Shown: in pieces, positions 1-64,000 of the stretch | How the letters are laid out: every line of letters starts with the position of its first letter | Numbering within the stretch: the first letter of the stretch is position 1 | From: a virus | IMG/VR virus record: IMGVR_UViG_3300042898_000786 | Coordinates: 1 to 64,000 of that record | DNA: 64,000 nucleotides | Strand: one strand, 5' to 3' | Notes under the pieces: model-generated | The model's database searches: none | Told to the model about the DNA's origin: nothing | The model's input: only the letters and a program-made list of their open reading frames with translations | Position numbers and translations under genes: made by a program

Positions 1-521
1 CTGAAAACGGTGGATTCACCGTAAAGCGTGGTAATGCCGCCAACGTATCGTTCCTGTGGGACGAGACAAACGACCGATTCACTACGGTTGACCAGCCATT
101 GCACGTCGGTAGCCTACCTTCACTAACACCGAGTGGAACAACGACCGACCACTTCATTATGCAGAGCAATGCAAATGGTCAAGCTGGAGTTCTTCGTTTG
201 GCTACGTTTACTGCGGTTGCTAACTATCTCGGTCTTCCCATACACTTCTCACTTGACGACGCTCAGGGTAATGTATCAAAGGCCGCTAACGCATACACGG
301 TTACTCACAACTTTGGGACTAAGGCTGTTATGGCTGAGGTTATTGCATACGCAACTCAAGAGACTGTTATTGTTGATATAACCAGACCCACAGTTAATAC
401 CATTGTAGTTACATTCGGTGGGGCGGTAACGGACAATACACACTACGTTGTATTACAAGCGTCAAAGCGCACTGGTGATACGGTAGCTGGCTCAGTAGAG
501 GGTGACGCTCCTGCCTCATAA
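1..521 (+). CDS. tail/virion structural protein, 5' truncated
   Basis: Frame open from position 3 (ENGGFTVKRGNAANVSFLWDETNDRF...THNFGT), fibre-like motifs, followed by terminator. Confidence 0.6.
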   Translation, partial: ENGGFTVKRGNAANVSFLWDETNDRFTTVDQPLHVGSLPSLTPSGTTTDHFIMQSNANGQAGVLRLATFTAVANYLGLPIHFSLDDAQGNVSKAANAYTVTHNFGTKAVMAEVIAYATQETVIVDITRPTVNTIVVTFGGAVTDNTHYVVLQASKRTGDTVAGSVEGDAPAS

Positions 522-551
522 CAATTAATTGCCAATAGCTAAGCAAATATA

Positions 552-580
552 GGGGGGGGCAATGGCCCCCCTTTTATTTT
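552..580 (+). terminator. intrinsic terminator
   Basis: GGGGGGC-AATG-GCCCCCC followed by TTTTATTTT. Confidence 0.8.
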
Positions 581-581
581 G

Positions 582-589
582 TACTTTTG
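582..589 (+). promoter_or_regulatory. Bacteroidota -7 promoter box TACTTTTG
   Basis: Matches TAnnTTTG just after terminator, upstream of tail fibre. Confidence 0.65.
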
Positions 590-615
590 CTTATGCTGTA
601 TAAGTTTGGTAAACT

Positions 616-3600
616 ATGAAGTTTTTATCTCAAATTAATGTCAACACGGAGTACACCCTTCCGATGGTTGATGGAACAAACGGACAGGTGCTATCCACCG
701 ATGGTAATGGTGTTGCTTATTGGGGTACCATCAGTATCGGTTCACTACCCCTCGATGGGCTTTCGGATGTAATCATCACCTCTCCGTCTAGCGACCAAAT
801 GCTACGCTACGGCCTCCGGCAGGGGGATACCGTACCCGTATGGCATAACTTCACGCCGAACTTCCTAACCCCATCATCGTCCATTGATGCGCTTAATGAT
901 GTAACCATTACTAGTGCGGCCACTGGGCAGGTATTACAGTGGAGTGGTAGCGCCTGGGTTAACGCCACAGTTACAAGTGCTGGTTATGTATCTAAGGTAC
1001 AGCACGAGGTAAAGGCCGGTGTGGCGATTACAAAAGGGCAAGCGTTATATGTTACTGGGGCAGATGGCACAAATATGGTTGTAGGTAAAGCCTCAAACGT
1101 ATCTGAAGCTATGTCTTCTAAGACCATAGGTCTAGCCGCCGCTTCTGCCGCAGTAAATGGTAAGTTTTTCGTAATTACCGAGGGTCTTATTGATGGATTA
1201 AATACATCTTCCGCTAACGCAGGTGATGCTGTTTGGTTAGGCGTAGATGGAGCTTTAATCTTTGGACTCACAAACAAACCTGTAGCTCCAGCCCACTTAG
1301 TTTACCTTGGTGTCGTAACCAGAGTAAATCAGAACAACGGAGAGATTTTTGTTAGCATACAGAATGGCTTTGAGCTTAAAGAACTTCACGATGTGCTCAT
1401 CAATGGAGTTACCACCGGACAGCTAATCAGAAGAGAGGCTGATGGTCTTTGGAAGAACTGGACCCCTAACTTCCTTACTTCGCTACCTGCTCACAACCAT
1501 AACGATATATATTATACCGAGGAGGATATTGATGCGTTCTTTGGTGGAGATACTGCCATCGGTGGATACAACCAAAGTAACTGGGATGTAGCTTACAACG
1601 ATAAGATTAACAGCGCATCGTTTAGTACTACCACTGGCGTCCTTACTCTTACTCAGCAAGATACAGGCACCGTAACGGTAGACCTTGATGGTCGCTATCT
1701 TGAGTCTGAGGCTGATACCCTTCAAAGTGTAACATCAAGAGGGTCATCTACAAATACAGATATCCGTATTAAGAGACCAGCTAACAAAGTAGACAATGCT
1801 AGTTGTACAGAGTTACCTTCTAGAGTAGAATTTAACAACGCATTCGTAGCTGGTTCTACTGGTTATACTGTATTCACATACCCAACGTCATCTGTATTTA
1901 GAATATATGGAGACTATGACGGTAATGTGGGTGGGGTTCAACCAGACCTTCAGTTGGGGTTGGGGTACTTGACAGTTAAGAATAGTGGAGCTACTATAGG
2001 CAACGTCGGCATTGGTACGACGGCGCCAGCGGCTCCTCTAGATGTTAACGGTAACGTATACATAAGAGCGGCCGGTGCTTTATATACAAATACAATAGCA
2101 GGTTATTCCACTAATGTTGTTTCTATAGGAGCAAGTACAAATTTTATAGTGCCATCCGGTAATGTCGGAATAAGAACAACTACTCCTCAAAAGTTTTTAG
2201 ACGTAAATGGAAGTGGAATAGTAGCGTCTTTTGGCGGGGGTCTTAGCCCGGGTAGTTTTGCTGGTATTCACTTTGGTTATTCAGAATCATACGTTAATAA
2301 TGATAACTATAAGAAATCAGCATTAGTATTTGAAAGGACAGACAATCACGGTCAAGGCGGTAACGCTTCCGGAAAGATACACTTCCTACTTAATAATATA
2401 GGCTCAGGGTCGGCTACATCTCTGGCCCACTCCGTGATGGTAATTGATACAAACTCTACTGCCACCCAAGGGTCTGCTAGAGTCGGTATAGGAACAACTT
2501 CTCCGAACGCAACTCTTGATGTAAACGGAGCAGCCAACGCCACATCATTCTCGTCAACGGCGTTATTGATTGCAAACGCAGACACAAGCGGAAGTCTTCA
2601 ACCAGACCAAGGAGACCCAGCCAATAAGATTTACTCTTTTAGATGGCAGGGTAATGAGGTCGGATACATTGACACTGACAACAAGATAACATTCTCTGGA
2701 TTCAAGACTCCCGCTGGGACATCATCTCAGTTTTTAAAGGCCAACGGAACGGTTGATTCTAACACATACATCACCTCAACCGCCCTTAATGGATACGCCA
2801 CTGAATCTTGGGTAAACACAAACTATTACAATCGGGACCAGATTGATGACTTCTTCGGTGGGGCTGAGGCCATTAGCGGATACAATAAGTCTAACTGGGA
2901 TGCGGCCTACAACGATAAGATTAACAGCGCATCGTTTAGCACCACGACCGGTGTACTTACGCTCACTCAGCAGGACACAGGCACCGTTACTGTAGACCTC
3001 GACGGTCGATACCTTGAGTCTCTACCTGCTCACAATCACGATGACAGGTACTACACTGAAACAGAATCTGATTCTAGGTATATAAACGCATCTGGAGACA
3101 CAATGAGCGGCAGTTTATCGTTTGATGCGGCTGCTGTAATTAAAAAGAAAATTACTGGCGTTGGTGATAATCCCGTAAAGACCGCATCTGGAGTTTTAGC
3201 GTCTCGTTCTGACAATGGTGGTGGGGCTACGTATTACATTATTGAAACTACTGTACCGCAAGATGATTATCAAATGGGTGGTTTCACCATTGAATTATTT
3301 GGAAGATATGGCGAAACAAATAACAAAACAAAGATTGACCTAGGCGGGTATTGGAATCCGGAGGGGAATGGTGGCTTTGCGGGATTTGAGGCTCACGGTA
3401 CAAACCCAGAGTATAAGCCTACGATTCAAGTCGCGAGAAACAACAACTCTGGTAATACCGCATTTATTATTTCTGGTGTTTCTTGGTCATATCCTGTTAT
3501 TGTTGCAAGAGACCTTTGGTTAGGATACAATAGCACAGATGGTGGGTCATATGGCGAGGGTTGGGTTATTGCTTCTGCAAACAACCTTGATTCTTATTCA

Positions 3601-5874
3601 AATAGAGACACTGTAGTTTGGAGAAATGGATATTCTGATTCTAACCCCGCTGGATATATTACTGGTTATACTGAAACTGATACTCTTTCTTCAGTAACTG
3701 GTAGGGGAGCTACAACTTCTACTCCAATAACTATTAATGGTGGAGGTGCTCAACCTCTTACTTTAACAACAGCTAATGGTTCTCCTTGGCATATTGCTTT
3801 AGTACGTAATGATTTAGGTCTTACTAGTAGAGTATTTGCTTATAACATTCCTTACAATGGTTGGTATTTTGAACATAATATAATTATTGCTGGTAATACA
3901 AACTGGCATAGTGGCAACCTTACCAACCTAAATCAGCTTAGTAACGGTCCTGGATATATCACCTCATCAGGTAATACTAGCGGATACTCTGGGTCTTTAT
4001 TAGCTGACGATAACCGAACAATTTCTCCGTCTGAGATAGGCGCAAATCAATTAAAATTCGGTTTTACTTCTTGGGGAAATAATAATACTTCACCTTGGGC
4101 TGACTACCTACATCTCCGCTCTTACGGGGATGGTTCAGGTGGTTCAGACAATCTTGTTATGTTCAAGAAGTCTGGTATTGGGATGCGTATCTGGCAGCAG
4201 ACATTCGGTTCTGCCACCGCATACTCGTCATACGCTGATGTTTGGACAACCGGAGATTTTACATCTAGCAACGTATCAAGTTGGAATACTGCTTATGGCT
4301 GGGGAGACCACGCCAGTGTAGGTTATGCTACTGAGGAGTTTGTTACTGGTCAAGGTTACCTAACATCCTTACCTGCTCACAACCACGATGACAGGTATTA
4401 CACTGAAACTGAGTCAGACGCTAGATATCCTTTATCCAGAGGTACACTAGGTACAACAACAAATGTTGGTGATGCAACTGGATTTGGAAATAATTTAGCA
4501 TCTGGTACATATACTAGAAATTATGTTGGTCATTCTGGACAAGTGTGGATGTCCCACGATACTGGGGGTAGTACTGGAAATTTTGCATTAGAAGTAACAT
4601 ATTATGGTGCTATGTATGTCCACACAAATGTGGATAGTTCTTCTTGGGTAACAAAGCAAATATGGACTTCAGATACATTTGCTAATAACTCCTCTAACTG
4701 GAATACTGCATTTGGATGGGGTAACCACGCCGGGGCTAATTATATAGTAAGAGGCTCAACGCAATCACCGGGGTCGTGGCCAGAGGCTACAAAATTCCAG
4801 TCGTCGGGAGACATTGGAACTGATACATCGAGTGCTCACTCATTGCAGATTTACTCTGCCGAAGGGAATGACGCATTTATGGCGTTTCACATATCCAACG
4901 ATTTTGCTGTATTTTTTGGTCTTGACAACACCACGAATAGACTCTATACTGGCGGTTGGTCTGATGGAAACAACAAGTATCAACTTTGGGATACTAGAGA
5001 TTTTACATCTACTAACGTATCAAACTGGAACACGGCCTACAACGACAGGATTTCTTCTGCTACAGTAACGGGAACTACTACCAAGACACTTACCCTCACT
5101 CAGGGTGACGGAGGTACCGTTACCGCCTCGTGGACAGATTACGATACTGATAATGACGCGCAGCAATTATCTTACGACCCCGGTGCAAACCAACTCTCTA
5201 TATCTAACGGTAATAGCATTATCCTTACAGGATTAGCTACCGAAGAGTTTGTCACAGGTCAGGGGTATATTACTGGTTCTTATTTACCACTTTCAGGGGG
5301 CACACTAAGTGGCGCCGTTGTTGTAAACTTAGGAAACGTATCTTCTGATACTGTTGCATTTAAGGTGGGTGGTCCGTCAAACTACGACTCCCTTACCATC
5401 GGTATGGAGGACACTCCTGACTATGATGCGTTCATTGCTTCCTATGGTAACGATATACGCTTCTATTCTGGTAAAGGTTTAAGCTCAGAAAACCACAGTT
5501 TCTATTGGTTCACAAGTAAGGCAGGAACAGCACAGCACGGCGTTGTCGCAATGCAGCTTGACCATAATCAGAACTTGACTATTGGTGGAACATTTACCGA
5601 GCAATCATCTATTCGATACAAGGAAAACGTAAAGTCTATACCTAGCGTATCACAGAAGGTAGAGAAACTTGATGCTGTATCCTACAATAAGATTGGGAAC
5701 AAAGAAGAAGAGATTGGTCTCATCGCAGAGGACGTAGCCGAGCTATTCCCAGAGGTAGTAAAATATGATAATGAGGGTAGGCCTGACGGGGTCAACTACT
5801 CTCGCCTGAGCGTAATTTTGCTGAAGGCTGTACAGGAATTAACAGAACGAGTAAACAAGTTAGAAAACAAGTAA
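616..5874 (+). CDS. long tail fibre with C-terminal peptidase S74 chaperone domain
   Basis: G/S/T/N-rich, GNVGIGTT repeats, HNHDDRYYTE repeats, C-terminal SSIRYKENV...IGLIAEDV...coiled coil. Confidence 0.85.
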   Translation: MKFLSQINVNTEYTLPMVDGTNGQVLSTDGNGVAYWGTISIGSLPLDGLSDVIITSPSSDQMLRYGLRQGDTVPVWHNFTPNFLTPSSSIDALNDVTITSAATGQVLQWSGSAWVNATVTSAGYVSKVQHEVKAGVAITKGQALYVTGADGTNMVVGKASNVSEAMSSKTIGLAAASAAVNGKFFVITEGLIDGLNTSSANAGDAVWLGVDGALIFGLTNKPVAPAHLVYLGVVTRVNQNNGEIFVSIQNGFELKELHDVLINGVTTGQLIRREADGLWKNWTPNFLTSLPAHNHNDIYYTEEDIDAFFGGDTAIGGYNQSNWDVAYNDKINSASFSTTTGVLTLTQQDTGTVTVDLDGRYLESEADTLQSVTSRGSSTNTDIRIKRPANKVDNASCTELPSRVEFNNAFVAGSTGYTVFTYPTSSVFRIYGDYDGNVGGVQPDLQLGLGYLTVKNSGATIGNVGIGTTAPAAPLDVNGNVYIRAAGALYTNTIAGYSTNVVSIGASTNFIVPSGNVGIRTTTPQKFLDVNGSGIVASFGGGLSPGSFAGIHFGYSESYVNNDNYKKSALVFERTDNHGQGGNASGKIHFLLNNIGSGSATSLAHSVMVIDTNSTATQGSARVGIGTTSPNATLDVNGAANATSFSSTALLIANADTSGSLQPDQGDPANKIYSFRWQGNEVGYIDTDNKITFSGFKTPAGTSSQFLKANGTVDSNTYITSTALNGYATESWVNTNYYNRDQIDDFFGGAEAISGYNKSNWDAAYNDKINSASFSTTTGVLTLTQQDTGTVTVDLDGRYLESLPAHNHDDRYYTETESDSRYINASGDTMSGSLSFDAAAVIKKKITGVGDNPVKTASGVLASRSDNGGGATYYIIETTVPQDDYQMGGFTIELFGRYGETNNKTKIDLGGYWNPEGNGGFAGFEAHGTNPEYKPTIQVARNNNSGNTAFIISGVSWSYPVIVARDLWLGYNSTDGGSYGEGWVIASANNLDSYSNRDTVVWRNGYSDSNPAGYITGYTETDTLSSVTGRGATTSTPITINGGGAQPLTLTTANGSPWHIALVRNDLGLTSRVFAYNIPYNGWYFEHNIIIAGNTNWHSGNLTNLNQLSNGPGYITSSGNTSGYSGSLLADDNRTISPSEIGANQLKFGFTSWGNNNTSPWADYLHLRSYGDGSGGSDNLVMFKKSGIGMRIWQQTFGSATAYSSYADVWTTGDFTSSNVSSWNTAYGWGDHASVGYATEEFVTGQGYLTSLPAHNHDDRYYTETESDARYPLSRGTLGTTTNVGDATGFGNNLASGTYTRNYVGHSGQVWMSHDTGGSTGNFALEVTYYGAMYVHTNVDSSSWVTKQIWTSDTFANNSSNWNTAFGWGNHAGANYIVRGSTQSPGSWPEATKFQSSGDIGTDTSSAHSLQIYSAEGNDAFMAFHISNDFAVFFGLDNTTNRLYTGGWSDGNNKYQLWDTRDFTSTNVSNWNTAYNDRISSATVTGTTTKTLTLTQGDGGTVTASWTDYDTDNDAQQLSYDPGANQLSISNGNSIILTGLATEEFVTGQGYITGSYLPLSGGTLSGAVVVNLGNVSSDTVAFKVGGPSNYDSLTIGMEDTPDYDAFIASYGNDIRFYSGKGLSSENHSFYWFTSKAGTAQHGVVAMQLDHNQNLTIGGTFTEQSSIRYKENVKSIPSVSQKVEKLDAVSYNKIGNKEEEIGLIAEDVAELFPEVVKYDNEGRPDGVNYSRLSVILLKAVQELTERVNKLENK
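1594..3021 (+). repeat. intragenic direct repeat (1594-1707 and 2908-3021)
   Basis: Both copies encode YNDKINSASFSTTTGVLTLTQQDTGTVTVDLDGRYLES with only synonymous DNA differences. Confidence 0.9.
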
Positions 5875-5875
5875 T

Positions 5876-8800
5876 ATGGCAAATCTTTTAAGTACTACAT
5901 TATCGGGGAACAACCACATAACACTTGGTCCTAATGCAACTTGGTCATCATACTTAAGAGTTGGTGGCAATGGGTATAGTGTAAGTGGAAATGAATATGC
6001 TTCTGTAGTTACCACTAATGGAAACCTTCACCTTGATGCTGGTACTTCAAGGGCAATATACTTAAACCACTATGCTGGAACATCCGGTGTGGCTTTTGGA
6101 AATGGCGCATCTGGAGTTTCTGCTTGGATGGGTGCCGATGGAGACTTATGGAAGGGTAGCGGTGATAATTCTGGAACTCAGTATGTATACAACTCCGGGA
6201 CCTGGGGAATTAGTATTACGGGTAACGCAGGTAGTTTAGACGGCTATGACTATTCTCAATTTACTGGAGTTCTAGCTAGATATATCACTACTGCTAATAA
6301 TGGTACGAGAATTAGAATAACCGCTCCATTTAACACTGACTCAGGTAAGATGTTTAGTGTTGATATTACTATGTATGCTGGATATACTCAATATAAGTAT
6401 ACCGTTAGTGCTTATATGTATAGTACTACTAATCAATGGTATAATCCAAAAGCATTATTTACTGGCGACGGAGCTCCTGACATATATGTAGGTAGAGATA
6501 ACAGCGGTAAGGCTTATATAAGTATTGCCAATGGAGCCTATACTGGAATTGTAGTAAATAATTTAGTTGGTGGATACGTAGCTTCTGAAGTAGATTCTTA
6601 TAGTCCTTGGGTCATTACACTTGATTCCGGCAACGAAAACTCCGTAGGTGTTAGCGTCATAACGACTATCACATCTAATAACATCGGCTCTCAGTCTGTA
6701 AGCTATGCAACTACTGCGGGTTCTATAACCAGCCAGGCAAACTCTGCAACAATAACGGCAACTACGTCAAATACAGCAAATGCAATAGTATTAAGGGACG
6801 GAAGTGGTGATATATATTCTAGATATTCTTTTAGTAATTATGTCAACACAACTAACAATGATGAAAGCGGAATTACTAGATTCATAATTAAAAACGGGGA
6901 CGACTACCACAGGTCAGCCACTACAACCGTTGCCGCAGATATTATTAGAGGTGTTGCATCGGGAAGTTGGGCTATTAACATTACTGGTAGTGCTGGTTCC
7001 GTAACTAATGGAGTCTATACGACTCAAAGCATAAATAATCTTACTGGTGTTTTAAATTTTGGAGTACACAACGCGACCCCATACAACGACGCAACTGGAG
7101 TCAGCAACGGAATCGCCTTTGGTGGGATAGAGTCATCTACATTAAGGACATACGGCATTTTTACTGAATTAGAAAACATTGGAGGGAATTATTCTAAGTT
7201 AACATTAAATTACCACACCGGGATTAGAATTGGAGCATCTTCCTCGTACGGAGGAACAAGGTTTTACAATAATTTTGCGGGTGGTTCAGGCGGTGGCTCT
7301 GTGATATTTTCAGTAGGTAATGGAGATAACCACGTTAGAGTATTAAATAATTTATATGTTACAGGTACTGTAACTGGAAGTAATTTAAGTGGAACTAACA
7401 CAGGCGACCAGACTAATATATCAGGCAACGCTGCGACAGCTACAAGTGCGGGTACAGTAACTGGGTCTTCTACTATAGGAGGATATCTTACATTAGCTAC
7501 TGACTGGGGTGTAAGTCCTTACACAGCAGCTTTTAATATTGTTGGTACACATCCGTCAATGGTTTTTAGAGGCAGTAATGGAGATACACATTACTTAATC
7601 CATATGGATTCTGCTGGAGATATACAATATTATTTTGGACCAGGATATACAACTAATAACTGGACTCAAAGATATACGTTTACCAAAGGTGGGGACTTTA
7701 GTGTTCGTACTGGAAATATTTCAGCATCAGGTACAATTACTGGTTCTAACTTATCAGGCACTAACACAGGAGACCAAACTAATATTAGTGGTAATGCGGC
7801 AACTGCAACATATGCAACTACTGCGGGTGCATTAACCTCAATGAACATCTCTCAGTTCACAAATAATAGTGGATATATTACGGGTACTTATGTTGTTGCC
7901 AATGGAACCAGTGCTGGTGATATTGATGCCGATTGGGGTCAATCATTTAAAACCTTTGACCCGGTACCGAGCGGTACACCACCATTAGCATCACCAAATA
8001 TTAGAACAATAAACATTGGTGAGAACTATGCAAGAAGAACACAATTAGCATTTGATTATGCATCGGATGTTGCTTATTTTAGAAGAAGAAATGACAGTGG
8101 ATGGCAAACTTGGAGAGAGTTTATTCATAGTGGTAATATTGGTTCACAAACTGTAGCAACTGCTGGAAATGCCACAACAGTTGGAGGATTAGCCGTTCAC
8201 GCTGGTAGAAACAATGAAGTAAACAAAATTGTAAGAACAGATGCCAATGGATATATTCAAGCGGGATGGATTAACACAACTTCTGGAGCATTTTCAAGTG
8301 GTATAAATAAAATATATTGTTCTGATGATGACTATATGCGTTATCAAACTCCAGCAAACTTTATATCAAACTTGGGATTAATTACTACTGGTAATATAGG
8401 TTCTCAGTCAGTATCAACAGCAACAAATTTATATGGACTTGGTACCATACAATCAACTTCAACGGGAACATCTTATCAAAATAACTATCAAGTAAGAGAA
8501 AATTCCGGAGGTAGTGGAAATACAAGTGAGATATATGCACCTCAGTTAGCATTCCATTGGGGAGGTATTGTTGCTTCTAGTATTATGATGGAGTCTAGTG
8601 GTAGGATAGCTATTAGAAATAATCCAGGAAGTAGTTATGAGAACTTTATAGCTAATATAGTATACGCTTCCTCCGATATGCGTGCTCCTATCTTCTACGA
8701 TTCTCAGGACACTACATATTATTTAGACCCCAACAGTAGTGTGTCTGGAATTTTTGCAGGTAGTGTGGGAATCAATAACACATCTCCAGTTAATGCTAAT

Positions 8801-10249
8801 TGGGGTAACGCTAGTAATACAAAACAACTGTCCATTAATGCCACTGATTACGCAGTAATAAATCTTTTGGGGGGCTCTAGAAGATTCTCTATGGGGGTCG
8901 GTGATAACATATTTTATATGTGTTATGATAATACAGCTGGTAGACACAATATTACTGTAAGTAGTAGCGGTAGTGTTAGCATACCTGTTGATGTTAGGTC
9001 TCCAATTTTCTACGACTCACAGGATACTGCATATTACGGAGACTTTGCAAGCACGTCAAGAATGAATGCTATAGTTTATGATAATTTATATTTTTCAGGA
9101 GACCAAACGTATGGTTTTATTGGTAGGAATGTTTATGCTGATACTATTAACGGCAGAGGCTCCGACCCATTAGAATTAAACTATTATGATGGTGGTTCTG
9201 TAATCATAGGCACGGGTGCTACAGGAAGTAAGGCATTATATGCTGGTTCATTATTCTCTGGTGGTAGTGCTGTAATAACCGCAGCAAACATCGGCTCTCA
9301 GTCGGTAAGTTATGCTGCATCCGCTGGTGGTGTCTCTTGGGCTAATGTATCAAGCAAGCCATCCAGATGGCTTAATACTACAACCTTAATTGATAACAAC
9401 GAACCAGACACAATAACGGAAAGCGGATTCTGGCAAAGTTATCTTGGCTCTGGGAACCCAACTGGAACTTGGTTTAACTACGTTAATGTAAGGCACTCAA
9501 ATCCTGGGAATGCACACGGATTCCAATTAGGTATGTCTTACTACGACAATAACTTGTGGTTTAGAAGTTATTCGGGTAACGTAACATATCTGTCTTGGTC
9601 TAGGGCACTAGGAACAAACACTGACCCGTATCCATCAAATATGAACCAGTATGTGAGGACCACGGATGACGTTACTCACAACTCTACCACGTCTACGCTG
9701 TTCTTAGTAAACGGACACTCAGATAACACTAAAGGATACCGTATTCACAACACTAGCGGTTCATCTGTCAGTGCAATGTTTACCAACTCATCCAACCAGC
9801 TAGTAATAGCCGCAGGTGCGGTTGACCAGATAAACCTCAATAAGAAGGTATATGTAAACGGTGTGGCACTCGGTGTTAACGTAGCGCCATCAGCAACCGC
9901 TGGACGTATTGACGCCTCCAACGACATCGTGGCATTCTCATCCTCTGACGAACGTCTTAAGGATAACATCACACCCATTGAGAACGCACTTAACAAAGTG
10001 AAGTCACTCACCGGAGTAGAGTTTGACTGGAAGCCAGAACATAAGGAAGCACACGGACACGAAGGACGTGATACGGGTATCATAGCACAGCAGGTGTTAG
10101 CCGTTATGCCATCTGCCGTTAGGACTAACGATACAGGCTACCTAGCCGTACGCTACGAGAAGCTCATCGGTCTCTTGATTGAGGGTATGAAAGAGCAGCA
10201 GACACAGATTGATGAACTTAAAACTAAGCTAGATGGCCTTACAAAGTAG
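5876..10249 (+). CDS. second tail fibre with C-terminal peptidase S74 chaperone domain
   Basis: NIGSQSV, GTNTGDQTNISGNAATAT and PIFYDSQDT repeats; C-terminal SSDERLKDNI...GIIAQQV...YEKLIGLLIE. Confidence 0.85.
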   Translation: MANLLSTTLSGNNHITLGPNATWSSYLRVGGNGYSVSGNEYASVVTTNGNLHLDAGTSRAIYLNHYAGTSGVAFGNGASGVSAWMGADGDLWKGSGDNSGTQYVYNSGTWGISITGNAGSLDGYDYSQFTGVLARYITTANNGTRIRITAPFNTDSGKMFSVDITMYAGYTQYKYTVSAYMYSTTNQWYNPKALFTGDGAPDIYVGRDNSGKAYISIANGAYTGIVVNNLVGGYVASEVDSYSPWVITLDSGNENSVGVSVITTITSNNIGSQSVSYATTAGSITSQANSATITATTSNTANAIVLRDGSGDIYSRYSFSNYVNTTNNDESGITRFIIKNGDDYHRSATTTVAADIIRGVASGSWAINITGSAGSVTNGVYTTQSINNLTGVLNFGVHNATPYNDATGVSNGIAFGGIESSTLRTYGIFTELENIGGNYSKLTLNYHTGIRIGASSSYGGTRFYNNFAGGSGGGSVIFSVGNGDNHVRVLNNLYVTGTVTGSNLSGTNTGDQTNISGNAATATSAGTVTGSSTIGGYLTLATDWGVSPYTAAFNIVGTHPSMVFRGSNGDTHYLIHMDSAGDIQYYFGPGYTTNNWTQRYTFTKGGDFSVRTGNISASGTITGSNLSGTNTGDQTNISGNAATATYATTAGALTSMNISQFTNNSGYITGTYVVANGTSAGDIDADWGQSFKTFDPVPSGTPPLASPNIRTINIGENYARRTQLAFDYASDVAYFRRRNDSGWQTWREFIHSGNIGSQTVATAGNATTVGGLAVHAGRNNEVNKIVRTDANGYIQAGWINTTSGAFSSGINKIYCSDDDYMRYQTPANFISNLGLITTGNIGSQSVSTATNLYGLGTIQSTSTGTSYQNNYQVRENSGGSGNTSEIYAPQLAFHWGGIVASSIMMESSGRIAIRNNPGSSYENFIANIVYASSDMRAPIFYDSQDTTYYLDPNSSVSGIFAGSVGINNTSPVNANWGNASNTKQLSINATDYAVINLLGGSRRFSMGVGDNIFYMCYDNTAGRHNITVSSSGSVSIPVDVRSPIFYDSQDTAYYGDFASTSRMNAIVYDNLYFSGDQTYGFIGRNVYADTINGRGSDPLELNYYDGGSVIIGTGATGSKALYAGSLFSGGSAVITAANIGSQSVSYAASAGGVSWANVSSKPSRWLNTTTLIDNNEPDTITESGFWQSYLGSGNPTGTWFNYVNVRHSNPGNAHGFQLGMSYYDNNLWFRSYSGNVTYLSWSRALGTNTDPYPSNMNQYVRTTDDVTHNSTTSTLFLVNGHSDNTKGYRIHNTSGSSVSAMFTNSSNQLVIAAGAVDQINLNKKVYVNGVALGVNVAPSATAGRIDASNDIVAFSSSDERLKDNITPIENALNKVKSLTGVEFDWKPEHKEAHGHEGRDTGIIAQQVLAVMPSAVRTNDTGYLAVRYEKLIGLLIEGMKEQQTQIDELKTKLDGLTK

Positions 10250-10628
10250 TGGTGCAATAAGCATAGATAACATCAGGACAGAATTAGGTCAAGCACAGGC
10301 AAACAGCTCGTTGCGTGCGCTATCGGCATTGGCTAATTTTTCTTCTCCTGATGCTATGAGTGAGTTCTATGGCTTCTCCGCCGCAACTGAATACCAGTTC
10401 TATCAAGGAGACGGAGGGGGTTTTGGAAATTTCGCTGAGGCCTGCTCTGATGCATCGAATCCTTTAACTCTATATTCGGCATCTACGTCATTAGCGGTAA
10501 ATGTGTATCTATACAATGATGCTGCATTAACTAGTCCTTTTGACGGAGGTGGCCTATGGTATAAATATGGAGCATCAGTATATGAAATAAGAAACGGTGG
10601 TAAGATAGATGCTGTTCGTGGTTGCTAA
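10233..10628 (+). CDS. tail-fibre-associated virion protein
   Basis: MALQSSGAIS..IRTELG N-terminus typical of small genes after phage fibres. Confidence 0.6.
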   Translation: MALQSSGAISIDNIRTELGQAQANSSLRALSALANFSSPDAMSEFYGFSAATEYQFYQGDGGGFGNFAEACSDASNPLTLYSASTSLAVNVYLYNDAALTSPFDGGGLWYKYGASVYEIRNGGKIDAVRGC

Positions 10629-10665
10629 TCTTTTTGTATATTTGTATAACTAATTAGTAATCAAA

Positions 10666-11046
10666 ATGGCTGTAATCGCAACTGTAGATAAATTCGGGAT
10701 GACTTTCTCCGAAGCATATCATAAAATCACTCGTCTAACATACGAGTCAACCGACCAGAAAACATACATCTACGCGGCACCTGTGGCCGCTACCGTAGAT
10801 GCCGACGGTGCACCCGTGCCCACTATGCCTACGCCTCCCATGGAGACTTGGGTAAAGAAGAACTTCTGCCACATCGAGGTGGCTACCTACGCGACTGAAG
10901 AGACTCGTGAGAATCACTCTGAGCCTATCTATCGCACGCACCTTAACTTCGAAGCTATCGTTAGCGCCGAAGCCGCCGACATCATCGTTCAGGCATACGA
11001 GTACCTAAAGGCTCAGCCAGGATACGAAGATTCGGTAGACTGTTAG
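10666..11046 (+). CDS. putative tail fibre assembly chaperone
   Basis: Position, and C-terminal QAYEYLK...DC motif; TATATTTG box at 10637-10644. Confidence 0.5.
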   Translation: MAVIATVDKFGMTFSEAYHKITRLTYESTDQKTYIYAAPVAATVDADGAPVPTMPTPPMETWVKKNFCHIEVATYATEETRENHSEPIYRTHLNFEAIVSAEAADIIVQAYEYLKAQPGYEDSVDC

Positions 11047-11080
11047 TCCTTTCTTTTCTTAATTTTAATTCTATTTTATT

Positions 11081-11356
11081 ATGGCTCAGATTTCTGAAGA
11101 CCAACTAACTAAGGCACGTGAAGTACGCGCCAAACAACAGCAAATCCAAATGGAGCTTGGGGCTCTGTACGTAAGCGAGAAAGACCTCGCCGCACGTCAG
11201 GAAGCTTTAGTCACTGAACTGCGTGCAAGCGGTGAGGAGATTCAAGTTCTTATGAAGGCGCTTTCTGAGGAGCACGGACACGGAAGCCTAAATCTTGATA
11301 CAGGTGAGTTCACCGTACAGGAGCAAGAAGCTGCACCAGCCCTCGAAAAAGAGTAA
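11081..11356 (+). CDS. coiled-coil protein
   Basis: Helical, ends with G.GSLNLDTGEF. Confidence 0.6.
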   Translation: MAQISEDQLTKAREVRAKQQQIQMELGALYVSEKDLAARQEALVTELRASGEEIQVLMKALSEEHGHGSLNLDTGEFTVQEQEAAPALEKE

Positions 11357-11380
11357 AATCACACCATTAAAGTGTAGTAT

Positions 11381-11406
11381 GGCCCCATCAGGGGCCTTCT
11401 TTTTTT
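11381..11406 (+). terminator. intrinsic terminator
   Basis: GGCCCC-ATCA-GGGGCC plus T tract. Confidence 0.75.
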
Positions 11407-11423
11407 ATTATACTTTTGTATCT

Positions 11424-11642
11424 ATGAAAGAGTGGGTTAAGAAGCTATTAGGTAACGGAGATGAGGTATCGTCTAAGAGGGTCGTAGGACTCCTAGGCGC
11501 GTTAGTGCTGTTCGGCACCCTGATAGCTAACAGCTTCTCTCCTAAAGATATAGCCCCAAGTAAAGAGCTTGTAGAGGCCGTTGAATACTTAACTATAGCT
11601 ATGTTCTTCGGAACAGCAATAGAGAAGTTTGCAAAGAAGTGA
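11424..11642 (+). CDS. two-TM membrane protein, holin candidate
   Basis: Start refined to MKEWVKK; SSKRVVG followed by two hydrophobic helices. Confidence 0.55.
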   Translation: MKEWVKKLLGNGDEVSSKRVVGLLGALVLFGTLIANSFSPKDIAPSKELVEAVEYLTIAMFFGTAIEKFAKK

Positions 11643-11654
11643 GACACATAAAAA

Positions 11655-11846
11655 ATGACTATCAAGATGAGTGCCGAGGATGTTAAGATTACCGCAATAA
11701 ATGGTGGTACTATGCTGGTATCTTTTACAAACATTGAGGCAACCTTGAAGATTATCCTTCTAGTGGGCTCTATCGTATACACATTCTATAAGATATACGA
11801 ACTATATCAGAGTCGCAAGGCTAGAAAAAATGGAGGAGAGAGCTAA
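11655..11846 (+). CDS. small membrane protein, holin candidate
   Basis: Hydrophobic segment followed by basic tail. Confidence 0.5.
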   Translation: MTIKMSAEDVKITAINGGTMLVSFTNIEATLKIILLVGSIVYTFYKIYELYQSRKARKNGGES

Positions 11847-12114
11847 GAACCTCCTTAAGAAGTACGGACTCTCTGGCGTCAATAAGGCCAAGAAGACTCC
11901 AACTCACCCAAAGAAGTCTCATATCGTTCTAGCTAAGGTCGGTGATAAGGTTCGTCTTATCCGATTCGGAGAGCAAGGTGCTAACACTGTAACTGAGAGC
12001 AATCCTACTGGTGCTCGTGCTGCAAAGCGTGCTAGCTTTAAGGCCCGCCACGCTAAGAACATCGCTAAAGGAAAGATGAGCGCCGCATACTGGGCGGATA
12101 AAACTAAGTGGTGA
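11830..12114 (+). CDS. small basic phage protein
   Basis: IRFGEQG...RASFKARH...SAAYWA..KW family motif. Confidence 0.7.
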   Translation: MEERAKNLLKKYGLSGVNKAKKTPTHPKKSHIVLAKVGDKVRLIRFGEQGANTVTESNPTGARAAKRASFKARHAKNIAKGKMSAAYWADKTKW

Positions 12115-12167
12115 ATTTGCGTATTGATTATACGTATAACTTTGCCTGCAACTAAAATTAATTTATT

Positions 12168-13265
12168 ATGAGTGAGTTTGAAAAAAACATTGAAAACGCT
12201 TTAAAGGATATGGGTGTCAATTTTGTTGACGCTCCACCCGACGAAGTCACACCCGAATTACAGCCTCAGTCTACTGATTCTGTATCAACACTAACGGAAC
12301 CGACACCCGATGAGGTCGGAAGTTCTTTTAATAACTCTGTTCAGCCACAAGCTGTTTCAGAGCCCGCACCCGCTACAGATTCTTCTGAAGATATGAGTGA
12401 CGAGGAGTTCGAGAGTATGTTTGTTTCACACCTTAGCGAAAGGCTAGGGTTACAGCTTAACTCTTTTGACGACCTATCACTTCACCTCAAAGGAAATGAC
12501 GTGGCAGCAACCATCGACGAGCGAGTCAAAGTAATCGCTGACTTCGTGGCCGAGACTGGACGCAGCCCACAGGACTGGTTTAATTATCAATCGTTCAACC
12601 CATCTGAAATGGATGATTTGTCGGTTGTAAAAACACAGCTCTTGACTGATAACCCAGACTTGTCTTCCGGAGATGTCGACATCCTTATCTCACGCAAGTA
12701 CAAACTTGATGAAGATTCGTTTGATGAAGACGAAGTGAAGTACTCTCAGCTTCAGCTTAAGATGGACGCAAAAAAAGCTCGTGTAGAGTTAGAGCAGATT
12801 CGAGAAAACTTTAAACTACCAACAAAGCAAGATTACAGTGCTGAACCCCTTTTCGATGAGAATTGGATTAACACTATGTCTGCCGAGGTTGATTCCATTG
12901 ATGGGATTGACTTTGACCTTGGTGGTGATAAGACTTTCACGTTCGGCCTCGATGAGAAATATAAACCAACACTCAAAGAGAAGAACGCGAATCTAGAGCG
13001 CTACTTTGACGAGTACGTACGTAACGACGGCTCTTGGGATTTTGAGAAACTGTCACTGCATCGCTCCGTTATTGACAACGTCGACAGCATTGTCCGTTCT
13101 GTTTACCAGCAAGGTATTTCAGACGGCCAGCGCAAAGTTGTTGAGAACGCCGCGAACATTCAGTCTAACAATGTTCCTAACGTCGGAAGCGCACAAAACG
13201 TACCATCACTTCGTGAACAAGTTTCTAAGTATTTTAATACTGACGATATGATGAGAATTCGTTAA
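12168..13265 (+). CDS. acidic scaffold-like protein
   Basis: Very acidic, directly upstream of MCP; TAACTTTG box at 12137-12144. Confidence 0.6.
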   Translation: MSEFEKNIENALKDMGVNFVDAPPDEVTPELQPQSTDSVSTLTEPTPDEVGSSFNNSVQPQAVSEPAPATDSSEDMSDEEFESMFVSHLSERLGLQLNSFDDLSLHLKGNDVAATIDERVKVIADFVAETGRSPQDWFNYQSFNPSEMDDLSVVKTQLLTDNPDLSSGDVDILISRKYKLDEDSFDEDEVKYSQLQLKMDAKKARVELEQIRENFKLPTKQDYSAEPLFDENWINTMSAEVDSIDGIDFDLGGDKTFTFGLDEKYKPTLKEKNANLERYFDEYVRNDGSWDFEKLSLHRSVIDNVDSIVRSVYQQGISDGQRKVVENAANIQSNNVPNVGSAQNVPSLREQVSKYFNTDDMMRIR

Positions 13266-13294
13266 CCCTAATCACAACCCCAAAAAACAAAAAA

Positions 13295-14677
13295 ATGGCT
13301 ATTACTACCGGTACTGGCTTTTACGGAACACCCGCAGTTGATGCGTTCCGCAAAGCAACCCCTGATAAATACGTTTCCCTAGGAGACTTTATCGACGAAA
13401 TCAACAAACCTGATAACCGCACCCAACTCGTTAAGTCGTTCGGCGCTCAAACTATCACTGGATTCCTGCAAATGACTGGAGCTGTTAAGGCTCAAGGAAT
13501 TGCTGACGAAGTTCAATGGTGGGAAGAGGCTCGCTTGCACGCCACTCAAGTAGCTGGTACTGCTACTATCGCTTCTGCTGCTGCTGGAGCTGCACAGACC
13601 ATTACTTTGGCTTCTAGTGCTTCCGTCAACATCCGCTTGAACGATATCCTTATGCTTCCTAATGGAAACCGCGTGTTTGTTGCCGCTATCACCGCCACAG
13701 GTGCTACTCCACAAGCTCAAGTTTACAACCTTAAGAATGCTACGCTTCCTACAGCCGCTGCCAACCTTACCCTACCTATCGTTGGTAACCTGTACGCTCA
13801 AGGTACAGACCAACCTAGTGAGTACTTGGAGAGCAACGTATTGAAGCGCACCAATCCTTATATGATTATCAAGGAGTCTTACAAAGTGACTGGTTCACAA
13901 GCCACCAACCTCGGTTGGGTTGAAGTAGCTCCTGGCGACTTCCGTTGGTTTATGAAAGGCGAGATGGACACGCGTCAGCGTTTCATCGACAAGCGTGAGC
14001 TTATGATGCTTTTGGGCCAAAAGGTTACCAATACTGCTGGAATTACTTCCGCTACTATCTCTGGTTCAGAAGGTTACTTCGATGCTATTGAGAATCGCGG
14101 TCTTGTTTCAGGTGGTCGTATTACTACGCTTGCCGAACTAGATGCTGTCGTTAAGGAGCTTGACCGTCAAGGTGCAGGTCCTGAATACGCTATGTATGTA
14201 GACCGTACTCAGGATTTTGCTATCGATGACCTAGTCGCAGAAGGTCTAGGTTCTTCTTTAACTTCTGGTGTCGCTACTCAGTTCGGCGCGTTTAACAACA
14301 GCGCTGATATGGCTATCGCCCTAGGGTTTAAGTCATTGAGCCGTGGAGGTTACACGTTCCACAAGCACTCTTGGAAGCTTCTTAATGACCCTACTATGTT
14401 GGGCATTACGAACAGTTCTGTTGAGCTTTCTCCATACGCTGGCGTAATGATTCCTCTTTCGACTGTTGTTGACGCCAAGACTGGCGACCGCAGCCCGTCT
14501 TTGGAAATCAACTACAAGGCTTCTAACGGCTACAGCCGTGAGATGGAGCACTGGTTGACCGGTTCTGTACTTGGTTCTTCTAATGCTACAAGTGATTTGG
14601 TTCAGTTTAACTACCGTTCTGAAATCGCTCTTGTAACTCGTGCCGCTAACCGTCACGTGGTCATCAAAAAGTCCTAA
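13295..14677 (+). CDS. major capsid protein (crAss-like)
   Basis: 460 aa; GSEGYFDAIENRG and LGFKSLSRGGYTFHK motifs; high-expression codon bias; hairpin downstream. Confidence 0.8.
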   Translation: MAITTGTGFYGTPAVDAFRKATPDKYVSLGDFIDEINKPDNRTQLVKSFGAQTITGFLQMTGAVKAQGIADEVQWWEEARLHATQVAGTATIASAAAGAAQTITLASSASVNIRLNDILMLPNGNRVFVAAITATGATPQAQVYNLKNATLPTAAANLTLPIVGNLYAQGTDQPSEYLESNVLKRTNPYMIIKESYKVTGSQATNLGWVEVAPGDFRWFMKGEMDTRQRFIDKRELMMLLGQKVTNTAGITSATISGSEGYFDAIENRGLVSGGRITTLAELDAVVKELDRQGAGPEYAMYVDRTQDFAIDDLVAEGLGSSLTSGVATQFGAFNNSADMAIALGFKSLSRGGYTFHKHSWKLLNDPTMLGITNSSVELSPYAGVMIPLSTVVDAKTGDRSPSLEINYKASNGYSREMEHWLTGSVLGSSNATSDLVQFNYRSEIALVTRAANRHVVIKKS

Positions 14678-14687
14678 TCCTTAGGAT

Positions 14688-14727
14688 TTTGGGAAAGGGG
14701 GGGCTCCGGCCCCCTCTAACTCCCAAA
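14688..14727 (+). terminator. hairpin after MCP
   Basis: TTTGGGA..GGGG..CCCC..TCCCAAA inverted repeat, no clear T tract. Confidence 0.5.
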
Positions 14728-14753
14728 CTTATTAACTATCAATTTCATTCAAT

Positions 14754-15578
14754 ATGTCAACTCAAAGAAAAGTCCGCACGGACGCATACGGTCCCACTGG
14801 ACCATTAACCCAATCAGAAGTCGAAAAGTCTTCTCAATCGCTGTCTCACGAAGCTCTTATCAAAAAGCTAGACACAGCATCACGCAAAACAAAAGTTTAC
14901 TCAGTAGTTAACGCCGGCGGAATCTGGTATAAGATTCGCAGTATTGCCACTACTAAAAACCCTATACGACAGATTCGTTTTTGCCCTAATGAGCCTTCTA
15001 TCTACGTAGATGAACAATCTCAGTACGCAATCTTAGAGGCTGTGGTGTTTCGCGAAGGAACGCTTATGGCTACGGCTGACCAGCCCAACCTTCAGGACTT
15101 TATGGATGCCCACCCTGACAATGTGGCCAACGGAGGCAGCTCTTTCTATGTTATTGATTTGGAGCACGACGCTGAAGATGAGCTCGATATTGAATTCCTT
15201 GTCCACGATGCTGTATCTATGGTCCGCGATACGGAGCTAGACGGTCTTTTACCTGTGGCTATGTTCTTAAACATTGACCCAAAGAAACCAAGTGTAGAGA
15301 TTCGTCGTGAGCTTTTAAGCCACGCTAAGGCCAACCCAAAGGCATTCATTGAGATGTTCGACAATCCTATTGTTAAGGTTAAGGCTATAATCATACAAGC
15401 TGTAGACTTCCAGATTCTAAAGATTAACTCTGAGAGTATGCGCTGGCACGACAATAACCAAGTGATTATCACGACTCCAGCTGGTCAAGATACTCTTGAT
15501 GTGATGGCTCGTTTCTGCCTCACTGACAAAGGTGCTCTTGTATATGCTGAGATTACCAATAGGCTTTCGAAGCTGTAG
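14754..15578 (+). CDS. conserved protein downstream of MCP
   Basis: Position and size as in crAss-like capsid modules. Confidence 0.6.
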   Translation: MSTQRKVRTDAYGPTGPLTQSEVEKSSQSLSHEALIKKLDTASRKTKVYSVVNAGGIWYKIRSIATTKNPIRQIRFCPNEPSIYVDEQSQYAILEAVVFREGTLMATADQPNLQDFMDAHPDNVANGGSSFYVIDLEHDAEDELDIEFLVHDAVSMVRDTELDGLLPVAMFLNIDPKKPSVEIRRELLSHAKANPKAFIEMFDNPIVKVKAIIIQAVDFQILKINSESMRWHDNNQVIITTPAGQDTLDVMARFCLTDKGALVYAEITNRLSKL

Positions 15579-15598
15579 TACTCATACTATATGCTTAT

Positions 15599-15631
15599 AA
15601 GAGGGGTTGCAAGTGCGACCTCTTTTTTTTT
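15599..15631 (+). terminator. intrinsic terminator
   Basis: GGTTGCA-AG-TGCGACC plus T tract; TAGATTTG box follows at 15633-15640. Confidence 0.75.
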
Positions 15632-15657
15632 GTAGATTTGTAGCAAATTATGCATAA

Positions 15658-16386
15658 ATGGCTGGTGTTTACCAAGTATATACGATACTCAAAAACTTAG
15701 CGAATAAAGACGAGCAGGGCTTTGTGACGCCACAAGCTTTTAACACTTTTGCGCCCGTGGCACAACAGAAGCTTGTTAATGACTTGTTCTCTAAGTTCGA
15801 TACTATCAACGCTGCCGCGAGAAGGAATTCCTATCAGCCACAGGACGTATCTCTTGAGAAGCGTCTTAGAGAAGACCTTTCTTTCTTTCATAAGTCTGCT
15901 AAGTTGAGTCGAGTTGCTGCGGCTTTCACTCTGCCTACTGATTTTATGCGTCTTATAAGTGTTCGAACAAACGGAGCGTTCCTGCTTAATCAGTCAACCT
16001 CTGAGCCATTGGATGTGCTTCACGAAATCCACAAGCTTGACGACATCTTATCAAATGATATGCTGCGTCCCACCAGTGCCAATCCGCTAGCCGTTATGGA
16101 AAACGGAATTACGCTATACCCGAATGCGGTTTCAAATATAGTTATCTACTATTACAAAAAGCCTCAAGGTAAGCTTGCAACGACTGGAGCTAAGAGCGCA
16201 GGTAACCCAAGGTTTGGATACACTCTAGTAGGCACTAAGGAGGTATACTCTGCCGCGAACAGCATTGACTTTGAATTACCAGCCCATTACGTTCCAGACT
16301 TAGTCGCTGAAATTGCCAAAATGATTGGCGTAAGCATTAGTAGTGCTGACGTGTATAACTACGCAGTACAAGAAGAGAATAAGTAA
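15658..16386 (+). CDS. head-tail ring protein
   Basis: NKDEQGFVTPQAFN...YYKKP...DFELP motifs typical of crAss-like ring proteins. Confidence 0.6.
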   Translation: MAGVYQVYTILKNLANKDEQGFVTPQAFNTFAPVAQQKLVNDLFSKFDTINAAARRNSYQPQDVSLEKRLREDLSFFHKSAKLSRVAAAFTLPTDFMRLISVRTNGAFLLNQSTSEPLDVLHEIHKLDDILSNDMLRPTSANPLAVMENGITLYPNAVSNIVIYYYKKPQGKLATTGAKSAGNPRFGYTLVGTKEVYSAANSIDFELPAHYVPDLVAEIAKMIGVSISSADVYNYAVQEENK

Positions 16387-17189
16387 TGGCAAGGAATATA
16401 GTAACACTGTCCCAGGTAATATCTAACTTCAAAATATTAAACGAAGCTGATAGTTACTGTGCTGGAACAAGCGACACCGTAATTAGAGCTCTTGCTCTAC
16501 GCGGAATCCGAGAGATGGGATTCGATATGATGAAGCGAATCCGTTCGCTACGTTTACCAGTAAACACCTCTCTGAGTACAGTAGACCTGCCGGATGATTT
16601 TGTTGACCTCACTAAGATTGGATACGTAGGACTTGATGGCCTAGTATATGTGTTCGGTGAGAATAAGAATATTAACTATTCACAATCATACGTTATGCCA
16701 ATGATTGATTCAGATGGCGATGGCGTGTACGACAGGGAGGATGATAAGGATTTATCTGGTTCGTCTTCAGGCATCCAAAGTGGTCAGGAGTCATTCTTAT
16801 TTAACAACTATCTGTACGGAAATACGTACGGAGCTCTGTACGGTCTTGGTGGCGGTCAGTATAGCGGTCAGTACCGACTAAACCTTGACCAGAACAGAAT
16901 TGAAATATTTCCCGCTGGAGGTGCTAACGAGGTTGTCATCGAATACATTGCCGACGAAGCCCGTTCATCTAATCCTAGTGTACACATATACTTAGAGCCA
17001 GCTTTAAACTCATACATATACTATAAGATTGTAGAGCGTAAGGCTATCGTCCCGTCTAACGAAAAGGCTAGGGCAAGGCAAGAATACTATAACGAAAAAA
17101 GAATTGCTAATTCAAGGATAAAAAGCTTTAGCAAGGAAGAGGCGCTTAAGACTATTCGCAAGAACTTCAAGCAATCTCCTAAGTATTAA
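16386..17189 (+). CDS. tail ring protein
   Basis: LPDDFVDLTKIG, VIEYIAD motifs; includes a DSDGDGVYD Ca-binding-like loop. Confidence 0.6.
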   Translation: MARNIVTLSQVISNFKILNEADSYCAGTSDTVIRALALRGIREMGFDMMKRIRSLRLPVNTSLSTVDLPDDFVDLTKIGYVGLDGLVYVFGENKNINYSQSYVMPMIDSDGDGVYDREDDKDLSGSSSGIQSGQESFLFNNYLYGNTYGALYGLGGGQYSGQYRLNLDQNRIEIFPAGGANEVVIEYIADEARSSNPSVHIYLEPALNSYIYYKIVERKAIVPSNEKARARQEYYNEKRIANSRIKSFSKEEALKTIRKNFKQSPKY

Positions 17190-17194
17190 TAGGT

Positions 17195-20100
17195 ATGCCA
17201 GTACAGAAGATAACGCCTAGGAGTCTAAATCTAGATGATGACTTTCTTGTTGTTAAGTCAACCGAGATGGTTGATGCTTTCAATATTGAGATAGCATCTG
17301 ATGATGACGGAAATGCCAATGTCCTTAAGTCAATTCAAGGCAATACAGCTATATCATTTGCTGGAGGTTCCGCCTTGGCTGCTGGTACAAACACGGTAAT
17401 AGGCTCCGGTCTAAATACTGAGAAGAACGAGATTGTTTTCGCTATTTGGAACTCTAATAACGACCACAGCATATATCTATACTCAACATCAACAAACGTA
17501 TGTACGCTTGCTTATCGTGATGCTATACTTGGCTTTACTCAGGGCGCATTTGTAAAGTTTGACTTTATTGTATTGCAGAATGGAAATACCATAGCATACT
17601 TCACCGATGGCGTTAGCGAGCCTAAAAAGATTAATATCACTAAGGCTATTGGTGCATCTGGATACCCATACAAAATCGCTGGTGGTTACTCTTACAATGA
17701 TGACGAGAAGCTCTTAAGTATTGCAACTCTTCGCCAGCCACCTGTTGAGCCGCCAGTTGCATCTTTTGCAAGAGTTGGGAACGATGATGGATTTGTCTAT
17801 GATGAATACTTTCAGTTCGCATACCAGTATCTTTATGAAGATGGTGAGATATCTGCAATATCTCCGTACACCGAGCTTTCTTTAAACACATACCAACTGC
17901 TAGAAGACTACATTGGTTACGACACAAAGACTTACTATAATACGATAAACGTAACAGTTAAGCCCAGTCGCGGTGATGTATCTAAAATAAGATTACTCGC
18001 TCGTTCATCTGAGTCTCTTAGCTTTTTTGTTGTTGGTGAAATTTCAAACGACCGGACGGCCGGTAGTGCTGTAGTGGCATTTACCAATTCAAAACTTAGG
18101 GCATATGTTGCTGACTCAGAACAGAACAAGATGTATGACAACGTGCCCAAAAAAGCAAACGCTCAAGCCATCACATCTAACCGACTCGTGTATGGAGGAT
18201 ATACAGAGTTCTATGATAACATATCACCTAGTGTATCTATTTCTGAGATAGATTTTGCTGCCGGTACGAACGTACCAATCAGTGTAAACCCAACCACCGG
18301 CCAGAGCGTACAATACGCCCCGGCCGTTCCAACCGTTACGTCAAAGTTCAACATTGTAGTTGGAGACACTATGAACTTAATGCAGGACCAGAGTGAGGTA
18401 TTATTAGACTTTAGTGTATCTGGAGGTGCAAGTATTACTATCGGAAGTTCAGCTGTAGTACAACTCACACCTACTGAGTCAACTTATGATTTACTTCTAG
18501 GTAAGGTGGAGTTTGACGTAATTAAACGGTTTACCATACCAGCATATACGAGTCTTACTAGTCCAAGCCCTAGCATATATACCTACTTTATCAATAACAT
18601 TATCGGGAACTACGAAGTAGCTATCGGTGACGCTGAAGCTGATTTAATAACCTCAGGAGATAATCACGGTTTTAAAGGCACAGCCGTTGTAAATGTTTCT
18701 TTTGATGCTGTTAACTATGGTACTACTCAGGTTTCATTTATAGTTAAGATTGTTTCCGTAACGCTAGAAACCTATGAGGGCCGTGATGGAACAACTGGCG
18801 AGCCAATCCCAAGAGCTGATTTCATATCGTTTTCCCTAAACACGAATTTGCTCAATACGTCTTACGTTACAACGTGGGGTGGATTTAGGGCTTTTAGGAA
18901 CTACAACTCTCGCCAATACGCTGTTGCATCTAGCCGGTCTTTTAAGTCAGGCCAACGCCACAAGTTTGGCATTGTATACTATGATTTGTTTAATAGAAGC
19001 GGCGCTGTAAATGAAATTGGGGAGAAAGAGGTTTCGTTTATTTCGAATCGCCAGGGTGCCGCAAATGGTCCTGTAGCTCTGCAATTTAAGTTACAGCATA
19101 CACCACCTAGTTGGGCTAAGAAGTGGCAACTTGTGTACTCACCATTTTCGTCTTACAACTACAGCATACAGCATAGCGTAAGCGAAGCTTTTAGCAATAC
19201 AACAGATAGCTTCATTTACGTATCTATGAATACGCTTGAGGGCAAGGTATATTCTTATAAAGACTCTAAGGATGCAAAGCTTGATTATTCATTTGTAGAA
19301 GGAGATAAGCTTAAGATTGTTAGCTACGATGATGGAGTAGGCCGCACTTTTGTAGAATATGAATTTGATATTCTTGCGTACGAGTACTATGACGCAAATA
19401 ATACCCCAATCCCAGGTGCCATTAACCCTGACCGAAAAACAGGATGGTTTTTAAAGCTCAGGGATAATGTGGACGCCACTAATTTCGCAAAAAGTTTTGT
19501 TGCTGCGAGTTCAGACTCTTGGAATAATAAAGCTGTTGTTGAAATTTACAGACCAGCACGGGATAACGATTCTGTTATATATCGTGAAATCTCAGAGGTT
19601 TATGATGTGGTATTCAGTGGCGGCTCTTATAAACACAAAGGAGACCGTGATTTCTCTTATACTTGGACATCGGGGTCATCAAATATTACGGTACTTAATG
19701 GCATAGCCACTACCACTTTAGATATTAGGACTGGAGATACTCTAACTATTAGTCATACTGTATTCGGCTCGCCCGAGAGCTTTGAGGTCCGGGTTGGAAC
19801 CATATCTACATTCGGCTCAGATAAGACATTCTCCGTGACTAATGCTAATGTCGTTGGACAAGTTGGAGTCTCTATACCATCAAACGATAACTACTCGTTA
19901 GCAAGTATTACTGGACTATCTAACGCTATTGTTCAGACATCAAATGGTGATGTTTACTACAGGCCACGTAAAATGATATTTATCGTTGGATATCCCGGTA
20001 GCGGAAATCTAACGACTACCACTAATGATATATTCGTTGAGGATAACTCTATAAGTGACTTTAAGGTATCAAATGTTTCTGTTTTTGGCAGGCCCAATGC

Positions 20101-21454
20101 GCCAGTACCAACAGCTTTATCTGTATACAGAAAGGCTAGTATAACATATTCTGAGCCATACGTTATTGATTCGTCTGTATTAACGCTTTCATCGTTTAAC
20201 CTTAGCTTAGCTAACTTCAACGACTATGCTAGCAAGTATGGAGGCATTAAATACATACACTCAAATGATGATTCAATTTTTGTTCTTCAGGAGAGAAAAT
20301 CTTCGATTATACCTGTTGGCCGAAACTTAGTTGAATACGCAGACGGAAGTGCTAGCCTTGCCATCAGTAACAACTTCTTAGGAGTACAAAACTTTTACAC
20401 TGGTGAATACGGAGTAAACGACAATCCAGAGTCTGTTGTTGAACGCGCCGGCCGACTCTATTTCTGCGACATCATTTCTGGTAAGATACTTCGACTTGGT
20501 GGAGATGGTATAACTCCAATCAGTGACTACGGTATTGGTTCGTTTGTTGCAAATAAGTTTAACGATATTACTTCTAGCGCCTCAAGTCACAGGGTAATTG
20601 GAGCTTACGACCCAGATAAAGATTACTACATCTTTAGCACATCACCCATATCTGGTTCTGGAGTATCGTTGACTATGACTTTTGATGTTAATGGAAATTC
20701 TTGGATTAGTAAGCATTCTTGGAATCCTGAGTCAGGTTTACCTCTTGGCGACAACCTTATTACGTTCAAGTCTGGAGTTATGTATAAGCATTCTGATGCT
20801 GCGTCTTATGGCGTTGTATACGGAGTGTCTTGTCCTCCGTCTTTATCTGTTATTGCCAACGAGAATCCATCTCAGGTAAAGGTATTTAAGTCTATATCTC
20901 AGGAGTCTAACAAGCCATTTGGCTTCACTGTAGATAACAGCAAGCAAACATCTATGACTGTTCCATCTACGGACTTCACTAATGTGGCGACGGCAATATT
21001 AGACGAGACTGGCAGCACAATTGGCCTCGGCTTCCAACAGAATCGTGAGGGTATTTATTACGCCGAGATTCCACGTGATACCACTAATACAACTCAAGCT
21101 ATGGTTGTTATAGGTACGGCAGAATCTGTAGGTGCTGATACCATCACTTTCTCTAGTAATGTATCAAATACTCCTTTTGAGTTTGGAAAGCCTGTAGCTA
21201 TACTTACTGGCGGAGCATTTGTCAATCAAGGGTATAATGTCACGGATATCGTCAACTATAATACTATACGAGTAAGCGCAGCGCCATCAGGAGCAATCGT
21301 TGGCTCGGTAATAGCTGTACGTAGTGAAAATGCTGTAAATGGTGATTCTATGCGTGACCGATACGCTAGGGTAGCTTTCTCTGGTTCAACTGGAGCTTTT
21401 GAGTTATATGCGGTAAATGTAAACTATGCAGAGTCTAAACTACACTTTGCTTAA
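17195..21454 (+). CDS. tail nozzle / stabilization protein (P22 gp10-like)
   Basis: 1419 aa; FAYQYLYEDGEISAISP, NRLVYGGY, SFKSGQRHKFGIVYYD, YGVNDNPES motifs. Confidence 0.75.
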   Translation: MPVQKITPRSLNLDDDFLVVKSTEMVDAFNIEIASDDDGNANVLKSIQGNTAISFAGGSALAAGTNTVIGSGLNTEKNEIVFAIWNSNNDHSIYLYSTSTNVCTLAYRDAILGFTQGAFVKFDFIVLQNGNTIAYFTDGVSEPKKINITKAIGASGYPYKIAGGYSYNDDEKLLSIATLRQPPVEPPVASFARVGNDDGFVYDEYFQFAYQYLYEDGEISAISPYTELSLNTYQLLEDYIGYDTKTYYNTINVTVKPSRGDVSKIRLLARSSESLSFFVVGEISNDRTAGSAVVAFTNSKLRAYVADSEQNKMYDNVPKKANAQAITSNRLVYGGYTEFYDNISPSVSISEIDFAAGTNVPISVNPTTGQSVQYAPAVPTVTSKFNIVVGDTMNLMQDQSEVLLDFSVSGGASITIGSSAVVQLTPTESTYDLLLGKVEFDVIKRFTIPAYTSLTSPSPSIYTYFINNIIGNYEVAIGDAEADLITSGDNHGFKGTAVVNVSFDAVNYGTTQVSFIVKIVSVTLETYEGRDGTTGEPIPRADFISFSLNTNLLNTSYVTTWGGFRAFRNYNSRQYAVASSRSFKSGQRHKFGIVYYDLFNRSGAVNEIGEKEVSFISNRQGAANGPVALQFKLQHTPPSWAKKWQLVYSPFSSYNYSIQHSVSEAFSNTTDSFIYVSMNTLEGKVYSYKDSKDAKLDYSFVEGDKLKIVSYDDGVGRTFVEYEFDILAYEYYDANNTPIPGAINPDRKTGWFLKLRDNVDATNFAKSFVAASSDSWNNKAVVEIYRPARDNDSVIYREISEVYDVVFSGGSYKHKGDRDFSYTWTSGSSNITVLNGIATTTLDIRTGDTLTISHTVFGSPESFEVRVGTISTFGSDKTFSVTNANVVGQVGVSIPSNDNYSLASITGLSNAIVQTSNGDVYYRPRKMIFIVGYPGSGNLTTTTNDIFVEDNSISDFKVSNVSVFGRPNAPVPTALSVYRKASITYSEPYVIDSSVLTLSSFNLSLANFNDYASKYGGIKYIHSNDDSIFVLQERKSSIIPVGRNLVEYADGSASLAISNNFLGVQNFYTGEYGVNDNPESVVERAGRLYFCDIISGKILRLGGDGITPISDYGIGSFVANKFNDITSSASSHRVIGAYDPDKDYYIFSTSPISGSGVSLTMTFDVNGNSWISKHSWNPESGLPLGDNLITFKSGVMYKHSDAASYGVVYGVSCPPSLSVIANENPSQVKVFKSISQESNKPFGFTVDNSKQTSMTVPSTDFTNVATAILDETGSTIGLGFQQNREGIYYAEIPRDTTNTTQAMVVIGTAESVGADTITFSSNVSNTPFEFGKPVAILTGGAFVNQGYNVTDIVNYNTIRVSAAPSGAIVGSVIAVRSENAVNGDSMRDRYARVAFSGSTGAFELYAVNVNYAESKLHFA

Positions 21455-21465
21455 ATTTGTAAATT

Positions 21466-22380
21466 ATGAAGAGTATTAAGAAATATCAAGGCGGCGGGAC
21501 TAACCTGAATCCCGGAGCAAATATTTATCGATTCCAAGGAGGCTCATCTCCTACGTTTAACAGTATGTCTCAAGGAAATCAAGGCTCCGGTGTTGGTAGT
21601 AGCTCTATGTATGGAGATGCTAGTTCCGCACAGCGTGCATCATCTATTGCCGCTGGCGTTGGCGGAATCGGAGACATTGGCGTTGGTATATATAATATTG
21701 CTAACAGTATACGTGAATCAAAACAATCAAAAGCTGAAATCGAAAGATTACAAAAAACAGCTCCGGTATTGACTACTCCAAGTCAGTTTTATGAAGCCCA
21801 AAAGATGGCTTATGACTCAAGGCTTGTTGAGCTCCAGCGTGATGCTGTCGCCCGCAACGTATCTCAGTCATTACAGACAGTAGGTCAGCTTGGTGGACGT
21901 GCTGCTTTAGGGGCTGTAAGCGCTCTACAGACTGGTGCAGACCGAGCTATGCAAGACATAGGTCTAGATGTAGCTCAGCAGCGTATGGCAGCGACCTCAC
22001 AGCTAGGAGCTGCGCGAGAGCGCGAGACAACTATGAAAGAGTCTCGCTACAGAATGGACTTAGGCAATGAGCAAGACCGCTATGCGGCATCGCGGGCGGG
22101 CATTGGACAAGGAGTCGGCCAGCTTGTTGGAGGCGCTGCTAATGTAGCGGCTATGTTTGTTAAAGACGGTGGAGTAATAAAGACTCCTGGTAGCTTCTCT
22201 CACGCTAAAAACCCAATTGACATCGTTAAAAGCGGCGCCAAGATTGGTGAGATGACTGGCGGAGAGTATATCTTTAACCCTAAGCAAATGGAAAAGATTA
22301 AGACATTTGTAGCAACAGACGACAAATCAAAGCTTCATAGCTACGTTAAATCGCTCATTAGAAAATTCAATAGCAAATAA
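21466..22380 (+). CDS. putative ejection/cargo protein
   Basis: A/G/Q-rich helical; C-terminal TPGSFSH...EMTGGEYIFNP; position after nozzle. Confidence 0.6.
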   Translation: MKSIKKYQGGGTNLNPGANIYRFQGGSSPTFNSMSQGNQGSGVGSSSMYGDASSAQRASSIAAGVGGIGDIGVGIYNIANSIRESKQSKAEIERLQKTAPVLTTPSQFYEAQKMAYDSRLVELQRDAVARNVSQSLQTVGQLGGRAALGAVSALQTGADRAMQDIGLDVAQQRMAATSQLGAARERETTMKESRYRMDLGNEQDRYAASRAGIGQGVGQLVGGAANVAAMFVKDGGVIKTPGSFSHAKNPIDIVKSGAKIGEMTGGEYIFNPKQMEKIKTFVATDDKSKLHSYVKSLIRKFNSK

Positions 22381-23603
22381 TGGCCCAGACAATTTACGCT
22401 CCAATTCAAACTGGTAGTTTATCAGAGATTGCAGCAGCTCCCTTTAGAGAGCGCGAACGTCAAGTAATGACCCGTATCGCTAACGCGGAGAAGGCTACAG
22501 ACCAGACTGGTATTTATGACGTTAGTACTTCTGGATTAGCGCCTAATATGCAGGCTGTAGCTCAACCTTGGATTGAGTCTATTAAAAAGAATATGACGGA
22601 AGGTTTTTACGCTAACGATAATCAGCGCGTTAACGAAGCCCGTCGGCAAGCTCAAGAGCTAAAGTCTTTTGTTGAGTCTGGTAAGCTTTCTACCAAATCT
22701 GCTAATGAATCTGCTCTATATGGAGAAAAGAATATGTGGAGGGGTCTTAGCGTAGACGAAAAGACCGGCAAACAGCTATACTCTGACTACACTCAGAAAC
22801 CCTTTAATACGCAATACGATGCTAACGGGTATCCACTTGTGGTTAAGGACGATGGAAGCTTAAGCTCTCCGCTCGGTATATCTAACCTAAGTCCTCAGAA
22901 TTATTTAATTTTTACCCAGGAGATTGACTGGGGTAAAAACATTGACCCAAAGGCATACGTAAATAACTACAATGACTTTATAGTTAATGCTAAAAGCGAA
23001 AAGGATGCTATTGCCATTATTACAAAGCAGTACAATGAGGATAAAAAGCTTGGTCGAGTCAAACCCGATGATATTGGTGTTTCTTATTTGCTAAATAAGG
23101 ACTACCTCGGAATCCGCCCTGAAGAAATCGGGCAGTCTAAAATTATTGAAGAGAAAGATATTGTTGTTAATGACAAAGAGTTATTCGCCGAAGCTGATAA
23201 TTATTACTTAAACAATGCTATTAATGCCGGTCTGGTTAACTACCGTTCAGCGCAAGCCGCTGCTGCTAAGCGTGTGACTCCAGCGACTCCGAAAGCTCCT
23301 AAGTTTGAGCAACGTACTACTAACCTTGATTTAGGTGATGGTAAGTCATCAAGCGCTACTCAATATACACTCACTGCACCCCTTAAGATTGGAGCTAAGA
23401 CATTCTATAATTTCTATCAGACTCCAGATGGTATTTGGTACGGGTTCACTGCTACGAATAAGCGCAAGGGCTCACAGACGTTTGTAGAGGAGGAACTTTT
23501 AAAGTTAGACTCCAAGCAATCTGACTACGTTGTAGGGCAGCTAGGACTTAAAGGCTCCGGTGAAATTACTAATCGAGCTACACGCGCCGCTGGTCGTATG
23601 TAA
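22380..23603 (+). CDS. putative ejection/cargo protein
   Basis: Position between cargo genes; helical. Confidence 0.5.
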   Translation: MAQTIYAPIQTGSLSEIAAAPFRERERQVMTRIANAEKATDQTGIYDVSTSGLAPNMQAVAQPWIESIKKNMTEGFYANDNQRVNEARRQAQELKSFVESGKLSTKSANESALYGEKNMWRGLSVDEKTGKQLYSDYTQKPFNTQYDANGYPLVVKDDGSLSSPLGISNLSPQNYLIFTQEIDWGKNIDPKAYVNNYNDFIVNAKSEKDAIAIITKQYNEDKKLGRVKPDDIGVSYLLNKDYLGIRPEEIGQSKIIEEKDIVVNDKELFAEADNYYLNNAINAGLVNYRSAQAAAAKRVTPATPKAPKFEQRTTNLDLGDGKSSSATQYTLTAPLKIGAKTFYNFYQTPDGIWYGFTATNKRKGSQTFVEEELLKLDSKQSDYVVGQLGLKGSGEITNRATRAAGRM

Positions 23604-23635
23604 GGTTTCCTTATATTTGCGGTTGTAAAGCTACA

Positions 23636-26600
23636 ATGATGAATGAAGAACTAGACGGACTAGTATCTCTTGGAATTGAGCGAGGTAGGGATTTTCTCTA
23701 TATCTCGAACATATTAAAAGAAGAAGGCTATTCTGAAGCTGATATTAAATCAGCAGAACAGTTTTATAATCAAAAAAAAAAATCCCAATCGGACTCTACA
23801 TCCGCTTCGAAGCCAGCGATGGATTCTGGGGCTTCGGGATTGGGCGGTCCTCGCGTTGGAAAGTCAGGATTGGTTTCTGGCTTTTCAGAAGCATTTAAGG
23901 AAGTACAAGGTCAGCAAGTAGCTGTTCAGCAGGCTTCGGTAGTAGCCAACGAAAGAGAGGCACTAGGTGCTATTCAATTTGGCCTTACCGGTAAAGCTCC
24001 TCTTTCCTACCAACAGGAGAAACTTCTCGTTGCCGACAAAGAGAAAATTAGTTCTGAGTTTGAAGCTCAAAAGAGTCAATCTGCAAAGATATTCTTAGCT
24101 AATAAAGAAGCTGGTAACGACCCATATCAAGACCCGGAGTTTCAGGCTGCTAAGCAGAAAGAGAATGAATTTGTTGAGCGTGGAGCGAATGTAAATCGTC
24201 AGCTTCACCCAGAGTTACCTGAGGACGCGTTCGTGGCTTACAACGACCGTGGTGAGGCCAGAGAGACTCCTTTGTCTGAGACTAAGTACTTACAGTCAGC
24301 TATTAAAGTTATCCCCGGATTACAGCAAGATATAGACTTTGCTCGCATACAAGAGCGTAAGCAAGCTGAAGACGCAGTAGAAGCTGAAGAATTTCGTAAG
24401 TCTTACGAGTTTGGAAATATTCCAGTTATAAGTAAAGCTGCTAATTTAGGAATTGCCGTGGCGTCAGGACTCACGGATATGGTGGCTAATGTCGCTGCAT
24501 TTATTACAGAGCCCTTTGCTGGGACTACTGATGAGTACGAAGGTATTATACCAGAGGTAGCTCAAAGCATATACGAAAGTGCTAAGTTTACCTCTAGTGC
24601 TATGCGACAGCAGCGTGGCGTTAACCTAGAGAACTACGGACTTACAGCTTCACAGCAGGAAAAGGACCCTTTCTCCCTTTGGGCTGAAGGAGATATTGAG
24701 GGCGGAAGCAAGTCTTTAGCTGTTATGGTTGCTGACGCTGCTTTGTTTAGCCGCGCAATTGGCGCACTATATGGAGTTGGAGGCACCGCCGCAAGAACAC
24801 AAGTAGGCCAAGCAGTTTTGTCGACAGGTAAGGAAGGCGCTCAAGGTGTTGTGAATAACCTATCTCGCAACGTAGCAACTAATGTAGCTGATAGTCCTGC
24901 TATGTTTGGCGCTATGGCTACACTATCCGCTCAGCAGTCTTGGGACGCTGTTAAAGGCCGTGATGACCTTACTCTTTCTGAGAAGTTGTTTTATCAGTCT
25001 GTTGGGATTGCAGCAAATACCCTCACTGAAGCTCTTAACGTAGACGACCTACGGCTTGTAACAAAGGGACTTCCTTCTGCCCAGCGAGAAATAGCTCTTA
25101 AATCGTTCCGTGGTACTGTTAAAAGCTACTTTGATGATGTAGCTAAGGTTGGTACGCCAGAGGCATTTGAAGAGACTTTAAACTTCTACGCTGATGCTTT
25201 TGCTAAGTATGTGATTGACGGAGAGTTACCAACTATTACTGACCCGTTGTCTAGCATTGCTGTAGGCTTCCTAGCGCCATCACTTAATGTTACGGCCACC
25301 TATGCTCCTGCTATGATTGAAACAGCCCTCGCTACCACTCCGTGGAAGATGGCTAAGACCAAGGAGTTTGAACGCAATCGTAAGCTTGCTGACGAACGCG
25401 GCCGAATTGTAGAGGCTCTTGCTAATGAGAACCTACCGCAAAACGAAAAGAAAATACTTCAAAAAGCTCTTAACAATATTGAGACAGCTATTGAAGACCA
25501 AGAGCGCAAGGACTTTGAGTTCTATTCCGGTATGCAGTATGCTGATGCTAATGAGATTCTAAACATCCACGGACAGATTGGAACAAAAGTACAGCAGTAT
25601 AAAAAGACACGCTCTAAAGAGCTACGTACTGTTCTTGAGGCTGAGATTCGTGGACTTTATGGACGTAAAGTAGAAATAGAGAATAATTATGATAGTACGC
25701 AAAAATCAGGGATATCAAGTTCTGTCTTCCAAGGGCAAGCCACTGAGCAAGCCAAGCCTGAGCAAGGGGCAAGCCAAGAAACGATTGAAGCAAGTGGAGT
25801 TCTTCAAGTATCTACAGAAGAAGGCCCAGAAGTAACAGCAGAGCAGGAGACAACACGCCAAGAAGCATCTAAGGGCGCGTCAGAGGAGTTTGCTGTAGGG
25901 GCTGTTACTCCGGGTAAAGTAATTACAGAGGGATTAGCCCGTGTAATGAACAACATATTTAATGCGACTAAAGCTATTGTTCGTGGCGGCAAGGTGCAGT
26001 TCCACTATAGCCAAGAGTCTATTGCTGATGCTAACGAGGTTACTCGTTCTCAGAAGGCCAAAAACCCAAAGATTTTCTTTGACGGATTTTACGACCGCAC
26101 TAACAAAGTCTTTCACGTATATATCCCAACTGCTGCCGACAGCGCTAAGGTTGTTAAGCAAGAGGATGGTAAGTACGCTCTTGTAGACCCAAAGTTCGCA
26201 GGTCAGGTAATCAAGACATACGACGACCGCACTACAGCATTCCAAGCCAAGCAGAAGTACGACGAGAACTACATTAAGTTCGCCACTAGTAAGGCGCGTC
26301 ACGAAGCTATCCACCCAGTCATTGATGCTCTTATTCTTGAGGATAAGCCTATCCTTGATGAGAGCGGTAATCAAGTTGTAAATAACGCTGGCGAAAAGCA
26401 GTTTATCCCTAATAGCTTCCGTCAGTTCCTGTACGATAACATAGTAAGCCTGTACAGCTCTTCTCCTGACGCTCAGCGCATCTTCGATAACTTCCTGGAC
26501 CCTTACATACAAAGTGGCGCTACGAGCGCTACAATGCAGCGTGAGGCAATCACGGAGTTCTTAGCTGCTATGGCAGACGAGAAGAAGTTTAAGCAGCTCG

Positions 26601-29600
26601 ACAGAGGATTTGTGCAGAAAGTTAAAGACATCGTCAATGAGTTATTAGTTCGTGCCGGTATACGTGACATCAGCATATCAACGGATGACGATTTGTATAC
26701 TGTGGCTCGTGCGTTTAAGACCGCTATGGCCCTTGGCGTAGAGGTAAAGGTTCAGAAGGGCGGCTGGAAGAACTATACTCCAGTTGGGGAGGTATTCTCT
26801 GTGGGTATGTTAGATGGTCTTAAGGCTTCTAGTCTTACCGACAAACGTCTAAGAAGCATTATTACCGCTGGTAAGTTTGGTATGCTCACCGGGCAGAATC
26901 CCCGTGGTACCAAGTTTCCAGAGGAAGTTCGTGAGAAGTTTAACCGAGAAGCAGAAGCTTGGCTTAAATCTCGTGGGTACGAAGCCATTCCTATCCTTGG
27001 TAAGTTTGAAGGCATTGCAGAGAACAGTTTCCTAGTCCCTAACCTCACTTCTGACGATGCTCTTTTGTTTTCTCGTGAATTTAACCAAGAGGCTGTTGCA
27101 CATAACTCTGGATTCATTCACTTCGATGGTTCATTTGAGCCGCGTAGGCCAGACAACAACGTATTCGGGGTAAAGTACGAAGACAAAGACACCGACTACT
27201 TCTCAGCCTTGCGAACTAAGGATGGCAAACTAACAGCATTTAAGGTAGACTACAACTGGGATGTGCGTCTTAACTACCGCGCCTTAGAGGATGGCCTTAC
27301 TAACCAAATTGACTTCTCTATCTCTATCCCAGAAGGTCAGACATACGCTGAGTTCTTCGACTCTATCGGTGACCAGTCAATGCGAGCTCAGGCTACAATG
27401 CTTCAACTACTCGCTGAGAAGGTCGGATACAGCAAGCCTATTCTATTCTCTACAAAAGGGACTACTTCTTTTGACGCAACAAAGGATTACACCATCTTTA
27501 ACGTAGCGGAAGACCGTGAGCTTAACGAGTCTTTCGGTTACTTCGCTAACGCACTATCTACTATTATCTCTAAGGAGAATATGGGGCTTTACCGCTCGCT
27601 ACTTGATGAGACTAAGAAAAACTTCCCAGAGCTCGTAGAGTCTAAGAAGAAAGAAGTTAAAGAAAAGTTTAATAACTACGATTTTGCCCCCGACCCACAG
27701 GCTAGTGCCGAGGCAGCCAGCGGCGACAGTTTTGTCGAGCGTTTAGCCATCAAGGCTGCACTTGACGAGAAAATGGTTGAATTCTTTAAAACCAACGAAA
27801 CAGACTTCGAGGCTCTTCGCAAGAACTGGGAGACCAACAAGAAACTAATTGGTGAAGCCATCAACGTAGACATCACGGACATCGTCCCGAATATGAAGAT
27901 TGACGGCGTGATGGAAATACTTGCTAGTCCGACTCGCGATATCTATGCCGCAACTGAAGTTGCTACTCGGCTAAAAAGAACGGCTCTCGGCGGCGGCGAA
28001 TCCCTAACTGTAGATGAAGCTCGGTTGTCGATTCAGGAACTACAGAATGTTGCCGCAGTCGTTGGTCAGGATGCTGTTGTGGGACTCAATGGATTTGTAG
28101 CCAGCAAAGACTTGGTAGATGGCTTAGCTTTAATCTTAGTCGAGGTTGGTAAAACAAAAGACGGCACCTCTACTTTTAAGTTCAGTGAGAGCCCCGACTC
28201 TGCCACAAAGGGTGACGAGCTTCGTCAAAGACTAAGGAATATTGATTATGATGAGCTCTACGACTTGGCTCGTGGTTTCTGGATTGGCGCCTCGATGTCA
28301 AATCCAGAATTTGTCAGAGAATATCAGAACTCTAATTTTGACGCTGAAATAGAAAAATTAAAAAGCTTTCTTGAAGAAACAGTTAATAATCTTAAAGATG
28401 TTGCCGCGAATACCCTTAGGGGGTCCAATATAAGGAAAGCACTGGAGGTGATAGATGAATACAATAGTAGAATATTGACCGAAATAGAAAGTTCTCTCGG
28501 TAGGGCGTTTAACCCTTTTTCAAGCTATGAGATTCTATACAATTCATACAACGACATCGCCTATGACGCTAAAGATTTTTTTGAGGCGGAGTTTAACAGA
28601 CGTATAAACGACCCACGTCGTTTAATGAATATGTCAATCAGGGGCGCAATAATAGAGATTAGCGAACTAGATACGTTTACTATTGAAGATGCGAAGGCTT
28701 ACATAGCTTCAGAGCTATCAAATTCTGCGAATAATTTTGGTAAAATGAATACATCGGATGCAGTGTACGCAGATATTGATGGTTATTCAGTAGGCGGGGC
28801 AATGTATACCTTAAGTCCTGACGCAAATTATTACAGATTGCGGGATTTTATTGGAAACGATAATCTTAGCTCTGTTGTATCTGACTATGGTCCGTTTAGT
28901 TACCGCCTAGGTGACGTTATAGGAGAAGCTAATTCTGCTATATCCCGAAGAACCGCCGAAGCTTCAAAGACAACACGATACAAGTTACCAGAGGCGGATG
29001 ACTTCACCTCCGCTAGAATAGAAGTATTCATTCCTAAGCTTAACGATACATATGTGGTTACTGGTACTTACTATGATGGTGATGTTGGCGTAGCGTTTAG
29101 CTCTACAACTACAGGATATGACCTTAAAGACCCAGGGGCGGCTTTATCTGTTATGCCGGAAGTTATCAAGGCTATTAGCCGTATGTTCCCAGAGCGCGAC
29201 GTTAAATCGATTTCATTCAGCCCTATTGATGCCACCAGTAACAAACGTCAAGGTGGCGAGCTTCGTCGTGGTGTTTACCGTATGTTCGCTCAGCGCCTGT
29301 TCGGTAATTACTTCCCAGTAGGGTTAACATCAGATGATGAGAACGTCATTCCAATTCCTTACGCGTTCCGAAGCACTGAAAATACTAAGCCGGTGTACGA
29401 GGATATGGCGAACAAGCAAATCAACCGACCTAGGGACATTGACTTCGCTATCTCTAACTTTGAGAACATCCCACAAGAAGTTACTCAGGGTCTAAATGCC
29501 ATTAGCAATGCTGTTGCGTTCGCTTCACAATCATCATTCGCAAATAAGCTATTGTTCAAGGATGAGCTTCAGAATCGATTTAAGTCTTACGAGAAAGAGC

Positions 29601-32600
29601 TTAAGAAGAAGTACGGTATCAAATCGTTCAAAGTTGGGGGCAAAAAGAAGTTTGTTGATGCTGGCCTGAAGAACTACTTGGTTGACGCTTACGTATACGA
29701 GACACTCGTAGCGATACAGGCATACCCAGATGCTCTAGGATGGTACGACTACAAGACACGTGCTGCTATGGCAATTATGAGCTTGATTCACCCCGAGCTA
29801 AATACTGACCCAATGGCGGCTGTCGCATTTAAGATTGCTGTAGCTGTTACGTCGAACGGAAATAAGGTATTTGATAACTTCAAAGAAGCCGACCGTCAGT
29901 ACGAGTACTTTAAGAAGAATGGTAATTTCGATGGCGAAAAGAGCATTGGAACTCAGAGTGCTGGAATCAAGTCTACTCTTAAGCTTGTAAACAACGTACT
30001 TGACCGTATGACGATGGAGGAGTTTAACAGCTTCCTCACGTCTAAGTTTCGTGCTGGCGACTTGAAGTACGTCAGCAAAGGAAAGAGTAAAACATTACTT
30101 AGCGGATTTAACGTAAACACCGAGGTATACGGAGCCTCTATCTTCGGTCCTAAGATTGGGAACGGTTTCTTTATGAATCTTAACGGCCAGTTTGACCAGC
30201 TCACAATGGACCGATGGTTTATGCGTCAGTACGGTCGTCTTACCGGAACTCTTATTGAGCGTGATGCTAATAAGATTGCAAGCGGTAAAGTTCGTCTTAA
30301 GGGTGCGGTTACCGCTCTAAGTTCTAAAGAGAAGTCTATCCTTACTAAGGTTATACCGGGCTTCGCTAAAATGAGCGTAGACGAAAGAGCTACTGCGATT
30401 AATAAGGTTTCAATAGTAAAGGAGAAGCGTGATATGCTTTCATCAACCGATGCTTTGAATGAGCTTCGGAAGGCCGGAAACAACCTAGCTAAAAATCTGT
30501 CTGGTGAAGTCGAAGCACCGAATGGCGGAACTCAGCGTGACTTTATCATCGACGTCTTCAACGTGGCGCAGAAGGAGCTCAAGGAGAAGTACGGAATTGA
30601 TATCACGATTGCCGACCTGCAAGCTGTAAACTGGTATCCAGAGAAGGCTTTATATCAGACGTTCCAAGATGGGCGTGACGAAGAAGATGGCTCAGTGGAG
30701 ACTAGCGACAACGAACAGCCCGACTATGAAAGTGCTGCCGTTAAGTTGGCTCAAGAGCGTGGAGTAACTAATCAACAAATAGAAAATGCAAGAGCAAGAA
30801 CAAATAGTGGAGAACGTGCTGCTGAATCTAACGGACTCCGAGCTGAACTCATTGGCGGAGACAGTGTCAAAGCTAGTGCCGAAGAAATCCGTCGTAAAAT
30901 CCTCAGCGTCAAAGCTGGGCAACAAGAGCCTGTAGACTTATCTATAAGCGTTCAACCTCCTAAGTTCGAGATTGAAGGCAAGACGATTCGTGGCTTTGCT
31001 GAGCGTATGGCTGATTCTAATATTCAGTTGTACTCAGATATCATTGAGAACCCAGAGAACTATTACACACCACAGACTCTAGAAGAGATTCAGTCTCAGC
31101 TTGTGATTATGACTATTCCTGAGCTTCTAGATAAGATGACTACCGATAAGGTTACCGCCCTTAGTGGAAGCATAAAGGTTGATTTGGCTGACGAAGATAA
31201 CATATCAGTACTTTTAGGTGCTGAGCTTATTAAGAGGTATTCTGCTGAAGGAGATGACGTTAAGCTTCTGGAGATGATTGAGCGTATGTCTAAGATGGGA
31301 ACTACCGTCGGACGTATGTTACGTCACTTTGGAGAGATTAAAAATGCTACACATATTGGAATCGTACAGACTGTGGTGGCTATGGCTCAACGTGCAGGAA
31401 GGCGTCTTACCGACACTCAAATAACGAAGCTAAACACTTTAGCCCAAGAGTTATTTGCTTTGCAGGTAGAGGGTAAAGATATGATGTCAGAAGCCCTTAG
31501 GGCTCCGAGGCCTGCGCTTGACAAGGCAATCAAAGAGAAAGAGACGCAGTTGAAAATAGCTACAAAAAGGCTTGATGACTTTATCTCAACAGCAGTACCA
31601 AAGAGCGCTCAAGATATATTCGGAGGTCTAATCAAAGGAAACCTTCTTACTCCTGTTTCTCAAGTAGTTAACGTATTTGCCAACCTAGCTAATGTGTTTA
31701 CACGTCAGTTTTTAGTAAATCCTCCAGCTGTTCTTATTGATGCTGTCCGGGCTTTTGCATCCGGTAAGCCTCGAGAGATTACCCCTAGTGTAGCTGCATT
31801 TTTCTTTGGAGTAAAGCGTGCTGCCTTTGTGGGGATACCGGAAGCCGTAGAGTATATTTTTAAAGGAACACGCCCAACTGAGGAGACGTTCCAATATGAA
31901 TCTCGGCAAGGGTTTCTACCGATTCAAGCTATGATTGCGGCACTAAGCGACACTAAGGTTGCAGATGCTATCAATAAGGCTGCTGGTAAAGAGGTAATTA
32001 AATCAGACCAACTTGCCCGTCTTGAAGATGGTAGCATATCATTCTCCGATAGGTTAAAGAAGATTACTGAGGCTACATTCGGAATTGCTCCTGAAGTTAT
32101 GTTCCGACTACTTACTCTTGGTGACCGGCCATTCGCACGTTTCCAAGAAGGCATTGAGATATATCGTCGCGGTAAAAAGCTTGGCCTGCGTGGCGAAGCG
32201 CTTGACAACTTCATAAAGCATCCAGACCCTGCTACTATCAAAGCTGGTAGAGAGGCTGGTCGTGAGATTACTTATCAGGCTGACACATCATTCTCTACTA
32301 CTGTACAGAAAATACTAAATACAATAGGAAATACTAAGCTCGGTAATTTCTTGGTGACGATTATCGTACCGTACTCAAAGACTCCTTCTAACATTATCTA
32401 TGACACCCTTAACTACGTAGCTCCCCCGGTAGCTATTTTCCGGGCCGTGAAGGCCGCTAAGGACCGTCGCTTCGACCAGTTTGCCACGTTGCTAGGTAAG
32501 TCTTTTGTAGGTTTTACCCTATACGCTTTTGCTGATTTCTTAGTCAAGAACGGCTTAGCTACTGCTGGGGTTGGAGACGACGAGAAGAAAGAAAAGGAGA

Positions 32601-33583
32601 TGTTCTATAGCTTGTTCCCTTATAACAGTATCAACCTAAGTGGATTACGCAGGTATATTAACGGAGAGGGTACTGATTTACGTGATGACGACGTTTTCAT
32701 AGACTACTCTAAAGCTGGACCTATAGGTGCTATTATTGGAGCACGTGCAGCCTACTGGTCTAACAAGGATGCGAAGCCAGTAACTATTGCCAACGAGGCG
32801 GAGAACTACGGTGCTATCGCTACAATGTACTTAAGCGAGACGATAGGAACTACGATGTCTTCGTTTCAATTTATGGCTCAACAATCATTTTTGGCTAATA
32901 CAAATCAAATCCTAGAGCTGTTGACCACCAAGGGAGACATTGAGCCTGACTACATCCTTAATAGTTTGTTCAAGACAACCAGTGCTGCTATTCTTCCGAA
33001 TACCTTGACTGCTCTTAACAGGGCTACCCGCACGAAGCTTCCAGACTTGTACGACAAGAACAGCCTATATAATAGTTTGACAAACGTCATTAAAGACCGT
33101 ACATTCAATACTGATGGCATCCCGGCAAAGTTTAATATCTGGGGTGATGCTGTAGACCAAACGCCAGTAGGTGCAGACCCAGTATTCTATAACTTGTTTG
33201 ACCCGATTCGATATCAGAAGCGTCAGTACAGGCCCGAGCAACTTGAGGTGTTCCGTCTTTACGAAGACCTAGGGCAAGACACCAAGGTGATACCCACTAT
33301 ACCTCGTGAGCTTATGTCGCGCAAGTTCAAGGATACGGAGACTGAAATTGAGTATACGTTTACAAACGAAGAGGTCAACGCTATGATGGAAAAGCTCGGT
33401 AAAGAACGGTCAAAGGCTATGGCTGAGCTCATCAAAGAAGACTGGTATAAGAGCTACAATGACGAAGATAAGGCTTACGAATTGGAGTACCTTTACAAAG
33501 ATATTTCTAAGAACGGAGAATGGAAGCAAATGCTCTACAACTTTATGGAAACAGCAAAACAAGAAAACAGAATCAAAGAATGA
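23636..33583 (+). CDS. giant polyvalent ejection protein (3315 aa)
   Basis: HEAIH zincin motif (26300-26314), GMLTGQNP..ENSFLVP DUF3293-like domain, HhH-like GPKIG..TMDRW domain; TATATTTG box at 23612-23619. Confidence 0.7.
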   Translation: MMNEELDGLVSLGIERGRDFLYISNILKEEGYSEADIKSAEQFYNQKKKSQSDSTSASKPAMDSGASGLGGPRVGKSGLVSGFSEAFKEVQGQQVAVQQASVVANEREALGAIQFGLTGKAPLSYQQEKLLVADKEKISSEFEAQKSQSAKIFLANKEAGNDPYQDPEFQAAKQKENEFVERGANVNRQLHPELPEDAFVAYNDRGEARETPLSETKYLQSAIKVIPGLQQDIDFARIQERKQAEDAVEAEEFRKSYEFGNIPVISKAANLGIAVASGLTDMVANVAAFITEPFAGTTDEYEGIIPEVAQSIYESAKFTSSAMRQQRGVNLENYGLTASQQEKDPFSLWAEGDIEGGSKSLAVMVADAALFSRAIGALYGVGGTAARTQVGQAVLSTGKEGAQGVVNNLSRNVATNVADSPAMFGAMATLSAQQSWDAVKGRDDLTLSEKLFYQSVGIAANTLTEALNVDDLRLVTKGLPSAQREIALKSFRGTVKSYFDDVAKVGTPEAFEETLNFYADAFAKYVIDGELPTITDPLSSIAVGFLAPSLNVTATYAPAMIETALATTPWKMAKTKEFERNRKLADERGRIVEALANENLPQNEKKILQKALNNIETAIEDQERKDFEFYSGMQYADANEILNIHGQIGTKVQQYKKTRSKELRTVLEAEIRGLYGRKVEIENNYDSTQKSGISSSVFQGQATEQAKPEQGASQETIEASGVLQVSTEEGPEVTAEQETTRQEASKGASEEFAVGAVTPGKVITEGLARVMNNIFNATKAIVRGGKVQFHYSQESIADANEVTRSQKAKNPKIFFDGFYDRTNKVFHVYIPTAADSAKVVKQEDGKYALVDPKFAGQVIKTYDDRTTAFQAKQKYDENYIKFATSKARHEAIHPVIDALILEDKPILDESGNQVVNNAGEKQFIPNSFRQFLYDNIVSLYSSSPDAQRIFDNFLDPYIQSGATSATMQREAITEFLAAMADEKKFKQLDRGFVQKVKDIVNELLVRAGIRDISISTDDDLYTVARAFKTAMALGVEVKVQKGGWKNYTPVGEVFSVGMLDGLKASSLTDKRLRSIITAGKFGMLTGQNPRGTKFPEEVREKFNREAEAWLKSRGYEAIPILGKFEGIAENSFLVPNLTSDDALLFSREFNQEAVAHNSGFIHFDGSFEPRRPDNNVFGVKYEDKDTDYFSALRTKDGKLTAFKVDYNWDVRLNYRALEDGLTNQIDFSISIPEGQTYAEFFDSIGDQSMRAQATMLQLLAEKVGYSKPILFSTKGTTSFDATKDYTIFNVAEDRELNESFGYFANALSTIISKENMGLYRSLLDETKKNFPELVESKKKEVKEKFNNYDFAPDPQASAEAASGDSFVERLAIKAALDEKMVEFFKTNETDFEALRKNWETNKKLIGEAINVDITDIVPNMKIDGVMEILASPTRDIYAATEVATRLKRTALGGGESLTVDEARLSIQELQNVAAVVGQDAVVGLNGFVASKDLVDGLALILVEVGKTKDGTSTFKFSESPDSATKGDELRQRLRNIDYDELYDLARGFWIGASMSNPEFVREYQNSNFDAEIEKLKSFLEETVNNLKDVAANTLRGSNIRKALEVIDEYNSRILTEIESSLGRAFNPFSSYEILYNSYNDIAYDAKDFFEAEFNRRINDPRRLMNMSIRGAIIEISELDTFTIEDAKAYIASELSNSANNFGKMNTSDAVYADIDGYSVGGAMYTLSPDANYYRLRDFIGNDNLSSVVSDYGPFSYRLGDVIGEANSAISRRTAEASKTTRYKLPEADDFTSARIEVFIPKLNDTYVVTGTYYDGDVGVAFSSTTTGYDLKDPGAALSVMPEVIKAISRMFPERDVKSISFSPIDATSNKRQGGELRRGVYRMFAQRLFGNYFPVGLTSDDENVIPIPYAFRSTENTKPVYEDMANKQINRPRDIDFAISNFENIPQEVTQGLNAISNAVAFASQSSFANKLLFKDELQNRFKSYEKELKKKYGIKSFKVGGKKKFVDAGLKNYLVDAYVYETLVAIQAYPDALGWYDYKTRAAMAIMSLIHPELNTDPMAAVAFKIAVAVTSNGNKVFDNFKEADRQYEYFKKNGNFDGEKSIGTQSAGIKSTLKLVNNVLDRMTMEEFNSFLTSKFRAGDLKYVSKGKSKTLLSGFNVNTEVYGASIFGPKIGNGFFMNLNGQFDQLTMDRWFMRQYGRLTGTLIERDANKIASGKVRLKGAVTALSSKEKSILTKVIPGFAKMSVDERATAINKVSIVKEKRDMLSSTDALNELRKAGNNLAKNLSGEVEAPNGGTQRDFIIDVFNVAQKELKEKYGIDITIADLQAVNWYPEKALYQTFQDGRDEEDGSVETSDNEQPDYESAAVKLAQERGVTNQQIENARARTNSGERAAESNGLRAELIGGDSVKASAEEIRRKILSVKAGQQEPVDLSISVQPPKFEIEGKTIRGFAERMADSNIQLYSDIIENPENYYTPQTLEEIQSQLVIMTIPELLDKMTTDKVTALSGSIKVDLADEDNISVLLGAELIKRYSAEGDDVKLLEMIERMSKMGTTVGRMLRHFGEIKNATHIGIVQTVVAMAQRAGRRLTDTQITKLNTLAQELFALQVEGKDMMSEALRAPRPALDKAIKEKETQLKIATKRLDDFISTAVPKSAQDIFGGLIKGNLLTPVSQVVNVFANLANVFTRQFLVNPPAVLIDAVRAFASGKPREITPSVAAFFFGVKRAAFVGIPEAVEYIFKGTRPTEETFQYESRQGFLPIQAMIAALSDTKVADAINKAAGKEVIKSDQLARLEDGSISFSDRLKKITEATFGIAPEVMFRLLTLGDRPFARFQEGIEIYRRGKKLGLRGEALDNFIKHPDPATIKAGREAGREITYQADTSFSTTVQKILNTIGNTKLGNFLVTIIVPYSKTPSNIIYDTLNYVAPPVAIFRAVKAAKDRRFDQFATLLGKSFVGFTLYAFADFLVKNGLATAGVGDDEKKEKEMFYSLFPYNSINLSGLRRYINGEGTDLRDDDVFIDYSKAGPIGAIIGARAAYWSNKDAKPVTIANEAENYGAIATMYLSETIGTTMSSFQFMAQQSFLANTNQILELLTTKGDIEPDYILNSLFKTTSAAILPNTLTALNRATRTKLPDLYDKNSLYNSLTNVIKDRTFNTDGIPAKFNIWGDAVDQTPVGADPVFYNLFDPIRYQKRQYRPEQLEVFRLYEDLGQDTKVIPTIPRELMSRKFKDTETEIEYTFTNEEVNAMMEKLGKERSKAMAELIKEDWYKSYNDEDKAYELEYLYKDISKNGEWKQMLYNFMETAKQENRIKE
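25689..25835 (+). CDS. nested +1 frame small basic protein (48 aa)
   Basis: MIVRKNQGYQVLSSKGKPLSKPSLSKGQAKKRLKQVEFFKYLQKKAQK; AATAATT-ATG context; resembles small phage proteins ending KKRL.Q.E.FK. Confidence 0.55.
   Translation: MIVRKNQGYQVLSSKGKPLSKPSLSKGQAKKRLKQVEFFKYLQKKAQK
30786..30935 (+). CDS. possible nested +1 frame protein (49 aa)
   Basis: MQEQEQIVENVLLNLTDSELNSLAETVSKLVPKK...; preceded by ACAAATAGAAA. Confidence 0.35.
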   Translation: MQEQEQIVENVLLNLTDSELNSLAETVSKLVPKKSVVKSSASKLGNKSL

Positions 33584-34002
33584 AAATATGGAAATTAAGT
33601 TCAATCCTATTAATTACTGGGTTGTTAACAGGTTGCAGCGCCACGTGGCACTTAAATCGAGCAATCAAGAAGGACCCATCTGTATTGAAGCCCACGGTTG
33701 TTACGATATGGGATACGATAGTGACCCCAGCGATTTACCTCGTTGATACGGTAAGTATTCCGAGCGGTTTGGACTCTTCTGTTATTGATAACGACACCGT
33801 GAGGATTGTCATTACCAAATACCAAGACAAGATTATAGTAAAGACACAAGTCAAGGAGATTCCATATACTGTATCAGTACAGGCGGAGTGCCCTCCACAG
33901 CTCGTGCGTCCAGATTCTAAGACGGACAAGGTAAAGAATTATTTACTTTTGTTTTTGGCGGCTGCGCTTGCCGTTATGACGTTTTTATATCGATACAGGT
34001 AA
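33580..34002 (+). CDS. unimolecular spanin-like lipoprotein
   Basis: Start MKIWK overlaps stop of giant gene (ATGA); lipobox LLTGC; beta-rich middle; C-terminal TM helix. Confidence 0.7.
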   Translation: MKIWKLSSILLITGLLTGCSATWHLNRAIKKDPSVLKPTVVTIWDTIVTPAIYLVDTVSIPSGLDSSVIDNDTVRIVITKYQDKIIVKTQVKEIPYTVSVQAECPPQLVRPDSKTDKVKNYLLLFLAAALAVMTFLYRYR

Positions 34003-34142
34003 TGGCTAAAACCAAAGCACAAACAGCATCAACATTCCAAGCAAAGCCTAAAGTAAGCAGGCCCGGCGTACATTCTAAGACCAAGAGCAGCAAGCTCAAA
34101 ACGTCTAAGCTGTATTCTAAGTCCTATCGTGGGCAGGGCTAG
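34002..34142 (+). CDS. small basic protein ending YRGQG
   Basis: MAKTKAQ...RPGVHSKTK...KSYRGQG; translationally coupled to upstream gene. Confidence 0.65.
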   Translation: MAKTKAQTASTFQAKPKVSRPGVHSKTKSSKLKTSKLYSKSYRGQG

Positions 34143-34208
34143 AGAGAAAACTCAATCAAACACTGAGCCTGTACGTTATTGCGATACGAAGCCAGTAGAG
34201 TGCTCCTG

Positions 34209-34619
34209 CTACGGTAAGGTATGCAGTAAGGCTGTTGCCTTGACTAAGTAACCTATAGAGGTATCCTTATCGCCTCCCTTTACGTCTTTGCGGTGATGGT
34301 GTTCATCACATATTACTTTTAACCGAGCGGTGGCGATTATGATGCTATACATAACGTCTTCAGATGTATAGTGCCCTTGGGCTATTAGTTGTTTGTTAGC
34401 TTGTTTTGTAGCGGCTATCAGACACCAGAACTTTGCTTCTGTAGTAATAATCCCCGAAGGCTTACCTCTTGATTCGTATTCTATGTAGAAGTTGCCGGAC
34501 CAGTGTGTGCCGAAGTCAAACTTTACTTCGATTGTGTGGTCAGACAACATCTTGCCGAGGGCATTCTCTCCAACTTGACCAAGCTTTAGGTCGTACCGAA
34601 AATCGCTATTATAATCCAT
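34209..34619 (-). CDS. PD-(D/E)xK-like nuclease
   Basis: DLKLGQVGE...IEVKFD...GNFYIEYESRGKPSGI. Confidence 0.6.
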   Translation of the reverse strand: MDYNSDFRYDLKLGQVGENALGKMLSDHTIEVKFDFGTHWSGNFYIEYESRGKPSGIITTEAKFWCLIAATKQANKQLIAQGHYTSEDVMYSIIIATARLKVICDEHHHRKDVKGGDKDTSIGYLVKATALLHTLP

Positions 34620-35407
34620 TACAGCTTATCTACAATCATATATGAGTCTAGGTCCTTGCCCTCAATAAAGAATGTCTTAAAACGCTCTATAGCCAGCTCT
34701 ACCTTCTGCTCTCCATCAAATAGGAACTGCTCTGACACGGTAAATAATCCTATGTCTAAACTCTTCTTATCTATAGCTATAAAGTAGAAGTCTTTTACTC
34801 CAAATATCTGCGTATAGATATAGGCTTGCATATCATACCCGTACTTACGTGCGGAGAATCGAAAGTTAGAACTAAGGTCTGTTGTCGTCTTGATGTCAGC
34901 GATAAAACCTTCCTCTAGATTAAGGATGTCAGCCTTAGCCCTAAACGGAATACCAGATAGCATACCCACTCCCGGCTTCTCGAACATCGCCCCCTCTAGG
35001 TATTTACTTACTATTTCATTGCGATTAAACGCACCTACAATTCTCATAGCTGAGTCGTACTCTGCTGAGGTAACAACGTCCTTCTTAGACGCCTCCTTAA
35101 GCTCTTTAAAAGCCTTTGTAGTCTTTCCCTTGGTACTGGATATATCGAACCTATTTTCGAGCTCGTGAGGCTCTAAAATCATCGTATGAATAAGCTTACC
35201 CATAAGGAGAGCTGGAGAATCCTCCTTCTGTCCATACTTAGTTACGTAGTAGTAAGTCTTAGGGGATTCTAAGAGCATCTTACACGCAGAGGATGATAGA
35301 GCGTGCTTGCCGAGATGGCCATAGTAGAAGTCGTCATCTACCATTAGACTCAAAAGGTCTGGAGCGTTATACTCCTCGCCGTTGAGTAGTGTTATAATAT
35401 CTTTCAT
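34619..35407 (-). CDS. PD-(D/E)xK exonuclease (RecE/ExoVIII-like)
   Basis: LSSS..K, GKLIHTMILEP, KADIL, DIKTT, YDMQAYIY. Confidence 0.8.
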   Translation of the reverse strand: MKDIITLLNGEEYNAPDLLSLMVDDDFYYGHLGKHALSSSACKMLLESPKTYYYVTKYGQKEDSPALLMGKLIHTMILEPHELENRFDISSTKGKTTKAFKELKEASKKDVVTSAEYDSAMRIVGAFNRNEIVSKYLEGAMFEKPGVGMLSGIPFRAKADILNLEEGFIADIKTTTDLSSNFRFSARKYGYDMQAYIYTQIFGVKDFYFIAIDKKSLDIGLFTVSEQFLFDGEQKVELAIERFKTFFIEGKDLDSYMIVDKL

Positions 35408-35452
35408 TTATGTTCAATTGAGGGTGTTTTATTTAATTTTGGGCTGGGCATA

Positions 35453-37213
35453 CTAGCCGTCGCAGCTACCGCATTCTGGGTCCATAGCTTTTGCAGCTAG
35501 GTCGCCCCTAAGGACAGACTCAGTACGCATATAGTATAGGGTCTTGATACCCTGCCGCCACGCTTCCATATGTACTTGGTTAATCCATTTTGGAGTGGCC
35601 TCAGAAGGGAACGCTAGGTTTAGGCTAACCGACTGGTCAACGTATCGCTGCCGCACACCTGCTTGCCTTATTAGTTCAAGTTGATTAATTTCCTTAAAGG
35701 TCTTAAACACATCCTTAATGGGAATGATGTCATCCTTGTGTTCACAATCACTAACTCGTACAAGCTTGCTGTTTAGGTATCCCCAGTCGTCAAGCTTATC
35801 AAGGTTCTGCACTGAACCACCATCTAGTAGAATCTGGTCCCAAGAATCTTTATTATTAATACCAATCTTTCTAAGTGCTCTCTCTAGGGTTGGGTTCTTA
35901 CGTATGAACGTACCCTTGGCAGACTGCTCGGTAAACACGTTTGCGGCCCAAGGCTCAATACCTGCTGATACGTTGCCACTGAGCTTACTATTGGAAACTG
36001 TAGGCGCTATAGCACGGAGGTGGGTGTTACGCATACCAGTACCCCTGCACCATAACGGCTCGCCGTAGGTCTTAGCCATATCGCGACTAGCGCGGTCTGA
36101 CTCATCTTTTATGTGAGAGAAAATCTTACGAGTGTGGAAATGTGTTTGCAGCCCTTCAAACGGAATCCCCTTTTGTTGTAGATAGGTGTGCCATCCGAGT
36201 ACTCCCAGACCAAGTGCCCGTCCCTTTTCAGCAGAACGAACCGAATTTTCGAAGCCCCGCATATTCTTGGCTTTCTGAATGAACTCTTCAAGCACACCAT
36301 CTAAAAACAACGTACTATAGTACACAAGTTCTGTATTACACCATTCGTCATACTTGGCTAAGTTCAGTGATGACAAGCAGCATACAAAGCTGTGCGAGTC
36401 GTCAGTATGTAGTACAATCTCAGAACAGATGTTAGTCATATATACCTTTAGACCGTTTGTCTTATATGCGTCGGGGTTCTGCTTGTTTACGTTACCTCGG
36501 TACATAATGTAAGGCTCTCCAGTAGCCTTGCGCTTTTGTAATAACTTACTCCACCTACGGCGGGCATCGCTATCACCCTCTTCAAGCTTACACATAAACT
36601 TATCACCTATGATAGCACACTGATGTAAGTTCAAAGACTGACGATTGACGTCGCCCTTAGGCTCACGAATCTCAATCCAATCATCGAAGTCTGGGTGGTC
36701 GATATTTAGATTCACAGAAGCCGCGCCTCTACGTACATTACCTTGTGATGTAGCGAGGATAGTAGAATCATAAATCTTACAGAACGGAACAACGCCATCT
36801 GTGGTGCCGTCGCCGTTACCAATGGGAGAACCGGAAGGACGAATCATATTGATTCCAATGCCTACTCCTCCTCCGTGCTTAGCTAACATCATAAGCTCTA
36901 GGTTCTTAGCACCGATATCGTGGACGCTGTCTGCAACGTCTATACCGAAGCAGCTAATAGGAAGGCCACGGTCGGAGCCAGTGTTAGCTAGAACCGGTGT
37001 AGCCAAGCATAGCCAGTTGTTCCATATATACTCAAAGAACTTAGGGGCAAGCTCGGGTCGCTTCAGTCTGTTCGCTGCCGTTGTTGACACGCGCCAGTAC
37101 GCGTCCTTAGGGGACTCGTCACCTATTAGGTATCCTTTGCTGATTGTCTTTAGATATACCTCCGTATCACCCCACTCTGGGTAATCAATTCCTGCTTGCC
37201 AGTTATTTTTCAT
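35453..37213 (-). CDS. nrdA: ribonucleotide reductase class I alpha subunit
   Basis: ATPVLAN, ISCF, GGGVG, TNICSE, IAPTVSNS, DQSVSLN, KTLYY, C-terminal CxxC; no ATP cone. Confidence 0.95.
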   Translation of the reverse strand: MKNNWQAGIDYPEWGDTEVYLKTISKGYLIGDESPKDAYWRVSTTAANRLKRPELAPKFFEYIWNNWLCLATPVLANTGSDRGLPISCFGIDVADSVHDIGAKNLELMMLAKHGGGVGIGINMIRPSGSPIGNGDGTTDGVVPFCKIYDSTILATSQGNVRRGAASVNLNIDHPDFDDWIEIREPKGDVNRQSLNLHQCAIIGDKFMCKLEEGDSDARRRWSKLLQKRKATGEPYIMYRGNVNKQNPDAYKTNGLKVYMTNICSEIVLHTDDSHSFVCCLSSLNLAKYDEWCNTELVYYSTLFLDGVLEEFIQKAKNMRGFENSVRSAEKGRALGLGVLGWHTYLQQKGIPFEGLQTHFHTRKIFSHIKDESDRASRDMAKTYGEPLWCRGTGMRNTHLRAIAPTVSNSKLSGNVSAGIEPWAANVFTEQSAKGTFIRKNPTLERALRKIGINNKDSWDQILLDGGSVQNLDKLDDWGYLNSKLVRVSDCEHKDDIIPIKDVFKTFKEINQLELIRQAGVRQRYVDQSVSLNLAFPSEATPKWINQVHMEAWRQGIKTLYYMRTESVLRGDLAAKAMDPECGSCDG

Positions 37214-37514
37214 CTTGTATTTTTTCTATTTCGTTGACAATGTTGTCGTAAAGTATAGAGTGCTTTTTGCTTGTCTCTATTAAGTTCTGCAATGAACGCA
37301 GGGCTAGCGATACACTTGCGTGGCCCTTCTTATTGAACGCCTTCGCAAGACTCACGTGAGTGATATTTGTGTAGTTGTATAGAATCTTATAGGCGATGTG
37401 GCGTGCTGCCACTACTTCACCCCTACGAGATACAGAAAAGAGAGAGGGCCTATTGACCCCCGTCTCCATACAGATAGTATCTATGATACGCTCTTGAAAT
37501 TTATTTAGTCCCAT
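37203..37514 (-). CDS. DnaA C-terminal-like HTH protein
   Basis: SRRGEVVAARHIAYKIL...SLAKAFNKKGHASV. Confidence 0.65.
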   Translation of the reverse strand: MGLNKFQERIIDTICMETGVNRPSLFSVSRRGEVVAARHIAYKILYNYTNITHVSLAKAFNKKGHASVSLALRSLQNLIETSKKHSILYDNIVNEIEKIQDEK

Positions 37515-38500
37515 ATTGATTCGAAGTCTTCTCCTTCGCTTGCTTTTGAGTAATCTGTTGACCGCATAGCGAAGAAATCTGTATGCGTAACGCCTCCGGT
37601 AAGGTGATAAAACCAGTCAAGTTCTCCTGCTGAGTCCTTATCATACTCAAAGATAGCGCTATAGCCGAGCTCCTGCAACTTCTCATTAGCTCTTTTTTTG
37701 ATGAACTCCTTTAAGTCTTTGGCTTTCAGGTTCTCAAGGTCTCCCATCTCAAACATCTTATCGATAAAGTTTACCTCCATCTGCACGGCAAGGCGAGAGG
37801 CTTCTTCTACCTCCGCACGAACAGCATCTCGAACCTCAGGATACTCCTCACATAGTTGATTAAACAATGTGATTCCCATCGTACTATGCAGGCTCTCGTC
37901 ACGGACACTCCACTTCATCTGTTGACCGATACCCTTTAATAGGTTTCGCATCTGGAATGAGTATAGAACAGCGAACGAAGAGTATAAAGCTACTCCTTCC
38001 GCTAATGCTGAGAACACGGCAATCGAGCGAGCCACATCTTGACGAGCTTGAGGGCTGACCTTAAGGGTGCTGTGGTTGTACTCAGCCTTTGTGTTGACAA
38101 GATTCTCAAAGCGTGCAGCAGTGGCAGGCTCGTGGAGAAAAGCTTTGAAGTCATCGAGGCCAAGGGTCTCATTTAAGTAGCTGTATGCAGCCGCGTGGAT
38201 TGTCTCCTGCGAACCGAATGCCATAGCCATCTGCTTAATCTCGTGCTTAGGAAACCACTTGGTAACCATACCGGTCCAGTAGTCGGCAACAGCTGTCTCT
38301 GTCTGTGCGAAGCCTAGAAGTATGTTACCGACAAGGTTACGCTCAGCATCCGTAAGATTCTCACGAAAGTCTTTTACGTCGTTCTGCATCGGGATTTCAG
38401 TATGCAGCCAGAAGGCCTGCATCTGGAGCATCCAACCTTTAGTAAAGTATATTGGATATTCAAAGGGTTTGTACTCTATACGTTCATCGAAGATTCCCAT
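37505..38500 (-). CDS. nrdB: ribonucleotide reductase class I beta subunit
   Basis: YKPFEYP, ETIHAAAY, EGVALYSSF, RDESLH, DFFA. Confidence 0.95.
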   Translation of the reverse strand: MGIFDERIEYKPFEYPIYFTKGWMLQMQAFWLHTEIPMQNDVKDFRENLTDAERNLVGNILLGFAQTETAVADYWTGMVTKWFPKHEIKQMAMAFGSQETIHAAAYSYLNETLGLDDFKAFLHEPATAARFENLVNTKAEYNHSTLKVSPQARQDVARSIAVFSALAEGVALYSSFAVLYSFQMRNLLKGIGQQMKWSVRDESLHSTMGITLFNQLCEEYPEVRDAVRAEVEEASRLAVQMEVNFIDKMFEMGDLENLKAKDLKEFIKKRANEKLQELGYSAIFEYDKDSAGELDWFYHLTGGVTHTDFFAMRSTDYSKASEGEDFESIWD

Positions 38501-38587
38501 TGTTTTGGATTATATGTTAGACAAAAAAGGTCACCAAAGTGACCGAAGAAAAGGGGTTGCGAATGTAAGCTTTAATAGCTTTGTAAG

Positions 38588-38980
38588 CTAATTGTTTCTC
38601 ACTTGGCTAAACTTAATAGTATCAGGCAGATGGCCAAAAACATATTGTGTTACAGAGCACAACCACATACGAGAACCGCTCTTTTCATATATAACTCCGT
38701 CGTGCTCCCATAAGTAATACCACGCTCCTCCATCGTCCGTGTCTTCGTCTTTGACTAAGAGTCCGTCGTGCTTGTGTGCACAAGTGTTGGGGCATACCAA
38801 CAAGGAGCATTTGTCCCCGCTGTCTGACAGGAAGTCTAGGAAGTCATCAGCACCCTCTACCATTTGTAGTGATGCTTTTTCTCCTTCCCAGTCCGGTAGG
38901 TCTACATACCAGTTACCGTTACTCTCCTTCGTGAATGATAGTGGCAATGCCTCTGTTGAGGCTTTCAATTCTGATTTCAT
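38588..38980 (-). CDS. hypothetical protein
   Basis: WYVDLPDW...LQMVEGAD..LD...WLC.VT.YVFG motif. Confidence 0.65.
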   Translation of the reverse strand: MKSELKASTEALPLSFTKESNGNWYVDLPDWEGEKASLQMVEGADDFLDFLSDSGDKCSLLVCPNTCAHKHDGLLVKDEDTDDGGAWYYLWEHDGVIYEKSGSRMWLCSVTQYVFGHLPDTIKFSQVRNN

Positions 38981-39911
38981 TTACTTTTTTTATATTTCTT
39001 GATTCAACATATGTTTTTGCTAAGTTTGCTGCTAACTCCTTAGCTTTCTTTTTAGTCATCGTATCGATAGCCTCCTTCCATTCCTCAGGTGTTGAGCATA
39101 GGATACCATTGTATCCATTGACTATATAGTCCTTGTATGGGGAGACATTTGAAGCAATGACAGCTGTGCCAGTGAACGCCGCTTCTACGAGCTTAAGGTC
39201 CGACTTGCATTCATTGAAGATATTCTTCTTTAGTGGAACCAGTAGAACGTCAAGGTTCTTATACACTTCTGCGTAATCAAAGATGTTAGTCCAAGGTACA
39301 GGGTGCGAAGCCTTTAGCTTATTGACGTATTTCTCTACGTTGGTACAATAAAGAGTCTTACCTTCAAATGTATATCCGATTTCATCGACGTCATCGTTAT
39401 GAGAACCGGCACCAGTATATCCAAATCTTAACTCTTTGGATTTTACTTTCTTATGACTCCATTGCTTAGCGTCTGGGTCAACGGCATTAGGAACTATAAC
39501 AACATCAGCCTTTGGTGCTAGGCGCTTTACATACTTCGCTAGGATTTCTGAAGGAGTCCATACGACATCCGCTATCTGTAATGTTTTCTTAATCATATTT
39601 CCTACTTCTTTTTTCCATAAATTGTAATTAAAGTTATCTTTGTTTAGAACCCAGTAGTCATCTACGTCTACAATGATGCGAATATTGTTAGCGCGTTTCA
39701 TAATATGACGAAAGTGTTTATGGTTCCTAGCGTTTACAACCCTAGGGATTACTACGTTACTGACTAAAGTCAAGTCCATATCTACCATCTCCTTAAGTTC
39801 TTTGACGAGATGTATTTTATCGTAGCCGGAGTTCATAAGGTTTTGAGCCGGCACCATAATACGGTGGTAGTTAATACCGTTTATGTCATCCAATAAGATA
39901 ATAGTATACAT
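38919..39911 (-). CDS. glycosyltransferase (GT-B, family 4-like)
   Basis: YHRI..P, DVDDYW, VPNAVD, FNECKSDLKLVEA, ASNVSPY. Confidence 0.8.
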   Translation of the reverse strand: MYTIILLDDINGINYHRIMVPAQNLMNSGYDKIHLVKELKEMVDMDLTLVSNVVIPRVVNARNHKHFRHIMKRANNIRIIVDVDDYWVLNKDNFNYNLWKKEVGNMIKKTLQIADVVWTPSEILAKYVKRLAPKADVVIVPNAVDPDAKQWSHKKVKSKELRFGYTGAGSHNDDVDEIGYTFEGKTLYCTNVEKYVNKLKASHPVPWTNIFDYAEVYKNLDVLLVPLKKNIFNECKSDLKLVEAAFTGTAVIASNVSPYKDYIVNGYNGILCSTPEEWKEAIDTMTKKKAKELAANLAKTYVESRNIKKVNEIRIESLNRGIATIIHEGE

Positions 39912-40126
39912 TACATTCCCTCGGAGTGCTGTCGAATAGCAGAACGAATTAATTCAACCTCTAGCCTGACTTTCTTTATGTAATTGTCAACTAATATCTT
40001 GACAGCATCTTGGTCCTCGAGTGGTTCTCCGTTCTTGTCGTGCAGAGACTCATATAGTTCTGTTGTAGTCTGAGCAACAAAGTTTGTCGCCACAAAATAC
40101 ATCCGTGAGAGTTCACTTACTTGCAT
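39911..40126 (-). CDS. hypothetical protein
   Basis: Coupled ORF in replication block. Confidence 0.6.
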   Translation of the reverse strand: MQVSELSRMYFVATNFVAQTTTELYESLHDKNGEPLEDQDAVKILVDNYIKKVRLEVELIRSAIRQHSEGM

Positions 40127-40556
40127 CGGAGATTATTTTAATAGTTTCGTCTACTTGGTTTTTGTTCTTCGGGATGAAGAAATGCCAATCATACATACCA
40201 TTCTCTTTGCAATGCTTTAAAAACATTTTCCAACGCAGAGGAAAGTCTGCCGACATAACGTATCCTTTAGTCTCTATAACAAATTTATGCTCGTAGCTCA
40301 CGAAGTCTGGAGTATATATTATTTGGAGGATTGTTTTGTTAGAACTTTCCACAAGGTCTCCCTTTTTCGGAACAGACTTGTAATAAAACTCTGGACCTTT
40401 AAAAGAATCCTGGAGAATATACTTGTGCTTTTCGTACTCGAAGTGAGTACCGCTTTCTTTGAGGGCTTGGGCGCAGTACGCTTCGAGGCCCGACTTGTAT
40501 TGGCCCGTTGTCTTGGCTCTTGTTTTGTTTTTTGCATTTTTCTTTCTTTTAAACAC
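40113..40556 (-). CDS. T7 endonuclease I-like resolvase
   Basis: KSGLE, FEYE, YTPDF, IETKG; minus-strand TACTTTTG box at 40561-40568. Confidence 0.8.
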   Translation of the reverse strand: MFKRKKNAKNKTRAKTTGQYKSGLEAYCAQALKESGTHFEYEKHKYILQDSFKGPEFYYKSVPKKGDLVESSNKTILQIIYTPDFVSYEHKFVIETKGYVMSADFPLRWKMFLKHCKENGMYDWHFFIPKNKNQVDETIKIISDASK

Positions 40557-40587
40557 TTAGCAAAAGTAAACTAATATATTTTAGTAA

Positions 40588-42423
40588 TCAAAATATTTTA
40601 GATAAATCGGTAGAAGTTTCTAACGGAATTTGTTGAGGCCTTTGCTCAAACAAAGGCACGAACAAGCGTGACGAAGAGCCCTGCAAACATCCAAAGGAAG
40701 TGTAGTGCTTGTTCATCTCAAAGGTAAGAGGCGAGAAAAGAGGAGTCGGCATACCACCAGACTCTACCTCGCGCACTTTGCGTACGTGAAAGTCAATAGT
40801 ACGGCGTGTAGGCTCATCTTCGTGCTGGATTTTTCTGTGGACAGTAACGAACCCATCGGCACGGTTAACGAACTTCGAGCCACCCTCAGTGTCTGCGGCC
40901 ATAGGAGCAACGGGATGTCCGTCGTCTCCAATTCGGCGTTGAGACTCTGTAACTGCGTGGGTGTTAAGCCATACAGCTATACTTTTAGCATTCGCGAACG
41001 TAAGTAATTCTGATGCTGCCTCGTAGTGATACTCGTGCACACCTATAGATGCTCCATTGGCCAAGTCAATCTTTAAGCTGTTGTAAGGGTCTACAAATAA
41101 ACCATCAACCTGCTGGCCCCTTATAAGCTTCTCGGTAAATATCATAAGGTCGTAGTACGAGTATACCTGCCGGTTAGATATTACTATGAAGTGCTCTTGT
41201 ATCCACTCAAAAGCTAGCTTACGCTGCGCGTAGTTCATATACTTTAGCGGCATACCCGTCACGAACTGCATAAGCTTGTACTTAATGGATGCTGTTCGGT
41301 TCTCTGAGGAGTATACAACCCACTTCCATCCGTGCCTCATAGAGGCGGTCACCATCAGGTATAATATAAATGTAGTCTTACCTACGTTGCTGTGTCCATT
41401 AACAATAAAGAACTCACGCTTAAACCTAAAGAACTTATCAAAGTATTCGTTACCGGTATCAAGACCAACCTCCACTTTCCCTTCGGCGAGGTCGTTAATC
41501 CAACGAAAGTCTTCGTCGTCCGAGGATACGAATGACATATCTCCGTCGTTAATAAGCATCTCACGTTGAGCCTTGTCCTCTTGCTCTACGATTTCACGTA
41601 TAGGGAGTTTCTTTCCTTTCTCAATGCCGTCTACTATAGTCTTTCTAGCTAAGTCTTCCGACTCTATCTCGCGCTTTGATATCTCACGTAGAAGCACACG
41701 AACAACTTCATCCTCTTCCATCCTTCCGGCGGCTACATATCCGCCACATAAGACGCTTGCCTTGAGTAGAGTAGCGTGCTTCTCTCCATCTGAGGCGTTC
41801 CGAATCATCCGCGCTGCGATGTTTAGCTTATGGTAATCTGTGTAGCTGTCAACAGACTTACTCTCTTGGTGTACGGATGCTTGCTCGGTAAGTATATGAC
41901 CGAAGGGCTTAGCAAACTCTTTGATTACAATCTCTGGGTCGTAAGACTCAAAACAAGCCCTAGATTCGTTTACTCCACTAGGGTCAATGTCAATACCATA
42001 TTGTTTATCAAAGTACGTTTGTAGGGCACGGAAATGGTCTCTGTGTCGCTCTGGGTTGGTTACCTGCACAAGGGCCTTGAGTCCATCTCCGGATGGAGAC
42101 ACCCAACAAGCAAAGACATACTCGTCCGTAGATAGTATTGGCTTTAGTTTTGGTACGTCTACGTGGTCTAGGTCAATGACTATGATACCACTATGGTCGT
42201 GAAGCGATGAGTCCTTACGCTCAAGGAATGCGCCGCTCCATAGAACTATAGGGAGTGTTTTCTTTTGGTCCTTATCGCCGGCCCTCAGTAAATCAATCGT
42301 ATCGCTGCTCTTGCCAGTCTTGATACGTTGAAGTGCTGCTTCCGCTGATATATGGTGTGGATGATTGGTTTGAAGGATATCCTTGAATATCGTCACTGTG
42401 TTTTGTAGTACGCTCATTTTCAA
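40588..42423 (-). CDS. primase-helicase (BT4734/VirE-N-like plus SF4 helicase)
   Basis: HSGIIVIDLD, SPSGDGLK, RACFESYDP; Walker A GHSNVGKT; FVDPYN. Confidence 0.85.
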   Translation of the reverse strand: MKMSVLQNTVTIFKDILQTNHPHHISAEAALQRIKTGKSSDTIDLLRAGDKDQKKTLPIVLWSGAFLERKDSSLHDHSGIIVIDLDHVDVPKLKPILSTDEYVFACWVSPSGDGLKALVQVTNPERHRDHFRALQTYFDKQYGIDIDPSGVNESRACFESYDPEIVIKEFAKPFGHILTEQASVHQESKSVDSYTDYHKLNIAARMIRNASDGEKHATLLKASVLCGGYVAAGRMEEDEVVRVLLREISKREIESEDLARKTIVDGIEKGKKLPIREIVEQEDKAQREMLINDGDMSFVSSDDEDFRWINDLAEGKVEVGLDTGNEYFDKFFRFKREFFIVNGHSNVGKTTFILYLMVTASMRHGWKWVVYSSENRTASIKYKLMQFVTGMPLKYMNYAQRKLAFEWIQEHFIVISNRQVYSYYDLMIFTEKLIRGQQVDGLFVDPYNSLKIDLANGASIGVHEYHYEAASELLTFANAKSIAVWLNTHAVTESQRRIGDDGHPVAPMAADTEGGSKFVNRADGFVTVHRKIQHEDEPTRRTIDFHVRKVREVESGGMPTPLFSPLTFEMNKHYTSFGCLQGSSSRLFVPLFEQRPQQIPLETSTDLSKIF

Positions 42424-42673
42424 TTGCTATTTTAAGTAAGATTAAGTAACCTATTAGGTCTTGGACTGTGTCCTCAGTTGAATCATTGATTCCCTTGTTC
42501 TTGATTCTCATTAGCTTATCATCAATTCGACAAGCTATGTTATCAACCGCAGAGCCACTCGCAAATATATTCGATGGCTTTAGTGCGCTGTCTCCGTACG
42601 CATTGTTTTTTTCTAGTAGTAGGTCACGGACAGAGTTTGCTACCTCTACTATTTGTTCAGCTGTTGTTTTCAT
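42293..42673 (-). CDS. nucleotide-modification-associated all-alpha NTP-PPase-like protein
   Basis: KNNAYGDS..RIDDKLMRI..EDTVQDLIGYLIL. Confidence 0.7.
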   Translation of the reverse strand: MKTTAEQIVEVANSVRDLLLEKNNAYGDSALKPSNIFASGSAVDNIACRIDDKLMRIKNKGINDSTEDTVQDLIGYLILLKIAIENERTTKHSDDIQGYPSNQSSTPYISGSSTSTYQDWQEQRYD

Positions 42674-42675
42674 TT

Positions 42676-42954
42676 TTACCAATTAAAATCATCTACCCAT
42701 ATTGGAGTACGCTCTCCGACATAGGCTGCAAAAGTATTATATTCTGCAAACTCAGAAGCCTCCTCGAAGTCTCCATCCATATCTTCCGCTAGTATGTCAA
42801 CAACTTTCGAACGTGAATATACCACTCGAAAAGAGTCTGGTTCAAAGCCAATGATGGCATCATCAAGTCCGTCGGCAAACAAAATCCCTTCGTCGTCGTG
42901 ACCCGAATATAGTTCTATAATTAATTCTCTTTTACTCATAAATTTGCGATTCAC
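42676..42954 (-). CDS. conserved phage protein
   Basis: ADGLDDAIIG...EA.EF.EYN...AYVGE.TP motif. Confidence 0.75.
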   Translation of the reverse strand: MNRKFMSKRELIIELYSGHDDEGILFADGLDDAIIGFEPDSFRVVYSRSKVVDILAEDMDGDFEEASEFAEYNTFAAYVGERTPIWVDDFNW

Positions 42955-43177
42955 CCACTTGTTTTTTAGTGAGTATTTTGGTTATCAATATTCTGCGTTC
43001 TCCTTTATAGTTCGACCCATAGATTTCGTCATTGAGTCTGTCTATTGTCTTGGGGTCTCTAGTCATTATATCTGTAGCTGACTCGCATTTTGACACAGCC
43101 CAGGTTTTTTTGATTAGCGTTTGCTTTGTCTTTCGATAAGATACTTCTATGTCGTAAAGATATATTGGGTAAGCCAT
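42932..43177 (-). CDS. hypothetical protein
   Basis: Start refined to MAYPIYL. Confidence 0.55.
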   Translation of the reverse strand: MAYPIYLYDIEVSYRKTKQTLIKKTWAVSKCESATDIMTRDPKTIDRLNDEIYGSNYKGERRILITKILTKKQVGESQIYE

Positions 43178-43182
43178 TTGCG

Positions 43183-43278
43183 TTACTGTTGAATGCAGTA
43201 GCATTCGCTATTGCCTTCGTTAATCTGCTGGGTTGTACGTAGGCATACCGGGCAGGTATCTGTGGTTTCTGTTTCCAT
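43183..43278 (-). CDS. tiny Cys-containing protein
   Basis: METETTDTCPVC...CYCIQQ with A-rich leader. Confidence 0.4.
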   Translation of the reverse strand: METETTDTCPVCLRTTQQINEGNSECYCIQQ

Positions 43279-43283
43279 TGTTT

Positions 43284-43577
43284 TTATTTATTGATTGGGC
43301 GATAGCCTATGTTATAAAGGGTATCGGTATCTGCGGCTAGGAGTGCCTCGACTCCGCGTTTGATTGCGTTGTAAGCGACTTCAATGTCATTGTCGGTCTT
43401 CATATTCTTATATAGTACATCAAGTTGTGACTCGAGGTCTTTTATGAGATTGTTGACTGCTCGTTTGATATTGTGACGATACAGCGGTGTGGCCTGCAAT
43501 TCATCAAGCAGTTCGAGTTGAACTTGCATAATGATTAGCAGCTTCACGAGTTTTAGTTCTATGCTTAATTCGCTCAT
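43284..43577 (-). CDS. hypothetical protein
   Basis: Helical ORF with A-rich leader. Confidence 0.6.
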   Translation of the reverse strand: MSELSIELKLVKLLIIMQVQLELLDELQATPLYRHNIKRAVNNLIKDLESQLDVLYKNMKTDNDIEVAYNAIKRGVEALLAADTDTLYNIGYRPINK

Positions 43578-43620
43578 TTCTATTTTCTTTTTTGTACATT
43601 TAACATTAAATTAACATTCT

Positions 43621-43764
43621 ATGAAGAAACTTTTATTGGTTTTAGCAGCATTAATTGCTACATCTTGCGCCTCAGTAACTCCAAACAGCTTTAGTACTTT
43701 GACGAGCTGTGGCGTGGGTGGGTGTACAAATCTGACAATACATCATCACGTTTTTTTTGAGTAG
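43621..43764 (+). CDS. small lipoprotein (47 aa), opposite strand
   Basis: MKKLLLVLAALIATSC lipobox; C-x4-C-x5-HHH. Confidence 0.6.
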   Translation: MKKLLLVLAALIATSCASVTPNSFSTLTSCGVGGCTNLTIHHHVFFE

Positions 43765-43879
43765 ACTTTTTGTCTTTCCCTAATAAGCGAGGCATATTTA
43801 TTACAATCCATCGGCAGAAGTCTTTGGAATCTAGCTCGTTTAGTTTGTCTTCGACTTCTTCAATTGCTGTCTTATTCAT
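43691..43879 (-). CDS. hypothetical protein
   Basis: MNKTAIEE start; 3' end overlaps lipoprotein antisense. Confidence 0.45.
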   Translation of the reverse strand: MNKTAIEEVEDKLNELDSKDFCRWIVINMPRLLGKDKKSTQKKRDDVLSDLYTHPRHSSSKY

Positions 43880-44137
43880 TTTATTTGTCAACTTATTGGT
43901 TTATATTTTGGTTAGCGGTGTCAACCTATTGGTTTAATAACTAGATGATTTTTATACTGTAGGTATAAGTTTGGGCGGCTATAATCATCATTAACAACGA
44001 TAGAGCTTTATAATGCAAGATAAAGGGTTCATCTATATTCTGCCAAATCGGGGTTATCAAGGGTACATTTGGCAAATTATAGACAACAGCTCGGATGATT
44101 TCCGAATTAGTTCGTGACAAAAAACATAGCAGATTTG

Positions 44138-44437
44138 TTACGAAGGTTCGTTCCAATCACTATACTTAAGCCCCCACTGTAGGTTAATCCACTGCATTTC
44201 TTTCTCGGCTAAGGTTTTGTTTAGCTTGAGATTCTTACGCAGGTAGTCCGTGCCCCAGGCCTTCCACTGGTCACCCTGATTCACAGTCATAGTCCACTCG
44301 GTCCACCAGTTGTCGGTTCTACCCTTGATGTCTTCGTAGGTAACATTATGTCCGGCAATAACAAACATCTGATTAAGTAAATCAATCACCGCTTGCTCAC
44401 GCTTTTGGTCTCGGGTTAGTCTTTTTTTAGTTTCCAT
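44138..44437 (-). CDS. hypothetical protein
   Basis: Trp-rich small ORF. Confidence 0.6.
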   Translation of the reverse strand: METKKRLTRDQKREQAVIDLLNQMFVIAGHNVTYEDIKGRTDNWWTEWTMTVNQGDQWKAWGTDYLRKNLKLNKTLAEKEMQWINLQWGLKYSDWNEPS

Positions 44438-44769
44438 AGTTCGTATGTGCTGTTTAACGTGTTGAATTTAATATAATCCTCTCGCTCCTCCAAAATTTCT
44501 GTAACAGGGCTAGTTTGCCAAGTAAAAAACTGGTTAAATGGAGACATAATTAGTGAATAACCAATTGCTGGTTTATCGTGACGGGCTTTAAACTTATTTT
44601 CTCCATTCCATTCAACCCACATCACTTCCTTAGATTGGTTGGTTAGTCCGTCTCGTTCACGAACTAATTTCCAATTGAATTCGTTTTCAATTACATTTTG
44701 TTCAAGAGCAACTTTCAAGACATTATCTTCTAATGTCATTGGAATTTTAGTTTGTTTTAACTTGCTCAT
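44416..44769 (-). CDS. hypothetical protein
   Basis: Starts in junction repeat ATG; WQTSPVTEI...FNTLNS.YEL. Confidence 0.65.
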   Translation of the reverse strand: MSKLKQTKIPMTLEDNVLKVALEQNVIENEFNWKLVRERDGLTNQSKEVMWVEWNGENKFKARHDKPAIGYSLIMSPFNQFFTWQTSPVTEILEEREDYIKFNTLNSTYELWKLKKD

Positions 44770-44781
44770 TTCTCGTTGGTG

Positions 44782-44934
44782 TTAAGGGTTAAGCAATAGC
44801 CAAACGCCAAACCACAGGTGCAATATAATTGACCCAATAGCGCCAAACATTTTTGGTAACTCTTTTTGTTTTGACGCTGTTACGCCTGCGCCTACTGCTC
44901 CGAGAAGGAGGTAGATTGCGATAATTGTTTTCAT
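44782..44934 (-). CDS. small two-TM membrane protein
   Basis: MKTIIAIYLLLGAVGAG...LWFGVWLLLNP; bounded by junction repeats. Confidence 0.55.
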   Translation of the reverse strand: MKTIIAIYLLLGAVGAGVTASKQKELPKMFGAIGSIILHLWFGVWLLLNP

Positions 44935-45182
44935 TTCTCTTTGGTTTTAAATCGTAAACTGTAGTATTCTTCTGCGATGCCGCTATTAGGGTCGAGGTGC
45001 TGCATTTCCATACCTGTGTGGAATGACTCTATGATTTCAGCCATCTCTTTCTCAAGCATTGATTCTGCCTCATCAATTACATTAGACAATGCTTTTTGAT
45101 AACCAGTCTGCCACTCATTTGATGCGGTCATTTGTTCTGCCTTAAGACTTTGAATAAGTTCTTGCATTGGTGTCTTCTTCAT
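44931..45182 (-). CDS. hypothetical protein
   Basis: MKKTPMQELI...FKTKEK. Confidence 0.6.
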   Translation of the reverse strand: MKKTPMQELIQSLKAEQMTASNEWQTGYQKALSNVIDEAESMLEKEMAEIIESFHTGMEMQHLDPNSGIAEEYYSLRFKTKEK

Positions 45183-45216
45183 AAGCAAATTTATTTGCGG
45201 TGAGGAGCCTTGCGAC

Positions 45217-45357
45217 TCATTTCTCGTTGGTTTTAAGCATTTCGTTTAGTTCAAGCATCAACTCAAATGTGTCAATGAGTTCATCAGTTGGTTCATCCTC
45301 CCGATGTATTAAACTTTGAGGCATTCCTATTTCTATAATTTCAAGTATCCTTTTCAT
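45217..45357 (-). CDS. small acidic protein
   Basis: MKRILEII...LKTNEK; bounded by repeats. Confidence 0.5.
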   Translation of the reverse strand: MKRILEIIEIGMPQSLIHREDEPTDELIDTFELMLELNEMLKTNEK

Positions 45358-45369
45358 TTATCGTTGGTG

Positions 45370-45588
45370 TTAAAGGTTTTCAATTTCAAAATATTCATAA
45401 TATTCCTTAACCTCTTTTTTGGTTAATGCCTTTACCCAATCTTTACTTGCGTACAACGGCATTGATTTTCTCCCGTGAGGTTCTACTACAATTTCATCTA
45501 TGTCGCATTGTGATTGCAATTCTACATCAGATATTGATGCAAGAACCCATACCAATGTTTGATTTTTAATTTCGTCAGTTATTTTCAT
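45370..45588 (-). CDS. hypothetical protein
   Basis: Bounded by repeats. Confidence 0.55.
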   Translation of the reverse strand: MKITDEIKNQTLVWVLASISDVELQSQCDIDEIVVEPHGRKSMPLYASKDWVKALTKKEVKEYYEYFEIENL

Positions 45589-45776
45589 TTCTCGTTGGTT
45601 TTGTATTCTTTATCAAAAGAATCTGCAATCTCACGGGTGGTCAAATCTCCGTACTTGAAAGCGAAGTCAATCATCTGCTCCTTCTCAATTCTTTTTGCTT
45701 CTCTAATATCAAGTGGTGTGATTGTACCTTGCATCTCCCACATATTAACAAGCCACTCTACTGCTGTTTTTTTCAT
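45585..45776 (-). CDS. hypothetical protein (KTAVEWL family)
   Basis: MKKTAVEWL...AKRIEKEQMID...YKTNEK. Confidence 0.65.
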   Translation of the reverse strand: MKKTAVEWLVNMWEMQGTITPLDIREAKRIEKEQMIDFAFKYGDLTTREIADSFDKEYKTNEK

Positions 45777-45834
45777 CTCTCTAAAATTTAATTGGTTTTG
45801 TTTGCCCTCATTTAACCGCATCAGGCTTCTCGGT

Positions 45835-45996
45835 TTATTTCTCTTTGGTGTTAGTCTTCCACTGGTATTCGCACTTGCCGTCCTTAATAGGTGAGTTCAT
45901 AAAGTAGGATTGATACATATCTTCGGAGGCAGTGAATCGGTAGCAGGTCATCTTGAGGTCGCAATTTGCGCCACTACATTTAGTTATGTCGGTCAT
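45835..45996 (-). CDS. small Cys-rich protein
   Basis: MTDITKCSGANCDLKMTCYRF...CEYQWKTNTKEK. Confidence 0.65.
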   Translation of the reverse strand: MTDITKCSGANCDLKMTCYRFTASEDMYQSYFMNSPIKDGKCEYQWKTNTKEK

Positions 45997-46019
45997 TTTT
46001 ATTTAATTTAAAAGAAAAA

Positions 46020-46086
46020 GACTCCGTTAATCAGGGCGGTAGCTTGCCGCTTACTGAATCCTAATGCGCCATAAGCGGGCGGAGTT
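46020..46086 (-). ncRNA. structured RNA element or terminator
   Basis: ACUCCG/CGGAGU closing stem, internal hairpins, followed by U tract. Confidence 0.4.
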
Positions 46087-46087
46087 C

Positions 46088-46216
46088 TCATTTCTCTTTG
46101 GTGTTAAATTCATTTTCAGTATAGAAGTCCGTGCCTTCGTTGTCTTCTGGTTCGATGCCATTCTTAATCATATCAACGATTAACAACAGCTCGGTCATTG
46201 TCAGTTCTATTTTCAT
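46088..46216 (-). CDS. small acidic protein
   Basis: MKIELTM...EFNTKEK. Confidence 0.5.
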   Translation of the reverse strand: MKIELTMTELLLIVDMIKNGIEPEDNEGTDFYTENEFNTKEK

Positions 46217-46515
46217 TCTTCTTCGTCGTTATATTCTGGGTAGTGTTCACCGGTGTTGCCATTCTGCATAATCACAATCATACGTTCGTCAAGTCTCTCC
46301 TGCTCTAGCAGGTCTTCTTGCTTTACCCTAGCGATGCAGCAGGGCTTACGGAGTTCATTATAAGCAATCTCGGTTTTCCAAGGTGGGCAGTTGCATTGGT
46401 TGTCGACGCTATCTTGGCTATCACCTGGGTCATCCCAGAAAACAAACTTCATATCTGAGCCGGGGCCTTTATTAGTCATAATCGATTCTATTTTTATAAA
46501 TGATGTCTTCAACAA
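46213..46515 (-). CDS. hypothetical protein
   Basis: ERM.VIMQNGNTGEHY motif. Confidence 0.55.
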   Translation of the reverse strand: MLKTSFIKIESIMTNKGPGSDMKFVFWDDPGDSQDSVDNQCNCPPWKTEIAYNELRKPCCIARVKQEDLLEQERLDERMIVIMQNGNTGEHYPEYNDEEE

Positions 46516-46801
46516 TAGTCTTAGCGTCTATGGTTCCGAGCCTTATTGCATCGGCGTGGTCTTTTGCACGTATAACGACAAAATTATCGTTAGCCTTGCC
46601 TAGAACCAACAACGACAAAAAGTTTGGCATTATCGAATTCATAAACGGGTCAAAGTTAAGCATACTGCCATCGCTTGTAGCAACCGCAATACCCATAACA
46701 TATTCTTTATCGCCTTTCTTAAAAACAAAAATGGGGGACTTATCCGATAACGGAATCATCCCCCACTCAAGGCATAGCAGTCTCGAAATCGAGAGTTGCA
46801 T
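46472..46801 (-). CDS. hypothetical protein
   Basis: Coupled ORF. Confidence 0.5.
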   Translation of the reverse strand: MQLSISRLLCLEWGMIPLSDKSPIFVFKKGDKEYVMGIAVATSDGSMLNFDPFMNSIMPNFLSLLVLGKANDNFVVIRAKDHADAIRLGTIDAKTIVEDIIYKNRIDYD

Positions 46802-47052
46802 TAGAACGGCATATCGTCGTTGCTGCTTTGCTTAATGCTTACAGCACCTTTAGATGATGGGTCCCAAACACTCATAATTGTGTATGGCTTTTTGCTCTCT
46901 TTCGCTACGCCGGAACGTACCGTTAGAAATGCACGACCCTTCTCGGTCATATTCCTTTGAAGGGTTTCGATATCTTGCTTTGAGAGCGAGAATCGCAGGT
47001 TAAGAGTGGGCGACTCAACGTAGCCGACCATCTCGTCTTTCTTATCTTGCAT
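46801..47052 (-). CDS. putative ssDNA-binding protein
   Basis: Acidic C-terminal DDMPF tail, near annealase. Confidence 0.55.
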   Translation of the reverse strand: MQDKKDEMVGYVESPTLNLRFSLSKQDIETLQRNMTEKGRAFLTVRSGVAKESKKPYTIMSVWDPSSKGAVSIKQSSNDDMPF

Positions 47053-47069
47053 AAGACTTGGGGTTTTGG

Positions 47070-47363
47070 TTAATTAAAAAGAAAATTTTTGTACGATACG
47101 TAAGTATCTCGGTACACATTGTCAGACTCGATGAGTTGGTCGTGGCGGTCAAGGTAATAAATGATTAGCGGATGCTTTAGACCAGTAATCTCAGAAATTG
47201 TAGCGTTGGTAATACCTTGGTTACGAATTAAGAAGTTAACGAGCATAATGCGAGCCGTTACGACGCGCCTACGGGCGGACTTAGACATCGAGTCGACACC
47301 AAAGTATTTATTGCTTCCAGAGATGAAGCCTTCAATTTGTTCTGGAATCGACTGAACTATCAT
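47070..47363 (-). CDS. second DnaA C-terminal-like HTH protein
   Basis: ARRRVVTARIML...ISEITGLKHPLIIYY. Confidence 0.55.
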   Translation of the reverse strand: MIVQSIPEQIEGFISGSNKYFGVDSMSKSARRRVVTARIMLVNFLIRNQGITNATISEITGLKHPLIIYYLDRHDQLIESDNVYRDTYVSYKNFLFN

Positions 47364-47899
47364 TTTACGAACTTCTCTAGAGCCAAGACTTGCTTCTCAG
47401 AGAATTTATCTCCGTACTTAGTGACGACTTGACTATAGGCTTCGCGCTTATTACTAGCAGCCTTGATGTAGTTGACAGACTTTTCGAACAGAGTCTCCTC
47501 CTTCTCGGGCTCAGATGCCTCTGTAACTTGCTGCGGGGCTTCTTGCTTAGCAATCGCTGTCTCTACCTCGTCGGCAGTAGCGATTGAAGTGTCGATGCCT
47601 ATACCTAGCATACCTAGGGCCCGCCCAACGGCAGAGGTTTCGCAGTTCTCGATATACGATGTTCTGTTGATGTTTGAAGATGACTTCTCCTCGTGAGCAA
47701 AGCCCGTACTGACTATCCTGCCAGCCTCATCACGTACCACGGCACGGATAATTACTGACTCGCTATCAACGGCGTATATCTCGGTCTCAAGACTCATACT
47801 CTTGAACTCGGGAAGAGCACGAAACGCTTTGACACGCTCGTTAACCTCAACGTATTGCTTGCCCTTGATGTTGGTTGTTTTGAATTTATGTTGTGACAT
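47360..47899 (-). CDS. Rad52/Sak-like single-strand annealing protein
   Basis: YVEVNERV, ENCETSAVGRALGMLGIG; minus-strand TATATTTG box at 47918-47925. Confidence 0.75.
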   Translation of the reverse strand: MSQHKFKTTNIKGKQYVEVNERVKAFRALPEFKSMSLETEIYAVDSESVIIRAVVRDEAGRIVSTGFAHEEKSSSNINRTSYIENCETSAVGRALGMLGIGIDTSIATADEVETAIAKQEAPQQVTEASEPEKEETLFEKSVNYIKAASNKREAYSQVVTKYGDKFSEKQVLALEKFVK

Positions 47900-47940
47900 A
47901 TTGATTTAATTTGAATACAAATATAAGAAAGGTTGAAGCA

Positions 47941-48078
47941 TTACACAATAGCGGAACGCTTTTTTTGTCGCTCTAGAAAGTCGACCCACATACGTGCAGC
48001 AACTGCGCGACGTTGTAGTAGGAATGGATATTTGGTTTTTAGTCTCGCCATAGCGATACGCATAAATTGGTCTCTCAT
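47941..48078 (-). CDS. small basic protein
   Basis: MRDQFMRIAMARL...QRRAVAARMW. Confidence 0.5.
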   Translation of the reverse strand: MRDQFMRIAMARLKTKYPFLLQRRAVAARMWVDFLERQKKRSAIV

Positions 48079-48088
48079 TGATTTTTAA

Positions 48089-48250
48089 TTATAGTAGTTG
48101 ATACCTGTCCATAAGACCCATAGAGGCTGTCCCTAGTAGCATCAGCAGAAAAGAATTGATTAAGTTGCCGTCTAGCATAGAAGCCACACTAAGCAGAAAA
48201 AAGATTGTTATGAGTGTGAATCCAATCTTCTTGAATGTGGCCTTACTCAT
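48089..48250 (-). CDS. small membrane protein
   Basis: Two hydrophobic segments. Confidence 0.5.
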   Translation of the reverse strand: MSKATFKKIGFTLITIFFLLSVASMLDGNLINSFLLMLLGTASMGLMDRYQLL

Positions 48251-48573
48251 AATTTTATATTGAATGATAGTTCTATGTTTCCATCTTGATACCTACCGAC
48301 GAGTTTGAAGTCATCGGTTTCTGGCAACTGCTTGTCAAAGCCGTCGTAAGTTATAGCGTAGTTCTCCTTGTAGAAGTACTCCACCTCAGCATCGACAATG
48401 CCGTCTTCGTCAATAGATATAAACACGATGTACGTGATGTCTCCGTCTTCGTGTAGCATCGAATGCCAATTACCTTTTGGGGATATTGACACCTTGTGTT
48501 TCTTGCCGTTGTGTTCAAAGCATACTAAGAACTCAGCGGCCAAGAATGTTTCTTCGGGGATAATCATAGTCAT
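48247..48573 (-). CDS. hypothetical protein
   Basis: Start refined to MTMIIPE. Confidence 0.55.
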   Translation of the reverse strand: MTMIIPEETFLAAEFLVCFEHNGKKHKVSISPKGNWHSMLHEDGDITYIVFISIDEDGIVDAEVEYFYKENYAITYDGFDKQLPETDDFKLVGRYQDGNIELSFNIKL

Positions 48574-48593
48574 AGGGTTTCTTGTAAAAATAA

Positions 48594-48619
48594 GAAAAAG
48601 AGCGGGGTTTCCCCCGCCC
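48594..48619 (-). terminator. intrinsic terminator
   Basis: GCGGGG-GAAA-CCCCGC followed by TCTTTTT on minus strand. Confidence 0.75.
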
Positions 48620-48621
48620 AT

Positions 48622-49524
48622 TTATGCCATATCAGCAAGCAGTTCGTAGACGCGTTGGTCGGTCTTCTGAAGCGAGCCTGCCATCTTAGAGGAGTCTCGG
48701 CTATCATTACGGCCGGCCTTGTGGCTAGTGTAGTGAGTCACACCCGAGAACAAGCCCCATAAGTTGTCACCTTTGTACGACATCTCACGAGTGATAGACG
48801 TTACTAGGTCACGTGCTTGGTTGAGTCGGCGAGTAGAGTACTCGTCATTAGCGACGCTCCTAGTCTTCAAGATATCGACACCGACAACAGCATCTACAAC
48901 TTTCTGAATCTGACGCTCGTTGGTACGCACGTCTACCATCTTGCGGAACATATCGTATAGGGTAGCATCAGCCTCCCTAATGCCCTTGATGGCACGTAGT
49001 GAGTCCTCAACGGCCTTTCGCATATTCGCGGTATGTCGTACGCTATCCTTTAGGCTACGTGATGCAGCGTTAAAAGTGTTAGAGCACGAGATGGTAACGC
49101 TAGAGGCGCCCCATCTTAGCGCAGTCGTTCCGTCGTGGCTGTTGATTGCCGTGGCGTAACGCTTTACAAGGTCACCACCTACTCTTTCATCCTCCATAGG
49201 GACTTGTAGGTATACCTTGCCACCTCCGTTGAATAAGCCTCCGCGTACTACGTCTACACCGAGTACTTGCCCTACCTCTTGGACGAGGTCGCTGAGTTCG
49301 TTGTTCTGAAATACTTCGTACTGCTGAGTGGCGGTGGTGAATACTTTCTCCGTGTCTTTGCGAACGATGCCGAAGAAACCCGACTCAGTACCCGACGGCA
49401 GGAGAAGAGGTTGCTTTTCTACATCCCAATTGAGGCCGAAGCGGTCAAGGATGTCAGCGGTGTTTTTAGCAGATACGAATGAGTTGTGTGTGTCAACGAG
49501 TTGACCGAATTGATTGATTTCCAT
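48622..49524 (-). CDS. DUF932-like protein
   Basis: GLNWDVEK, YEVFQN, GGKVYLQ, NSHDGT, CSNT, LWGLFSGVTHY. Confidence 0.85.
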   Translation of the reverse strand: MEINQFGQLVDTHNSFVSAKNTADILDRFGLNWDVEKQPLLLPSGTESGFFGIVRKDTEKVFTTATQQYEVFQNNELSDLVQEVGQVLGVDVVRGGLFNGGGKVYLQVPMEDERVGGDLVKRYATAINSHDGTTALRWGASSVTISCSNTFNAASRSLKDSVRHTANMRKAVEDSLRAIKGIREADATLYDMFRKMVDVRTNERQIQKVVDAVVGVDILKTRSVANDEYSTRRLNQARDLVTSITREMSYKGDNLWGLFSGVTHYTSHKAGRNDSRDSSKMAGSLQKTDQRVYELLADMA

Positions 49525-49546
49525 TTTATTTGAGTTTTTAAATTAA

Positions 49547-50074
49547 TTATTTTGATAGTCTTTCTTTAGCATTATTAAACATCTCCTCCATATTACGGAG
49601 AGACGCGGTGTCGGGAGTATTCTCCCAATCGCGAAGCATTATCTGCTTCACGTCTTCGAATGTGCAGTCTTTCTTCATCGTCATAACGAGTGTCTCTAGT
49701 TGTACTTGAAACTCGTCTAGGTTATTGAAGAAGAAGTACTCATAGAACTGAAGGCAAAAGTCGAAGTCTTTTCCGTTCTCGTAGTACGTATGCCCAGCAA
49801 AACACACACCTATCTCGTCATACTCAAGGCGTATGGAGACGGAGTGCTTACTTGATATCTCTTTGAGCATATCGTGTGGTGGTACCCAAGCACTAGGCCC
49901 GCTTACCATAAGGATGATGTCATCCCTCTCGATAGAATCTATCTTCCATCTAGGAGGCTCCGTCTCAAGACCCGTATCTCTACGTTCCTTGTGCGCTTTG
50001 AATATCTCAGAGACGGCATCTAGTTCTGAATCTTGGCCGTGTATGACTAAGAAGTTATTACATAGGTTTGGCAT
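49547..50074 (-). CDS. YubB/DUF1281-like ferredoxin-fold protein
   Basis: MPNLCNN...SAWVPP...YDEIGVCFAG. Confidence 0.65.
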   Translation of the reverse strand: MPNLCNNFLVIHGQDSELDAVSEIFKAHKERRDTGLETEPPRWKIDSIERDDIILMVSGPSAWVPPHDMLKEISSKHSVSIRLEYDEIGVCFAGHTYYENGKDFDFCLQFYEYFFFNNLDEFQVQLETLVMTMKKDCTFEDVKQIMLRDWENTPDTASLRNMEEMFNNAKERLSK

Positions 50075-50180
50075 TATCGATTTGTTTTTGCAGTTCTTTG
50101 ATTTTATCTTGAAGTTCTTTGTTGTAATCCTCAAGGGCTTTGATTCGATGCATTAAATACATTGTTTGTGAGTCTACCAT
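50058..50180 (-). CDS. small coiled-coil protein
   Basis: MVDSQT...RIKALEDYNKELQDKIKELQKQ. Confidence 0.5.
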   Translation of the reverse strand: MVDSQTMYLMHRIKALEDYNKELQDKIKELQKQIDNAKPM

Positions 50181-50204
50181 TTGTTTATTTGTTTTTAAAG
50201 TAAA

Positions 50205-50264
50205 GTGAAAATAAGGAGCCGTGCCTCCTTATCTCACCAAACAAAATATCGTTACACGGACGAT
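50205..50264 (-). ncRNA. two hairpins with complementary loops
   Basis: AUCGU-CCGUGUA-ACGAU and AUAAGGAG-GCACGG-CUCCUUAU. Confidence 0.5.
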
Positions 50265-50270
50265 TGTACA

Positions 50271-50840
50271 TTAGGACAATGCTGTTTTTAGTTGCTCTCG
50301 AGTCATATCTGCCTCGTCTGCTAGCCAATTTAGGAACGTGTCAACTTGATTGACACGCACTACGATATCAGTAGCGGTAGAGAACACGTTGCTAGTCTGA
50401 GCGAATATGAACCATACGGGTACGGGAGGAATCAGTTTGCCATCCGCGATGTTCTCGAAGAACTCGTTGAAGTCCCACTTCCACTTTACGTCATCCCACG
50501 AGCCTGTAGACCACCCATTGGCGATACACTCGTATCCATCAGCAAGTTCTACGTTTACATACCCACGCCAAGCGCTAGTAGACTTCCACTCTGCACTCTT
50601 GATGCATTGCGGTGGGCCGTCAACTTCCTCGCAGTCTTCATAGTCTCGGGTCTTGTCTAGGCTATAAGCGTAGTCGGTTCTGACTAACTGCTCATCAAGA
50701 TTGTACTCGTACACCTTAACGGATGACTCCCAATGAGAGTAGTAGCAGTCCTCGCATAGCACGTTGTCTTCCTTGTCATAGTTGGAATAGTCGTTCTCTG
50801 AAATCTCGTAGTCGCAGTTACTGCATTTATTGGTTTCCAT
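50271..50840 (-). CDS. early protein with N-terminal CxxC..CxxC
   Basis: CSNC...CEDC; SAWRGY; TSNVFS. Confidence 0.65.
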   Translation of the reverse strand: METNKCSNCDYEISENDYSNYDKEDNVLCEDCYYSHWESSVKVYEYNLDEQLVRTDYAYSLDKTRDYEDCEEVDGPPQCIKSAEWKSTSAWRGYVNVELADGYECIANGWSTGSWDDVKWKWDFNEFFENIADGKLIPPVPVWFIFAQTSNVFSTATDIVVRVNQVDTFLNWLADEADMTREQLKTALS

Positions 50841-51324
50841 CTTCTGATTCTTTTATGGTGATAAACGCAGACTTGAGGTCTTCGCCTAGATTAATTATTT
50901 GACGTTCTATGATTGTGAAATCAATAAGTTTGTTTAGCGTTGAGTCATCATTCGCCTCCTTAAACTTTACTGCACTCCGCAAAAAGACAGCATAAGATGC
51001 TAGCAAAGAGCGCATACTTGTATCTTCGATGCTATCTGCAAATTTAGCAAGCATTTGAGGCTTTGAGTCTTTCTTCGGCTTTCTACCTCGGATATGCTTT
51101 AGGTCGTGGTCGGCCACATACCAACCGCATCCTTCTCTTATAGTAATACCCTCGTTGTTACCTTTGTGCCCATTCACATCCTCGTCAAACTCAATGAGAA
51201 ACGATGTCTCTGATTCGGCAAAGACTATCGTTGCTTGTTTGCCGATTGCCTCGGGCGCACTTGGTGCGCTTGTCGCACTTCTAGGATTATAGACCACGCG
51301 GTCTCCAGTTTTAAATGTTTTCAT
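50827..51324 (-). CDS. early protein with SH3/KOW-like N-terminus
   Basis: MKTFKTGDRV...IEFDE...GH..G..GWYV; leader ACAAATAGAAATT. Confidence 0.6.
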   Translation of the reverse strand: MKTFKTGDRVVYNPRSATSAPSAPEAIGKQATIVFAESETSFLIEFDEDVNGHKGNNEGITIREGCGWYVADHDLKHIRGRKPKKDSKPQMLAKFADSIEDTSMRSLLASYAVFLRSAVKFKEANDDSTLNKLIDFTIIERQIINLGEDLKSAFITIKESEDGNQ

Positions 51325-51337
51325 AATTTCTATTTGT

Positions 51338-51562
51338 TTATAATTGGTGTTCGGTAATGTATAGTCGGATGGTTTGGTAGTCATCTACCTCAACAAAGTA
51401 TTCGGACTCTTCATCGCAGTATACTTGTTTGATTTCGTGCCTTTCATTTATTGACTTCTTAGTTGAGTCAAAGAAGTACTGCGCTGCACTTTTTGCGCCA
51501 AAGGCTTCGTGGTCATTAAGGTCGAGGTCGGAATGAGTCTCGTGAAGGATGTAGAATTTCAT
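51338..51562 (-). CDS. early hypothetical protein
   Basis: ORF with A-rich leader. Confidence 0.6.
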   Translation of the reverse strand: MKFYILHETHSDLDLNDHEAFGAKSAAQYFFDSTKKSINERHEIKQVYCDEESEYFVEVDDYQTIRLYITEHQL

Positions 51563-51581
51563 AGTTGTTATTGTTTATTAG

Positions 51582-51998
51582 TTATTGAATCGTGAACCAA
51601 TCTTCGTCCATATTGAACTCATCGATTTGTGCTTGACTAACGAACGCTTCGCAGTACCACGAATCGCCTCCGTCACTATTGCTAGTTAGGTCTGCCGATA
51701 CGTTACTACCTAGCAAGGTTTCCCACTCACGGGTGAAGTCGTTAAGGTCTTCCTCAGTTCCGACAAAGTATGTCCACACTCGAAGTTCATTTGCTTCTTC
51801 GTGGCCTCCCTCCATCACTACTATATTGCCTAACTCTAGCACTTTCTTGAGTTCTTCCTCACTAGTAATTAGCGCCTCATTCAGTTCATCATTAAGTTCA
51901 AATAGTGGTACACTATTGGTTGCCCATAGAGCCAAGGCTAGGTCGGTTACGTTTACGAATGTGAATCCGTCTTCAGTTTTAATTATTCGATTTTCCAT
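51582..51998 (-). CDS. early acidic protein
   Basis: ORF with leader ACAAATAGAAACT. Confidence 0.65.
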   Translation of the reverse strand: MENRIIKTEDGFTFVNVTDLALALWATNSVPLFELNDELNEALITSEEELKKVLELGNIVVMEGGHEEANELRVWTYFVGTEEDLNDFTREWETLLGSNVSADLTSNSDGGDSWYCEAFVSQAQIDEFNMDEDWFTIQ

Positions 51999-52017
51999 AG
52001 TTTCTATTTGTTATTGA

Positions 52018-52227
52018 TTAAAGTTCTAAAACTGCTAGTGAAAGGTTGCCCTCTCGGTCAAACCATCCCTCCTTGATTAAGGCGGTGGCAGTTCGGCCAT
52101 AGTGGCCTTGAAGTTCCCAAGCCAAGCCACTACGGACTAGTTCGGCAAAGAGGCACACGACTTCTTGGTCGTTGAGTGCGCCTTGTTCGTATGCGATGAT
52201 GTTCGCGATTTGTGATGTGTTGTTCAT
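52018..52227 (-). CDS. conserved early phage protein
   Basis: IIAYEQG...LF.ELV.SGLAW.LQGHYGRTA. Confidence 0.75.
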   Translation of the reverse strand: MNNTSQIANIIAYEQGALNDQEVVCLFAELVRSGLAWELQGHYGRTATALIKEGWFDREGNLSLAVLEL

Positions 52228-52242
52228 ACTGATTATCTATTT

Positions 52243-52294
52243 GGTTAAGATGCCTCACGGCATTTCGGCTAATGTCAAGCCTCTTCAGTTAACC
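52243..52294 (-). ncRNA. type I hammerhead ribozyme (AUC site)
   Basis: GGUUAA CUGAAGA GGCU-UGACAUU-AGCC GAAA UGCC-GUGA-GGCA UC^ UUAACC. Confidence 0.9.
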
Positions 52295-52471
52295 TTTGTT
52301 TTGCTCCACAAACTTTTCTAAAATGTCGAGAAGTTCGTCACCACATTTGTCTAACCTATCTTGAAGTTCGGGCGAAAGGTCGCTTGACTCAAGGTTGAAT
52401 TCCTCGCACACTGAGTCGAACAGCAAATCAATTTGAGAGGTAAGGATTCCGTAGATATTTTCGTTTTTCAT
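52289..52471 (-). CDS. small acidic protein flanked by hammerheads
   Basis: 60 aa; stop TAA lies in stem I of the downstream ribozyme. Confidence 0.7.
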   Translation of the reverse strand: MKNENIYGILTSQIDLLFDSVCEEFNLESSDLSPELQDRLDKCGDELLDILEKFVEQNKG

Positions 52472-52486
52472 AATTTCTATTTGTTT

Positions 52487-52537
52487 GGTTAAGACCTACC
52501 GAAGTAGGTTTCGGGCATTAGCCCTCATCAGTTAACC
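52487..52537 (-). ncRNA. type I hammerhead ribozyme (GUC site)
   Basis: GGUUAA CUGAUGA GGGC-UAAU-GCCC GAAA CCUAC-UUCG-GUAGG UC^ UUAACC. Confidence 0.92.
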
Positions 52538-52716
52538 TGCCACTCAGTAAGCGTAGTCCAACCGAATGCCGTCACGATACCGCGCCTCTGAAGTTGTTCT
52601 AGAACTTTGTACTCTTTAGTGGTATCTGCACCCAAGACAGACTCTACGCTATAAAAGGGTATGTCGGTTGCGATGCCGTCAACATACTCGCGGAAAAAGA
52701 AATTGTAAGTGTTCAT
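52528..52716 (-). CDS. early hypothetical protein
   Basis: Stop TGA is the UGA of the ribozyme CUGA core. Confidence 0.6.
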   Translation of the reverse strand: MNTYNFFFREYVDGIATDIPFYSVESVLGADTTKEYKVLEQLQRRGIVTAFGWTTLTEWQVN

Positions 52717-52745
52717 ATTGTTTGGATTTAGTTATTGAATTGTGT

Positions 52746-53102
52746 TTAGTTTTGGTCTCTATGGATTACGTTCACCAACTGAATGGCGGCATTGTCACCG
52801 ATAAATTCACGGGCAGTGAGGTATGCCTCTGTGCGGCTCACTCGCAGTCCTCCTAAGAGGAAGTCGAATAGTGTGCCGTTCGTACTTTCTACGCTACGTA
52901 CAAATACCGACTGATTGGTCAGTAATTTCATTAGCGACTTCACTAATTCAGCCTTGGTGTCGAACGCTTTTCGGGCGCTCCCTTGGCGAAGATTACCGAC
53001 TTGTAGGAGTTTAGTGGTCTCTGCCTTGTCGGTGTAACGAATCAAGAATTCTACTTCGCGAGTTGTCTTTTTGCTTTGTAGTCTAACTTTGAACTCTCCC
53101 AT
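52746..53102 (-). CDS. first early protein
   Basis: Start refined to MGEFKV after A-rich leader. Confidence 0.6.
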   Translation of the reverse strand: MGEFKVRLQSKKTTREVEFLIRYTDKAETTKLLQVGNLRQGSARKAFDTKAELVKSLMKLLTNQSVFVRSVESTNGTLFDFLLGGLRVSRTEAYLTAREFIGDNAAIQLVNVIHRDQN

Positions 53103-53136
53103 TTTGATTTGATTTTTGAATTGATAAAAGAAAATT

Positions 53137-53186
53137 TGAGAGGGCGTTTGGTCTCGAACCAACGGCAACTAAATTGCTACGCCCCC
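53137..53186 (-). ncRNA. anticodon-less tRNA-like element
   Basis: GGGGGCG UA GCAA-UUUAG-UUGC C GUUGG-UUCGAGA-CCAAA CGCCCUC UCA. Confidence 0.65.
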
Positions 53187-53189
53187 AAT

Positions 53190-53590
53190 TGAACATCAAC
53201 TTAGGGGTACCTTATCGTGTCGTTATGTGCAGTGATGCCGTGGTTCCACCGCAACGAGGTTGTCAGTCCTAAGAAGCACTAAGGAGCAGATGAGCATCGT
53301 TGTATCCGTGTAGCATATGTTCTAAGAACTCATACGACCAAGGTCGCTCCGCTACACATCAACAAACCCGAACTCCATCACCACTCAGTAGCCGTACGTA
53401 CATCAAAGTGCCGTGCGGTCATCTACCTAGTCGTGCGGAACTCCGCTCGCTTAGTGGTCACTATGGTTATGGGTTCAAGCCCCAAGGCACGCTTTTCGCT
53501 TACCATCTTCCTCGGCCCGCCTTACGGCTTCGTCCTCGAGGTGACCTCAACTCGTTTCCCTATTTGGGCGCAGTCGGTCGGTGACACTGC
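53190..53590 (-). ncRNA. putative large structured leader RNA
   Basis: GC-richer than flanks, many nested hairpins, no credible ORF, directly downstream of promoter. Confidence 0.55.
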
Positions 53591-53622
53591 AATACTACAA
53601 CAATCTAGATACGTTTGTCAAG
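53590..53622 (-). promoter_or_regulatory. early promoter
   Basis: TTGACA ... TAGTATTG on minus strand. Confidence 0.55.
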
Positions 53623-54545
53623 TGTTGTTCAAAAAATAATTGTAAGTTGCTGAGAATCAGCGAGAAAAATTTCCACTCTGAATTATAATGTGTCTCTTAC
53701 GCGTGTCATATTAATATACTAGCACCTGAGAACATAAGCCTAGCCTAGCAAGCACGTGCCGCTCTAGTATGCATTGAGCGTAGTGGGGGGAAGTGGGTTG
53801 AAGTGGGAGTAAGTGAGAGTGCTTAGGGGTAAGGTGTGGGGATTGTTGGAGGGTTCTGAGGTACTCGAACCATAACCCAAAACTAGTTGGCGGTAGGGTA
53901 GGAGCGGAGCCTACAACGGAGCCAATTAACATAATATATATTATAGGATGCTTTTGGACACCGATTGCAACTCCGATACTAGAGCGAGGTAGGTCAAGGA
54001 TAGTAGCACGTCCTAGTATGGCTACCAAAAGGCTAAAACATTGCAAGTGAATCATTTAACACGGAGGGGCATACGTTCAGCATTCCGTTTCGGTTCTTGG
54101 CTTGTAACGCTATTATAGTACGATAATCCCCACGGTACGTATAACTCAAACCAGAAATGCGATAACCGCATCCCGGAAGATTGCGTAATTCTGTTCAACA
54201 CATATGCTTGTCCTTTGCAATGTGAACAGATTCTTATGTTATTTCTCGGAAGCGCATAGTTGCGCCTTTGCAAACGTAGTAAAAGTTAGAGCCTTGTTTG
54301 CAGTATCCGAATCAAGCTTTGGCCGGCTCCTTTTGCGCGGGGCGGTTTGGCCGCCCGCTTTTTCCGCCGTCTTAAGCGTTCTATTCGTTTTCGGTATTAG
54401 AAGCTTGCAGTCTATTAAGAGGAAGCTCTGCTTTAGCGAAGTTATAGTTAAAAATCGACATTAGCAAGTTTTTTACACACACTTATAATAGTCGTTATCA
54501 ATTAGTTGACTAATAACCTACTAATTTAGTATGTGTTTATTCTGC

Positions 54546-55067
54546 CTAAAGTGAGTCCTGGGACTGCAAGAACATACGAAAATGGGTTTTCTCGTCCACC
54601 ATAATGGGTATCCTTCCGTGTATCTTATCTAGGTATCTCTTCACCACTCTTCTTCCTGCTATGCTGATGTTGAATCTAGCTGTTTGTTTATTGTTGCGTG
54701 CTGAGATGATTGGAAGGTCGTAGTCCTGAGCTGGGGAGTACTGCTTTAGGTGACCGCCATCTACCATAGGCTGTACTACCATATCCATAAAGTTGTCGAA
54801 CCGTCCTGTATAACCGAACGCACACATAGTATAGCGTATCGAGAATATCTCCAGGTCGTATACGAAGAACAGGAACATAAGCTGTCTCTGGTCTATGTTA
54901 TAGCTATTCTTGGCGTCTGTGAACACGTGGTTCAACAGCTTCAGTATATTATACTGGTCGTGGACAAGGTCCTTTCGCTCTCTGTGCTCGTCGATTCGTT
55001 TTGCTTGAAGCTCTGCCATACGGCGTAGTTTCTCACTACGAGAGGGTTTCTTTCTGTAGCTCGGCAT
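54546..55067 (-). CDS. putative winged-helix regulator
   Basis: LFFVYDL...MVDGGHL...FNISIAGRRVV pattern; divergent from endolysin. Confidence 0.5.
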   Translation of the reverse strand: MPSYRKKPSRSEKLRRMAELQAKRIDEHRERKDLVHDQYNILKLLNHVFTDAKNSYNIDQRQLMFLFFVYDLEIFSIRYTMCAFGYTGRFDNFMDMVVQPMVDGGHLKQYSPAQDYDLPIISARNNKQTARFNISIAGRRVVKRYLDKIHGRIPIMVDEKTHFRMFLQSQDSL

Positions 55068-55113
55068 ATTGTATTGAATTATCTCGTAAAGATACTATGT
55101 TTATTTTTGCGGT

Positions 55114-55578
55114 ATGAAACTAAGTAACTATGTATCGCTGTCTGAGGTCACTAAGAGTGATACCGCCAGCCGCCGGGGTATCAGCAACGAACCCACACCA
55201 GAACACCTAGAGAACCTAAAGACAATCTGTACTGAGGTATTCGATAAGATACGTGAGCACTTCGGTGTTCCTATCTACATCTCTTCGGGCTACCGGTCTG
55301 CTGCCTTGAATAAGGCTATCGGGGGGAGCTCTACCTCGGACCATAATCTAGGAAGGGCTTTGGACCTGGACCAAGATTTTAGGTCTAACGGTATAACCAA
55401 TATGGATGTTTTTAAATTCATTAAGGACAACCTGGAATTTGACCAGCTTATCTATGAGTTTGGAAACAGCAAGAACCCCGACTGGGTTCACGTTGGATAT
55501 CGTAAGGGAGCGAACAGGAAGCAGATACTTATAGCCTATAAGGACGGCGCTAAGACAAAATACAAAGCATTTAAATAA
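55114..55578 (+). CDS. endolysin, peptidase M15 family
   Basis: ISSGYRS..LN.AIGG...SDH..G.ALD, FDQLIYE, WVHV. Confidence 0.85.
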   Translation: MKLSNYVSLSEVTKSDTASRRGISNEPTPEHLENLKTICTEVFDKIREHFGVPIYISSGYRSAALNKAIGGSSTSDHNLGRALDLDQDFRSNGITNMDVFKFIKDNLEFDQLIYEFGNSKNPDWVHVGYRKGANRKQILIAYKDGAKTKYKAFK

Positions 55579-55591
55579 TATCTTTGTAACT

Positions 55592-56284
55592 ATGAAAGCA
55601 AAGAAGAGCGTTTACCAATCAGGCGGCAAGATGCCTGTTGGAGCAAAGAAGAAGATGACCGATATGGAGATTGCCAAGGCAAACCGTATGCAGATGCTCA
55701 CCGAGGAGCGCAACACTATTCGTAAGTATGACCCAGACGCTCTAGCTGCCTTTGACCGCGACCTCAAAGCTAAAGGCTATATGGTAAACAAGAAGCCCGC
55801 CAAGAAGATGTCCGAAGGAGGCAAGATGGATACGTATGGTATGGGTGGTAAGATGAAGAAGTATCTTGCTGGTGGCCAAGTGAAGCTTGACAAGAACAAG
55901 GACGGAAAGATTTCCGGAGAGGACTTCAAGATGATGAAGAAGTACCAGATGGGCGGTAAGATGCCCGTTGAAAAAAAAGATAGTTTCGTAGGTAAAGGTC
56001 TATACCCAAAAGACCCAACAGCTAAAGGCGGACCAACTGAACTTGAAATCCTTGAGCAACTCACTTGGGATAAGTCTGTGGAGGCTCTAAAGCGCCGTGG
56101 TGTATCTATGGTAGACCAAGCTCCAGCCTCTAAGAAGATTCTTGGACAAGGAAACAGAAACATCCTTGATAACAACTACGAACTGGCTCTTAAGAAAGCT
56201 AAGGAGTACGGCGTATACGACGAAGCCCGTCAAGAAGCTGTTAGACAGTACCGAGAAGAAGGAAAGAAAAAAGCCGGAAAATAA
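55592..56284 (+). CDS. basic protein with xxxGGK repeats and EF-hand-like motif
   Basis: YQSGGKM, MSEGGKM, YGMGGKM, YLAGG, YQMGGKM; LDKNKDGKISGEDF. Confidence 0.7.
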   Translation: MKAKKSVYQSGGKMPVGAKKKMTDMEIAKANRMQMLTEERNTIRKYDPDALAAFDRDLKAKGYMVNKKPAKKMSEGGKMDTYGMGGKMKKYLAGGQVKLDKNKDGKISGEDFKMMKKYQMGGKMPVEKKDSFVGKGLYPKDPTAKGGPTELEILEQLTWDKSVEALKRRGVSMVDQAPASKKILGQGNRNILDNNYELALKKAKEYGVYDEARQEAVRQYREEGKKKAGK

Positions 56285-56310
56285 AAGAGGGGGCATCGCC
56301 CCCTTTTTTT
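56283..56310. terminator. bidirectional terminator
   Basis: AAAAGA-GGGGGC-ATC-GCCCCC-TTTTTTT between convergent genes. Confidence 0.8.
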
Positions 56311-56677
56311 ATCGGATGTCAGTCCCGTATTCTGTAGAAACGTGGAGCAAGCCAGTTCTTTCGTGTGGGTCCTTTAACAGCATTACTACCGTCTTGGTAT
56401 TGGGGTTCCAGTAGTATCGTGAGTCAATCTCGTTAAAACCATTAGACTTTAACTGCTGCCGATGACTAGTCCATTGTGTTACGGTCATAAGCTCGCTTGT
56501 TGTGCTGTCCGGGGCAAGGTAGAATGATTTCTCCTCGGCCAATACCCACTTGGCGAAAAGACCTTTGTTCACAACAGCTGTATAGTTGTGTCCGAAGAAA
56601 TTAAATTCTGAGTGAAAGTTTTCTTGAGCAAAGAGGCTTCCAGAAAAGAGTAGTGCTGCTGCGATTAAATGTTTCAT
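56309..56677 (-). CDS. secreted protein with signal peptide
   Basis: MKHLIAAALLFSGSLFAQ; opposite orientation in late cluster. Confidence 0.65.
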   Translation of the reverse strand: MKHLIAAALLFSGSLFAQENFHSEFNFFGHNYTAVVNKGLFAKWVLAEEKSFYLAPDSTTSELMTVTQWTSHRQQLKSNGFNEIDSRYYWNPNTKTVVMLLKDPHERTGLLHVSTEYGTDIR

Positions 56678-56766
56678 TGTTGATAATTTGTTAGTTTCTT
56701 ATACAAGTATACGACATTGAAACAGCTTTGTCAATAGTGTAATGAAATATTTTTTATTTTTGTAGG

Positions 56767-56997
56767 ATGAGAGCTATCAAGAAGCAGAACGTACAGGTAA
56801 AAGGGTACAGTGATGGCTCGCCCTACCGCACACGAAAGTATATCATCATTGATGGAGATACCATCGATATGTCTAAGACTGGGCTGACACTGAGGTTGAT
56901 TCCTAATGTCGGGGATGAGAAGATTGCTGAACCGTATTCTGGGAAGCACACCTTCCCCGGAGCTACGTCTGTAAAAGAAGTACCTTTACGACGATAA
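56767..56997 (+). CDS. small putative virion protein
   Basis: GYSDGSP..I.GDTIDM..TFPGATSVKEVP. Confidence 0.6.
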   Translation: MRAIKKQNVQVKGYSDGSPYRTRKYIIIDGDTIDMSKTGLTLRLIPNVGDEKIAEPYSGKHTFPGATSVKEVPLRR

Positions 56998-57010
56998 AAA
57001 ACAAACAGTT

Positions 57011-57187
57011 ATGAAAGCGAAAAAGTATAACGGAGGCGGTAAGATGGAAGAGTCTGGCGCCGAGATTGAAATAAAGGCTATGGACTTGATGGAAGCTGTT
57101 AAGCAGTTGCAAGCAGCTGTTAAAGCGGGCTCACAAACTCCTACTCATTACAAAGTAAAGGCTTGTTTCTACGAAGGTGAAGAATGA
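57011..57187 (+). CDS. small protein
   Basis: MKAKKYNGGGKM... Confidence 0.55.
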   Translation: MKAKKYNGGGKMEESGAEIEIKAMDLMEAVKQLQAAVKAGSQTPTHYKVKACFYEGEE

Positions 57188-57194
57188 TGTTTTA

Positions 57195-57347
57195 ATGGGG
57201 TACGTTTTCCACTACAATCCTTATAAGGAAATGTGGGCTGCTATTCCTCGTGAAGCGTACCTCGACTACTTCAACGGCATCTACGACCGTACTACGTTTC
57301 ATCAGAGCGTAAAAGAACTCGTTAAATACACAAGTACTAATGGCTAA
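57195..57347 (+). CDS. small protein
   Basis: YVFHYNPYKEMWAAIPRE.Y.DYFNG. Confidence 0.55.
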   Translation: MGYVFHYNPYKEMWAAIPREAYLDYFNGIYDRTTFHQSVKELVKYTSTNG

Positions 57348-57462
57348 GTCATCGAAGAAGCGTCTTAAAAGCGGGCGCGGAGTAAAAAAAGTGAGCGCAA
57401 AGCGCTCGATAGTCGGCGTTCGTAACTTAGCGATTATAAACAAAATTGCTTATGAAAGCTAA
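57340..57462 (+). CDS. small basic protein
   Basis: MAKSSKKRLKSGRG..., overlapping neighbours. Confidence 0.4.
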   Translation: MAKSSKKRLKSGRGVKKVSAKRSIVGVRNLAIINKIAYES

Positions 57463-57616
57463 TAAGAAATCTAACAAGGTGATGGTCGCTGCCCCGGAGG
57501 GTTATCACTGGATGATAGAAAAGGGCCGTTACTTCCTTATGGAGCACGAAGGTAAATTTGTACCACACACCGGCGCATCCCTAGAGGCGGCGTTCAGAAT
57601 AAAGAAAGCACACTGA
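57452..57616 (+). CDS. small basic protein
   Basis: APEGYHWM...LMEHEGKFVPHTGAS. Confidence 0.6.
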   Translation: MKANKKSNKVMVAAPEGYHWMIEKGRYFLMEHEGKFVPHTGASLEAAFRIKKAH

Positions 57617-57771
57617 TGAAAGCGAATAAGAAAACAATTAAGCGTGCCGACGGTTCGTACTCGCCCCGAGGTTTATGGGACAATATCCGAGCTAATAAAG
57701 GTTCTGGTAAAACTCCAACTAAAGAGATGCTCGAACAAGAAAAGAAGATTCGTCGTGAAAGCAAGAACTAA
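57616..57771 (+). CDS. small basic protein
   Basis: KRADGSYSPRGLWDNIRANKGSGK.PTKEML. Confidence 0.6.
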   Translation: MKANKKTIKRADGSYSPRGLWDNIRANKGSGKTPTKEMLEQEKKIRRESKN

Positions 57772-58006
57772 GACATCTGCATTCTACAAGGATAACCCAG
57801 AATCTGCTGAGAAACGCCGGGAGTACCAGCGTGAGTATAACAAGACAGAAGAGCGAAAGAAGTACCGGGCCTACTTAAATAAAAAGAACCGGGAAGCTGG
57901 AACCTACGGTAACGGCGACAAGCTTGACGCATCACATACCAAGAAGGGTGGGATAGTGTTCGAAGCACAAGGTGCTAACAGGGCAAGAAACCGCTCAAAG
58001 AAGTAA
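57755..58006 (+). CDS. HNH-like small protein
   Basis: GTG start; GDKLDASH...ANRARN. Confidence 0.5.
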   Translation: MKARTKTSAFYKDNPESAEKRREYQREYNKTEERKKYRAYLNKKNREAGTYGNGDKLDASHTKKGGIVFEAQGANRARNRSKK

Positions 58007-58047
58007 AGTATCTTTGTCCTAATTTAGTAGCTAATAAAAATTAGGAT

Positions 58048-58356
58048 ATGGAAGAATATGAATCTAAAGAGTTCTATAGGGAACTCCGTGAGCGTTACGA
58101 CGACATCCAAAATTTTATCTCTGAGCGAGATAAGGATGGTGAGTTCTTTACCCTTATGGCGGTAGGACGATATGTAGAAGGCGAGGTCGACGACTCAATA
58201 GAGATGTCTTTCGCCACAAACATAAGCGACGAAGAAGAACTCGACGATATAATGAATTCGTTATACACATCCATAAACAACCAGCTCGACGAGCCAAAAA
58301 GTGTAAATTACTGGATTCGACTCTTCGGAGGAGACCCAGACAAATACTTAAACTAA
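58048..58356 (+). CDS. acidic hypothetical protein
   Basis: ORF after TATCTTTG box at 58009-58016. Confidence 0.6.
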   Translation: MEEYESKEFYRELRERYDDIQNFISERDKDGEFFTLMAVGRYVEGEVDDSIEMSFATNISDEEELDDIMNSLYTSINNQLDEPKSVNYWIRLFGGDPDKYLN

Positions 58357-58593
58357 ATGAATATAATAAGAAAACTAATCATCGGGCAAAACCCGAAGGA
58401 CGCCCTGGCCTATCTATTAGATATGAAGGCAGGAGCTGGAACCGTATCGGTCATAGAGTTCGATGAGCGTACATACCTAAAGAACGGCCAACGCTGCTAC
58501 AACATATATATCACTAGCCCCAATGGCACTATGCTATGGAAGCGCGTTGAGAATATGCCGACACTAGCAGAATACGACTGTCACTTCGAGTAA
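58357..58593 (+). CDS. conserved hypothetical protein
   Basis: IIRKL.IG..PKDA...LWK...MP...EYD. Confidence 0.65.
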   Translation: MNIIRKLIIGQNPKDALAYLLDMKAGAGTVSVIEFDERTYLKNGQRCYNIYITSPNGTMLWKRVENMPTLAEYDCHFE

Positions 58594-58629
58594 CGGAGTA
58601 AAACCCTAATAATTTTATTGGAATTTAAT

Positions 58630-59199
58630 ATGAAACCACTTAATCACTTTATCGTTGAGCTACCAAAGAAGTTCAAGGACACCATAGAAATCGCAGGCAA
58701 GACGCTATACCTGGCATCTAAGTTTGACGAGTTCGCCAACAGAATTACATCTGGAAAGATACTGGGCGTACCAGAGCGTGTTGACACCGGAGCCAAAGTA
58801 GGCGACACTATCTACTTCCATCATCACGTTGTGATGAACACATCTTTTGAAATTGAGAAAGGGCGTTACTTAGTTATGTACGACCCCAAGGGAGCATACG
58901 GTAACCACGCTGTTGCATACAAGAATGAAGAAGGTATGCATATGCTAGGAGACTGGGTATTCCTTCGTGAGATAAAGGAGAAAGAACTTAACTCAAGTGT
59001 TGTAATCCTGATTGACGAAGAGAAGCGCCAGCGTCGTGGCGTCATAGCTTTTGACCATCCAGCGTTATTGGAGATGGGCGTAAAGGTCGGTGACACCGTA
59101 GGTTACGGAGCCTCAGCAGATTATGATATGGAAGTAGACGGAGAAAATATGCTGCGTATGCTTTTACACGAAATTCTATATGTCGAAGAGGCCCATTAA
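58630..59199 (+). CDS. groES: GroES-like co-chaperonin, two domains
   Basis: MKPLNHFIV...KVGDTIYF; LGDWVFL...GVKVGDTVGY...DGENML. Confidence 0.7.
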   Translation: MKPLNHFIVELPKKFKDTIEIAGKTLYLASKFDEFANRITSGKILGVPERVDTGAKVGDTIYFHHHVVMNTSFEIEKGRYLVMYDPKGAYGNHAVAYKNEEGMHMLGDWVFLREIKEKELNSSVVILIDEEKRQRRGVIAFDHPALLEMGVKVGDTVGYGASADYDMEVDGENMLRMLLHEILYVEEAH

Positions 59200-59476
59200 G
59201 TTCACCACCATCGTCGCGTCTCAGAACCTCATCGAGGCTATGGAACAGGCTATACATAATATGACCGAGGAACTGAAGAAGCCTGTAGACCCAGAGCTAA
59301 ATGGTTCCGCTAGAAAAGCTGAGCTTGCCGCGCTTAAGGAAACCGCATTAGCTTGTAAAGAACTTATTATAGAAAGGCAAAGGCTAGAGCAGCTTGTCGC
59401 CGACCTCAAGAACACCGATATTATTGCTGAGCATTCAGACTTCGCTGGTGGCTTTGCGGAGAGATACCGTAAGTAA
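59180..59476 (+). CDS. putative terminase small subunit
   Basis: Helical, directly upstream of and coupled to TerL. Confidence 0.5.
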   Translation: MSKRPIKFTTIVASQNLIEAMEQAIHNMTEELKKPVDPELNGSARKAELAALKETALACKELIIERQRLEQLVADLKNTDIIAEHSDFAGGFAERYRK

Positions 59477-61599
59477 TGGCAGGTATAAAAGACATAGAAG
59501 GATACGATGACTTCGTTATCAATATATGTCCGGATGGGACAGGTGAAGAAATTATAGAAATTTCACGTCTTTACATCCAGCTTCCTGAGATGCCAGACGA
59601 CAAACAGATTCTATTTAACGAGCTCCCCACAGACCAACAGTATTGGCGCAGGTTATCTGTCCCTAAGGAGCTGGAGCGAATCCGAACTATGGACGAGTGG
59701 TCCGAGGCTCCTAAGGAGTTTCGAGATAAGTTCACACCTTACATAGAGCGTGAGTTCTCGAGAAGGAAAAAAGGCTTGTGGTTTTATAACAACGGAACAC
59801 CGACGTATATCACCGGACACCACTATATGCTGTTGCAGTGGAGCAAGATGGACATAGGATACGCGAGCTATCTTGACTTCCAAAGAAAGCTATTCATACA
59901 CTACGCGGCCTGCGAAGCCGACCCCCGATGCATTGGACAGGTATACGTCAAGTGCCGCCGCTCCGGATATACCAATATATCCGCTTCTATACTTGTGGAC
60001 GAAGGCACGCAGGTGGCAGAGAAGCTTCTAGGAATCATATCAAAGACAGGTAAGGATGCTCAGGACAACGTCTTTATGAAGAAGGTGTTTCCTATGTTCC
60101 GTAGCTATCCGTTCTTCTTTAAGCCGGTACAGGATGGTACTACTAATCCACGTATGGAACTTGCGTTCCGTGAGCCATCTCAGAGAATCACGAAGAACAA
60201 CAAGGCTGTTATGATGACCCAGGCACTGGATACCGTCATCAACTGGAAGAACACAGTAAACAACGCCTACGACGGAGAAAAGCTCCACACTCTGTTTCTT
60301 GATGAGGCTTCAAAGCTAGAGAACCCATTGGATATAAATGAGTTATGGCGTATTCACAGGACCTGTCTTATCGTGGGAAAGAAAGTTGTCGGCAAGGCCC
60401 TCGTAGGCTCTACAGTTAACCCGCTCGATAAAGGCGGCTCGAACTATAAGAAGCTATACTACGATTCAGACCCAAAGAAGCGTAACGACAACGGAAGAAC
60501 AAAAAGCGGTCTTTATAAAATATTCATACCAGCGCACGAGGCCCTAGAGGGGTTCTTTGATATATACGGCCTACCGATAGTAAACGACCCTGATAAAGCT
60601 ACAAGTACTATGGAGGGAGACATCGTGAAAATAGGAGCTAAGACCTACCTGAATAACGAAAGGAAGGCCCTGATGAGCGACCCCTATGAGCTAAACGAAG
60701 TAATACGCCAGTTCCCTTGGACAGAAGAGGAGGCTTTTCGAGACTCCACAAAGACATCTCACTTTAATATATCTAAGATATACGAGCAGCTGGAGCACAA
60801 CAGCAGCCTCTTTCCCAATCCGGTGATACGTGGTAACTTCATATGGGCGAACGGCCAGCAGGATACTAAAGTGGTTTTCAGTCCAGACCCTAATGGTAAA
60901 TTCCACGTGTCTTGGCTTATGCCGTTTGAGGAGTCTAACAAGCAGTTGATACAAGGCGGTAAGCGCTCACCGGGTAATGTACTGCTCGGCGTCGGGGGGG
61001 TTGACTCCTACGATATCGACGAGACAGCAGACGGTCGTGGCTCTAAGGGCGCTTTCCATCTTTTTAATAAGTTCAATATGAACTATCCTAGCAATAGGTT
61101 TGTAGTGGAGTACGCTGAGCGACCAGAGCTAGCTCGTATTTTTTACGAGGATGTTCTCCTGACTGCTGTATACTACGGATACCCACTGCTAGTGGAAAAC
61201 AACAAGTATGGTATCGTGCGATACTTCGAGTCGCGGGGATATGATAACTATATTATGGATAGGCCATCACATCTAACGCCACCTAACCAGCGCGGCAGCG
61301 TTCGCACTAAAGGTGTTCCTTCTAACTCACAGGAATTCATACAGGCTCACGCTCAAGCGATTGAGGCATATCTCCACGAGCATATAGGATATAAAATGGA
61401 TACGGATGAGCACGGTAAGATGTATTTCAATAGGACACTACAGGACTGGATAGGATACAAGATTAGTGACCGTACTAAGTTTGACTTAACGATTAGTTCT
61501 GGCCTTGCTTTACTAGGTGCTCAGACAATAGTAAAGGAGAAAAGGCTAAGCGACACAACTGATAAAGTATTCTTTAGGCGCTACAAGGCGCGTTTCTAA
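59476..61599 (+). CDS. terL: terminase large subunit
   Basis: Walker A KCRRSGYT, Walker B LFLDEASK, GST, nuclease GGVDSYD, VENNK, FDLTISSGLAL. Confidence 0.9.
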   Translation: MAGIKDIEGYDDFVINICPDGTGEEIIEISRLYIQLPEMPDDKQILFNELPTDQQYWRRLSVPKELERIRTMDEWSEAPKEFRDKFTPYIEREFSRRKKGLWFYNNGTPTYITGHHYMLLQWSKMDIGYASYLDFQRKLFIHYAACEADPRCIGQVYVKCRRSGYTNISASILVDEGTQVAEKLLGIISKTGKDAQDNVFMKKVFPMFRSYPFFFKPVQDGTTNPRMELAFREPSQRITKNNKAVMMTQALDTVINWKNTVNNAYDGEKLHTLFLDEASKLENPLDINELWRIHRTCLIVGKKVVGKALVGSTVNPLDKGGSNYKKLYYDSDPKKRNDNGRTKSGLYKIFIPAHEALEGFFDIYGLPIVNDPDKATSTMEGDIVKIGAKTYLNNERKALMSDPYELNEVIRQFPWTEEEAFRDSTKTSHFNISKIYEQLEHNSSLFPNPVIRGNFIWANGQQDTKVVFSPDPNGKFHVSWLMPFEESNKQLIQGGKRSPGNVLLGVGGVDSYDIDETADGRGSKGAFHLFNKFNMNYPSNRFVVEYAERPELARIFYEDVLLTAVYYGYPLLVENNKYGIVRYFESRGYDNYIMDRPSHLTPPNQRGSVRTKGVPSNSQEFIQAHAQAIEAYLHEHIGYKMDTDEHGKMYFNRTLQDWIGYKISDRTKFDLTISSGLALLGAQTIVKEKRLSDTTDKVFFRRYKARF

Positions 61600-61653
61600 T
61601 TGCTTTATATTTGCCGTTGAAAGCATAATATGCTTATATAAAGGAATTACTAT

Positions 61654-64000
61654 ATGTACAACGGGAAAAATCCTCATCCCATTAATAATTTCCCTGACCC
61701 GCTTGCACCATATGATGTCAAGCAGTCAAAGGATTACGGTCTTCAGTATGCGAAAAGCATAGAGACACAATGGGGTCGACCTGAGGACGATGGTAGCTTA
61801 TTTCGTCGTAGACTCAAGGAGTTTGAGCAGAACAGAGACTACGCCAACGGCACCCAGGATACTGCTATATACAAACAGATTCTTAATTCACTGGACCCAA
61901 ACAACGGTGATGGAACGCTACTTAACATCGACTGGTCTCCAGTGCCGATTGTGCCTAAGTTCGTTAAAATTGTCGTAAACAAAATTCTGTCTCGTAACCC
62001 ATATCCAAACATAGAGGCTGTTGACCCACTTTCAGTATCTCAGAAAGAAAAGAAAAAAGCGGAGGTAAAAGCAGGTGTCGAGCTTAAGCCATTACTCAGT
62101 GAGCTTGAAGGTCTAGGCGTTAGAACTGGATATGACGTACCTGCATTACCAGATACCCTAGAAGAGGCAGAGATTTTTCTTGACACAAACATCAAGATTG
62201 CTAGTGAAATAGCCACCCAGATTGCTACAGAGCTAACGCTAAGCTGGAACGAGTTCGGTGAGCGTATCTATCGACGTTGTGTTGATGACCTCGTGTCTAT
62301 TGGTATGGCAGTCGTAAAGCGTGAAAATGACCCTAACTACGGAATCGTAGAGAACTACGTAGACCCTGCATACTTCATACACAGCCATACCGATGACCCT
62401 AATATGTCTGACCTTATCTATGCGGGTCACGTACGTCGTATGAGCATTATGGACCTCAAGCGTCAAGCTGGAGACCAGTTTACAGAAGATGAGTACCAGA
62501 AGCTCGCTACAATGGTGCAGAACCGGTATAGCAACAATTCATCAGGACTAAACCAGTCTTACTACGACAAGAACTTACAGTCCGTCTCTTATGGATATGA
62601 CGAATTTATAGTAGAAGTACTTGAGTTTGAGTACCTTAGTGTTGACGATGTATACTTTGAGGAGAAAGAGTCACGCCACGGCAACGTAGGATTTTACTAT
62701 AAGGGCTTTAAGTATGAGGCCGCTCGCGAAAGCGTATATGACCGTAAGCCTTACCGTATGCAAACAGCTACCGTATATGGAGGTAAGTATATCATCGGAA
62801 CTAGTTTTCTCTTCGACTACGGTGTGAAGAAGAATATACCTAGGAACGTACACGACCTAACTCGTGCTCGTCTAAGCTACAGCGTAGTGGCGACCAACTT
62901 GCGTCGTATGATTCCTAAGTCTATGGTCTCAATGGTGAAGAGCTTTGCTGACCAGCTGCAAATCACTCACCTTAAGATTCAACAAGCTATAGCCAAGGCT
63001 AAGCCTGATGGTCTTATGATTGACATCGAGGGCCTCGAGAACGTACAGCTAGGACGCGGTGGAGAGCTTCAGCCTCTCGACATCCAAGATATCTACGAAC
63101 AGACGGGTATCTTCTATTACCGCTCTAAGAATCCTGAAGGAGGATTCCAGAACCCACCGGTACGTGAGATTAGCAACCAGATTCGCAACATCAACGAACT
63201 GATTTCTCTGTACAACCACTACCTGCGTATGATTCGCGACGCGACAGGACTCAATGAAGTGGTAGACGGAAGTACTCCAAAAGGTGAGCAACTAGTAGGC
63301 GTCCGACAGCAAGCGATTGAAGCCTCCAACAATGCTACTTACGATATCACTAATTCCGCTATGGTTCTATTCAAGAAGGTATGCGATGACATAGTGCGAT
63401 GCTTGCAGATTATTCCGAAGGATAGCGTTTTATACCGTACCTACGAACAAGCCCTAGGCAGCAGCAGTATGGATGTGATATCCTCGTTCGCAGACCTGCC
63501 TATGTATAACTTCGGTGTGCGCGTAGTCGCAGAGATGGAAGATATGGATAAGGCTTACTTAGAGTCCAATATCCAGCAGTCTTTACTACAAAAAGAGATT
63601 GACCTCGAGGACGCTATCGCTATACGTAGGCTTAAAGATGTAACGCAGGCAGAGCAGTTGTTAATTGTGCGTCGTAAGAAGCGACAAAAACAACAGCAGC
63701 AGTTGGCGCAGCAGAACTCTCAGATGCAAGCTCAAGTCAATGCCCAGTCGGCACAAGCCACAAGTCAAGCTAGGATGCAAGAAGAGCAAATGAAGGCCCA
63801 ACTCGGAGCTCAGAAAATGCAGCTGGAGACGCAGATGAAGACTCAACTATTGCAGGTAGAGTACGAACTCAAAATGCGCCTCGCAGAACTAGAAGGTCGT
63901 TATGGCTTACAGCAGCAGGAGATTGAATCCGGGGTACGTACAGATATCGAGTCCGACCGTGAGGACCGGAAAGACTCTCGCGTTAAGAAGCAAGCTGTAG
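61654..64000 (+). CDS. portal protein, 3' truncated (absent from ORF track)
   Basis: MYNGKNPHPINNFPDP...NIDWSPVPIVPKFVKIVVN...IRDATGLNEVVDGSTP; Q-rich C-terminus; follows TerL and TATATTTG box at 61606-61613. Confidence 0.85.
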   Translation, partial: MYNGKNPHPINNFPDPLAPYDVKQSKDYGLQYAKSIETQWGRPEDDGSLFRRRLKEFEQNRDYANGTQDTAIYKQILNSLDPNNGDGTLLNIDWSPVPIVPKFVKIVVNKILSRNPYPNIEAVDPLSVSQKEKKKAEVKAGVELKPLLSELEGLGVRTGYDVPALPDTLEEAEIFLDTNIKIASEIATQIATELTLSWNEFGERIYRRCVDDLVSIGMAVVKRENDPNYGIVENYVDPAYFIHSHTDDPNMSDLIYAGHVRRMSIMDLKRQAGDQFTEDEYQKLATMVQNRYSNNSSGLNQSYYDKNLQSVSYGYDEFIVEVLEFEYLSVDDVYFEEKESRHGNVGFYYKGFKYEAARESVYDRKPYRMQTATVYGGKYIIGTSFLFDYGVKKNIPRNVHDLTRARLSYSVVATNLRRMIPKSMVSMVKSFADQLQITHLKIQQAIAKAKPDGLMIDIEGLENVQLGRGGELQPLDIQDIYEQTGIFYYRSKNPEGGFQNPPVREISNQIRNINELISLYNHYLRMIRDATGLNEVVDGSTPKGEQLVGVRQQAIEASNNATYDITNSAMVLFKKVCDDIVRCLQIIPKDSVLYRTYEQALGSSSMDVISSFADLPMYNFGVRVVAEMEDMDKAYLESNIQQSLLQKEIDLEDAIAIRRLKDVTQAEQLLIVRRKKRQKQQQQLAQQNSQMQAQVNAQSAQATSQARMQEEQMKAQLGAQKMQLETQMKTQLLQVEYELKMRLAELEGRYGLQQQEIESGVRTDIESDREDRKDSRVKKQAV

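Follow-up and report, generated by a model that had tools for sequence, protein, structure and literature searches.

A candidate stop-and-restart motif at the joints of accessory micro-genes in Bacteroidota phages

Introduction

The known systems closest to the locus described here are the shuffling of promoter-early stem-loops (PeSLs) in T4-type phages and the start-associated sequences (SAS) of cluster K mycobacteriophages. PeSLs, described in the T4-type phages RB49 and phi1 (Arbiol et al., 2010; PMC2839356; PMC4122927), are repeated regulatory sequences placed between small ORFan genes in a hyperplastic region. They bound the insertions, deletions and replacements observed between close relatives, and each cassette carries its own expression signal, so that recombinants stay viable. 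SAS are short, asymmetric repeats of a single orientation, which directly precede the starts of non-structural genes only (Pope et al., 2011; PMC3203893). They are found before genes of unrelated families, sometimes contain the stop codon of the upstream gene and do not occur in host genomes. A part in initiating translation has been proposed for them and is unproven. The locus analysed here resembles both systems in these respects: its repeat lies between small genes, bounds the changes that distinguish close relatives, and stands in one orientation directly before the starts of non-structural genes.

The window (the whole stretch of DNA that was analysed, 64,000 nucleotides, positions 1 to 64,000 of the 75,828-base IMG/VR record IMGVR_UViG_3300042898_000786) belongs to an uncultured lake phage of Flavobacterium-type bacteria; runs with minor shares of the sequence were left out of account in assigning a habitat. 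The original prediction, made from the letters of the window, described an array of micro-genes joined by a 20-nt stop/start repeat, and proposed that this repeat is both an initiation/coupling signal and a site of cassette exchange.

Results

Seven motif copies join the small genes of the array

The array is located in the replication module of the phage. Its motif copies, cassettes and downstream edge are, in the direction of transcription:

46088..46216, minus strand: cassette ORF1, 42 aa; no family match; homologues with 85–90% amino acid identity at other array positions in other contigs
46088..46107, minus strand: junction motif copy 1, exact; ORF1 ends there as FNTKEK-TGA; its ATG enters the non-coding hairpin element
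46011..46088, minus strand: GC-rich element, about 75 nt, given in the ORF list with 27 aa; a T-run comes after its closing stem, ACTCCG...CGGAGT
45835..45996, minus strand: cassette ORF3, 53 aa, Cys-rich; phrog_20586, function unknown
45835..45854, minus strand: junction motif copy 2, one mismatch; ends in ATAA, without ATG; the Cys-rich ORF ends there as TNTKEK-TAA
45585..45776, minus strand: cassette ORF4, 63 aa; member of the commonest cassette family (MKxTAVEWL...EKEQM...)
45585..45604, minus strand: junction motif copy 3, two mismatches at the 5' end; ORF4 ends there as YKTNEK-TGA; its ATG is the ORF5 start
45370..45588, minus strand: cassette ORF5, 72 aa; common to the divergent contigs L059, L089 and L134 at 85–90% nucleotide identity
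45354..45373, minus strand: junction motif copy 4, GAT for GAG; its TAA stops ORF5; ORF6 starts at its ATG, 12 nt further on and in frame with ORF5
45217..45357, minus strand: cassette ORF6, 46 aa; missing in the near-identical relative L008
45217..45236, minus strand: junction motif copy 5, exact; ORF6 ends there as LKTNEK-TGA; its ATG opens 9 codons only, and ORF7 starts at 45182
44931..45182, minus strand: cassette ORF7, 83 aa
44931..44950, minus strand: junction motif copy 6, exact; ORF7 ends there as FKTKEK-TGA; its ATG is the ORF8 start
44782..44934, minus strand: cassette ORF8, 50 aa, hydrophobic
44766..44785, minus strand: junction motif copy 7, exact; its TAA stops ORF8; its ATG is the start of the conserved 117-aa gene
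44416..44769, minus strand: conserved 117-aa gene, phrog_38150; downstream edge of the array

A pattern search for TTAAMACCAAMGAGAAATRA allowing up to three mismatches found exactly seven copies, all on the minus strand between 44766 and 46107, as had been predicted; shuffled sequences contained 0.06 copies on average and none reached seven. Four of the seven copies are exact and three carry one or two mismatches. The scan of the rest of the genome, which had been suggested as a check, found no further copy in the complete 75,828-base record, in which the seven copies are packed in 1.3 kb. Conservation extends about 8 nt further upstream, to AAACCTTT, and the longer consensus is AAACCTTTAACACCAAAGAGAAATGAAA. 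Within this genome, copies share exact stretches of at most 18 nt (median 10).

The small proteins end in the repeat or at its TAA, as had been noticed: five small ORFs terminate within the motif (FNTKEK, TNTKEK, YKTNEK, LKTNEK and FKTKEK) and the internal TAA is the stop codon of two others (45370–45588 and 44782–44934). The further claim that the terminal ATGA supplies the next start codon in six copies stands only in part. The 3' end is ATGA in six copies and ATAA in the seventh, but credible genes are opened by only four of the six ATGs (72, 46, 50 and 117 codons). At 46091 the frame that follows the ATG has 27 codons and resembles a conserved non-coding hairpin with a T-run; at 45219 it ends after only 9 codons, and the next gene begins 35 nt further on, at 45182.

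As to what the cassette proteins do, searches of Pfam and PHROGs matched two families without known function and nothing else. Most cassettes are real genes, since their dN/dS values range from 0.03 to 0.55, and the ORF8 product is probably a membrane protein. The family of ORF4 has 40 members in 33 contigs. The GC-rich element at 46011..46088 is nearly identical in five other contigs, in two of which motif copies flank it; it is a non-coding cassette and looks like a terminator. No Rfam family or tRNA was matched in the array, this element included.

The motif recurs in related phages and is conserved as nucleotide sequence

The motif is present in at least 119 IMG/VR contigs, compared with 6 for the same pattern reversed, used as a control; most of these contigs are related Bacteroidota-phage replication modules. 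Copies show a strong strand bias (258 on the major strand, 3 on the minor one). With respect to the upstream ORF, 140 copies are read through as ..TFNTKEK, 65 stop it at the internal TAA and 74 do neither. The consensus is identical in these three classes and conservation is therefore at the nucleotide, not the peptide, level. The ATG and the A that follows it are 97–99% conserved. In 245 of 279 copies this ATG is the start of an ORF of 25 codons or more, and the overlapping ATGA terminates half of the upstream ORFs. Genes after the motif are almost all small accessory genes (median 66 aa; at least 120 aa in 16 of 232), hence the motif is not a general requirement for translation. In three different frame relations, the 28-nt consensus borders genes of 121 unrelated protein clusters as well as one non-coding cassette.

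Among phages whose core proteins are just 30–50% identical, the motif is nearly identical. Copies are more alike within a genome than between genomes (3.20 against 3.76 differences, a contrast reached in 0 of 300 label shuffles), and in one contig (L117) 14 of 15 copies read GAGAGATGA. A blastn search of 50,697 cultured phage records with a 34-nt copy returned only chance matches of at most 22 nt, and the whole array region had no match at the DNA level among cultured phage records. In 596 Gb of prokaryote genomes searched with an 18-mer, the matches listed were single copies in unrelated taxa, at about chance level, with the exception of a Saprospiraceae MAG contig (four copies) and a Flavobacteriaceae MAG contig (two copies); both of these Bacteroidota contigs look like binned phage DNA.

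Cassettes turn over at the motif

Alignment of relatives had been set beforehand as the test of cassette exchange, and it showed that gene order is not fixed and that indel breakpoints fall at the repeat. In the relative L008, flanks are 96–98% identical to the window and cassettes have been gained, lost and reordered, two paralogues of the Cys-rich ORF3 family being present. HSPs with this relative end at 46108/46088, 45836, 45585, 45354, 45236 and 44785/44766, and homology picks up again at motif copy 7, the start of the 117-aa gene. Cassette content is also different in L009 and L010. Of the 457 ends of homology blocks inside the arrays of 121 sequences, 292 fall within the motif zone, where 75.9 were expected (about 3.8-fold enrichment). 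The neighbours of a given cassette family differ in nearly every contig, and tandem paralogues are present.

Transferred units can be delimited. The stretch around ORF5 shared with L059, L089 and L134 runs from at most 7 nt from the start of motif copy 3 to at most 4 nt from the end of copy 4. Cassette proteins are 83–97% identical in contigs whose core proteins are only 28–54% identical. One cassette family exists as 70-aa and 42-aa forms that differ by a deletion; this deletion lies between a motif-like stretch inside the gene and the motif at its end. Comparison with assembled lake-metagenome contigs from other samples showed that these skip, rejoin or break at motif coordinates; one of them omits ORF6 (joint 45207>45354), and two joints that go back (46217>45837 and 46215>43584) are compatible with reordering and with circles alike. 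Not every breakpoint coincides with a full motif: the left edge of the array (46223–46226) lacks one, and some joints are in degenerate or partial copies.

In conclusion, as read from aligned sequences, related phages gain, lose, reorder and exchange whole genes at the motif. The proposal of cassette exchange at the repeat was thus upheld, order varying in relatives, breakpoints lying at the repeat and cassettes being far more similar than adjoining core genes. Joints in mosaic phage genomes tend to fall at gene boundaries regardless, and therefore joints at the motif are not by themselves proof that the motif drives recombination.

Translation signals in the motif

Ribosomes of Bacteroidia take no account of Shine-Dalgarno sequences and rely on upstream adenines and on low structure (PMC6847099). 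The motif is A-rich with an ATG fixed inside it, and contains neither GGAG nor AGGAG. No structure is predicted for it: six copies with their flanks folded no better than shuffled sequences and had no structure in common. A role as an initiation/coupling signal would fit this anatomy, namely a fixed ATG in an A-rich, unstructured sequence in phages of a host phylum that does not use Shine-Dalgarno sequences. Position -3 of the motif is G, not the favoured A, and position -12 is C; the other 58 genes of the phage show A enrichment only, at -3, -7, -11 and -13. Conservation of the motif is far above the needs of a generic A-rich start region.

Pairing with 16S rRNA, as a tether of the TURBS or Shine-Dalgarno type, was considered and rejected, the best predicted duplex with a Flavobacterium 16S rRNA (-14.7 kcal/mol) being matched by 51 of 300 shuffled motifs. 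The sequence AACACC is common to the motif and the 16S 3' tail, as identity and not as complementarity.

One metatranscriptome contained contigs over parts of the array; DNA carry-over is possible in this sample, and its contigs have no RNA-end or strand information, so they are not taken as evidence of expression.

Recombination proteins

Two genes outside the array are relevant to recombination:

47360..47899, minus strand: 179-aa protein with a Rad52/Sak-like single-strand-annealing fold (AF2 model), candidate recombinase
34619..35407, minus strand: PDDEXK exonuclease (DUF3799; PHROG 'exonuclease VIII')

At the sequence level the 179-aa protein had no Pfam or PDB match. Its AF2 model has a pLDDT of 73, and the PDB matches ranked 1–21 by Foldseek were RAD52, Mgm101 and Sak of phage 80alpha, with E values down to 1.5e-4, probabilities of 0.99–1.00 and TM scores of only 0.3–0.44. 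The model supports a Rad52-like fold with a beta-beta-beta-alpha core, in agreement with the Rad52-like neighbour that had been named at the outset, and the protein is a candidate for the recombinase acting at the motif. A PDDEXK exonuclease is the customary partner of a phage annealase, and this one is present in 52 of 119 motif-bearing contig stretches.

Phage mosaicism at short, diverged homology is driven by Rad52-like recombinases (PMC3945230). The 18-nt maximal identity between copies is below the minimal pairing segment reported for Red-beta, 23–27 bp (PMC3945230). In L012, whose annealase is about 50% identical, the junction repeat is missing; the annealase alone is therefore no predictor of the array.

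As anticipated, no integrase accompanies the array: PF00589 (tyrosine recombinases) and PF00239 (serine recombinases) gave no match in the complete 75.8-kb record. In positive controls, PF00589 was found in 14 of 14 genomes and PF00239 in 12 of 14.

Discussion

A stop-and-restart joint for accessory micro-genes

We consider it reasonably probable that the motif is a shared stop-and-restart joint of accessory micro-genes in a clade of Bacteroidota phages, with roles on mRNA and on DNA. On the mRNA, it would close the upstream frame in two of the three frames, with either its TAA or the TGA contained in ATGA as the stop, and would then offer a start region that is A-rich and unstructured and has its ATG at a fixed place; each small gene on a one-directional transcript could thus do without a Shine-Dalgarno sequence for its translation. 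On the DNA, as the comparisons of relatives show, recombination between motif copies deletes, duplicates, reorders or exchanges whole genes because every cassette has the same 20–28 nt at both ends; this happens inside single genomes as well as between phages that infect the same cell, and leaves the neighbours unbroken. The most likely agents would be the phage's own Rad52-like annealase and its PDDEXK exonuclease, or alternatively template switching during replication could be responsible.

Other readings account for part of these observations. Conservation that exceeds a generic A-rich start region and overlaps the ATG would also be seen if the motif were chiefly an mRNA operator, through which a trans-acting phage repressor or endoribonuclease (as T4 RegA and RegB) switches the accessory micro-genes together, recombination being a by-product. 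The greater likeness of copies within a genome, extreme in L117, is as expected of a co-evolving reader, but would also follow from gene conversion between copies. Such an operator demands an equally conserved factor across phages with 30–50% identical core proteins, where none was seen, and no candidate RNA-binding regulator or RNase was identified; we regard this reading as unlikely. A passive passenger is the reverse proposition: illegitimate joints would arise anywhere, those at gene boundaries would be selected, and the motif would be just a 5' leader or 3' tail that the cassettes have inherited from a few ancestral genes. It agrees with the established view that phage mosaic joints generally lie at gene boundaries (discussed in PMC2839356), with the left-edge breakpoint that lacks a full motif, with the short exact identity between copies in this genome, and with the 40-member cassette family, which encodes ..YNETFNTKEK and in which some copies are possibly shared by descent. 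It does not predict the same 28-nt consensus at so many unrelated protein clusters and at a non-coding cassette in three frame relations, transferred units that span motif to motif, a deletion that joins an internal motif-like stretch to the terminal motif, or the enrichment of array breakpoints in the motif zone, and we find it quite unlikely.

The length of 20–28 nt and single orientation recall the promoters of single-subunit polymerases, and the motif recurs before many early-region genes; in the related Cellulophaga phage phi14:2 the early promoters are undefined (10.1101/2020.03.07.982082). A transcription signal for a phage or modified host RNA polymerase, giving one short-leader transcript per micro-gene, is very unlikely all the same: the highly conserved ATG-A and the ATGA stop overlap are translational features, and the Bacteroidota -33/-7 boxes are absent from the motif but visible upstream of other genes of this phage. 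A sigma-70-type scan showed no excess (9 sites, 12.8 expected), and a PF00940 search, made without a positive control, found no T7-type RNA polymerase. A 3315-aa protein was considered as a virion RNA polymerase of the crAss type and rejected, as it has neither a DFDxD motif nor a PHROG match. Still less probable, in our estimate, is an unrecognised dedicated site-specific recombinase or nuclease with the motif as its target, which would make the array a case of true cassette capture and a functional integron analogue. Arrays are one-directional, cassettes promoterless, joints sharp from motif to motif and the cassette pool common to divergent phages, and many adjoining genes have no known function. 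Against this stand the failure to find a tyrosine or serine recombinase in the record, the lack of an inverted repeat or hairpin in the motif, copies that differ by 1–3 nt without an invariant crossover core separable from the start-codon context, and the joints in degenerate or partial copies.

Beyond the stop-and-restart joint itself, the motif could be a connector selected for exchangeability as such, a 'gene socket' common to a clade of Bacteroidota phages, whose sequence is read by a phage factor and by which accessory genes are captured, expressed and traded. The reader may be the annealase-exonuclease pair or an unrecognised protein. This extension is speculative and, in our opinion, improbable; if true, it would amount to a functional integron analogue made of translation signals, with no integrase.

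Significance

Unknown small genes, including some that are likely to serve in host takeover and anti-defence, have their chief reservoir in phage accessory regions, and to our knowledge the fast turnover of these regions is understood in few model phages only. The stop-and-restart joint proposed here would be a compact, sequence-defined turnover connector in phages whose host phylum makes no use of Shine-Dalgarno sequences; within 20–28 nt it combines an open leader and a start codon with stops in two frames. It provides a search key for accessory micro-genes in metagenomes (at least 119 contigs) and a natural candidate for a portable translation-coupling element in Flavobacteria. The array is also a clean substrate on which to ask whether Rad52-like annealases drive natural short-homology gene exchange.

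Comparison with known systems

The likeness to PeSLs lies in their arrangement and not in their composition. A PeSL is an intergenic composite of about 100 bp with a sigma-70 promoter, a stem-loop terminator and a Shine-Dalgarno sequence, whereas the motif is 20–28 nt long, unstructured and devoid of these elements, overlaps the upstream coding end and itself supplies stop and start codons. The strong sigma-70-type early promoter typical of PeSLs has no counterpart here, in view of the scan reported above and of the absence of TTTG / TAnnTTTG boxes, and the lone hairpin, at 46011–46088, is a separate cassette and not a terminator within the repeat. PeSL phages infect hosts of another phylum, and mini-circles have been demonstrated for them, while the present array is known from assembled contigs alone. 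SAS are 13 bp long and lie 3–7 bp before the start, with an AGGAG Shine-Dalgarno core; the motif includes the ATG, and has neither this core nor a pairing with the 16S rRNA 3' end. SAS are scattered over half a genome and the motif is packed in one array; SAS have not been reported as breakpoints of cassette shuffling, unlike the motif.

The comparison with integrons, also drawn in the original prediction, holds as an analogy. Both have one-directional arrays of small promoterless cassettes with a repeated site, a shared pool and a content that varies between relatives. The likeness does not extend to the machinery, as intI is found neither beside the array nor elsewhere in the record, nor to the site: the imperfect inverted repeats of attC fold up as a hairpin, whereas the motif belongs to the coding sequences and translation signals of the genes that it joins.

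The repeat array and its non-coding cassette

Eight small ORFs, 42 to 117 codons long, lie on the minus strand of the window between 46216 and 44416, together with a non-coding element of some 75 nt. Gene boundaries in this array are marked by seven copies of TTAAMACCAAMGAGAAATRA (the motif; copies 1 to 7 run from 46107 down to 44766), against a mean of 0.06 copies in shuffled sequences, which confirms the seven-copy boundary repeat of the original prediction. The whole IMG/VR record (75,828 bases, rated complete) contains no copy outside this 1.3-kb array. In frame A, the upstream gene crosses the motif as (F/L/Y/T)(K/N)T(K/N)EK and terminates on the TGA of ATGA; in frame B, its stop is the TAA within TTAAC, 12 nt ahead of the motif's ATG in the same frame. 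Six motif ATGs had been thought to start the next gene: four do so, and two (46091 and 45219) lack a credible gene. The ATG at 45219 opens a 9-codon frame only, and that at 46091 leads into a GC-rich hairpin, then a T-run (-27 kcal/mol, z -2.4). The latter element and its matches in other viral contigs are:

46011-46088, minus strand: GC-rich element of ~75 nt, directly after motif copy 1
L032:7046-7167: match of this element
L045:3807-3928: match of this element
L066:1244-1365: match of this element
L096:243-364: match of this element
L104:1767-1888: match of this element

The element is terminator-like in look, because of its closing stem (ACTCCG...CGGAGT) and T-run. The versions in the five other contigs are near-identical, and the sequences part ways directly past the T-run. 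In two of them, the element is flanked by motif copies, the second coming directly after it, and it thus acts like a mobile cassette that is non-coding. Searches for Rfam families and tRNAs found no match to it.

A nucleotide-level signal that accompanies the downstream start

The 18-mer AAMACCAAMGAGAAATGA is present in at least 119 IMG/VR contigs, compared with 6 for a reversed-pattern control. A set of 279 copies, with at most two mismatches to the 15-nt core, was assembled from 119 stretches, the related contig L008 and the window. In the 119 stretches, 258 copies are found on one strand, against 3 on the opposite one. Across the full set, 245 of the 279 motif ATGs start an ORF of 25 codons or more. 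For 140 copies the ORF before the motif ends in frame A, for 65 in frame B and for 74 in neither; since the consensus, AAACCTTTAACACCAAAGAGAAATGAAA, is identical in the three classes, a conserved C-terminal peptide is excluded as the cause of the motif. The motif supplies a start codon and closes two of the three frames with stop codons; it has no predicted structure and no significant complementarity to a Flavobacterium 16S rRNA.

The other 58 gene starts of the phage are enriched for A at -3, -7, -11 and -13 only and have no Shine-Dalgarno sequence, in agreement with published Flavobacterium johnsoniae data (PMC6847099). In the motif, positions -7, -11 and -13 are A, but -3 is G. It thus fits an open, Shine-Dalgarno-independent start region. 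It is, however, conserved far beyond the needs of translation alone, and confined to a narrower set of genes than those needs would explain. Motif-led genes are nearly all small (median 66 aa; 16 of 232 reach 120 aa). Larger ones (160-195 aa) occur in contigs L126, L128, L133 and L043; judged on first residues only, these look like accessory genes, namely an HNH-type endonuclease, methyltransferases and a sigma-factor-like protein. Upstream genes of the same operon (window 51287-52540, minus strand; e.g. starts 52471, 52227 and 51998) carry a looser leader relative, CTTAACCAAAcAAATAGAAAttATG, and a favoured leader of ~20 nt may thus exist in several versions, the array motif among them.

Cassettes are exchanged at the motif

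Exchange of cassettes at the repeat had also been proposed; gene order in relatives is indeed not fixed, and breakpoints fall at the motif, not outside it. L008 (IMGVR_UViG_3300044984_001188) has flanks 96-98% identical to those of the window and an identical annealase (the 179-aa protein at 47360-47899). Its array, with 14 relaxed motif copies, contains extra cassettes absent from the window, lacks ORF6 and carries the shared cassettes in changed order. The blastn block ends between the two (46108/46088, 45836, 45585, 45354, 45236 and 44785/44766) are motif edges, with the exception of the left edge, 46223-46226, where only a degenerate AAGAAGAATGA is found. L009 (annealase 91% identical) has one full motif copy and a much shorter array, and L010 (annealase 75% identical) has seven copies of a degenerate variant.

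Cassette proteins of motif-bearing sequences form 121 clusters; those that recur have new neighbours in almost every contig, and some paralogues stand in tandem. Homology-block ends lie at -15 to +20 of the core start in 292 of 457 cases, versus 75.9 expected under an even spread (distinct, mutually non-independent ends in intervals of up to 700 nt from one motif copy to another). Because motif conservation itself draws block ends to its outer edges, crossovers can be placed no finer than in or at the motif. The window shares its ORF5 cassette with L059, L089 and L134 (85-90% nucleotide identity); the common stretch begins no more than 7 nt from where motif copy 3 starts and finishes no more than 4 nt from where copy 4 ends. 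Cassette proteins are 83-97% identical in contigs where identity to the window falls to 28-54% for the exonuclease or glycosyltransferase, which indicates horizontal transfer. Other lake metagenome contigs skip and rejoin at 44784>46090, 45236>45850, 45207>45354 and 46217>45837, and many end at 44769, 45599, 45835, 46108 or 46217. One cassette family has two forms, of 70 and 42 aa, which differ by a deletion from an internal motif-like stretch (..ETQNAKE..) to the terminal ..ETFNTKEK. Together, these comparisons show that whole cassettes are swapped at the motif with no integrase present, both inside this lineage and among divergent phages. For the interpretation, this evolutionary part has good support.

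Most cassettes are genes under purifying selection, as dN/dS is 0.03-0.55; Pfam and PHROGs assigned them no function. In the commonest family (MKxTAVEWL...EKEQM...), recombination within the gene was also observed (window 45585-45776 versus L008:11967-12167 and L008:13578-13769). The first L008 copy shares with ORF4 the 3' half alone, from about the EKEQM codons, which suggests a second, in-frame exchange point.

Candidate recombination functions and variation of the motif

The primase-helicase resembles its counterpart in Maribacter phage Panino most closely (34% identity), then those of Cellulophaga, Flavobacterium, Tenacibaculum and Nonlabens phages, which places the host in the Bacteroidota. 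The array sits within a leftward replication module encoding ribonucleotide reductase, glycosyltransferase, primase-helicase, a DUF932 protein and a PDDEXK exonuclease (DUF3799; PHROG 'exonuclease VIII'). The 179-aa protein, encoded 1.3 kb upstream of the array, has no Pfam or PDB sequence match. Foldseek ranks 1-21 for its AlphaFold model (pLDDT 73) are RAD52, Mgm101 and phage 80alpha Sak, so that the 'Rad52-like annealase' of the original prediction is borne out at fold level. As anticipated for a system lacking an integrase, neither a tyrosine nor a serine recombinase is encoded by the phage.

Boxes of the Bacteroidota promoter type (TAnnTTTG, in many cases preceded by TTTG) stand 15-25 nt upstream of the ATG of the annealase at 47899 (window ~47905-47930) and of many plus-strand structural genes (616, 12168, 15658, 21466, 23636). 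None lies inside the array, which fits an array read within a longer transcript. The structural block also contains a giant 3315-aa ORF (23636-33583) that matches no PHROG and lacks the DFDxD polymerase motif; this marker thus gives no backing to a 'crAss-like' label for the phage.

The motif could serve as a stop-restart translation joint, and the annealase-exonuclease pair could perform the exchange; both are reasonable candidate roles. The extended motif consensus (~24-28 nt) is near the minimal pairing segment of Red-beta, 23-27 bp (PMC3945230). Exact identity runs between copies reach 26-40 nt in other arrays and at most 18 nt in this genome, where exchange events would be rare or could result from template switching, an alternative route.

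Copies differ slightly less within genomes (3.20) than between genomes (3.76; 0 of 300 label shuffles). The largest array seen is:

L117:3035-6703: array with 15 motif copies

Fourteen of these 15 copies carry a private variant, GAGAGATGA, also common to L112 and L047. Such genome-specific variants suggest that the copies evolved in concert or else that a reader of the motif co-evolved with them. A regulator of this kind fits the likeness of copies within genomes, including that in L117, but gene conversion between copies fits it as well, and the regulator is kept as a live rival.

Comparison with known systems

No description of this motif, or of any stop/start junction repeat in Bacteroidota phages, was found in the literature. 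As in PeSL shuffling of T4-type phages, a repeated regulatory sequence among ORFan genes marks the differences of close relatives; however, PeSLs combine a promoter with a stem-loop and a Shine-Dalgarno element, and the motif has none of these (PMC2839356). The SAS of cluster K mycobacteriophages similarly occur in a single orientation just ahead of non-structural gene starts, sometimes with the upstream stop inside, but they have a Shine-Dalgarno core and no reported link to shuffling (PMC3203893). Integrons also hold promoterless cassettes in a one-directional array, whereas here there is no intI and no attC-type hairpin. In conclusion, the array is a new form of repeat-mediated modular shuffling, in which the stop and start codons themselves are the connector, in a non-Shine-Dalgarno host phylum.

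Follow-up and report, generated by a model that had tools for sequence, protein, structure and literature searches.

The minus-strand array of small genes between positions 53621 and 50205 of the window (the whole stretch analysed, positions 1 to 64,000 of the virus record IMGVR_UViG_3300042898_000786) is probably an operon transcribed by the host polymerase, whose primary transcript is punctuated by RNA elements that can replace one another. The source is a lake phage of the Flavobacterium type, Elemovirus-like and assigned to the Flavobacteriia host group, with a whole genome of 75.8 kb. All elements of the chain lie on the minus strand in the order given by the initial annotation, namely a promoter, a large leader RNA, a tRNA-like minihelix (mini-tRNA), open reading frames (ORFs) interrupted by two hammerhead ribozymes, and two 3' hairpins. 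That annotation regarded the chain as one coherent system cutting a single early transcript into stabilised units. The order of the elements, the mini-tRNA, both hammerheads, the packing of the genes into one unit and the co-occurrence in related genomes are borne out below, and early expression, cleavage and stabilisation of the pieces are putative; the idea of a single co-adapted system finds no support, as the elements resemble exchangeable modules reassorted by recombination.

ORF calling places two ORFs ahead of the first hammerhead (HH-A), one between it and the second (HH-B), and five between HH-B and the hairpins. The first encodes 118 aa (52746..53102, ATG at 53102) and has homologues in four related contigs, L121-L124. 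It is followed by an ORF of 62 aa (52528..52716), whose UGA stop codon lies within the CUGA core of HH-A, and one of 60 aa (52289..52471), whose UAA stop codon lies inside stem I of HH-B. Beyond HH-B come ORFs of 69 aa (52018..52227; DUF7417 / phrog_3908), 138 aa (51582..51998), 74 aa (51338..51562), 185 aa (50827..51384) and 189 aa, the latter with a Cys-rich N-terminus (50271..50840); the last four, like the 118-aa ORF, are of unknown function. The intergenic spacers measure 19-61 nt, or the genes overlap, and a motif scan of the minus strand from 53590 to 50200 revealed no internal promoter-like site of either promoter type, in agreement with a single transcript. At the level of sequence, this supports the assignment of the eight small accessory genes to one tightly packed unit.

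The candidate promoter (53590..53621, minus strand) is of the Bacteroidetes type and comprises TTG(ACA) at -33, with the TTG at 53621-53619, a 21-nt spacer, and TAGTATTG at -7 (53597-53590), with one mismatch to the consensus TTG / TAnnTTTG. A scan with the consensus on its own performs at chance level (12 sites found vs 10.7 expected), but the only RNA contig of the region starts at 53578, with zero depth upstream. The promoter is also homologous to the promoter region in the related contigs L122 and L071, and a block of low divergence to the 99% identical phage G001 begins at it (0.59%, matched by 1.45% in a neighbouring 5.3-kb stretch); this low divergence could stem from mosaic recombination instead of selection.

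The leader (53187..53585, minus strand) is a real, abundant non-coding RNA of ~330-400 nt. A single lake metatranscriptome contig spans 53578-53249 at a depth of 43, while the gene regions reach 0-5, so that the leader is ~10 times more abundant than they are in this one RNA run, which provides assembled contigs only, whose limits cannot show transcript ends. No coding potential was detected in the six frames or under any single stop-codon reassignment, and ARAGORN reported no tmRNA. The "large structured leader" of the initial annotation thus stands as to size and abundance, while its structure does not: the predicted fold is not unusual (z = -1.24), the leader variants show no covariation and lend no support to the minimum-free-energy model, and a search of 53100-53600 against Rfam yielded no match at E = 10 (GOLLD, ROOL, HEARO, 6S-Flavo, tmRNA and RNase P RNA included). 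The only relative found is the copy in G001, and with no outside relatives, no Rfam match and no covariation, the epithet "structured" is unproven. The leader and the mini-tRNA lack covariation of their own because copies are available only here and in that one 99% identical phage.

The mini-tRNA (53140..53186, minus strand) is 47 nt long and sits 37 nt before the AUG of the 118-aa ORF. It consists of a 7-bp acceptor stem (GGGGGCG/CGCCCUC), U8-A9, a 5-bp hairpin (GCAAU-UUA-GUUGC) and a T arm with the loop UUCGAGA, whose stem has only 4 standard pairs; it has no anticodon arm and is non-decoding, and, lying beside a gene, it combines the 7-bp acceptor with a stacked T arm whose loop fits UUCRANN, as expected for a minihelix. 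A descriptor of the acceptor stem and T arm, composed after the element had been seen, matches this site alone in the genome, compared with 0.04 matches per shuffle (8 of 200 shuffles match). We also considered a true tRNA and rejected it: apart from the missing anticodon arm, ARAGORN calls no tRNA in the 64,000-nt window, this element included, and Rfam (including RF00005) leaves it unmatched on 53100-53260 even at E = 10. RNase P is predicted to cut at its 5' side, between 53187 and 53186. The RNA contig ends at 53249, leaving 62 nt to the mini-tRNA, across which the depth is 0, so that the predicted cut is no more than a candidate source of the leader's 3' end.

Comparison with relatives shows what else may occupy these positions. 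In L121-L124, the 118-aa gene homologue is directly preceded by a promoter, a mini-ORF of 15 codons and a hammerhead of the family described below, where this phage has the leader and mini-tRNA. L007, a close relative, carries another mini-tRNA, whose hairpin is kept via compensatory changes, ahead of a homologue of the second gene of this operon. The leader and mini-tRNA are swapped as a unit, in L122 for the mini-ORF and hammerhead, and in L007 for another pair, RNA-B and mini-tRNA-B. In this class B chain a promoter (TTTG...TATGTTTG) precedes a conserved ~650-nt non-coding RNA, which is followed by a 51-nt mini-tRNA, then a gene and hammerheads; its RNA and mini-tRNA are linked in all 14 contigs (14/14), and RNA-B displays 28 compensatory pairs. 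When contigs were chosen only via mini-tRNA-B, a large non-coding RNA was found directly upstream in 9/9, and 1-4 family hammerheads followed downstream on the same strand in 6/9. A further class, C, exhibits the same order. The succession of promoter, non-coding RNA, mini-tRNA and hammerhead-punctuated genes recurs with unrelated RNAs in related Bacteroidota phages.

The co-transfer of leader and mini-tRNA, together with the excess of leader RNA, brings in the alternative that we consider the most serious, though still only possible: the leader may be an RNA gene in its own right and the module's true product, with a function early in infection (as a decoy, in anti-defence or in antitermination), with the mini-tRNA as its 3' maturation signal, as in mascRNA/MALAT1, and with the genes sharing its promoter. 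The tight linkage and compensatory pairs of RNA-B agree with this, as does the best, albeit sub-threshold, Rfam match of mini-tRNA-B, which is mascRNA-menRNA (20.3 bits, E = 0.22, cut-off 42.5). Yet the leader itself has no relatives, Rfam family, covariation or unusual fold, the contig ends short of the mini-tRNA, and a stable processed leader fragment could equally give the abundance. Moreover, an independent RNA is compatible with the punctuated operon and not exclusive of it.

A second, unlikely reading is that the mini-tRNA plays no part in processing, being what is left of a degenerate tRNA or folding so by chance, and that the leader is simply a long 5' UTR. It would explain the silence of ARAGORN and Rfam, the zero RNA depth, and why only one near-identical second copy of this mini-tRNA is known, and it gains from the post hoc descriptor and its matches in shuffles. 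Against it, 120 hammerhead-bearing loci contain 20 mini-tRNA matches vs 1.07 in shuffles (~19-fold). Wherever a locus has both elements, they are on the same strand. The placement of a hammerhead in the same slot by four relatives, and the retention of the hairpin in the different mini-tRNA of L007, also speak for a role of the element and against decay.

Both hammerheads are of type I, with three helices around the core and stem I open. HH-A (52487..52537, minus strand) scores 69.2 bits and HH-B (52243..52294, minus strand) 64.5 bits with the family covariance model, values to be read with the fact that both are themselves in its seed. HH-A has stem I GGUUAA/UUAACC, CUGAUGA, stem II GGGC/GCCC, GAAA, C17 and a stem III of 7 bp, A15.1-U16.1 included; HH-B has a CUGAAGA core, stem II GGCU/AGCC with a 7-nt loop, and a stem III closed by a GUGA loop. 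Both copies thus possess the full catalytic core, CUGA(U/A)GA ... GAAA ... U-C, with all the expected residues (C3 U4 G5 A6 N7 G8 A9 ... G12 A13 A14, A15.1-U16.1, H17), and a hammerhead descriptor run over the 75.8-kb genome finds exactly these two, compared with 0.003 per dinucleotide shuffle. The predicted cuts fall between 52493 and 52492 in HH-A and between 52249 and 52248 in HH-B, in each case 21 nt before an AUG (at 52471 and 52227, respectively). Neither hammerhead reaches an Rfam gathering score (the HH9 model gives HH-A 18.6 bits vs 52, E = 0.65), and RF00163 has no match to them at E = 10; these sub-threshold scores reflect the models and are no argument against the hammerhead fold.

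HH-A and HH-B belong to a large, strongly covarying family of phage hammerheads. Among 106 members the core is invariant, 98.5% of cells pair and double changes occur at 11/16 pairs, in a sample collected with a pattern that fixed stem I and a descriptor filter that needed at least 3 pairs each in stems II and III. The covariation score of 0.589, compared with 0.123 in shuffles, is reached by 0/500 of them and collapses when the partners are slid. Loop II reads UNANU in 135 members, the usual 5-nt form, while the loop of HH-A has 4 nt and that of HH-B 7; with respect to the tertiary contact of stem I and loop II on which fast cleavage depends, loop II and the four flank positions scored downstream share no mutual information. 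In 164 members the stop codon of the preceding gene falls inside the ribozyme or at its 5' boundary, the first AUG follows 18-24 nt past the cut in ~75% of 157 unique members, and the ORFs downstream have a median length of 73 aa.

It has to be considered that hammerheads and mini-tRNAs might persist mainly as DNA-level cassette boundaries, short conserved sequences at which recombination adds, removes or exchanges single small genes (or which spread as small insertions), with cleavage secondary. G001 and a variant in run X13 do lack the cassette of the 60-aa ORF (joint 52284 to 52528), and what is missing in both is exactly the stretch between the GGTTAACTGA copies of HH-A and HH-B (11 letters shared). 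The gene content next to hammerheads varies among close relatives, stem I is a palindrome, GGTTAACC, split by the core, and hammerhead-less junctions of this genome read TTAAC too. However, stems II and III covary freely and the catalytic core is invariant, for which selection on the RNA fold is the only explanation, and both the fixed distance of 18-24 nt from cut to AUG and the position of the stop codon indicate a role at the RNA level. We therefore regard boundaries of this kind as an improbable account of the elements.

The chain ends with a small 5-bp hairpin of predicted fold (50248..50264, minus strand; loop CCGUGUA) and a terminator-like hairpin of 11-14 bp with the loop GCACGG and a U-rich tail (50205..50238, minus strand), identified by a site scan and predicted folding; the latter contains an intrinsic terminator pattern at 50235-50208, with 11 pairs and then a U run, although terminator-like sites occur in the region at chance density (5 found, 5.0 expected). 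The proposal that the two pair through kissing loops, or act as an antiterminator switch controlling read-through into the next genes, is very improbable and was not upheld: the loops are complementary over 5-6 nt (CCGUG(U) at 50259-50253 vs CACGG at 50224-50219; chance ~0.6% per given loop pair, estimated as 6 registers x 4^-5), but the pair was chosen after the sequence had been read, both hairpins and their complementarity are absent in L122 and L009, and G001, where they are identical, is uninformative.

For the punctuated operon that we favour, we infer the following events, including every cleavage, the enzymes and the benefit. The host polymerase would start near 53585 at the Bacteroidetes-type promoter, and the non-coding leader RNA would be made first and accumulate. 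The 47-nt mimic of a tRNA top half would be trimmed, most likely by host enzymes, with RNase P cutting its 5' side and either RNase Z or exonucleases its 3' side, which would part the non-coding RNA from the coding portion. Both hammerheads would then cut themselves, leaving the upstream gene with its own stop codon and a folded ribozyme end with a cyclic phosphate, and the downstream gene with a 5'-OH followed by a standard, unstructured, A-rich leader of 21 nt, while the transcript would end in a hairpin with a U tail. The likely benefit is that stability and translation of adjacent cistrons would become uncoupled, the role that RNase III sites have in the T7 early region, or synthetic ribozyme insulators in engineered constructs.

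More tentatively, small-gene operons of Bacteroidota phages in general may be built from swappable punctuation, i.e. ribozymes (hammerhead, twister) and host-dependent mimics of the tRNA top half, with the RNA and mini-tRNA at the head as a phage counterpart of MALAT1/mascRNA and an early RNA with its own function. If so, the ~330-400 nt leader and the ~650-nt covarying class B RNA would be undescribed abundant early phage RNAs.

In the early region of T7, a polycistronic transcript is cut between genes by RNase III, which leaves stabilising 3' hairpins. There the agent is a host protein enzyme specific for double strands and acting at hairpins, whereas here it would be the RNA itself together with tRNA-processing enzymes. 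The MALAT1 and MEN-beta RNAs with mascRNA (RF01684) provide another parallel, as a long abundant non-coding RNA is directly followed by a tRNA-like element, at which a cut by RNase P makes the 3' end of the long RNA. That system, however, is eukaryotic and nuclear, with no homology to the phage elements, and the mascRNA model gives a sub-threshold match to the class B mini-tRNA only and none to that of this phage. In plant mitochondrial t-elements and organelle tRNA punctuation, RNase P and RNase Z make mRNA ends (Forner et al. 2007; PMC1920247); both cases have a non-decoding tRNA-like structure between or beside genes, but ours belongs to a bacterial phage, comprises in 47 nt only an acceptor stem, a T arm and one small hairpin, and its cleavage is predicted. 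A literature search found no paper describing such tRNA-like punctuation in phages.

Among described phages, the Elemovirus Flavobacterium phage vB_FspP_elemoE_6-9C (NC_055854.1) is similar in genome plan: its terminase has 39% identity, a giant structural protein contains DUF3293, and small genes form an array on the minus strand. It is a distant relative, and a scan with model R1, which is specific to hammerheads, detected one family hammerhead at 16302-16363 (51 bits), with stem I GGCAAA/UUUGUC; within that hammerhead-specific scan, nothing corresponding to the leader RNA or mini-tRNA came up. At that site the record has a hypothetical protein annotated on the other strand.

Clustered phage hammerheads have been known in print since 2011 (PMC3088659): those of prophages undergo cleavage in vitro, and their proposed role is to divide long phage transcripts into mRNAs the length of single genes (Perreault et al. 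2011); the "HHphage" hammerhead of a halovirus lies 13 nt before a start codon, with a mapped transcript 5' end at most 3 nt from the cut (PMC3088659). As in those prophages, several hammerheads stand here between small genes of one phage unit, with the same proposed role. Unlike them, the family described here is a type I subfamily found mostly in Bacteroidota phages, whose stem I is short, at 6 bp (mostly GGUUAA/UUAACC in the sample), and whose 4-bp stem II is closed by a UNANU loop; an upstream stop codon is built into the ribozyme, and the leader is fixed at ~21 nt. Its members score below Rfam thresholds and share their slots with tRNA mimics. The locus is thus a clean, mixed example of a known message-cutting layout, in which the role of cleavage is putative.

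The gene count and order between positions 50205 and 53622 proved to be exactly those of the initial annotation, and the ORF listing places all genes on the minus strand, where they either overlap or are separated by spacers of 19-61 nt. Two full type I hammerheads were confirmed in this array, at 52537-52487 and 52294-52243 on the minus strand, each with the stem I GGUUAA/UUAACC, a CUGA(U/A)GA core, stem II, GAAA, stem III and C17. A descriptor requiring the core and all three stems matched only these two copies in the genome, compared with 0.003 matches per dinucleotide shuffle. For either copy Rfam returned nothing at the gathering score; the HH9 model gave 18.6 bits, and RF00163 was not matched. 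When compared by blastn with GenBank phages, a hammerhead query of 81 nt produced only chance matches, in Fusobacterium phages.

A family pattern built from the two copies of the window was found in at least 154 instances in at least 120 viral contigs, often 2-4 per contig; it is rare in bacterial genomes, with 8 matches, of which those on long contigs are mostly from Bacteroidota. An alignment of 106 family members, among the matches listed, exhibits an invariant core and the use of all four Watson-Crick pair types in stems II and III. In these 106 members 98.5% of the cells are paired and the covariation score is 0.589, compared with 0.123 in shuffles, and collapses with slid partners, while the method of collection, which favours pairing, somewhat inflates the pairing and covariation figures. 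The invariance of stem I is partly an artefact, because this stem was fixed by the search pattern, and stems I that differ yet remain complementary are found in other hammerheads at the same loci and in one cultured Elemovirus. A pseudoknot between loop II and the flank was also sought, and the four downstream flank positions scored yielded no mutual information. Among the listed members, the upstream ORF ends at a UAA inside stem I, at the UGA of the core, or at most about 15 nt ahead of the ribozyme; in about three quarters of them the first AUG follows the cut site by 18-24 nt, and the downstream ORFs are small (median 73 aa). The window copies match this geometry exactly, with stops on UGA and UAA and 21-nt leaders.

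The annotated plus-strand gp65 "hypothetical protein" (16289-16396) of the cultured phage elemoE_6-9C (NC_055854.1, our L131) overlaps a minus-strand family hammerhead of 51 bits at 16302-16363, and gp65 is probably not a gene. The third hammerhead of the related contig L071 (2285-2333) is a core variant in which an additional U separates A9 from stem II (CUGAGGA-U-GGGU...). In L061:1247-3591, one strand has within 2.4 kb a family hammerhead, two mini-tRNAs of 41-42 nt and a twister-P1 whose 47.9 bits fall short of the Rfam cut-off of 67.2; L037 combines a mini-tRNA with two neighbouring hammerheads, one of type III (42 bits) and one of type I.

The hammerheads also mark the edges of cassettes, and they probably act as recombination borders around single genes. 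This reading follows from the exact loss of one cassette: the near-identical phage G001 and a variant in sequencing run X13 are without exactly the stretch between the GGTTAACTGA common to both hammerheads, which corresponds to the cassette of the 60-aa gene (window 52284-52528, with the joint within GGTTAACTGA; L128:11979-12032). Stem I is a palindrome, GGTTAACC, with an HpaI site inside, split by the ribozyme core (52531-52537 with 52487-52492, and 52288-52294 with 52243-52248), and therefore each hammerhead resembles an insertion into TTAA. Hammerhead-less junctions exist as well: an RNA contig of one relative has ...GTAAGTAA-CCAAAUAG... ahead of the same gene, and junctions of the form TAA-CACCAACGAGAA-ATG are found elsewhere in the genome. 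Seven small-gene junctions on the minus strand at 44766-46112 share the repeat TTAACACCAACGAGAAATG, in the order stop, 12-nt spacer, start, and the family covariance model detected no hammerhead in that interval. The covariation shows that selection at the RNA level ranks ahead of a role as cassette borders.

The mini-tRNA reported in the initial annotation, a mimic of the acceptor stem and T arm that lacks the anticodon arm, is present at 53186-53140; its acceptor stem comprises 7 bp and its hairpin 5 bp, it has U8-A9, and the loop of its T arm reads UUCGAGA. ARAGORN and Rfam made no call on this element, a descriptor written post hoc matched once in the genome compared with 0.04 times per shuffled genome, and a 22-mer of the element was found among viral contigs only in G001. 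The strongest support for this putative tRNA mimic is comparative. Four related contigs (L121-L124) encode a homologue of the 118-aa gene with 63-91% identity, and directly upstream of it they combine a homologous promoter region with a mini-ORF of 15 codons and a family hammerhead; in the window, the leader RNA and the mini-tRNA occupy that slot instead. Applied to 120 listed hammerhead loci, the same descriptor found 20 mini-tRNA-like elements of 41-58 nt, compared with 1.07 in shuffles, on the strand of the hammerhead in every locus with both. Their positions vary, as some stand directly past a stop codon and others close long ORF-free leaders.

The combination of a non-coding RNA and a mini-tRNA recurs in other versions. 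In the related contig L007, whose 138-aa gene exhibits 89% nucleotide identity to that of the window, a different mini-tRNA of 51 nt, preceded by an ORF-free stretch of at least 700 nt, is located ahead of a gene homologous to the 62-aa gene of the window. This class B unit, which begins at a perfect promoter (TTTG, 19 nt, TATGTTTG), is conserved in 14 viral contigs (L031:5985-6688, L007:2588-3339, L008, L057, L058 and L140-L148), and its ORF-free RNA of about 650 nt is always followed by the 51-nt mini-tRNA. Nine of these contigs were chosen without reference to hammerheads; the class B RNA, of about 645 nt, lies directly upstream of the mini-tRNA in all nine, and family hammerheads follow downstream on the same strand, 1-4 each, in six, the other three having scant or zero downstream sequence. 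RNAalifold predicted 146 pairs from 12 copies of the class B RNA, and compensatory double changes occur in 28 of these pairs. No Rfam family corresponds to this RNA, which is a candidate for a new large phage RNA; a relationship to RNase P, suggested by the motif GGAAAGUCC, was rejected with no RNase P match at E = 10. Class C is a third, unrelated version with an identical order. Given the class B and class C chains, the co-occurrence of such elements in related genomes, proposed as a check of the processing chain, is borne out in terms of architecture.

The leader RNA of the window was described as large and structured; it is indeed large, and abundant as well, but its structure is not borne out. 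The lake metatranscriptome (run X24) contains one 328-nt contig of depth 43 wholly inside 53249-53578, while the RNA depth is 0 over 0.9 kb upstream and 0-5 on the gene regions, where it comes from relatives; DNA carry-over would not yield such a profile. About 7 nt lie between the expected start site and the start of the contig, which stops 62 nt short of the mini-tRNA, though contigs cannot define ends. Run X24 contains only 6% of the sampled words; uncovered parts are no proof of absence, and its gene-region contigs represent relatives with different flanks, which are uninformative on cleavage. The folding energy of the leader is ordinary (z = -1.24), and of nine variant sites (from G001, X24, X7 and X13) examined for covariation, two keep the predicted pair, three are unpaired and four break pairs; the minimum free energy model is thus unsupported by these sites. 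The block that begins with the -33 element and extends 25 nt beyond the mini-tRNA is 99.4% identical in G001, and the 527 nt upstream differ by 7.6%; however, a neighbouring stretch of 5.3 kb is 98.5% identical, and therefore mosaic recombination explains the low divergence as well as selection does, which weakens the latter reading. Searches with the leader by nhmmer in 1.18 Mb of related loci found G001 only, and a 20-mer searched in JGI metagenomes gave one chance match in an unrelated GC-rich contig. A coding or recoded leader is ruled out, as none of the six frames is open and none would become so if any one stop codon were reassigned. We regard the leader RNA as a weakly characterised candidate for a new phage RNA.

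The promoter matches the Bacteroidetes -33/-7 type with one mismatch, but a bare match to this consensus is at chance level. Of the two hairpins at the 3' end, one is weak, with 5 bp, and the other is terminator-like; their loops have 5-6 complementary bases. The kissing loops proposed for them are unlikely: both hairpins are missing in L122 and in the related contig L009, which encode the homologue of the last gene, and only the loop complementarity speaks in favour, the hairpins of G001 being identical and therefore uninformative. Beyond the promoter, about 850 nt (53700-54545) are gene-free, with C-rich direct repeats (CTCCCACT-like) and an RNA depth of 0; relatives have iteron-like AGATATAATTATCTGG repeats in the same place, and the region may serve in replication, as an origin, or in packaging. 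The adjacent 173-aa minus-strand gene (54546-55067) is missing in L122, where 53 nt take its place, and thus represents an indel between relatives.

The window covers the first 64 kb of an IMG/VR record of 75.8 kb, whose first ~10.8 kb recur 65,054 bases further on as its last ~10.8 kb (window 1-10800 and L127). The unit genome thus measures about 65 kb, and the assembly represents it in circularly permuted or terminally redundant form. Its terminase is ~39-45% identical to those of Flavobacterium and Cellulophaga phages, and the genome plan is Elemovirus-like, with its giant structural protein (DUF3293) and, beside the replication genes, an array of small genes on the minus strand. The runs holding the stretch are lake and freshwater metagenomes. 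The gene starts of the window follow A-rich leaders that lack a Shine-Dalgarno sequence, and in relatives there are promoters that fit the Bacteroidetes TTTG / TAnnTTTG type perfectly. Database searches yielded little: blastn of 50000-54600 against GenBank phages found no match, PHROGs and Pfam identified only DUF7417 / phrog_3908 among the ORFs of the locus, and in the whole window Rfam had no match at gathering thresholds and ARAGORN detected neither tRNA nor tmRNA.

Most likely, the locus is expressed as a single transcript punctuated by processing signals, all the cleavage steps of which we infer. A cut by RNase P/Z at the mini-tRNA would split the non-coding RNA from the message, and the hammerheads would cut 21 nt ahead of the next AUG. 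Each 5' product would keep the stop codon of the upstream gene and end in the folded ribozyme, while the 3' product would carry a 5'-OH and a short unstructured leader. The cistron would thereby be insulated from its neighbour, in hosts that initiate on unstructured A-rich leaders, and it might also be protected from 5'-end-dependent decay.

Ribozyme-punctuated phage operons are already published; this locus adds a clean swap of hammerhead and mini-tRNA in one slot, a head module of RNA plus mini-tRNA that exists in three unrelated forms, evidence that the head RNA is expressed, and a cultured relative with a family hammerhead. The purpose of ribozymes between phage genes has been a question since 2011, and the locus and its relatives bear on it. 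That some phages fill the slot with a hammerhead and others fill it with a tRNA mimic argues that the cut itself, and not the ribozyme chemistry, is selected. A stop inside the ribozyme and an AUG about 21 nt past the cut, in hosts without Shine-Dalgarno initiation, make the translation-insulation hypothesis testable, and the Flavobacterium phage elemoE_6-9C with its host, Flavobacterium sp. BAL314, offers a cultured handle on the hammerhead family. The role read here for the hammerheads within the transcript was proposed in 2011 for clustered prophage hammerheads (PMC3088659). Punctuation by tRNA-like elements is known in print from organelles (PMC1920247), and our literature search for it in phages found no paper. 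If RNase P cuts the tRNA mimics, phage mRNA maturation would rely on an essential host ribozyme, and a case from a bacterial virus would join the tRNA punctuation of organelles. As the initial annotation suggested, the punctuation proposed for the window would run parallel to that by the RNase III sites of T7.

Follow-up and report, generated by a model that had tools for sequence, protein, structure and literature searches.

Hammerhead cleavage leaves a 5'-OH end and a 2',3'-cyclic phosphate end. RiboJ, an engineered part, was derived from a plant satellite RNA ribozyme. In insulators of the RiboJ type, attributed to Lou et al. 2012, a hammerhead before a gene reportedly removes the upstream RNA and gives the message a defined 5' end that is independent of context. 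Natural hammerheads flank single genes in phage and prophage transcripts, where single-gene mRNA processing was proposed as their role (Perreault et al. 2011; PMC3088659), and for three clusters of such phage hammerheads cleavage was demonstrated in vitro in ~2-kb transcripts (PMC3088659). In the haloviruses HF1 and HF2, a hammerhead named HHphage has a mapped 5' end within 3 nt of its cleavage site (PMC3088659). Type I hammerheads are also present in the intergenic UTRs of fungal and plant RNA viruses, where they support translation of the next ORF and an in vivo 5' end coincides with the cut (PMC13725137).

We analysed the first 64000 of the 75828 bases of a viral contig (hereafter the window), in which an earlier note had read two type I hammerheads on the minus strand, at 52537-52487 and 52294-52243, with stems II and III that differ between the copies. 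The sequence reads as claimed: stems II and III have diverged yet stay paired, all stems are Watson-Crick, and the predicted cleavage sites fall at the C17 positions. Hammerhead 1 (HH1; 52487..52537, minus strand, 51 nt) consists of stem I (GGUUAA at 52537-52532 paired with UUAACC at 52492-52487), the core CUGAUGA (52531-52525), the stem II hairpin GGGC-UAAU-GCCC (52524-52513), GAAA (52512-52509) and the stem III hairpin CCUAC-UUCG-GUAGG (52508-52495), followed by U16.1 at 52494 and C17 at 52493, and is predicted to cut at 52493/52492. Hammerhead 2 (HH2; 52243..52294, minus strand, 52 nt) has the same stem I (GGUUAA at 52294-52289 with UUAACC at 52248-52243, identical in 6/6 positions to that of HH1), the core CUGAAGA (52288-52282), the stem II hairpin GGCU-UGACAUU-AGCC (52281-52267), GAAA (52266-52263) and the stem III hairpin UGCC-GUGA-GGCA (52262-52251), with U16.1 at 52250, C17 at 52249 and a predicted cut at 52249/52248. 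Both copies satisfy the core requirement C3 U4 G5 A6 N7 G8 A9 and carry G12 A13 A14, the A15.1-U16.1 pair closing stem III and a non-G residue (C) at position 17. Stems I, II and III measure 6, 4 and 6 bp in HH1 and 6, 4 and 5 bp in HH2 around one junction, and both have the type I topology, with stem I open and stems II and III closed by loops.

Three approaches, namely a structural descriptor, a covariance model and folding, were applied to the two elements. The descriptor, which demanded the core, GAA, the A15.1-U16.1 pair, a non-G residue at 17 and three stems, matched exactly HH1 and HH2 in the window, compared with 0.01 matches per shuffle in 200 shuffles, and gave no further match across all 75,828 bases of the contig. 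Covariance model R1, built from 19 gap-free IMG/VR copies with the window copies left out, scored HH1 at 71.9 bits (E 1e-14) and HH2 at 55.6 bits (E 8e-11); the next match in the window reached 10 bits. The minimum-energy structure of each isolated element was the hammerhead shape (z = -3.1 and -2.7). Two other candidates in the window were rejected: a near-match, GGTTAACTGTAGAG at 60408-60421, is part of a plus-strand gene and does not fold as a hammerhead, and a weak R1 match at 43896-43928 is a direct repeat containing TTGACA rather than a ribozyme. In the latter region (43896-43945, minus strand), AAACCAATARGTTGACA occurs twice in tandem close upstream of a gene start; each copy has a TTGACA box, and the pair may be promoter or operator repeats.

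The earlier note had proposed a search with the Rfam hammerhead models. Such models did rank best when the search was run in E-value mode, with Hammerhead_HH9 (RF02275) at 18.6 bits against a cut-off of 52 for HH1, and RAGATH-1-hammerhead (RF03152) at 17.2 bits against a cut-off of 56.3 for HH2, but at the gathering thresholds of Rfam 15 no match was obtained in the window. The same held for about 50 copies of the family described below, in 12 related loci, none of which reached any Rfam gathering score. Since the family scores below these thresholds, such elements go unannotated.

Each hammerhead is interlocked with the genes on either side. Upstream of HH1 is a 62-aa ORF (52528..52716, minus strand) whose UGA stop codon (52530-52528) is within the HH1 core; homologues with 42% identity were found in two related loci, L009 and L035. 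Past the HH1 cleavage site come a 21-nt A-rich leader (52472..52492, minus strand), the first 6 nt of which are the 3' strand of stem I and which has A at -3, and then a 60-aa ORF (52289..52471, minus strand) that ends with a UAA stop codon in stem I of HH2 (52291-52289). This 60-aa ORF, for which we obtained 24 metagenomic homologues with 70-90% identity and no Pfam or PHROG family, reads as a real conserved hypothetical protein. HH2 is followed by its own 21-nt leader (52228..52248, minus strand), likewise with A at -3, and by a 69-aa DUF7417 gene (52018..52227, minus strand; PF24192, E 2.5e-23; phrog_3908). The A-rich 21-nt leaders that had been described ahead of each downstream gene are therefore present, at 52492-52472 and 52248-52228. 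Cleavage at both sites would release a 244-nt RNA (52249..52492, minus strand) composed of leader, 60-aa ORF and HH2, which would bear a 5'-OH and a 2',3'-cyclic phosphate. Two coding-strand hammerheads 244 nt apart and flanking a single 60-aa gene are the arrangement of a gene-punctuating phage cluster (Perreault 2011).

The phage nature of the contig is evident from its tail-fibre, baseplate and virion proteins, ribonucleotide reductase and primase-helicase. A virion protein is ~30% identical to proteins of Flavobacterium 'elemo' phages and Cellulophaga podoviruses, and the DNA runs with matching sequence were lake and freshwater metagenomes; blastn of the 5-kb region against cultured phages gave no match. 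The Bacteroidota -7 box, TAnnTTTG, occurs 77 times in the window, compared with 50 expected, and lies 10-30 nt upstream of many plus-strand gene starts (for example at 582-608, 10637, 12137, 15633, 21452, 23612, 55102, 55579 and 61606), an enrichment that supports a Bacteroidota host. Two further features of the contig were recorded. With an offset of 65,054 bases, the first and last 10.8 kb match at ~85% identity, as could result if the assembly had wrapped around and joined two strain variants, or if the tail-fibre region formed a large terminal duplication that has since diverged. A 3315-aa ORF (23636-33583, plus strand) matches no PHROG family at E<=1e-5; in podovirus-like phages, proteins of this giant size are frequently virion-borne polymerases or injection proteins.

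HH1 and HH2 occupy the coding strand within a series of minus-strand genes. The nearest candidate transcript starts are two sigma-70-like promoter matches at 53592..53709 (minus strand), which are consensus matches only. Between these sites and the ribozymes, consensus scans of the minus strand detected no terminator-like site, and from 53878 to 51046 they detected no Bacteroidota -7 box. Given the coding-strand position and the lack of an intervening terminator- or promoter-like site in these scans, the ribozymes are most naturally read as processing a polycistronic RNA. That the operon is an early one, as had been stated, is a guess from gene content, namely orphan genes of small size and, downstream of them, DUF932 and Api92-like genes. 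Of five RNA runs that contain small parts of the region, four do so as assembled contigs of relatives with 90-97% identity, which are strandless, without transcript ends and neutral as to whether cleavage occurs.

Upstream of the ribozyme-bearing genes and on the same strand, window positions 53170-53700 include ~450 nt free of ORFs, with a GC content of 52% compared with 44% for the genome and the two sigma-70-like matches ahead. The depth of contigs from four metatranscriptome runs peaks at 53216-53500. Neither Rfam, even at E<=1, nor blastn against cultured phages and the fetched loci gave a match for the 53170-53700 stretch, and its fold z-score was only -2.0; it may represent a phage non-coding RNA not yet described, or else a long leader.

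From their sequences, HH1 and HH2 belong to a large hammerhead family of aquatic phage contigs that occupies at least 220 loci in IMG/VR. A pattern scan with stem I and the core fixed and stems II and III free found at least 120 loci, with 154 matches (140 distinct) among the matches listed and up to five per locus. A second scan with stem I left free also found at least 120 loci, and among the matches listed there the stem I sequence was variable (GTCAAA, GGCTAA, GTAACA, GAACAA and others), GGTTAA being the commonest. When 138 distinct copies were aligned to R1, 98.8% of the cells were paired, compared with 75% after shuffling and 25-40% with slid partners, and double-sided changes were found in 12 of the 16 pairs (488 such cells compared with 123 in the shuffles). 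The carriers are probably phages of Bacteroidota. Among 185,579 species genomes the stem-I-fixed pattern occurred only seven times, and the two occurrences on large contigs were both in Chitinophagaceae (Bacteroidota).

The geometry of the family is tightly kept. In the pooled matches listed from both scans, 281 of the 295 copies have a stem I of 6 bp, stem I opens with a G-C pair in 96%, and the unpaired adenines flanking it are conserved at -1 in 97%, at +1 in 95% and at +2 in 80%. Stem II has 4 bp and a loop of the form U-N-A-N-U. The fixed stem geometry, the conserved adenines and the U-N-A-N-U loop together suggest a conserved tertiary contact between stems I and II in the family. A Watson-Crick pseudoknot between loop II and either flank was not found (2.80 compared with 2.84 with permuted loops).

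R1 also detected one copy in each of two cultured phages. In Cellulophaga phage phi19:3 the hammerhead is between gp051 and gp050 (NC_021789.1 21767-21819; L229), and in Flavobacterium phage vB_FspP_elemoE_10-3D it is between small genes (MT497078.1 27093-27154; L230); both are unannotated in their records. The elemoE record has a 35-aa opposite-strand ORF annotated across the ribozyme, and this ORF is probably spurious. No copy was detected by R1 in the Cellulophaga phages phi38:1, phi46:3 and Calle_3. One contig with at least four family hammerheads carries in addition a DUF805b RNA motif (RF02914; L069:250-282, minus strand), which scored 38.9 bits, above threshold.

The interlocking of ribozyme and genes is a property of the family. 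We surveyed 155 distinct junction contexts, of which 133 have a long upstream ORF and 143 a downstream ATG. For 129 of the 133, the stop codon of that ORF falls within the ribozyme or no more than 8 nt ahead of it: it is a UAA in stem I (42), a UGA in the core (24), a UAG whose G is the first G of stem I (18), a stop codon in the stem II region (7) or one that starts 2-8 nt ahead of stem I (the remaining 38). The downstream ATG is 18-24 nt past the cleavage site in 116 of the 143, and mostly 18-26 nt in a wider set. The leaders are rich in A and poor in G; 70% have A at -3, and 63-68% have it at -11 to -13. Bacteroidota lack Shine-Dalgarno recognition, and what tunes initiation there is the structure of the leader together with an A at -3 (PMC6847099); the composition of the family leaders fits these rules. 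The downstream genes are small (median 75 aa), and any Pfam family was found in only eight of 120, two of which encode ArdC anti-restriction proteins. With so few Pfam families downstream, and with DUF7417 homologues found both with and without an adjoining hammerhead, a fixed tie to one gene family was rejected.

We compared the junctions of the window with the orthologous junctions of three relatives. L238 has an extra ORF; ahead of its 60-aa gene homologue stands a hammerhead whose stem III is that of HH1 and whose stem II is different but paired. L239 has no hammerhead ahead of its 60-aa gene homologue, and has one before the DUF7417 orthologue in which stems II and III are both changed relative to HH2. 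In L009, a 62-aa homologue is followed by a hammerhead, a 507-aa gene and a second hammerhead (L009:645-698, minus strand), a terminator-like hairpin also lying between the two hammerheads. The second of these has the stem III of HH2 and a U4C change in its core (CCGAUGA), and stands directly before an orthologue of a 138-aa gene of the window. These comparisons indicate that the elements are conserved as a kind and yet have been gained, lost and re-associated with different cargo; the variant core in L009 and the missing copy in L239 further indicate that a hammerhead is dispensable at a given junction. Taken together, the canonical core, the scores from an independent model, the covariation in the family and the orthologous copies with changed but paired stems bear out the type I identification.

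On this sequence evidence, we consider it likely that HH1 and HH2 are functional self-cleaving type I hammerheads that split a multi-gene phage transcript into single-gene mRNAs, and the processing proposed by Perreault et al. (PMC3088659) is their most likely role. Both elements would be transcribed within a multi-gene minus-strand RNA, and each would fold as soon as it is made and cut co-transcriptionally after C17. Nearly the whole ribozyme would remain attached to the upstream message at its 3' side; this message would keep its stop codon and acquire a folded 3' terminus bearing a 2',3'-cyclic phosphate. The downstream message would start with a 5'-OH and a 21-nt A-rich, G-poor leader of a kind suited to Shine-Dalgarno-independent initiation, and would retain only six nucleotides of stem I, so that the leader would be short and unstructured. 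The type I topology fits gene punctuation: the ribozyme would be left upstream with the stop codon, and a short leader downstream. The predicted products are mRNAs for the 62-aa gene, for the 60-aa gene, and for DUF7417 and onward, and the stability and translation of these messages could be uncoupled from one another without a protein nuclease.

The identity of stem I in HH1 and HH2 raises the question of what happens to the 244-nt RNA between the two cuts (52492-52249). Its 5' end, UUAACC, is the strand that stem I of HH2 needs, so that the RNA could re-form HH2 and be ligated into a circular mRNA, or to other fragments, by the hammerhead itself or by an RtcB-type ligase; cleavage would leave the ends used in such a ligation, and the possibility was raised by Perreault et al. 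(PMC3088659). A tendency to share stem I within a genome is also seen elsewhere in the family. In the loci from the scan with stem I unconstrained, the within-locus copies had an identical stem I in 25 of 103 pairs, compared with 2.5% expected from the overall frequencies, and most of the remaining pairs were one or two stem I bases apart, while stems II and III differed freely. Sharing was seen in at least ten distinct lineages, although several of the loci are near-duplicate phage lineages and the within-locus pairs are thus not fully independent. It could be due to duplication, to a double load on stem I or to interchangeable ends, and the first two of these, in the form of intragenomic duplication or the combined constraint of stop codon and leader, would explain it without ligation. 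Moreover, circular or spliced products of clustered phage hammerheads have been sought and none was found (PMC3088659). We regard religation of the 244-nt RNA as unlikely. The wider proposal that RNAs between hammerheads become circular single-gene mRNAs (here a 244-nt circle encoding the 60-aa protein), with the genome-specific stem I as a compatibility code, seems to us decidedly improbable.

It would also be surprising if the motifs folded without cleaving efficiently in the cell and were structured intergenic elements (3' stabilisers or translation insulators) or decaying relics. Some properties of the two copies do point in this direction. Loop II has 4 nt in HH1 and 7 nt in HH2, compared with the family consensus of 5 nt, and if loop II makes a tertiary contact, the activity of HH1 and HH2 at cellular Mg2+ could be lower because their loops are atypical. 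When HH1 was folded with 20-nt flanks (52465-52560, minus strand), the minimum-energy structure paired upstream coding sequence with stem III (-25 kcal/mol), a competing fold in context. Among the relatives, the U4C change in L009 is expected to weaken catalysis, and the hammerhead before the 60-aa gene is present in L238 and absent from L239. However, stem II regions of 12 and 15 nt, the lengths in HH1 and HH2, recur in the family (in six and seven of the 295 listed copies respectively), all of the catalytic core positions are intact in both elements, and the core is conserved across the 138 distinct copies while the stems drift, a pattern expected only if catalysis is under selection.

Finally, it is highly improbable that the junction of stop codon, hammerhead and leader is mainly a DNA-level linker for the exchange of gene cassettes between phages: the cargo beside homologous hammerheads does vary (the 60-aa gene in the window, the 507-aa gene in L009 and the extra ORF in L238), and similarity to a relative's metatranscriptome contig breaks off at 52247, no more than 2 nt from a cleavage site, but the breakpoint between L009 and the window before the 138-aa gene is at the start codon, so that the hammerhead was rejected as the breakpoint there, compensatory stem changes and an invariant catalytic core are unneeded for recombination, and a linker could coexist with cleavage instead of replacing it.

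HH1 and HH2, read as self-cleaving elements that divide a phage message, are two good examples of a layout known in phages since 2011, well supported but ordinary. The useful additions are the family-level regularities and the blind spot in Rfam. Hundreds of type I hammerheads of aquatic phages escape the Rfam thresholds, and the family is also unannotated in two cultured-phage records. Three regularities, namely a stop codon in the ribozyme, a narrow range of leader lengths and a Bacteroidota-like leader composition, are testable and bear on the purpose of bacterial and phage hammerheads, and Cellulophaga phage phi19:3 offers a cultured system for testing them.

With respect to described hammerheads, the elements share the catalytic core and three-stem junction of the Rfam hammerhead models (clan CL00010 and RF03152), among them Hammerhead_1 (RF00163), HH9 (RF02275) and RAGATH-1, whose curated thresholds nevertheless miss this phage family. 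The type I hammerheads of RNA viruses (PMC13725137) resemble HH1 and HH2 in their topology, in their location in a short intergenic region and in a cut a few nucleotides before the next start codon, but they belong to eukaryotic RNA viruses and serve eukaryotic translation. HHphage of HF1 and HF2 is likewise a viral hammerhead, borne on an early polycistronic transcript and 13 nt ahead of a start codon; it differs in coming from an archaeal virus, in its variant core, and in being a single copy at the start of the transcript rather than an intergenic element. Perreault et al. 2011 (PMC3088659) do not discuss an overlap with the stop codon, a narrow leader of 18-26 nt or a genome-specific stem I. 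The clusters in that study are similar to the present one in having several cis-cleaving hammerheads on the coding strand between small phage genes that vary in identity and include anti-restriction genes, whereas the family of HH1 and HH2 is distinguished by its type I topology, by a fixed 6-bp open stem I with flanking conserved adenines and by its origin in aquatic phages, probably of Bacteroidota. Compared with RiboJ, which is engineered, HH1 and HH2 are natural, and in both cases a hammerhead is placed ahead of a gene.

What the first reader, a model, noticed from the sequence alone, without database searches (positions are those of the whole stretch)
52249..52492. Ribozyme-flanked ORF could be excised and self-circularised as a 244-nt mRNA
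Seen: both ribozymes have identical stem I halves. Double cleavage releases 52492-52249 (244 nt), which begins UUAACC and ends GGUUAA-core-AUC and contains the complete 60-aa acidic ORF with its leader. The fragment's own 5' end can therefore rebuild the full second hammerhead. Established: hammerhead products (5'-OH and 2',3'-cyclic phosphate) can be religated by the reverse reaction or by RtcB, as in viroid-like and retrozyme circles. Inference: a phage-encoded circular mRNA, or a mobile ribozyme-ORF cassette.
Basis: inference. Interest (0 to 1): 0.85.

Follow-up and report, generated by a model that had tools for sequence, protein, structure and literature searches.

The report
Two hammerhead ribozymes bracketing a phage gene
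Two genuine self-cutting hammerhead RNA motifs sit in the gaps on either side of a small gene in an uncultured lake phage, an arrangement already described for phages that most likely chops the early messenger RNA into single-gene pieces; nothing I found shows that the piece becomes a circle.

Summary
Two canonical type I hammerheads lie on the minus strand at 52537-52487 and 52294-52243. They share a 6-bp stem I, and double cleavage would release exactly 52492-52249 (244 nt) carrying a real, conserved 60-aa acidic ORF.

The circular-mRNA reading is not supported:
- GGUUAA/UUAACC is the commonest stem I of a large phage hammerhead family, found in more than 120 IMG/VR contigs.
- In the wider family stem I varies and covaries within each ribozyme.
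- Neighbouring ribozymes are fully compatible in only about half of adjacent pairs (46% in two other stem-I classes, 83% in the GGUUAA class).
- ORF60 homologues in ten other loci have both hammerheads in one locus only. The others have one, a more distant one, or none.
- Four lake metatranscriptomes gave no back-junction, but they also did not cover the region.

Family-wide, the upstream stop codon falls at or within about 12 nt before the ribozyme's 5' edge, and the next start codon lies 18-29 nt after the cut. The best reading is therefore intercistronic mRNA processing, as proposed for clustered phage hammerheads by Perreault et al. 2011, who looked for circles and found none. This scan has reported tandem phage hammerheads on other genomes before. 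It is a new member of a known kind.

The parts
52487..52538 (-). HH1, a type I hammerhead. It comprises the conserved A at 52538, the stem I 5' strand 52537-52532, the core CUGAUGA 52531-52525, the stem II hairpin 52524-52513, GAAA 52512-52509, the stem III hairpin 52508-52495, UC 52494-52493 (cut after 52493), and the stem I 3' strand 52492-52487.
   Evidence: Model R1 scores it 65.3 bits. Rfam HH9 gives 18.6 bits, E 0.64.
52243..52295 (-). HH2, a type I hammerhead. It comprises the conserved A at 52295, the stem I 5' strand 52294-52289 (which contains the UAA stop of ORF60), the core CUGAAGA 52288-52282, stem II 52281-52267, GAAA 52266-52263, stem III 52262-52251, UC 52250-52249 (cut after 52249), and the stem I 3' strand 52248-52243.
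   Evidence: Model R1 scores it 63.5 bits. Near-identical copies occur at the same kind of junction in L079, L010 and L235.
52249..52492 (-). The predicted 244-nt double-cleavage product: a 21-nt leader, ORF60, and the body of HH2.
52289..52471 (-). ORF60, a 60-aa acidic protein of unknown function. It is real and conserved: 24 homologue clusters at 70-90% identity.
   Evidence: No Pfam or PHROG family matches.
52528..52716 (-). ORF62, the upstream gene. Its UGA stop is the UGA of the CUGAUGA core of HH1.
   Evidence: 42% homologues in L008 and L033, each followed by a hammerhead.
52018..52227 (-). ORF69, the downstream gene (DUF7417 / phrog_3908). It starts 21 nt after the HH2 cut.
   Evidence: (E about 1e-23).

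Best explanation
HH1 and HH2 are active self-cleaving type I hammerheads of a large phage family, and they occupy intercistronic gaps of a long minus-strand block of small (presumably early) genes. As the polycistronic transcript is made, each ribozyme folds and cuts.

The upstream piece keeps the ribozyme body as its 3' end: two stable hairpins ending in a 2',3'-cyclic phosphate with only a 2-nt overhang. The downstream piece starts with 5'-OH-UUAACCAAA, an unstructured A-rich leader of about 21 nt in front of the next start codon.

The result is single-gene mRNAs (ORF60 alone, 244 nt) whose stability and translation are uncoupled from their neighbours. The identical stem I of the two ribozymes reflects shared descent within a lineage in which GGUUAA/UUAACC is the usual stem I. 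It is not a device for circularisation, and any circle or cistron-skipping re-ligation would be a minor by-product.

Shown here: motif integrity, family covariation, placement relative to stop and start codons, and variable presence in relatives. Inferred: cleavage in vivo, end protection, and the effect on translation.
For: - Both cores are perfect, and all three helices covary across 67 family members; 13 of 15 pairs show compensatory changes.
- The architecture is conserved beyond the search patterns. Stem I is exactly 6 bp and is flanked by A at -7 (131/133), A at +7 (131/133) and A at +8 (112/133). Stem II is 4 bp with a U..A loop. This is typical of a tertiary-stabilised natural hammerhead.
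- In 148 unique copies, 141 have an upstream ORF of at least 40 codons. In most of these (about 120) the stop lies between -12 and +1 of the core. 143 have a downstream ORF, and its ATG lies mostly 18-29 nt after the cut.
- The hammerheads lie on the coding strand. Promoter-like sites sit at 53709-53592, and there is no minus-strand terminator-like site down to 51500.
- Arrays of 2 to 9 copies, each bracketing one or two small ORFs, are common in IMG/VR phages.
- ORF60 homologues work with two, one or no adjacent hammerheads, as expected for an optional processing element.
- Perreault et al. 2011 (PMC3088659) described such clusters in prophages, showed cleavage of all members in vitro and of one triple arrangement in vivo, and proposed processing into single-gene mRNAs.
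Against: - There is no direct RNA evidence for cleavage in this phage. The four metatranscriptome contig sets did not cover 52273-53215, and contigs cannot show RNA ends.
- Stem I of GGUUAA-class neighbours stays identical in 83% of pairs, while stems II and III have diverged almost to the level of unrelated copies (4.4 against 3.7 of 8 positions identical). Simple descent explains this only if stem I evolves more slowly, and I have not shown why it would.
- The benefit of cutting (stability, translation) is inferred by analogy.
Confidence: 0.62

Rival explanations
1. Circular or re-ligated RNA. After double cleavage, the 5' UUAACC of the 244-nt piece pairs with the GGUUAA of HH2. The reverse hammerhead reaction, or host RtcB, then closes it into a circular ORF60 mRNA. 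Alternatively, the HH1 5' product is joined to the HH2 3' product, skipping ORF60. On this view the shared stem I is kept for that purpose.
For: - The two stem I sequences are identical, while stems II and III differ.
- The end-to-end stem has a predicted pairing probability of about 0.74 in the linear 244-mer, and the constrained fold lies within 0.5 kcal/mol of the MFE.
- In the GGUUAA class, 43/52 adjacent pairs are fully compatible, although only 5 of the 41 adjacent pairs with identical stem I (pooled over the GGUUAA-selected and stem-I-free sets) look like recent duplicates.
- Hammerhead ligation and RtcB closure are established for viroid-like RNAs and retrozymes (PMC7761336, PMC7229834).
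Against: - Neighbour compatibility is only 29/63, 45/97 and 7/12 in other samples. Clear mismatches next to the core occur at short spacing, for example L146 (GAUAAU then GAUAUA, 328 nt apart) and L154, L269 and L305. Each ribozyme's own two strands always covary.
- 38% of GGUUAA copies are solitary.
- ORF60 is bracketed by two hammerheads in only 1 of 10 other loci.
- The circle keeps the HH2 fold at MFE level (-42.5 against -42.8 kcal/mol), so it would re-cleave. There is no rod-like fold that hides the ribozyme.
- The stop codon of ORF60 lies in stem I, so terminating ribosomes would unwind the stem that holds the ends together.
- The phage encodes no RtcB or Rnl-type ligase.
- Perreault et al. 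2011 looked for circular or spliced products of clustered phage hammerheads and detected none.
Confidence: 0.1
2. DNA-level gene-cassette joint. The hammerhead with its fixed flanks also marks the points where small early genes are swapped by recombination between co-infecting relatives. Crossovers inside the conserved core would separate the two strands of stem I but leave the stem II and III hairpins intact. That would favour one common stem I within a recombining population.
For: - Homology blocks with relatives end at ribozyme edges. L244 matches the window only over 52492-52215, starting at the first base after the HH1 cut although L244 has no hammerhead there. L235 and L248 match 52538-52295. 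The X15 RNA-library contig matches 51992-52247 and then diverges.
- Genes up- and downstream of ORF60 differ between close relatives.
- The HH1 stem III hairpin occurs with at least four different stem II hairpins.
- An X17 contig shares only the 3' half of HH2, 52241-52272.
Against: - Breakpoints at gene boundaries are expected in any mosaic phage region, with or without a ribozyme.
- The shared stretches are short (6-13 bp).
- Heterogeneous stem I arrays are common.
- The perfect catalytic cores and stem covariation show selection on RNA function, so this can only be an added role.
Confidence: 0.18
3. The ribozymes act mainly as translation elements. Cleavage creates a 5'-OH end about 21 nt upstream of the start codon, and this end is what lets ribosomes load on Shine-Dalgarno-less leaders.
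For: - The distance from cut to ATG is narrow, 18-29 nt in most of 143 cases.
- The leaders are A-rich with no Shine-Dalgarno sequence.
- The few hits in bacterial genomes are mostly in Bacteroidota: Paraflavitalea, Niabella and Pedobacter.
- Self-cleavage of type I hammerheads in 5' UTRs of fungal RNA viruses is required for translation initiation (PMC13725137).
Against: - The same leader motif (AACAAAUAGAAAyUAUG) serves hammerhead-free junctions in this operon and in L235. ORF60 homologues lack an upstream hammerhead in most loci.
- The precedent is eukaryotic and cap-independent.
Confidence: 0.1

Closest known systems
Clustered hammerhead ribozymes flanking single genes or short gene blocks in prophages and phages (Perreault et al. 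2011, PLoS Comput Biol, PMC3088659)
   Same: - Several canonical hammerheads lie close together on the coding strand in phage intergenic gaps and bracket individual genes of varying identity.
- That paper proposed processing into single-gene mRNAs. It explicitly considered circular or spliced products and did not detect them.
   Different: - The copies here belong to a compact type I subfamily: stem I of exactly 6 bp flanked by A and AA, and a 4-bp stem II.
- Rfam models do not call this subfamily at gathering score.
- The host is an uncultured lake phage, not a prophage of a cultured bacterium.
Viroid-like RNAs and retrozymes (hammerhead-bounded circular RNAs; de la Pena et al. 2020, PMC7761336; Cervera and de la Pena 2020, PMC7229834)
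   Same: A unit bounded by two hammerheads gives 5'-OH and 2',3'-cyclic phosphate ends that could be ligated.
   Different: - Those units are non-coding and highly structured so that the ribozyme is hidden in the circle. They are repeated or replicated and are detected as circles.
- Here the unit is a protein-coding cistron, the circle would keep an active HH2 fold, there is no reverse transcriptase, bracketing is not conserved, and no circle has been seen.
Synthetic ribozyme insulators such as RiboJ (from my own knowledge, not checked here)
   Same: Self-cleavage between expression units removes upstream context and leaves a defined 5'-OH leader. This matches the mechanism I propose.
   Different: RiboJ is an engineered element derived from a satellite-RNA hammerhead, and it leaves a hairpin on the downstream RNA. 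In the type I topology here the ribozyme stays on the upstream RNA.
Type I hammerheads in 5' UTRs and intergenic regions of chrysoviruses and fusariviruses (Lopez-Galiano et al. 2026, PMC13725137)
   Same: Type I hammerheads with a long helix III sit directly before viral ORFs, sometimes as tandem pairs enclosing 186-399 nt. Cleavage is linked to expression of the downstream ORF.
   Different: Those are RNA genomes of eukaryotic viruses using cap-independent translation. This is a DNA phage with a bacterial translation system.

Membership tests
Hammerhead ribozyme, type I | Conserved catalytic core: C3 U4 G5 A6 N7 G8 A9, G12 A13 A14, A15.1-U16.1, H17 | tested here: met
   Both copies match at every position.
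Hammerhead ribozyme, type I | Three helices around the core, with stems II and III closed by loops and stem I open | tested here: met
   Stems are 6, 4 and 6 pairs (HH1) and 6, 4 and 5 pairs (HH2). The RNAalifold consensus gives the same topology.
Hammerhead ribozyme, type I | Helices supported by compensatory changes in relatives | tested here: met
   13 of 15 consensus pairs have double changes across 67 sequences, including all 6 pairs of stem I.
Hammerhead ribozyme, type I | Match to a curated Rfam hammerhead model at gathering score | tested here: not met
   No match at gathering score. The best match is HH9, 18.6 bits against 52. This reflects what the models were built from, not a defect of the core.
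Hammerhead ribozyme, type I | Self-cleavage at the predicted site | not testable with these tools
   This needs transcription assays or end-specific RNA-seq.
Hammerhead ribozyme, type I | Stem I / loop II tertiary contact for activity at low Mg2+ | tested here: inconclusive
   The fixed 6-bp stem I, the near-invariant flanking A(-7), A(+7) and A(+8), and the conserved U and A in loop II suggest a contact. No structure or mutational test was done.
Clustered phage/prophage hammerheads (Perreault 2011) | Two or more hammerheads within a few hundred bases, on the gene strand, in intergenic gaps of a phage genome | tested here: met
   The two cut sites are 244 nt apart. The genome is a phage: terminase, virion protein, tail fibre and primase. 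The pattern recurs in many IMG/VR contigs.
Hammerhead-bounded circular RNA (viroid-like / retrozyme-like) | Circular molecule detected (back-junction, RNase R resistance) | not testable with these tools
   RNA contigs of four runs did not cover the unit and showed no backward joint. This is recorded only as tried.
Hammerhead-bounded circular RNA (viroid-like / retrozyme-like) | Bracketing by two compatible ribozymes conserved in relatives | tested here: not met
   Only 1 of 10 other ORF60 loci has both hammerheads. Across the family, 46-83% of adjacent pairs are compatible, depending on stem-I class.
Hammerhead-bounded circular RNA (viroid-like / retrozyme-like) | Stable alternative fold that disfavours the ribozyme in the circle | tested here: not met
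   The circular MFE is -42.8 kcal/mol and the HH2-containing fold is -42.5 kcal/mol.

The most novel reading that the evidence does not exclude
In phages whose hammerhead arrays share one stem I, any cleaved 5'-OH end can dock on any ribozyme body. Ribozyme-catalysed or RtcB-assisted re-ligation would then make circular single-gene mRNAs or join non-adjacent cistrons, giving an RNA-level shuffling of early gene cassettes.
Probability: 0.08. Interest if true: 0.85.

Novelty: new member of a known kind. Interest (0 to 1): 0.33.

Why it matters
If the ordinary reading holds, this locus adds a clean example to a large phage hammerhead subfamily that Rfam does not call at gathering score. The subfamily follows a stop codon, ribozyme, roughly 22-nt leader, start codon layout. 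That is useful for annotation and for testing why phages cut their own early mRNAs.

The finding also sets a concrete test for the old, unresolved question of whether clustered phage hammerheads ever ligate. GGUUAA-class arrays are the best place to look, because their neighbours stay compatible although the other stems have diverged.

Tried and rejected
- RNA evidence. Six metatranscriptome runs hold small parts of 51000-54000. Four were laid. None covers 52273-53215, and no backward joint or skip joint at the cut sites was listed. All runs are kept as contigs, so RNA ends cannot be read. This says nothing either way.
- Phage GenBank collection. blastn of 51500-53500 found no match.
- Stem I as a family-wide invariant. 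I held this after and rejected it after the stem-I-free scan, which gave 26 different stem I sequences among 36 copies and GGUUAA in about 5 of 29 loci.
- Neighbour identity as recent duplication. This is rejected as the sole cause for the GGUUAA class, because stems II and III of neighbours are hardly more alike than those of unrelated copies.
- UUAACCAAA as a general leader element of this phage. There are 4 matches, and 12 of 100 shuffles reach that number, so it is not significant.
- Target-site-duplication reading of the TTAAC direct repeat. Rejected, because non-palindromic stem I variants have no such repeat.
- Phage-encoded RtcB, Rnl-type ligase or reverse transcriptase: none found.
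- Literature searches for phage hammerhead circles after 2011 found nothing relevant.

Full report
**What is there**

On the minus strand of the window two sequences fit the type I hammerhead exactly.
- HH1 (52537-52487) reads GGUUAA, CUGAUGA, hairpin GGGC-UAAU-GCCC, GAAA, hairpin CCUAC-UUCG-GUAGG, UC, UUAACC.
- HH2 (52294-52243) reads GGUUAA, CUGAAGA, GGCU-UGACAUU-AGCC, GAAA, UGCC-GUGA-GGCA, UC, UUAACC.

Every core position required by Perreault et al. 2011 is present. It holds a 21-nt leader and the 60-aa ORF 52471-52289 (15 acidic and 5 basic residues).

The stop codon of the upstream ORF62 is the UGA inside the HH1 core. The stop codon of ORF60 is the UAA inside the HH2 stem I. Each ribozyme closes all three reading frames.

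A pattern for core plus stem I gives two matches against none in 100 shuffles. A structural scan of the whole 75.8-kb genome finds only these two. A covariance model of the family finds nothing else in the window above 11 bits. Rfam reports nothing at gathering score and only a weak HH9 match to HH1.

The genome is a tailed phage (terminase, virion protein, tail fibre, primase/helicase, ribonucleotide reductase) from lake water. Promoter-like sites lie upstream at 53709-53592, and no minus-strand terminator-like site separates them from the ribozymes.

**The family**

Positions that the pattern did not fix are nevertheless conserved: A at -7 in 131/133 copies, A at +7 in 131/133, and A at +8 in 112/133.

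A second scan left stem I free. It shows the wider family: an A, exactly six pairs, a 4-bp stem II with a U..A loop, a variable stem III, and AA after stem I. It gave 26 different stem I sequences among 36 copies, and GGUUAA in roughly 5 of 29 loci.

In an alignment of 67 copies all three stems covary; 13 of 15 pairs show compensatory changes. Two other stem-I classes are also common: GUCUAA in 64 contigs and GAUUAA in 117. In bacterial genomes the GGUUAA form is rare, with seven hits that include Paraflavitalea, Niabella and Pedobacter.

**Placement**

In 148 unique copies, 141 have an upstream ORF of at least 40 codons, and in most of these (about 120) the stop codon lies between -12 and +1 of the core. 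143 have a downstream ORF, whose ATG lies mostly 18-29 nt after the cut. Median neighbouring ORFs are 90 and 75 codons. The element is therefore a tight module of stop codon, ribozyme, short leader and start codon in arrays of small genes. Arrays reach nine copies.

**Does the shared stem I point to circles?**

Three tests speak against that as a selected function.

1. Neighbours are not required to match. Fully compatible adjacent pairs number 43/52 in the GGUUAA-selected set, 7/12 in the stem-I-free set, 29/63 in the GUCUAA set and 45/97 in the GAUUAA set. Some clear mismatches lie next to the cut site at short spacing, for example L146 with GAUAAU then GAUAUA, 328 nt apart. Within every copy the two strands of stem I pair perfectly. 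Selection is therefore visible on folding in cis and not on docking of a neighbour's end.
2. 28 of 73 GGUUAA copies with at least 2 kb of flank on each side have no neighbour within 2 kb.
3. ORF60 is a real gene with 24 homologue clusters at 70-90% identity, but its ribozyme bracket is not conserved. Of ten other loci, only L245 has both hammerheads. L244 (92% identical protein) has only the downstream one. L235 and L248 have only the upstream one. L236, L246 and L247 have the next hammerhead one gene further on. L251 has a hammerhead only about 900 nt upstream, and L249 and L250 have none nearby.

**Physical plausibility**

The linear 244-mer is predicted to pair its 5' UUAACC with the GGUUAA of HH2 with probability about 0.74, so ligation chemistry is conceivable. 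The circle would keep the HH2 fold at essentially the MFE (-42.5 against -42.8 kcal/mol) and so would re-cleave. The stem that holds the ends together contains the ORF60 stop codon, where terminating ribosomes would open it (inference).

The phage encodes no RtcB, Rnl-type ligase or reverse transcriptase. Perreault et al. raised the circle and splice ideas for clustered phage hammerheads and reported that they could not detect either product. My literature searches found no later report.

**RNA data**

Four lake metatranscriptome contig sets were laid on 51000-54000. None covers the ribozyme-ORF60 stretch, and no backward joint was listed, so this is no evidence either way.

Two contigs are informative about DNA-level mosaicism. 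One matches 51992-52247 and then diverges, one to two bases from the HH2 cut site. Another shares only 52241-52272, the 3' half of HH2.

**One feature stays incompletely explained**

In the GGUUAA class, neighbours keep the same stem I although their stems II and III are hardly more alike than those of copies from unrelated contigs (4.4 against 3.7 of 8 positions; only 5 of 41 pairs look like recent duplicates).

Heterogeneous arrays with stepwise related stems (AUCUAA, GUCUAA, GUAUAA, GUGUAA and GUCAAA in L305) suggest descent by local duplication with slower change in stem I.

Recombination inside the conserved core would also favour a common stem I, because it separates the two strands of stem I but not the hairpins. 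Homology blocks that begin or end at ribozyme edges fit this: L244 from 52492, and L235 and L248 from 52538 to 52295. So do hairpins found in different combinations, but this is not proven. A low level of trans or circular ligation is not excluded.

**Verdict**

The object is a pair of genuine hammerheads of a known kind of phage arrangement, most likely cutting the early transcript into single-gene mRNAs with a protected 3' end upstream and a defined 5'-OH leader downstream (confidence about 0.6). The circular-mRNA reading remains an untested possibility with comparative evidence against it as a conserved function (about 0.1).

This scan has already reported tandem phage hammerheads on other genomes, with the same closest precedent.

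Noticed in passing
window 53216-53578 (minus strand): Contigs of 179-342 nt from four different lake metatranscriptome runs (depth 5.7 to 43) lie wholly inside this gene-free stretch upstream of the early operon. It is the best-covered part of 51000-54000 in RNA libraries, which fits an abundant small structured RNA.
   Followed up: no
L269, L287, L305, L421 (IMG/VR loci): These loci carry hammerhead arrays of eight or nine copies at 0.5-2 kb spacing. In L305 the stem I sequences form a stepwise series (AUCUAA, GUCUAA, GUAUAA, GUGUAA, GUCAAA), each with its own compensating 3' strand.
   Followed up: partly
L122 12-1388: After the cut site of three of the four copies in L122, the product's 5' end TTAGAC is followed by AATCAAGTCTAA. 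The freed end can therefore fold into its own 6-bp hairpin, which would compete with stem I and block re-ligation.
   Followed up: no
L235 2410-2469; L245 907-964: These hammerhead copies have an extra U between A9 and G10.1 of the core. The other core positions are intact.
   Followed up: no
L244 1960-2010 compared with window 52492-52472: L244 has no hammerhead before its ORF60 homologue, yet keeps TTAACC at the start of the leader. Its homology with the window begins exactly at the first base after the HH1 cut site. This may be a footprint of ribozyme loss or a recombination point.
   Followed up: partly
P0002, P0005 (ORF60 homologues, 77 aa): These homologues have a 17-residue N-terminal extension that repeats the MKNxxxYGI start of the protein. 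This suggests a recombination event within the start of the cassette, or a miscalled start.
   Followed up: no
window 52017-51996; L235 2660-2685: The leader motif AACAAAUA(A/G)...GAAACUAUG recurs at junctions with and without a hammerhead. The ribozyme therefore looks like an optional insert into a generic stop-start joint.
   Followed up: partly
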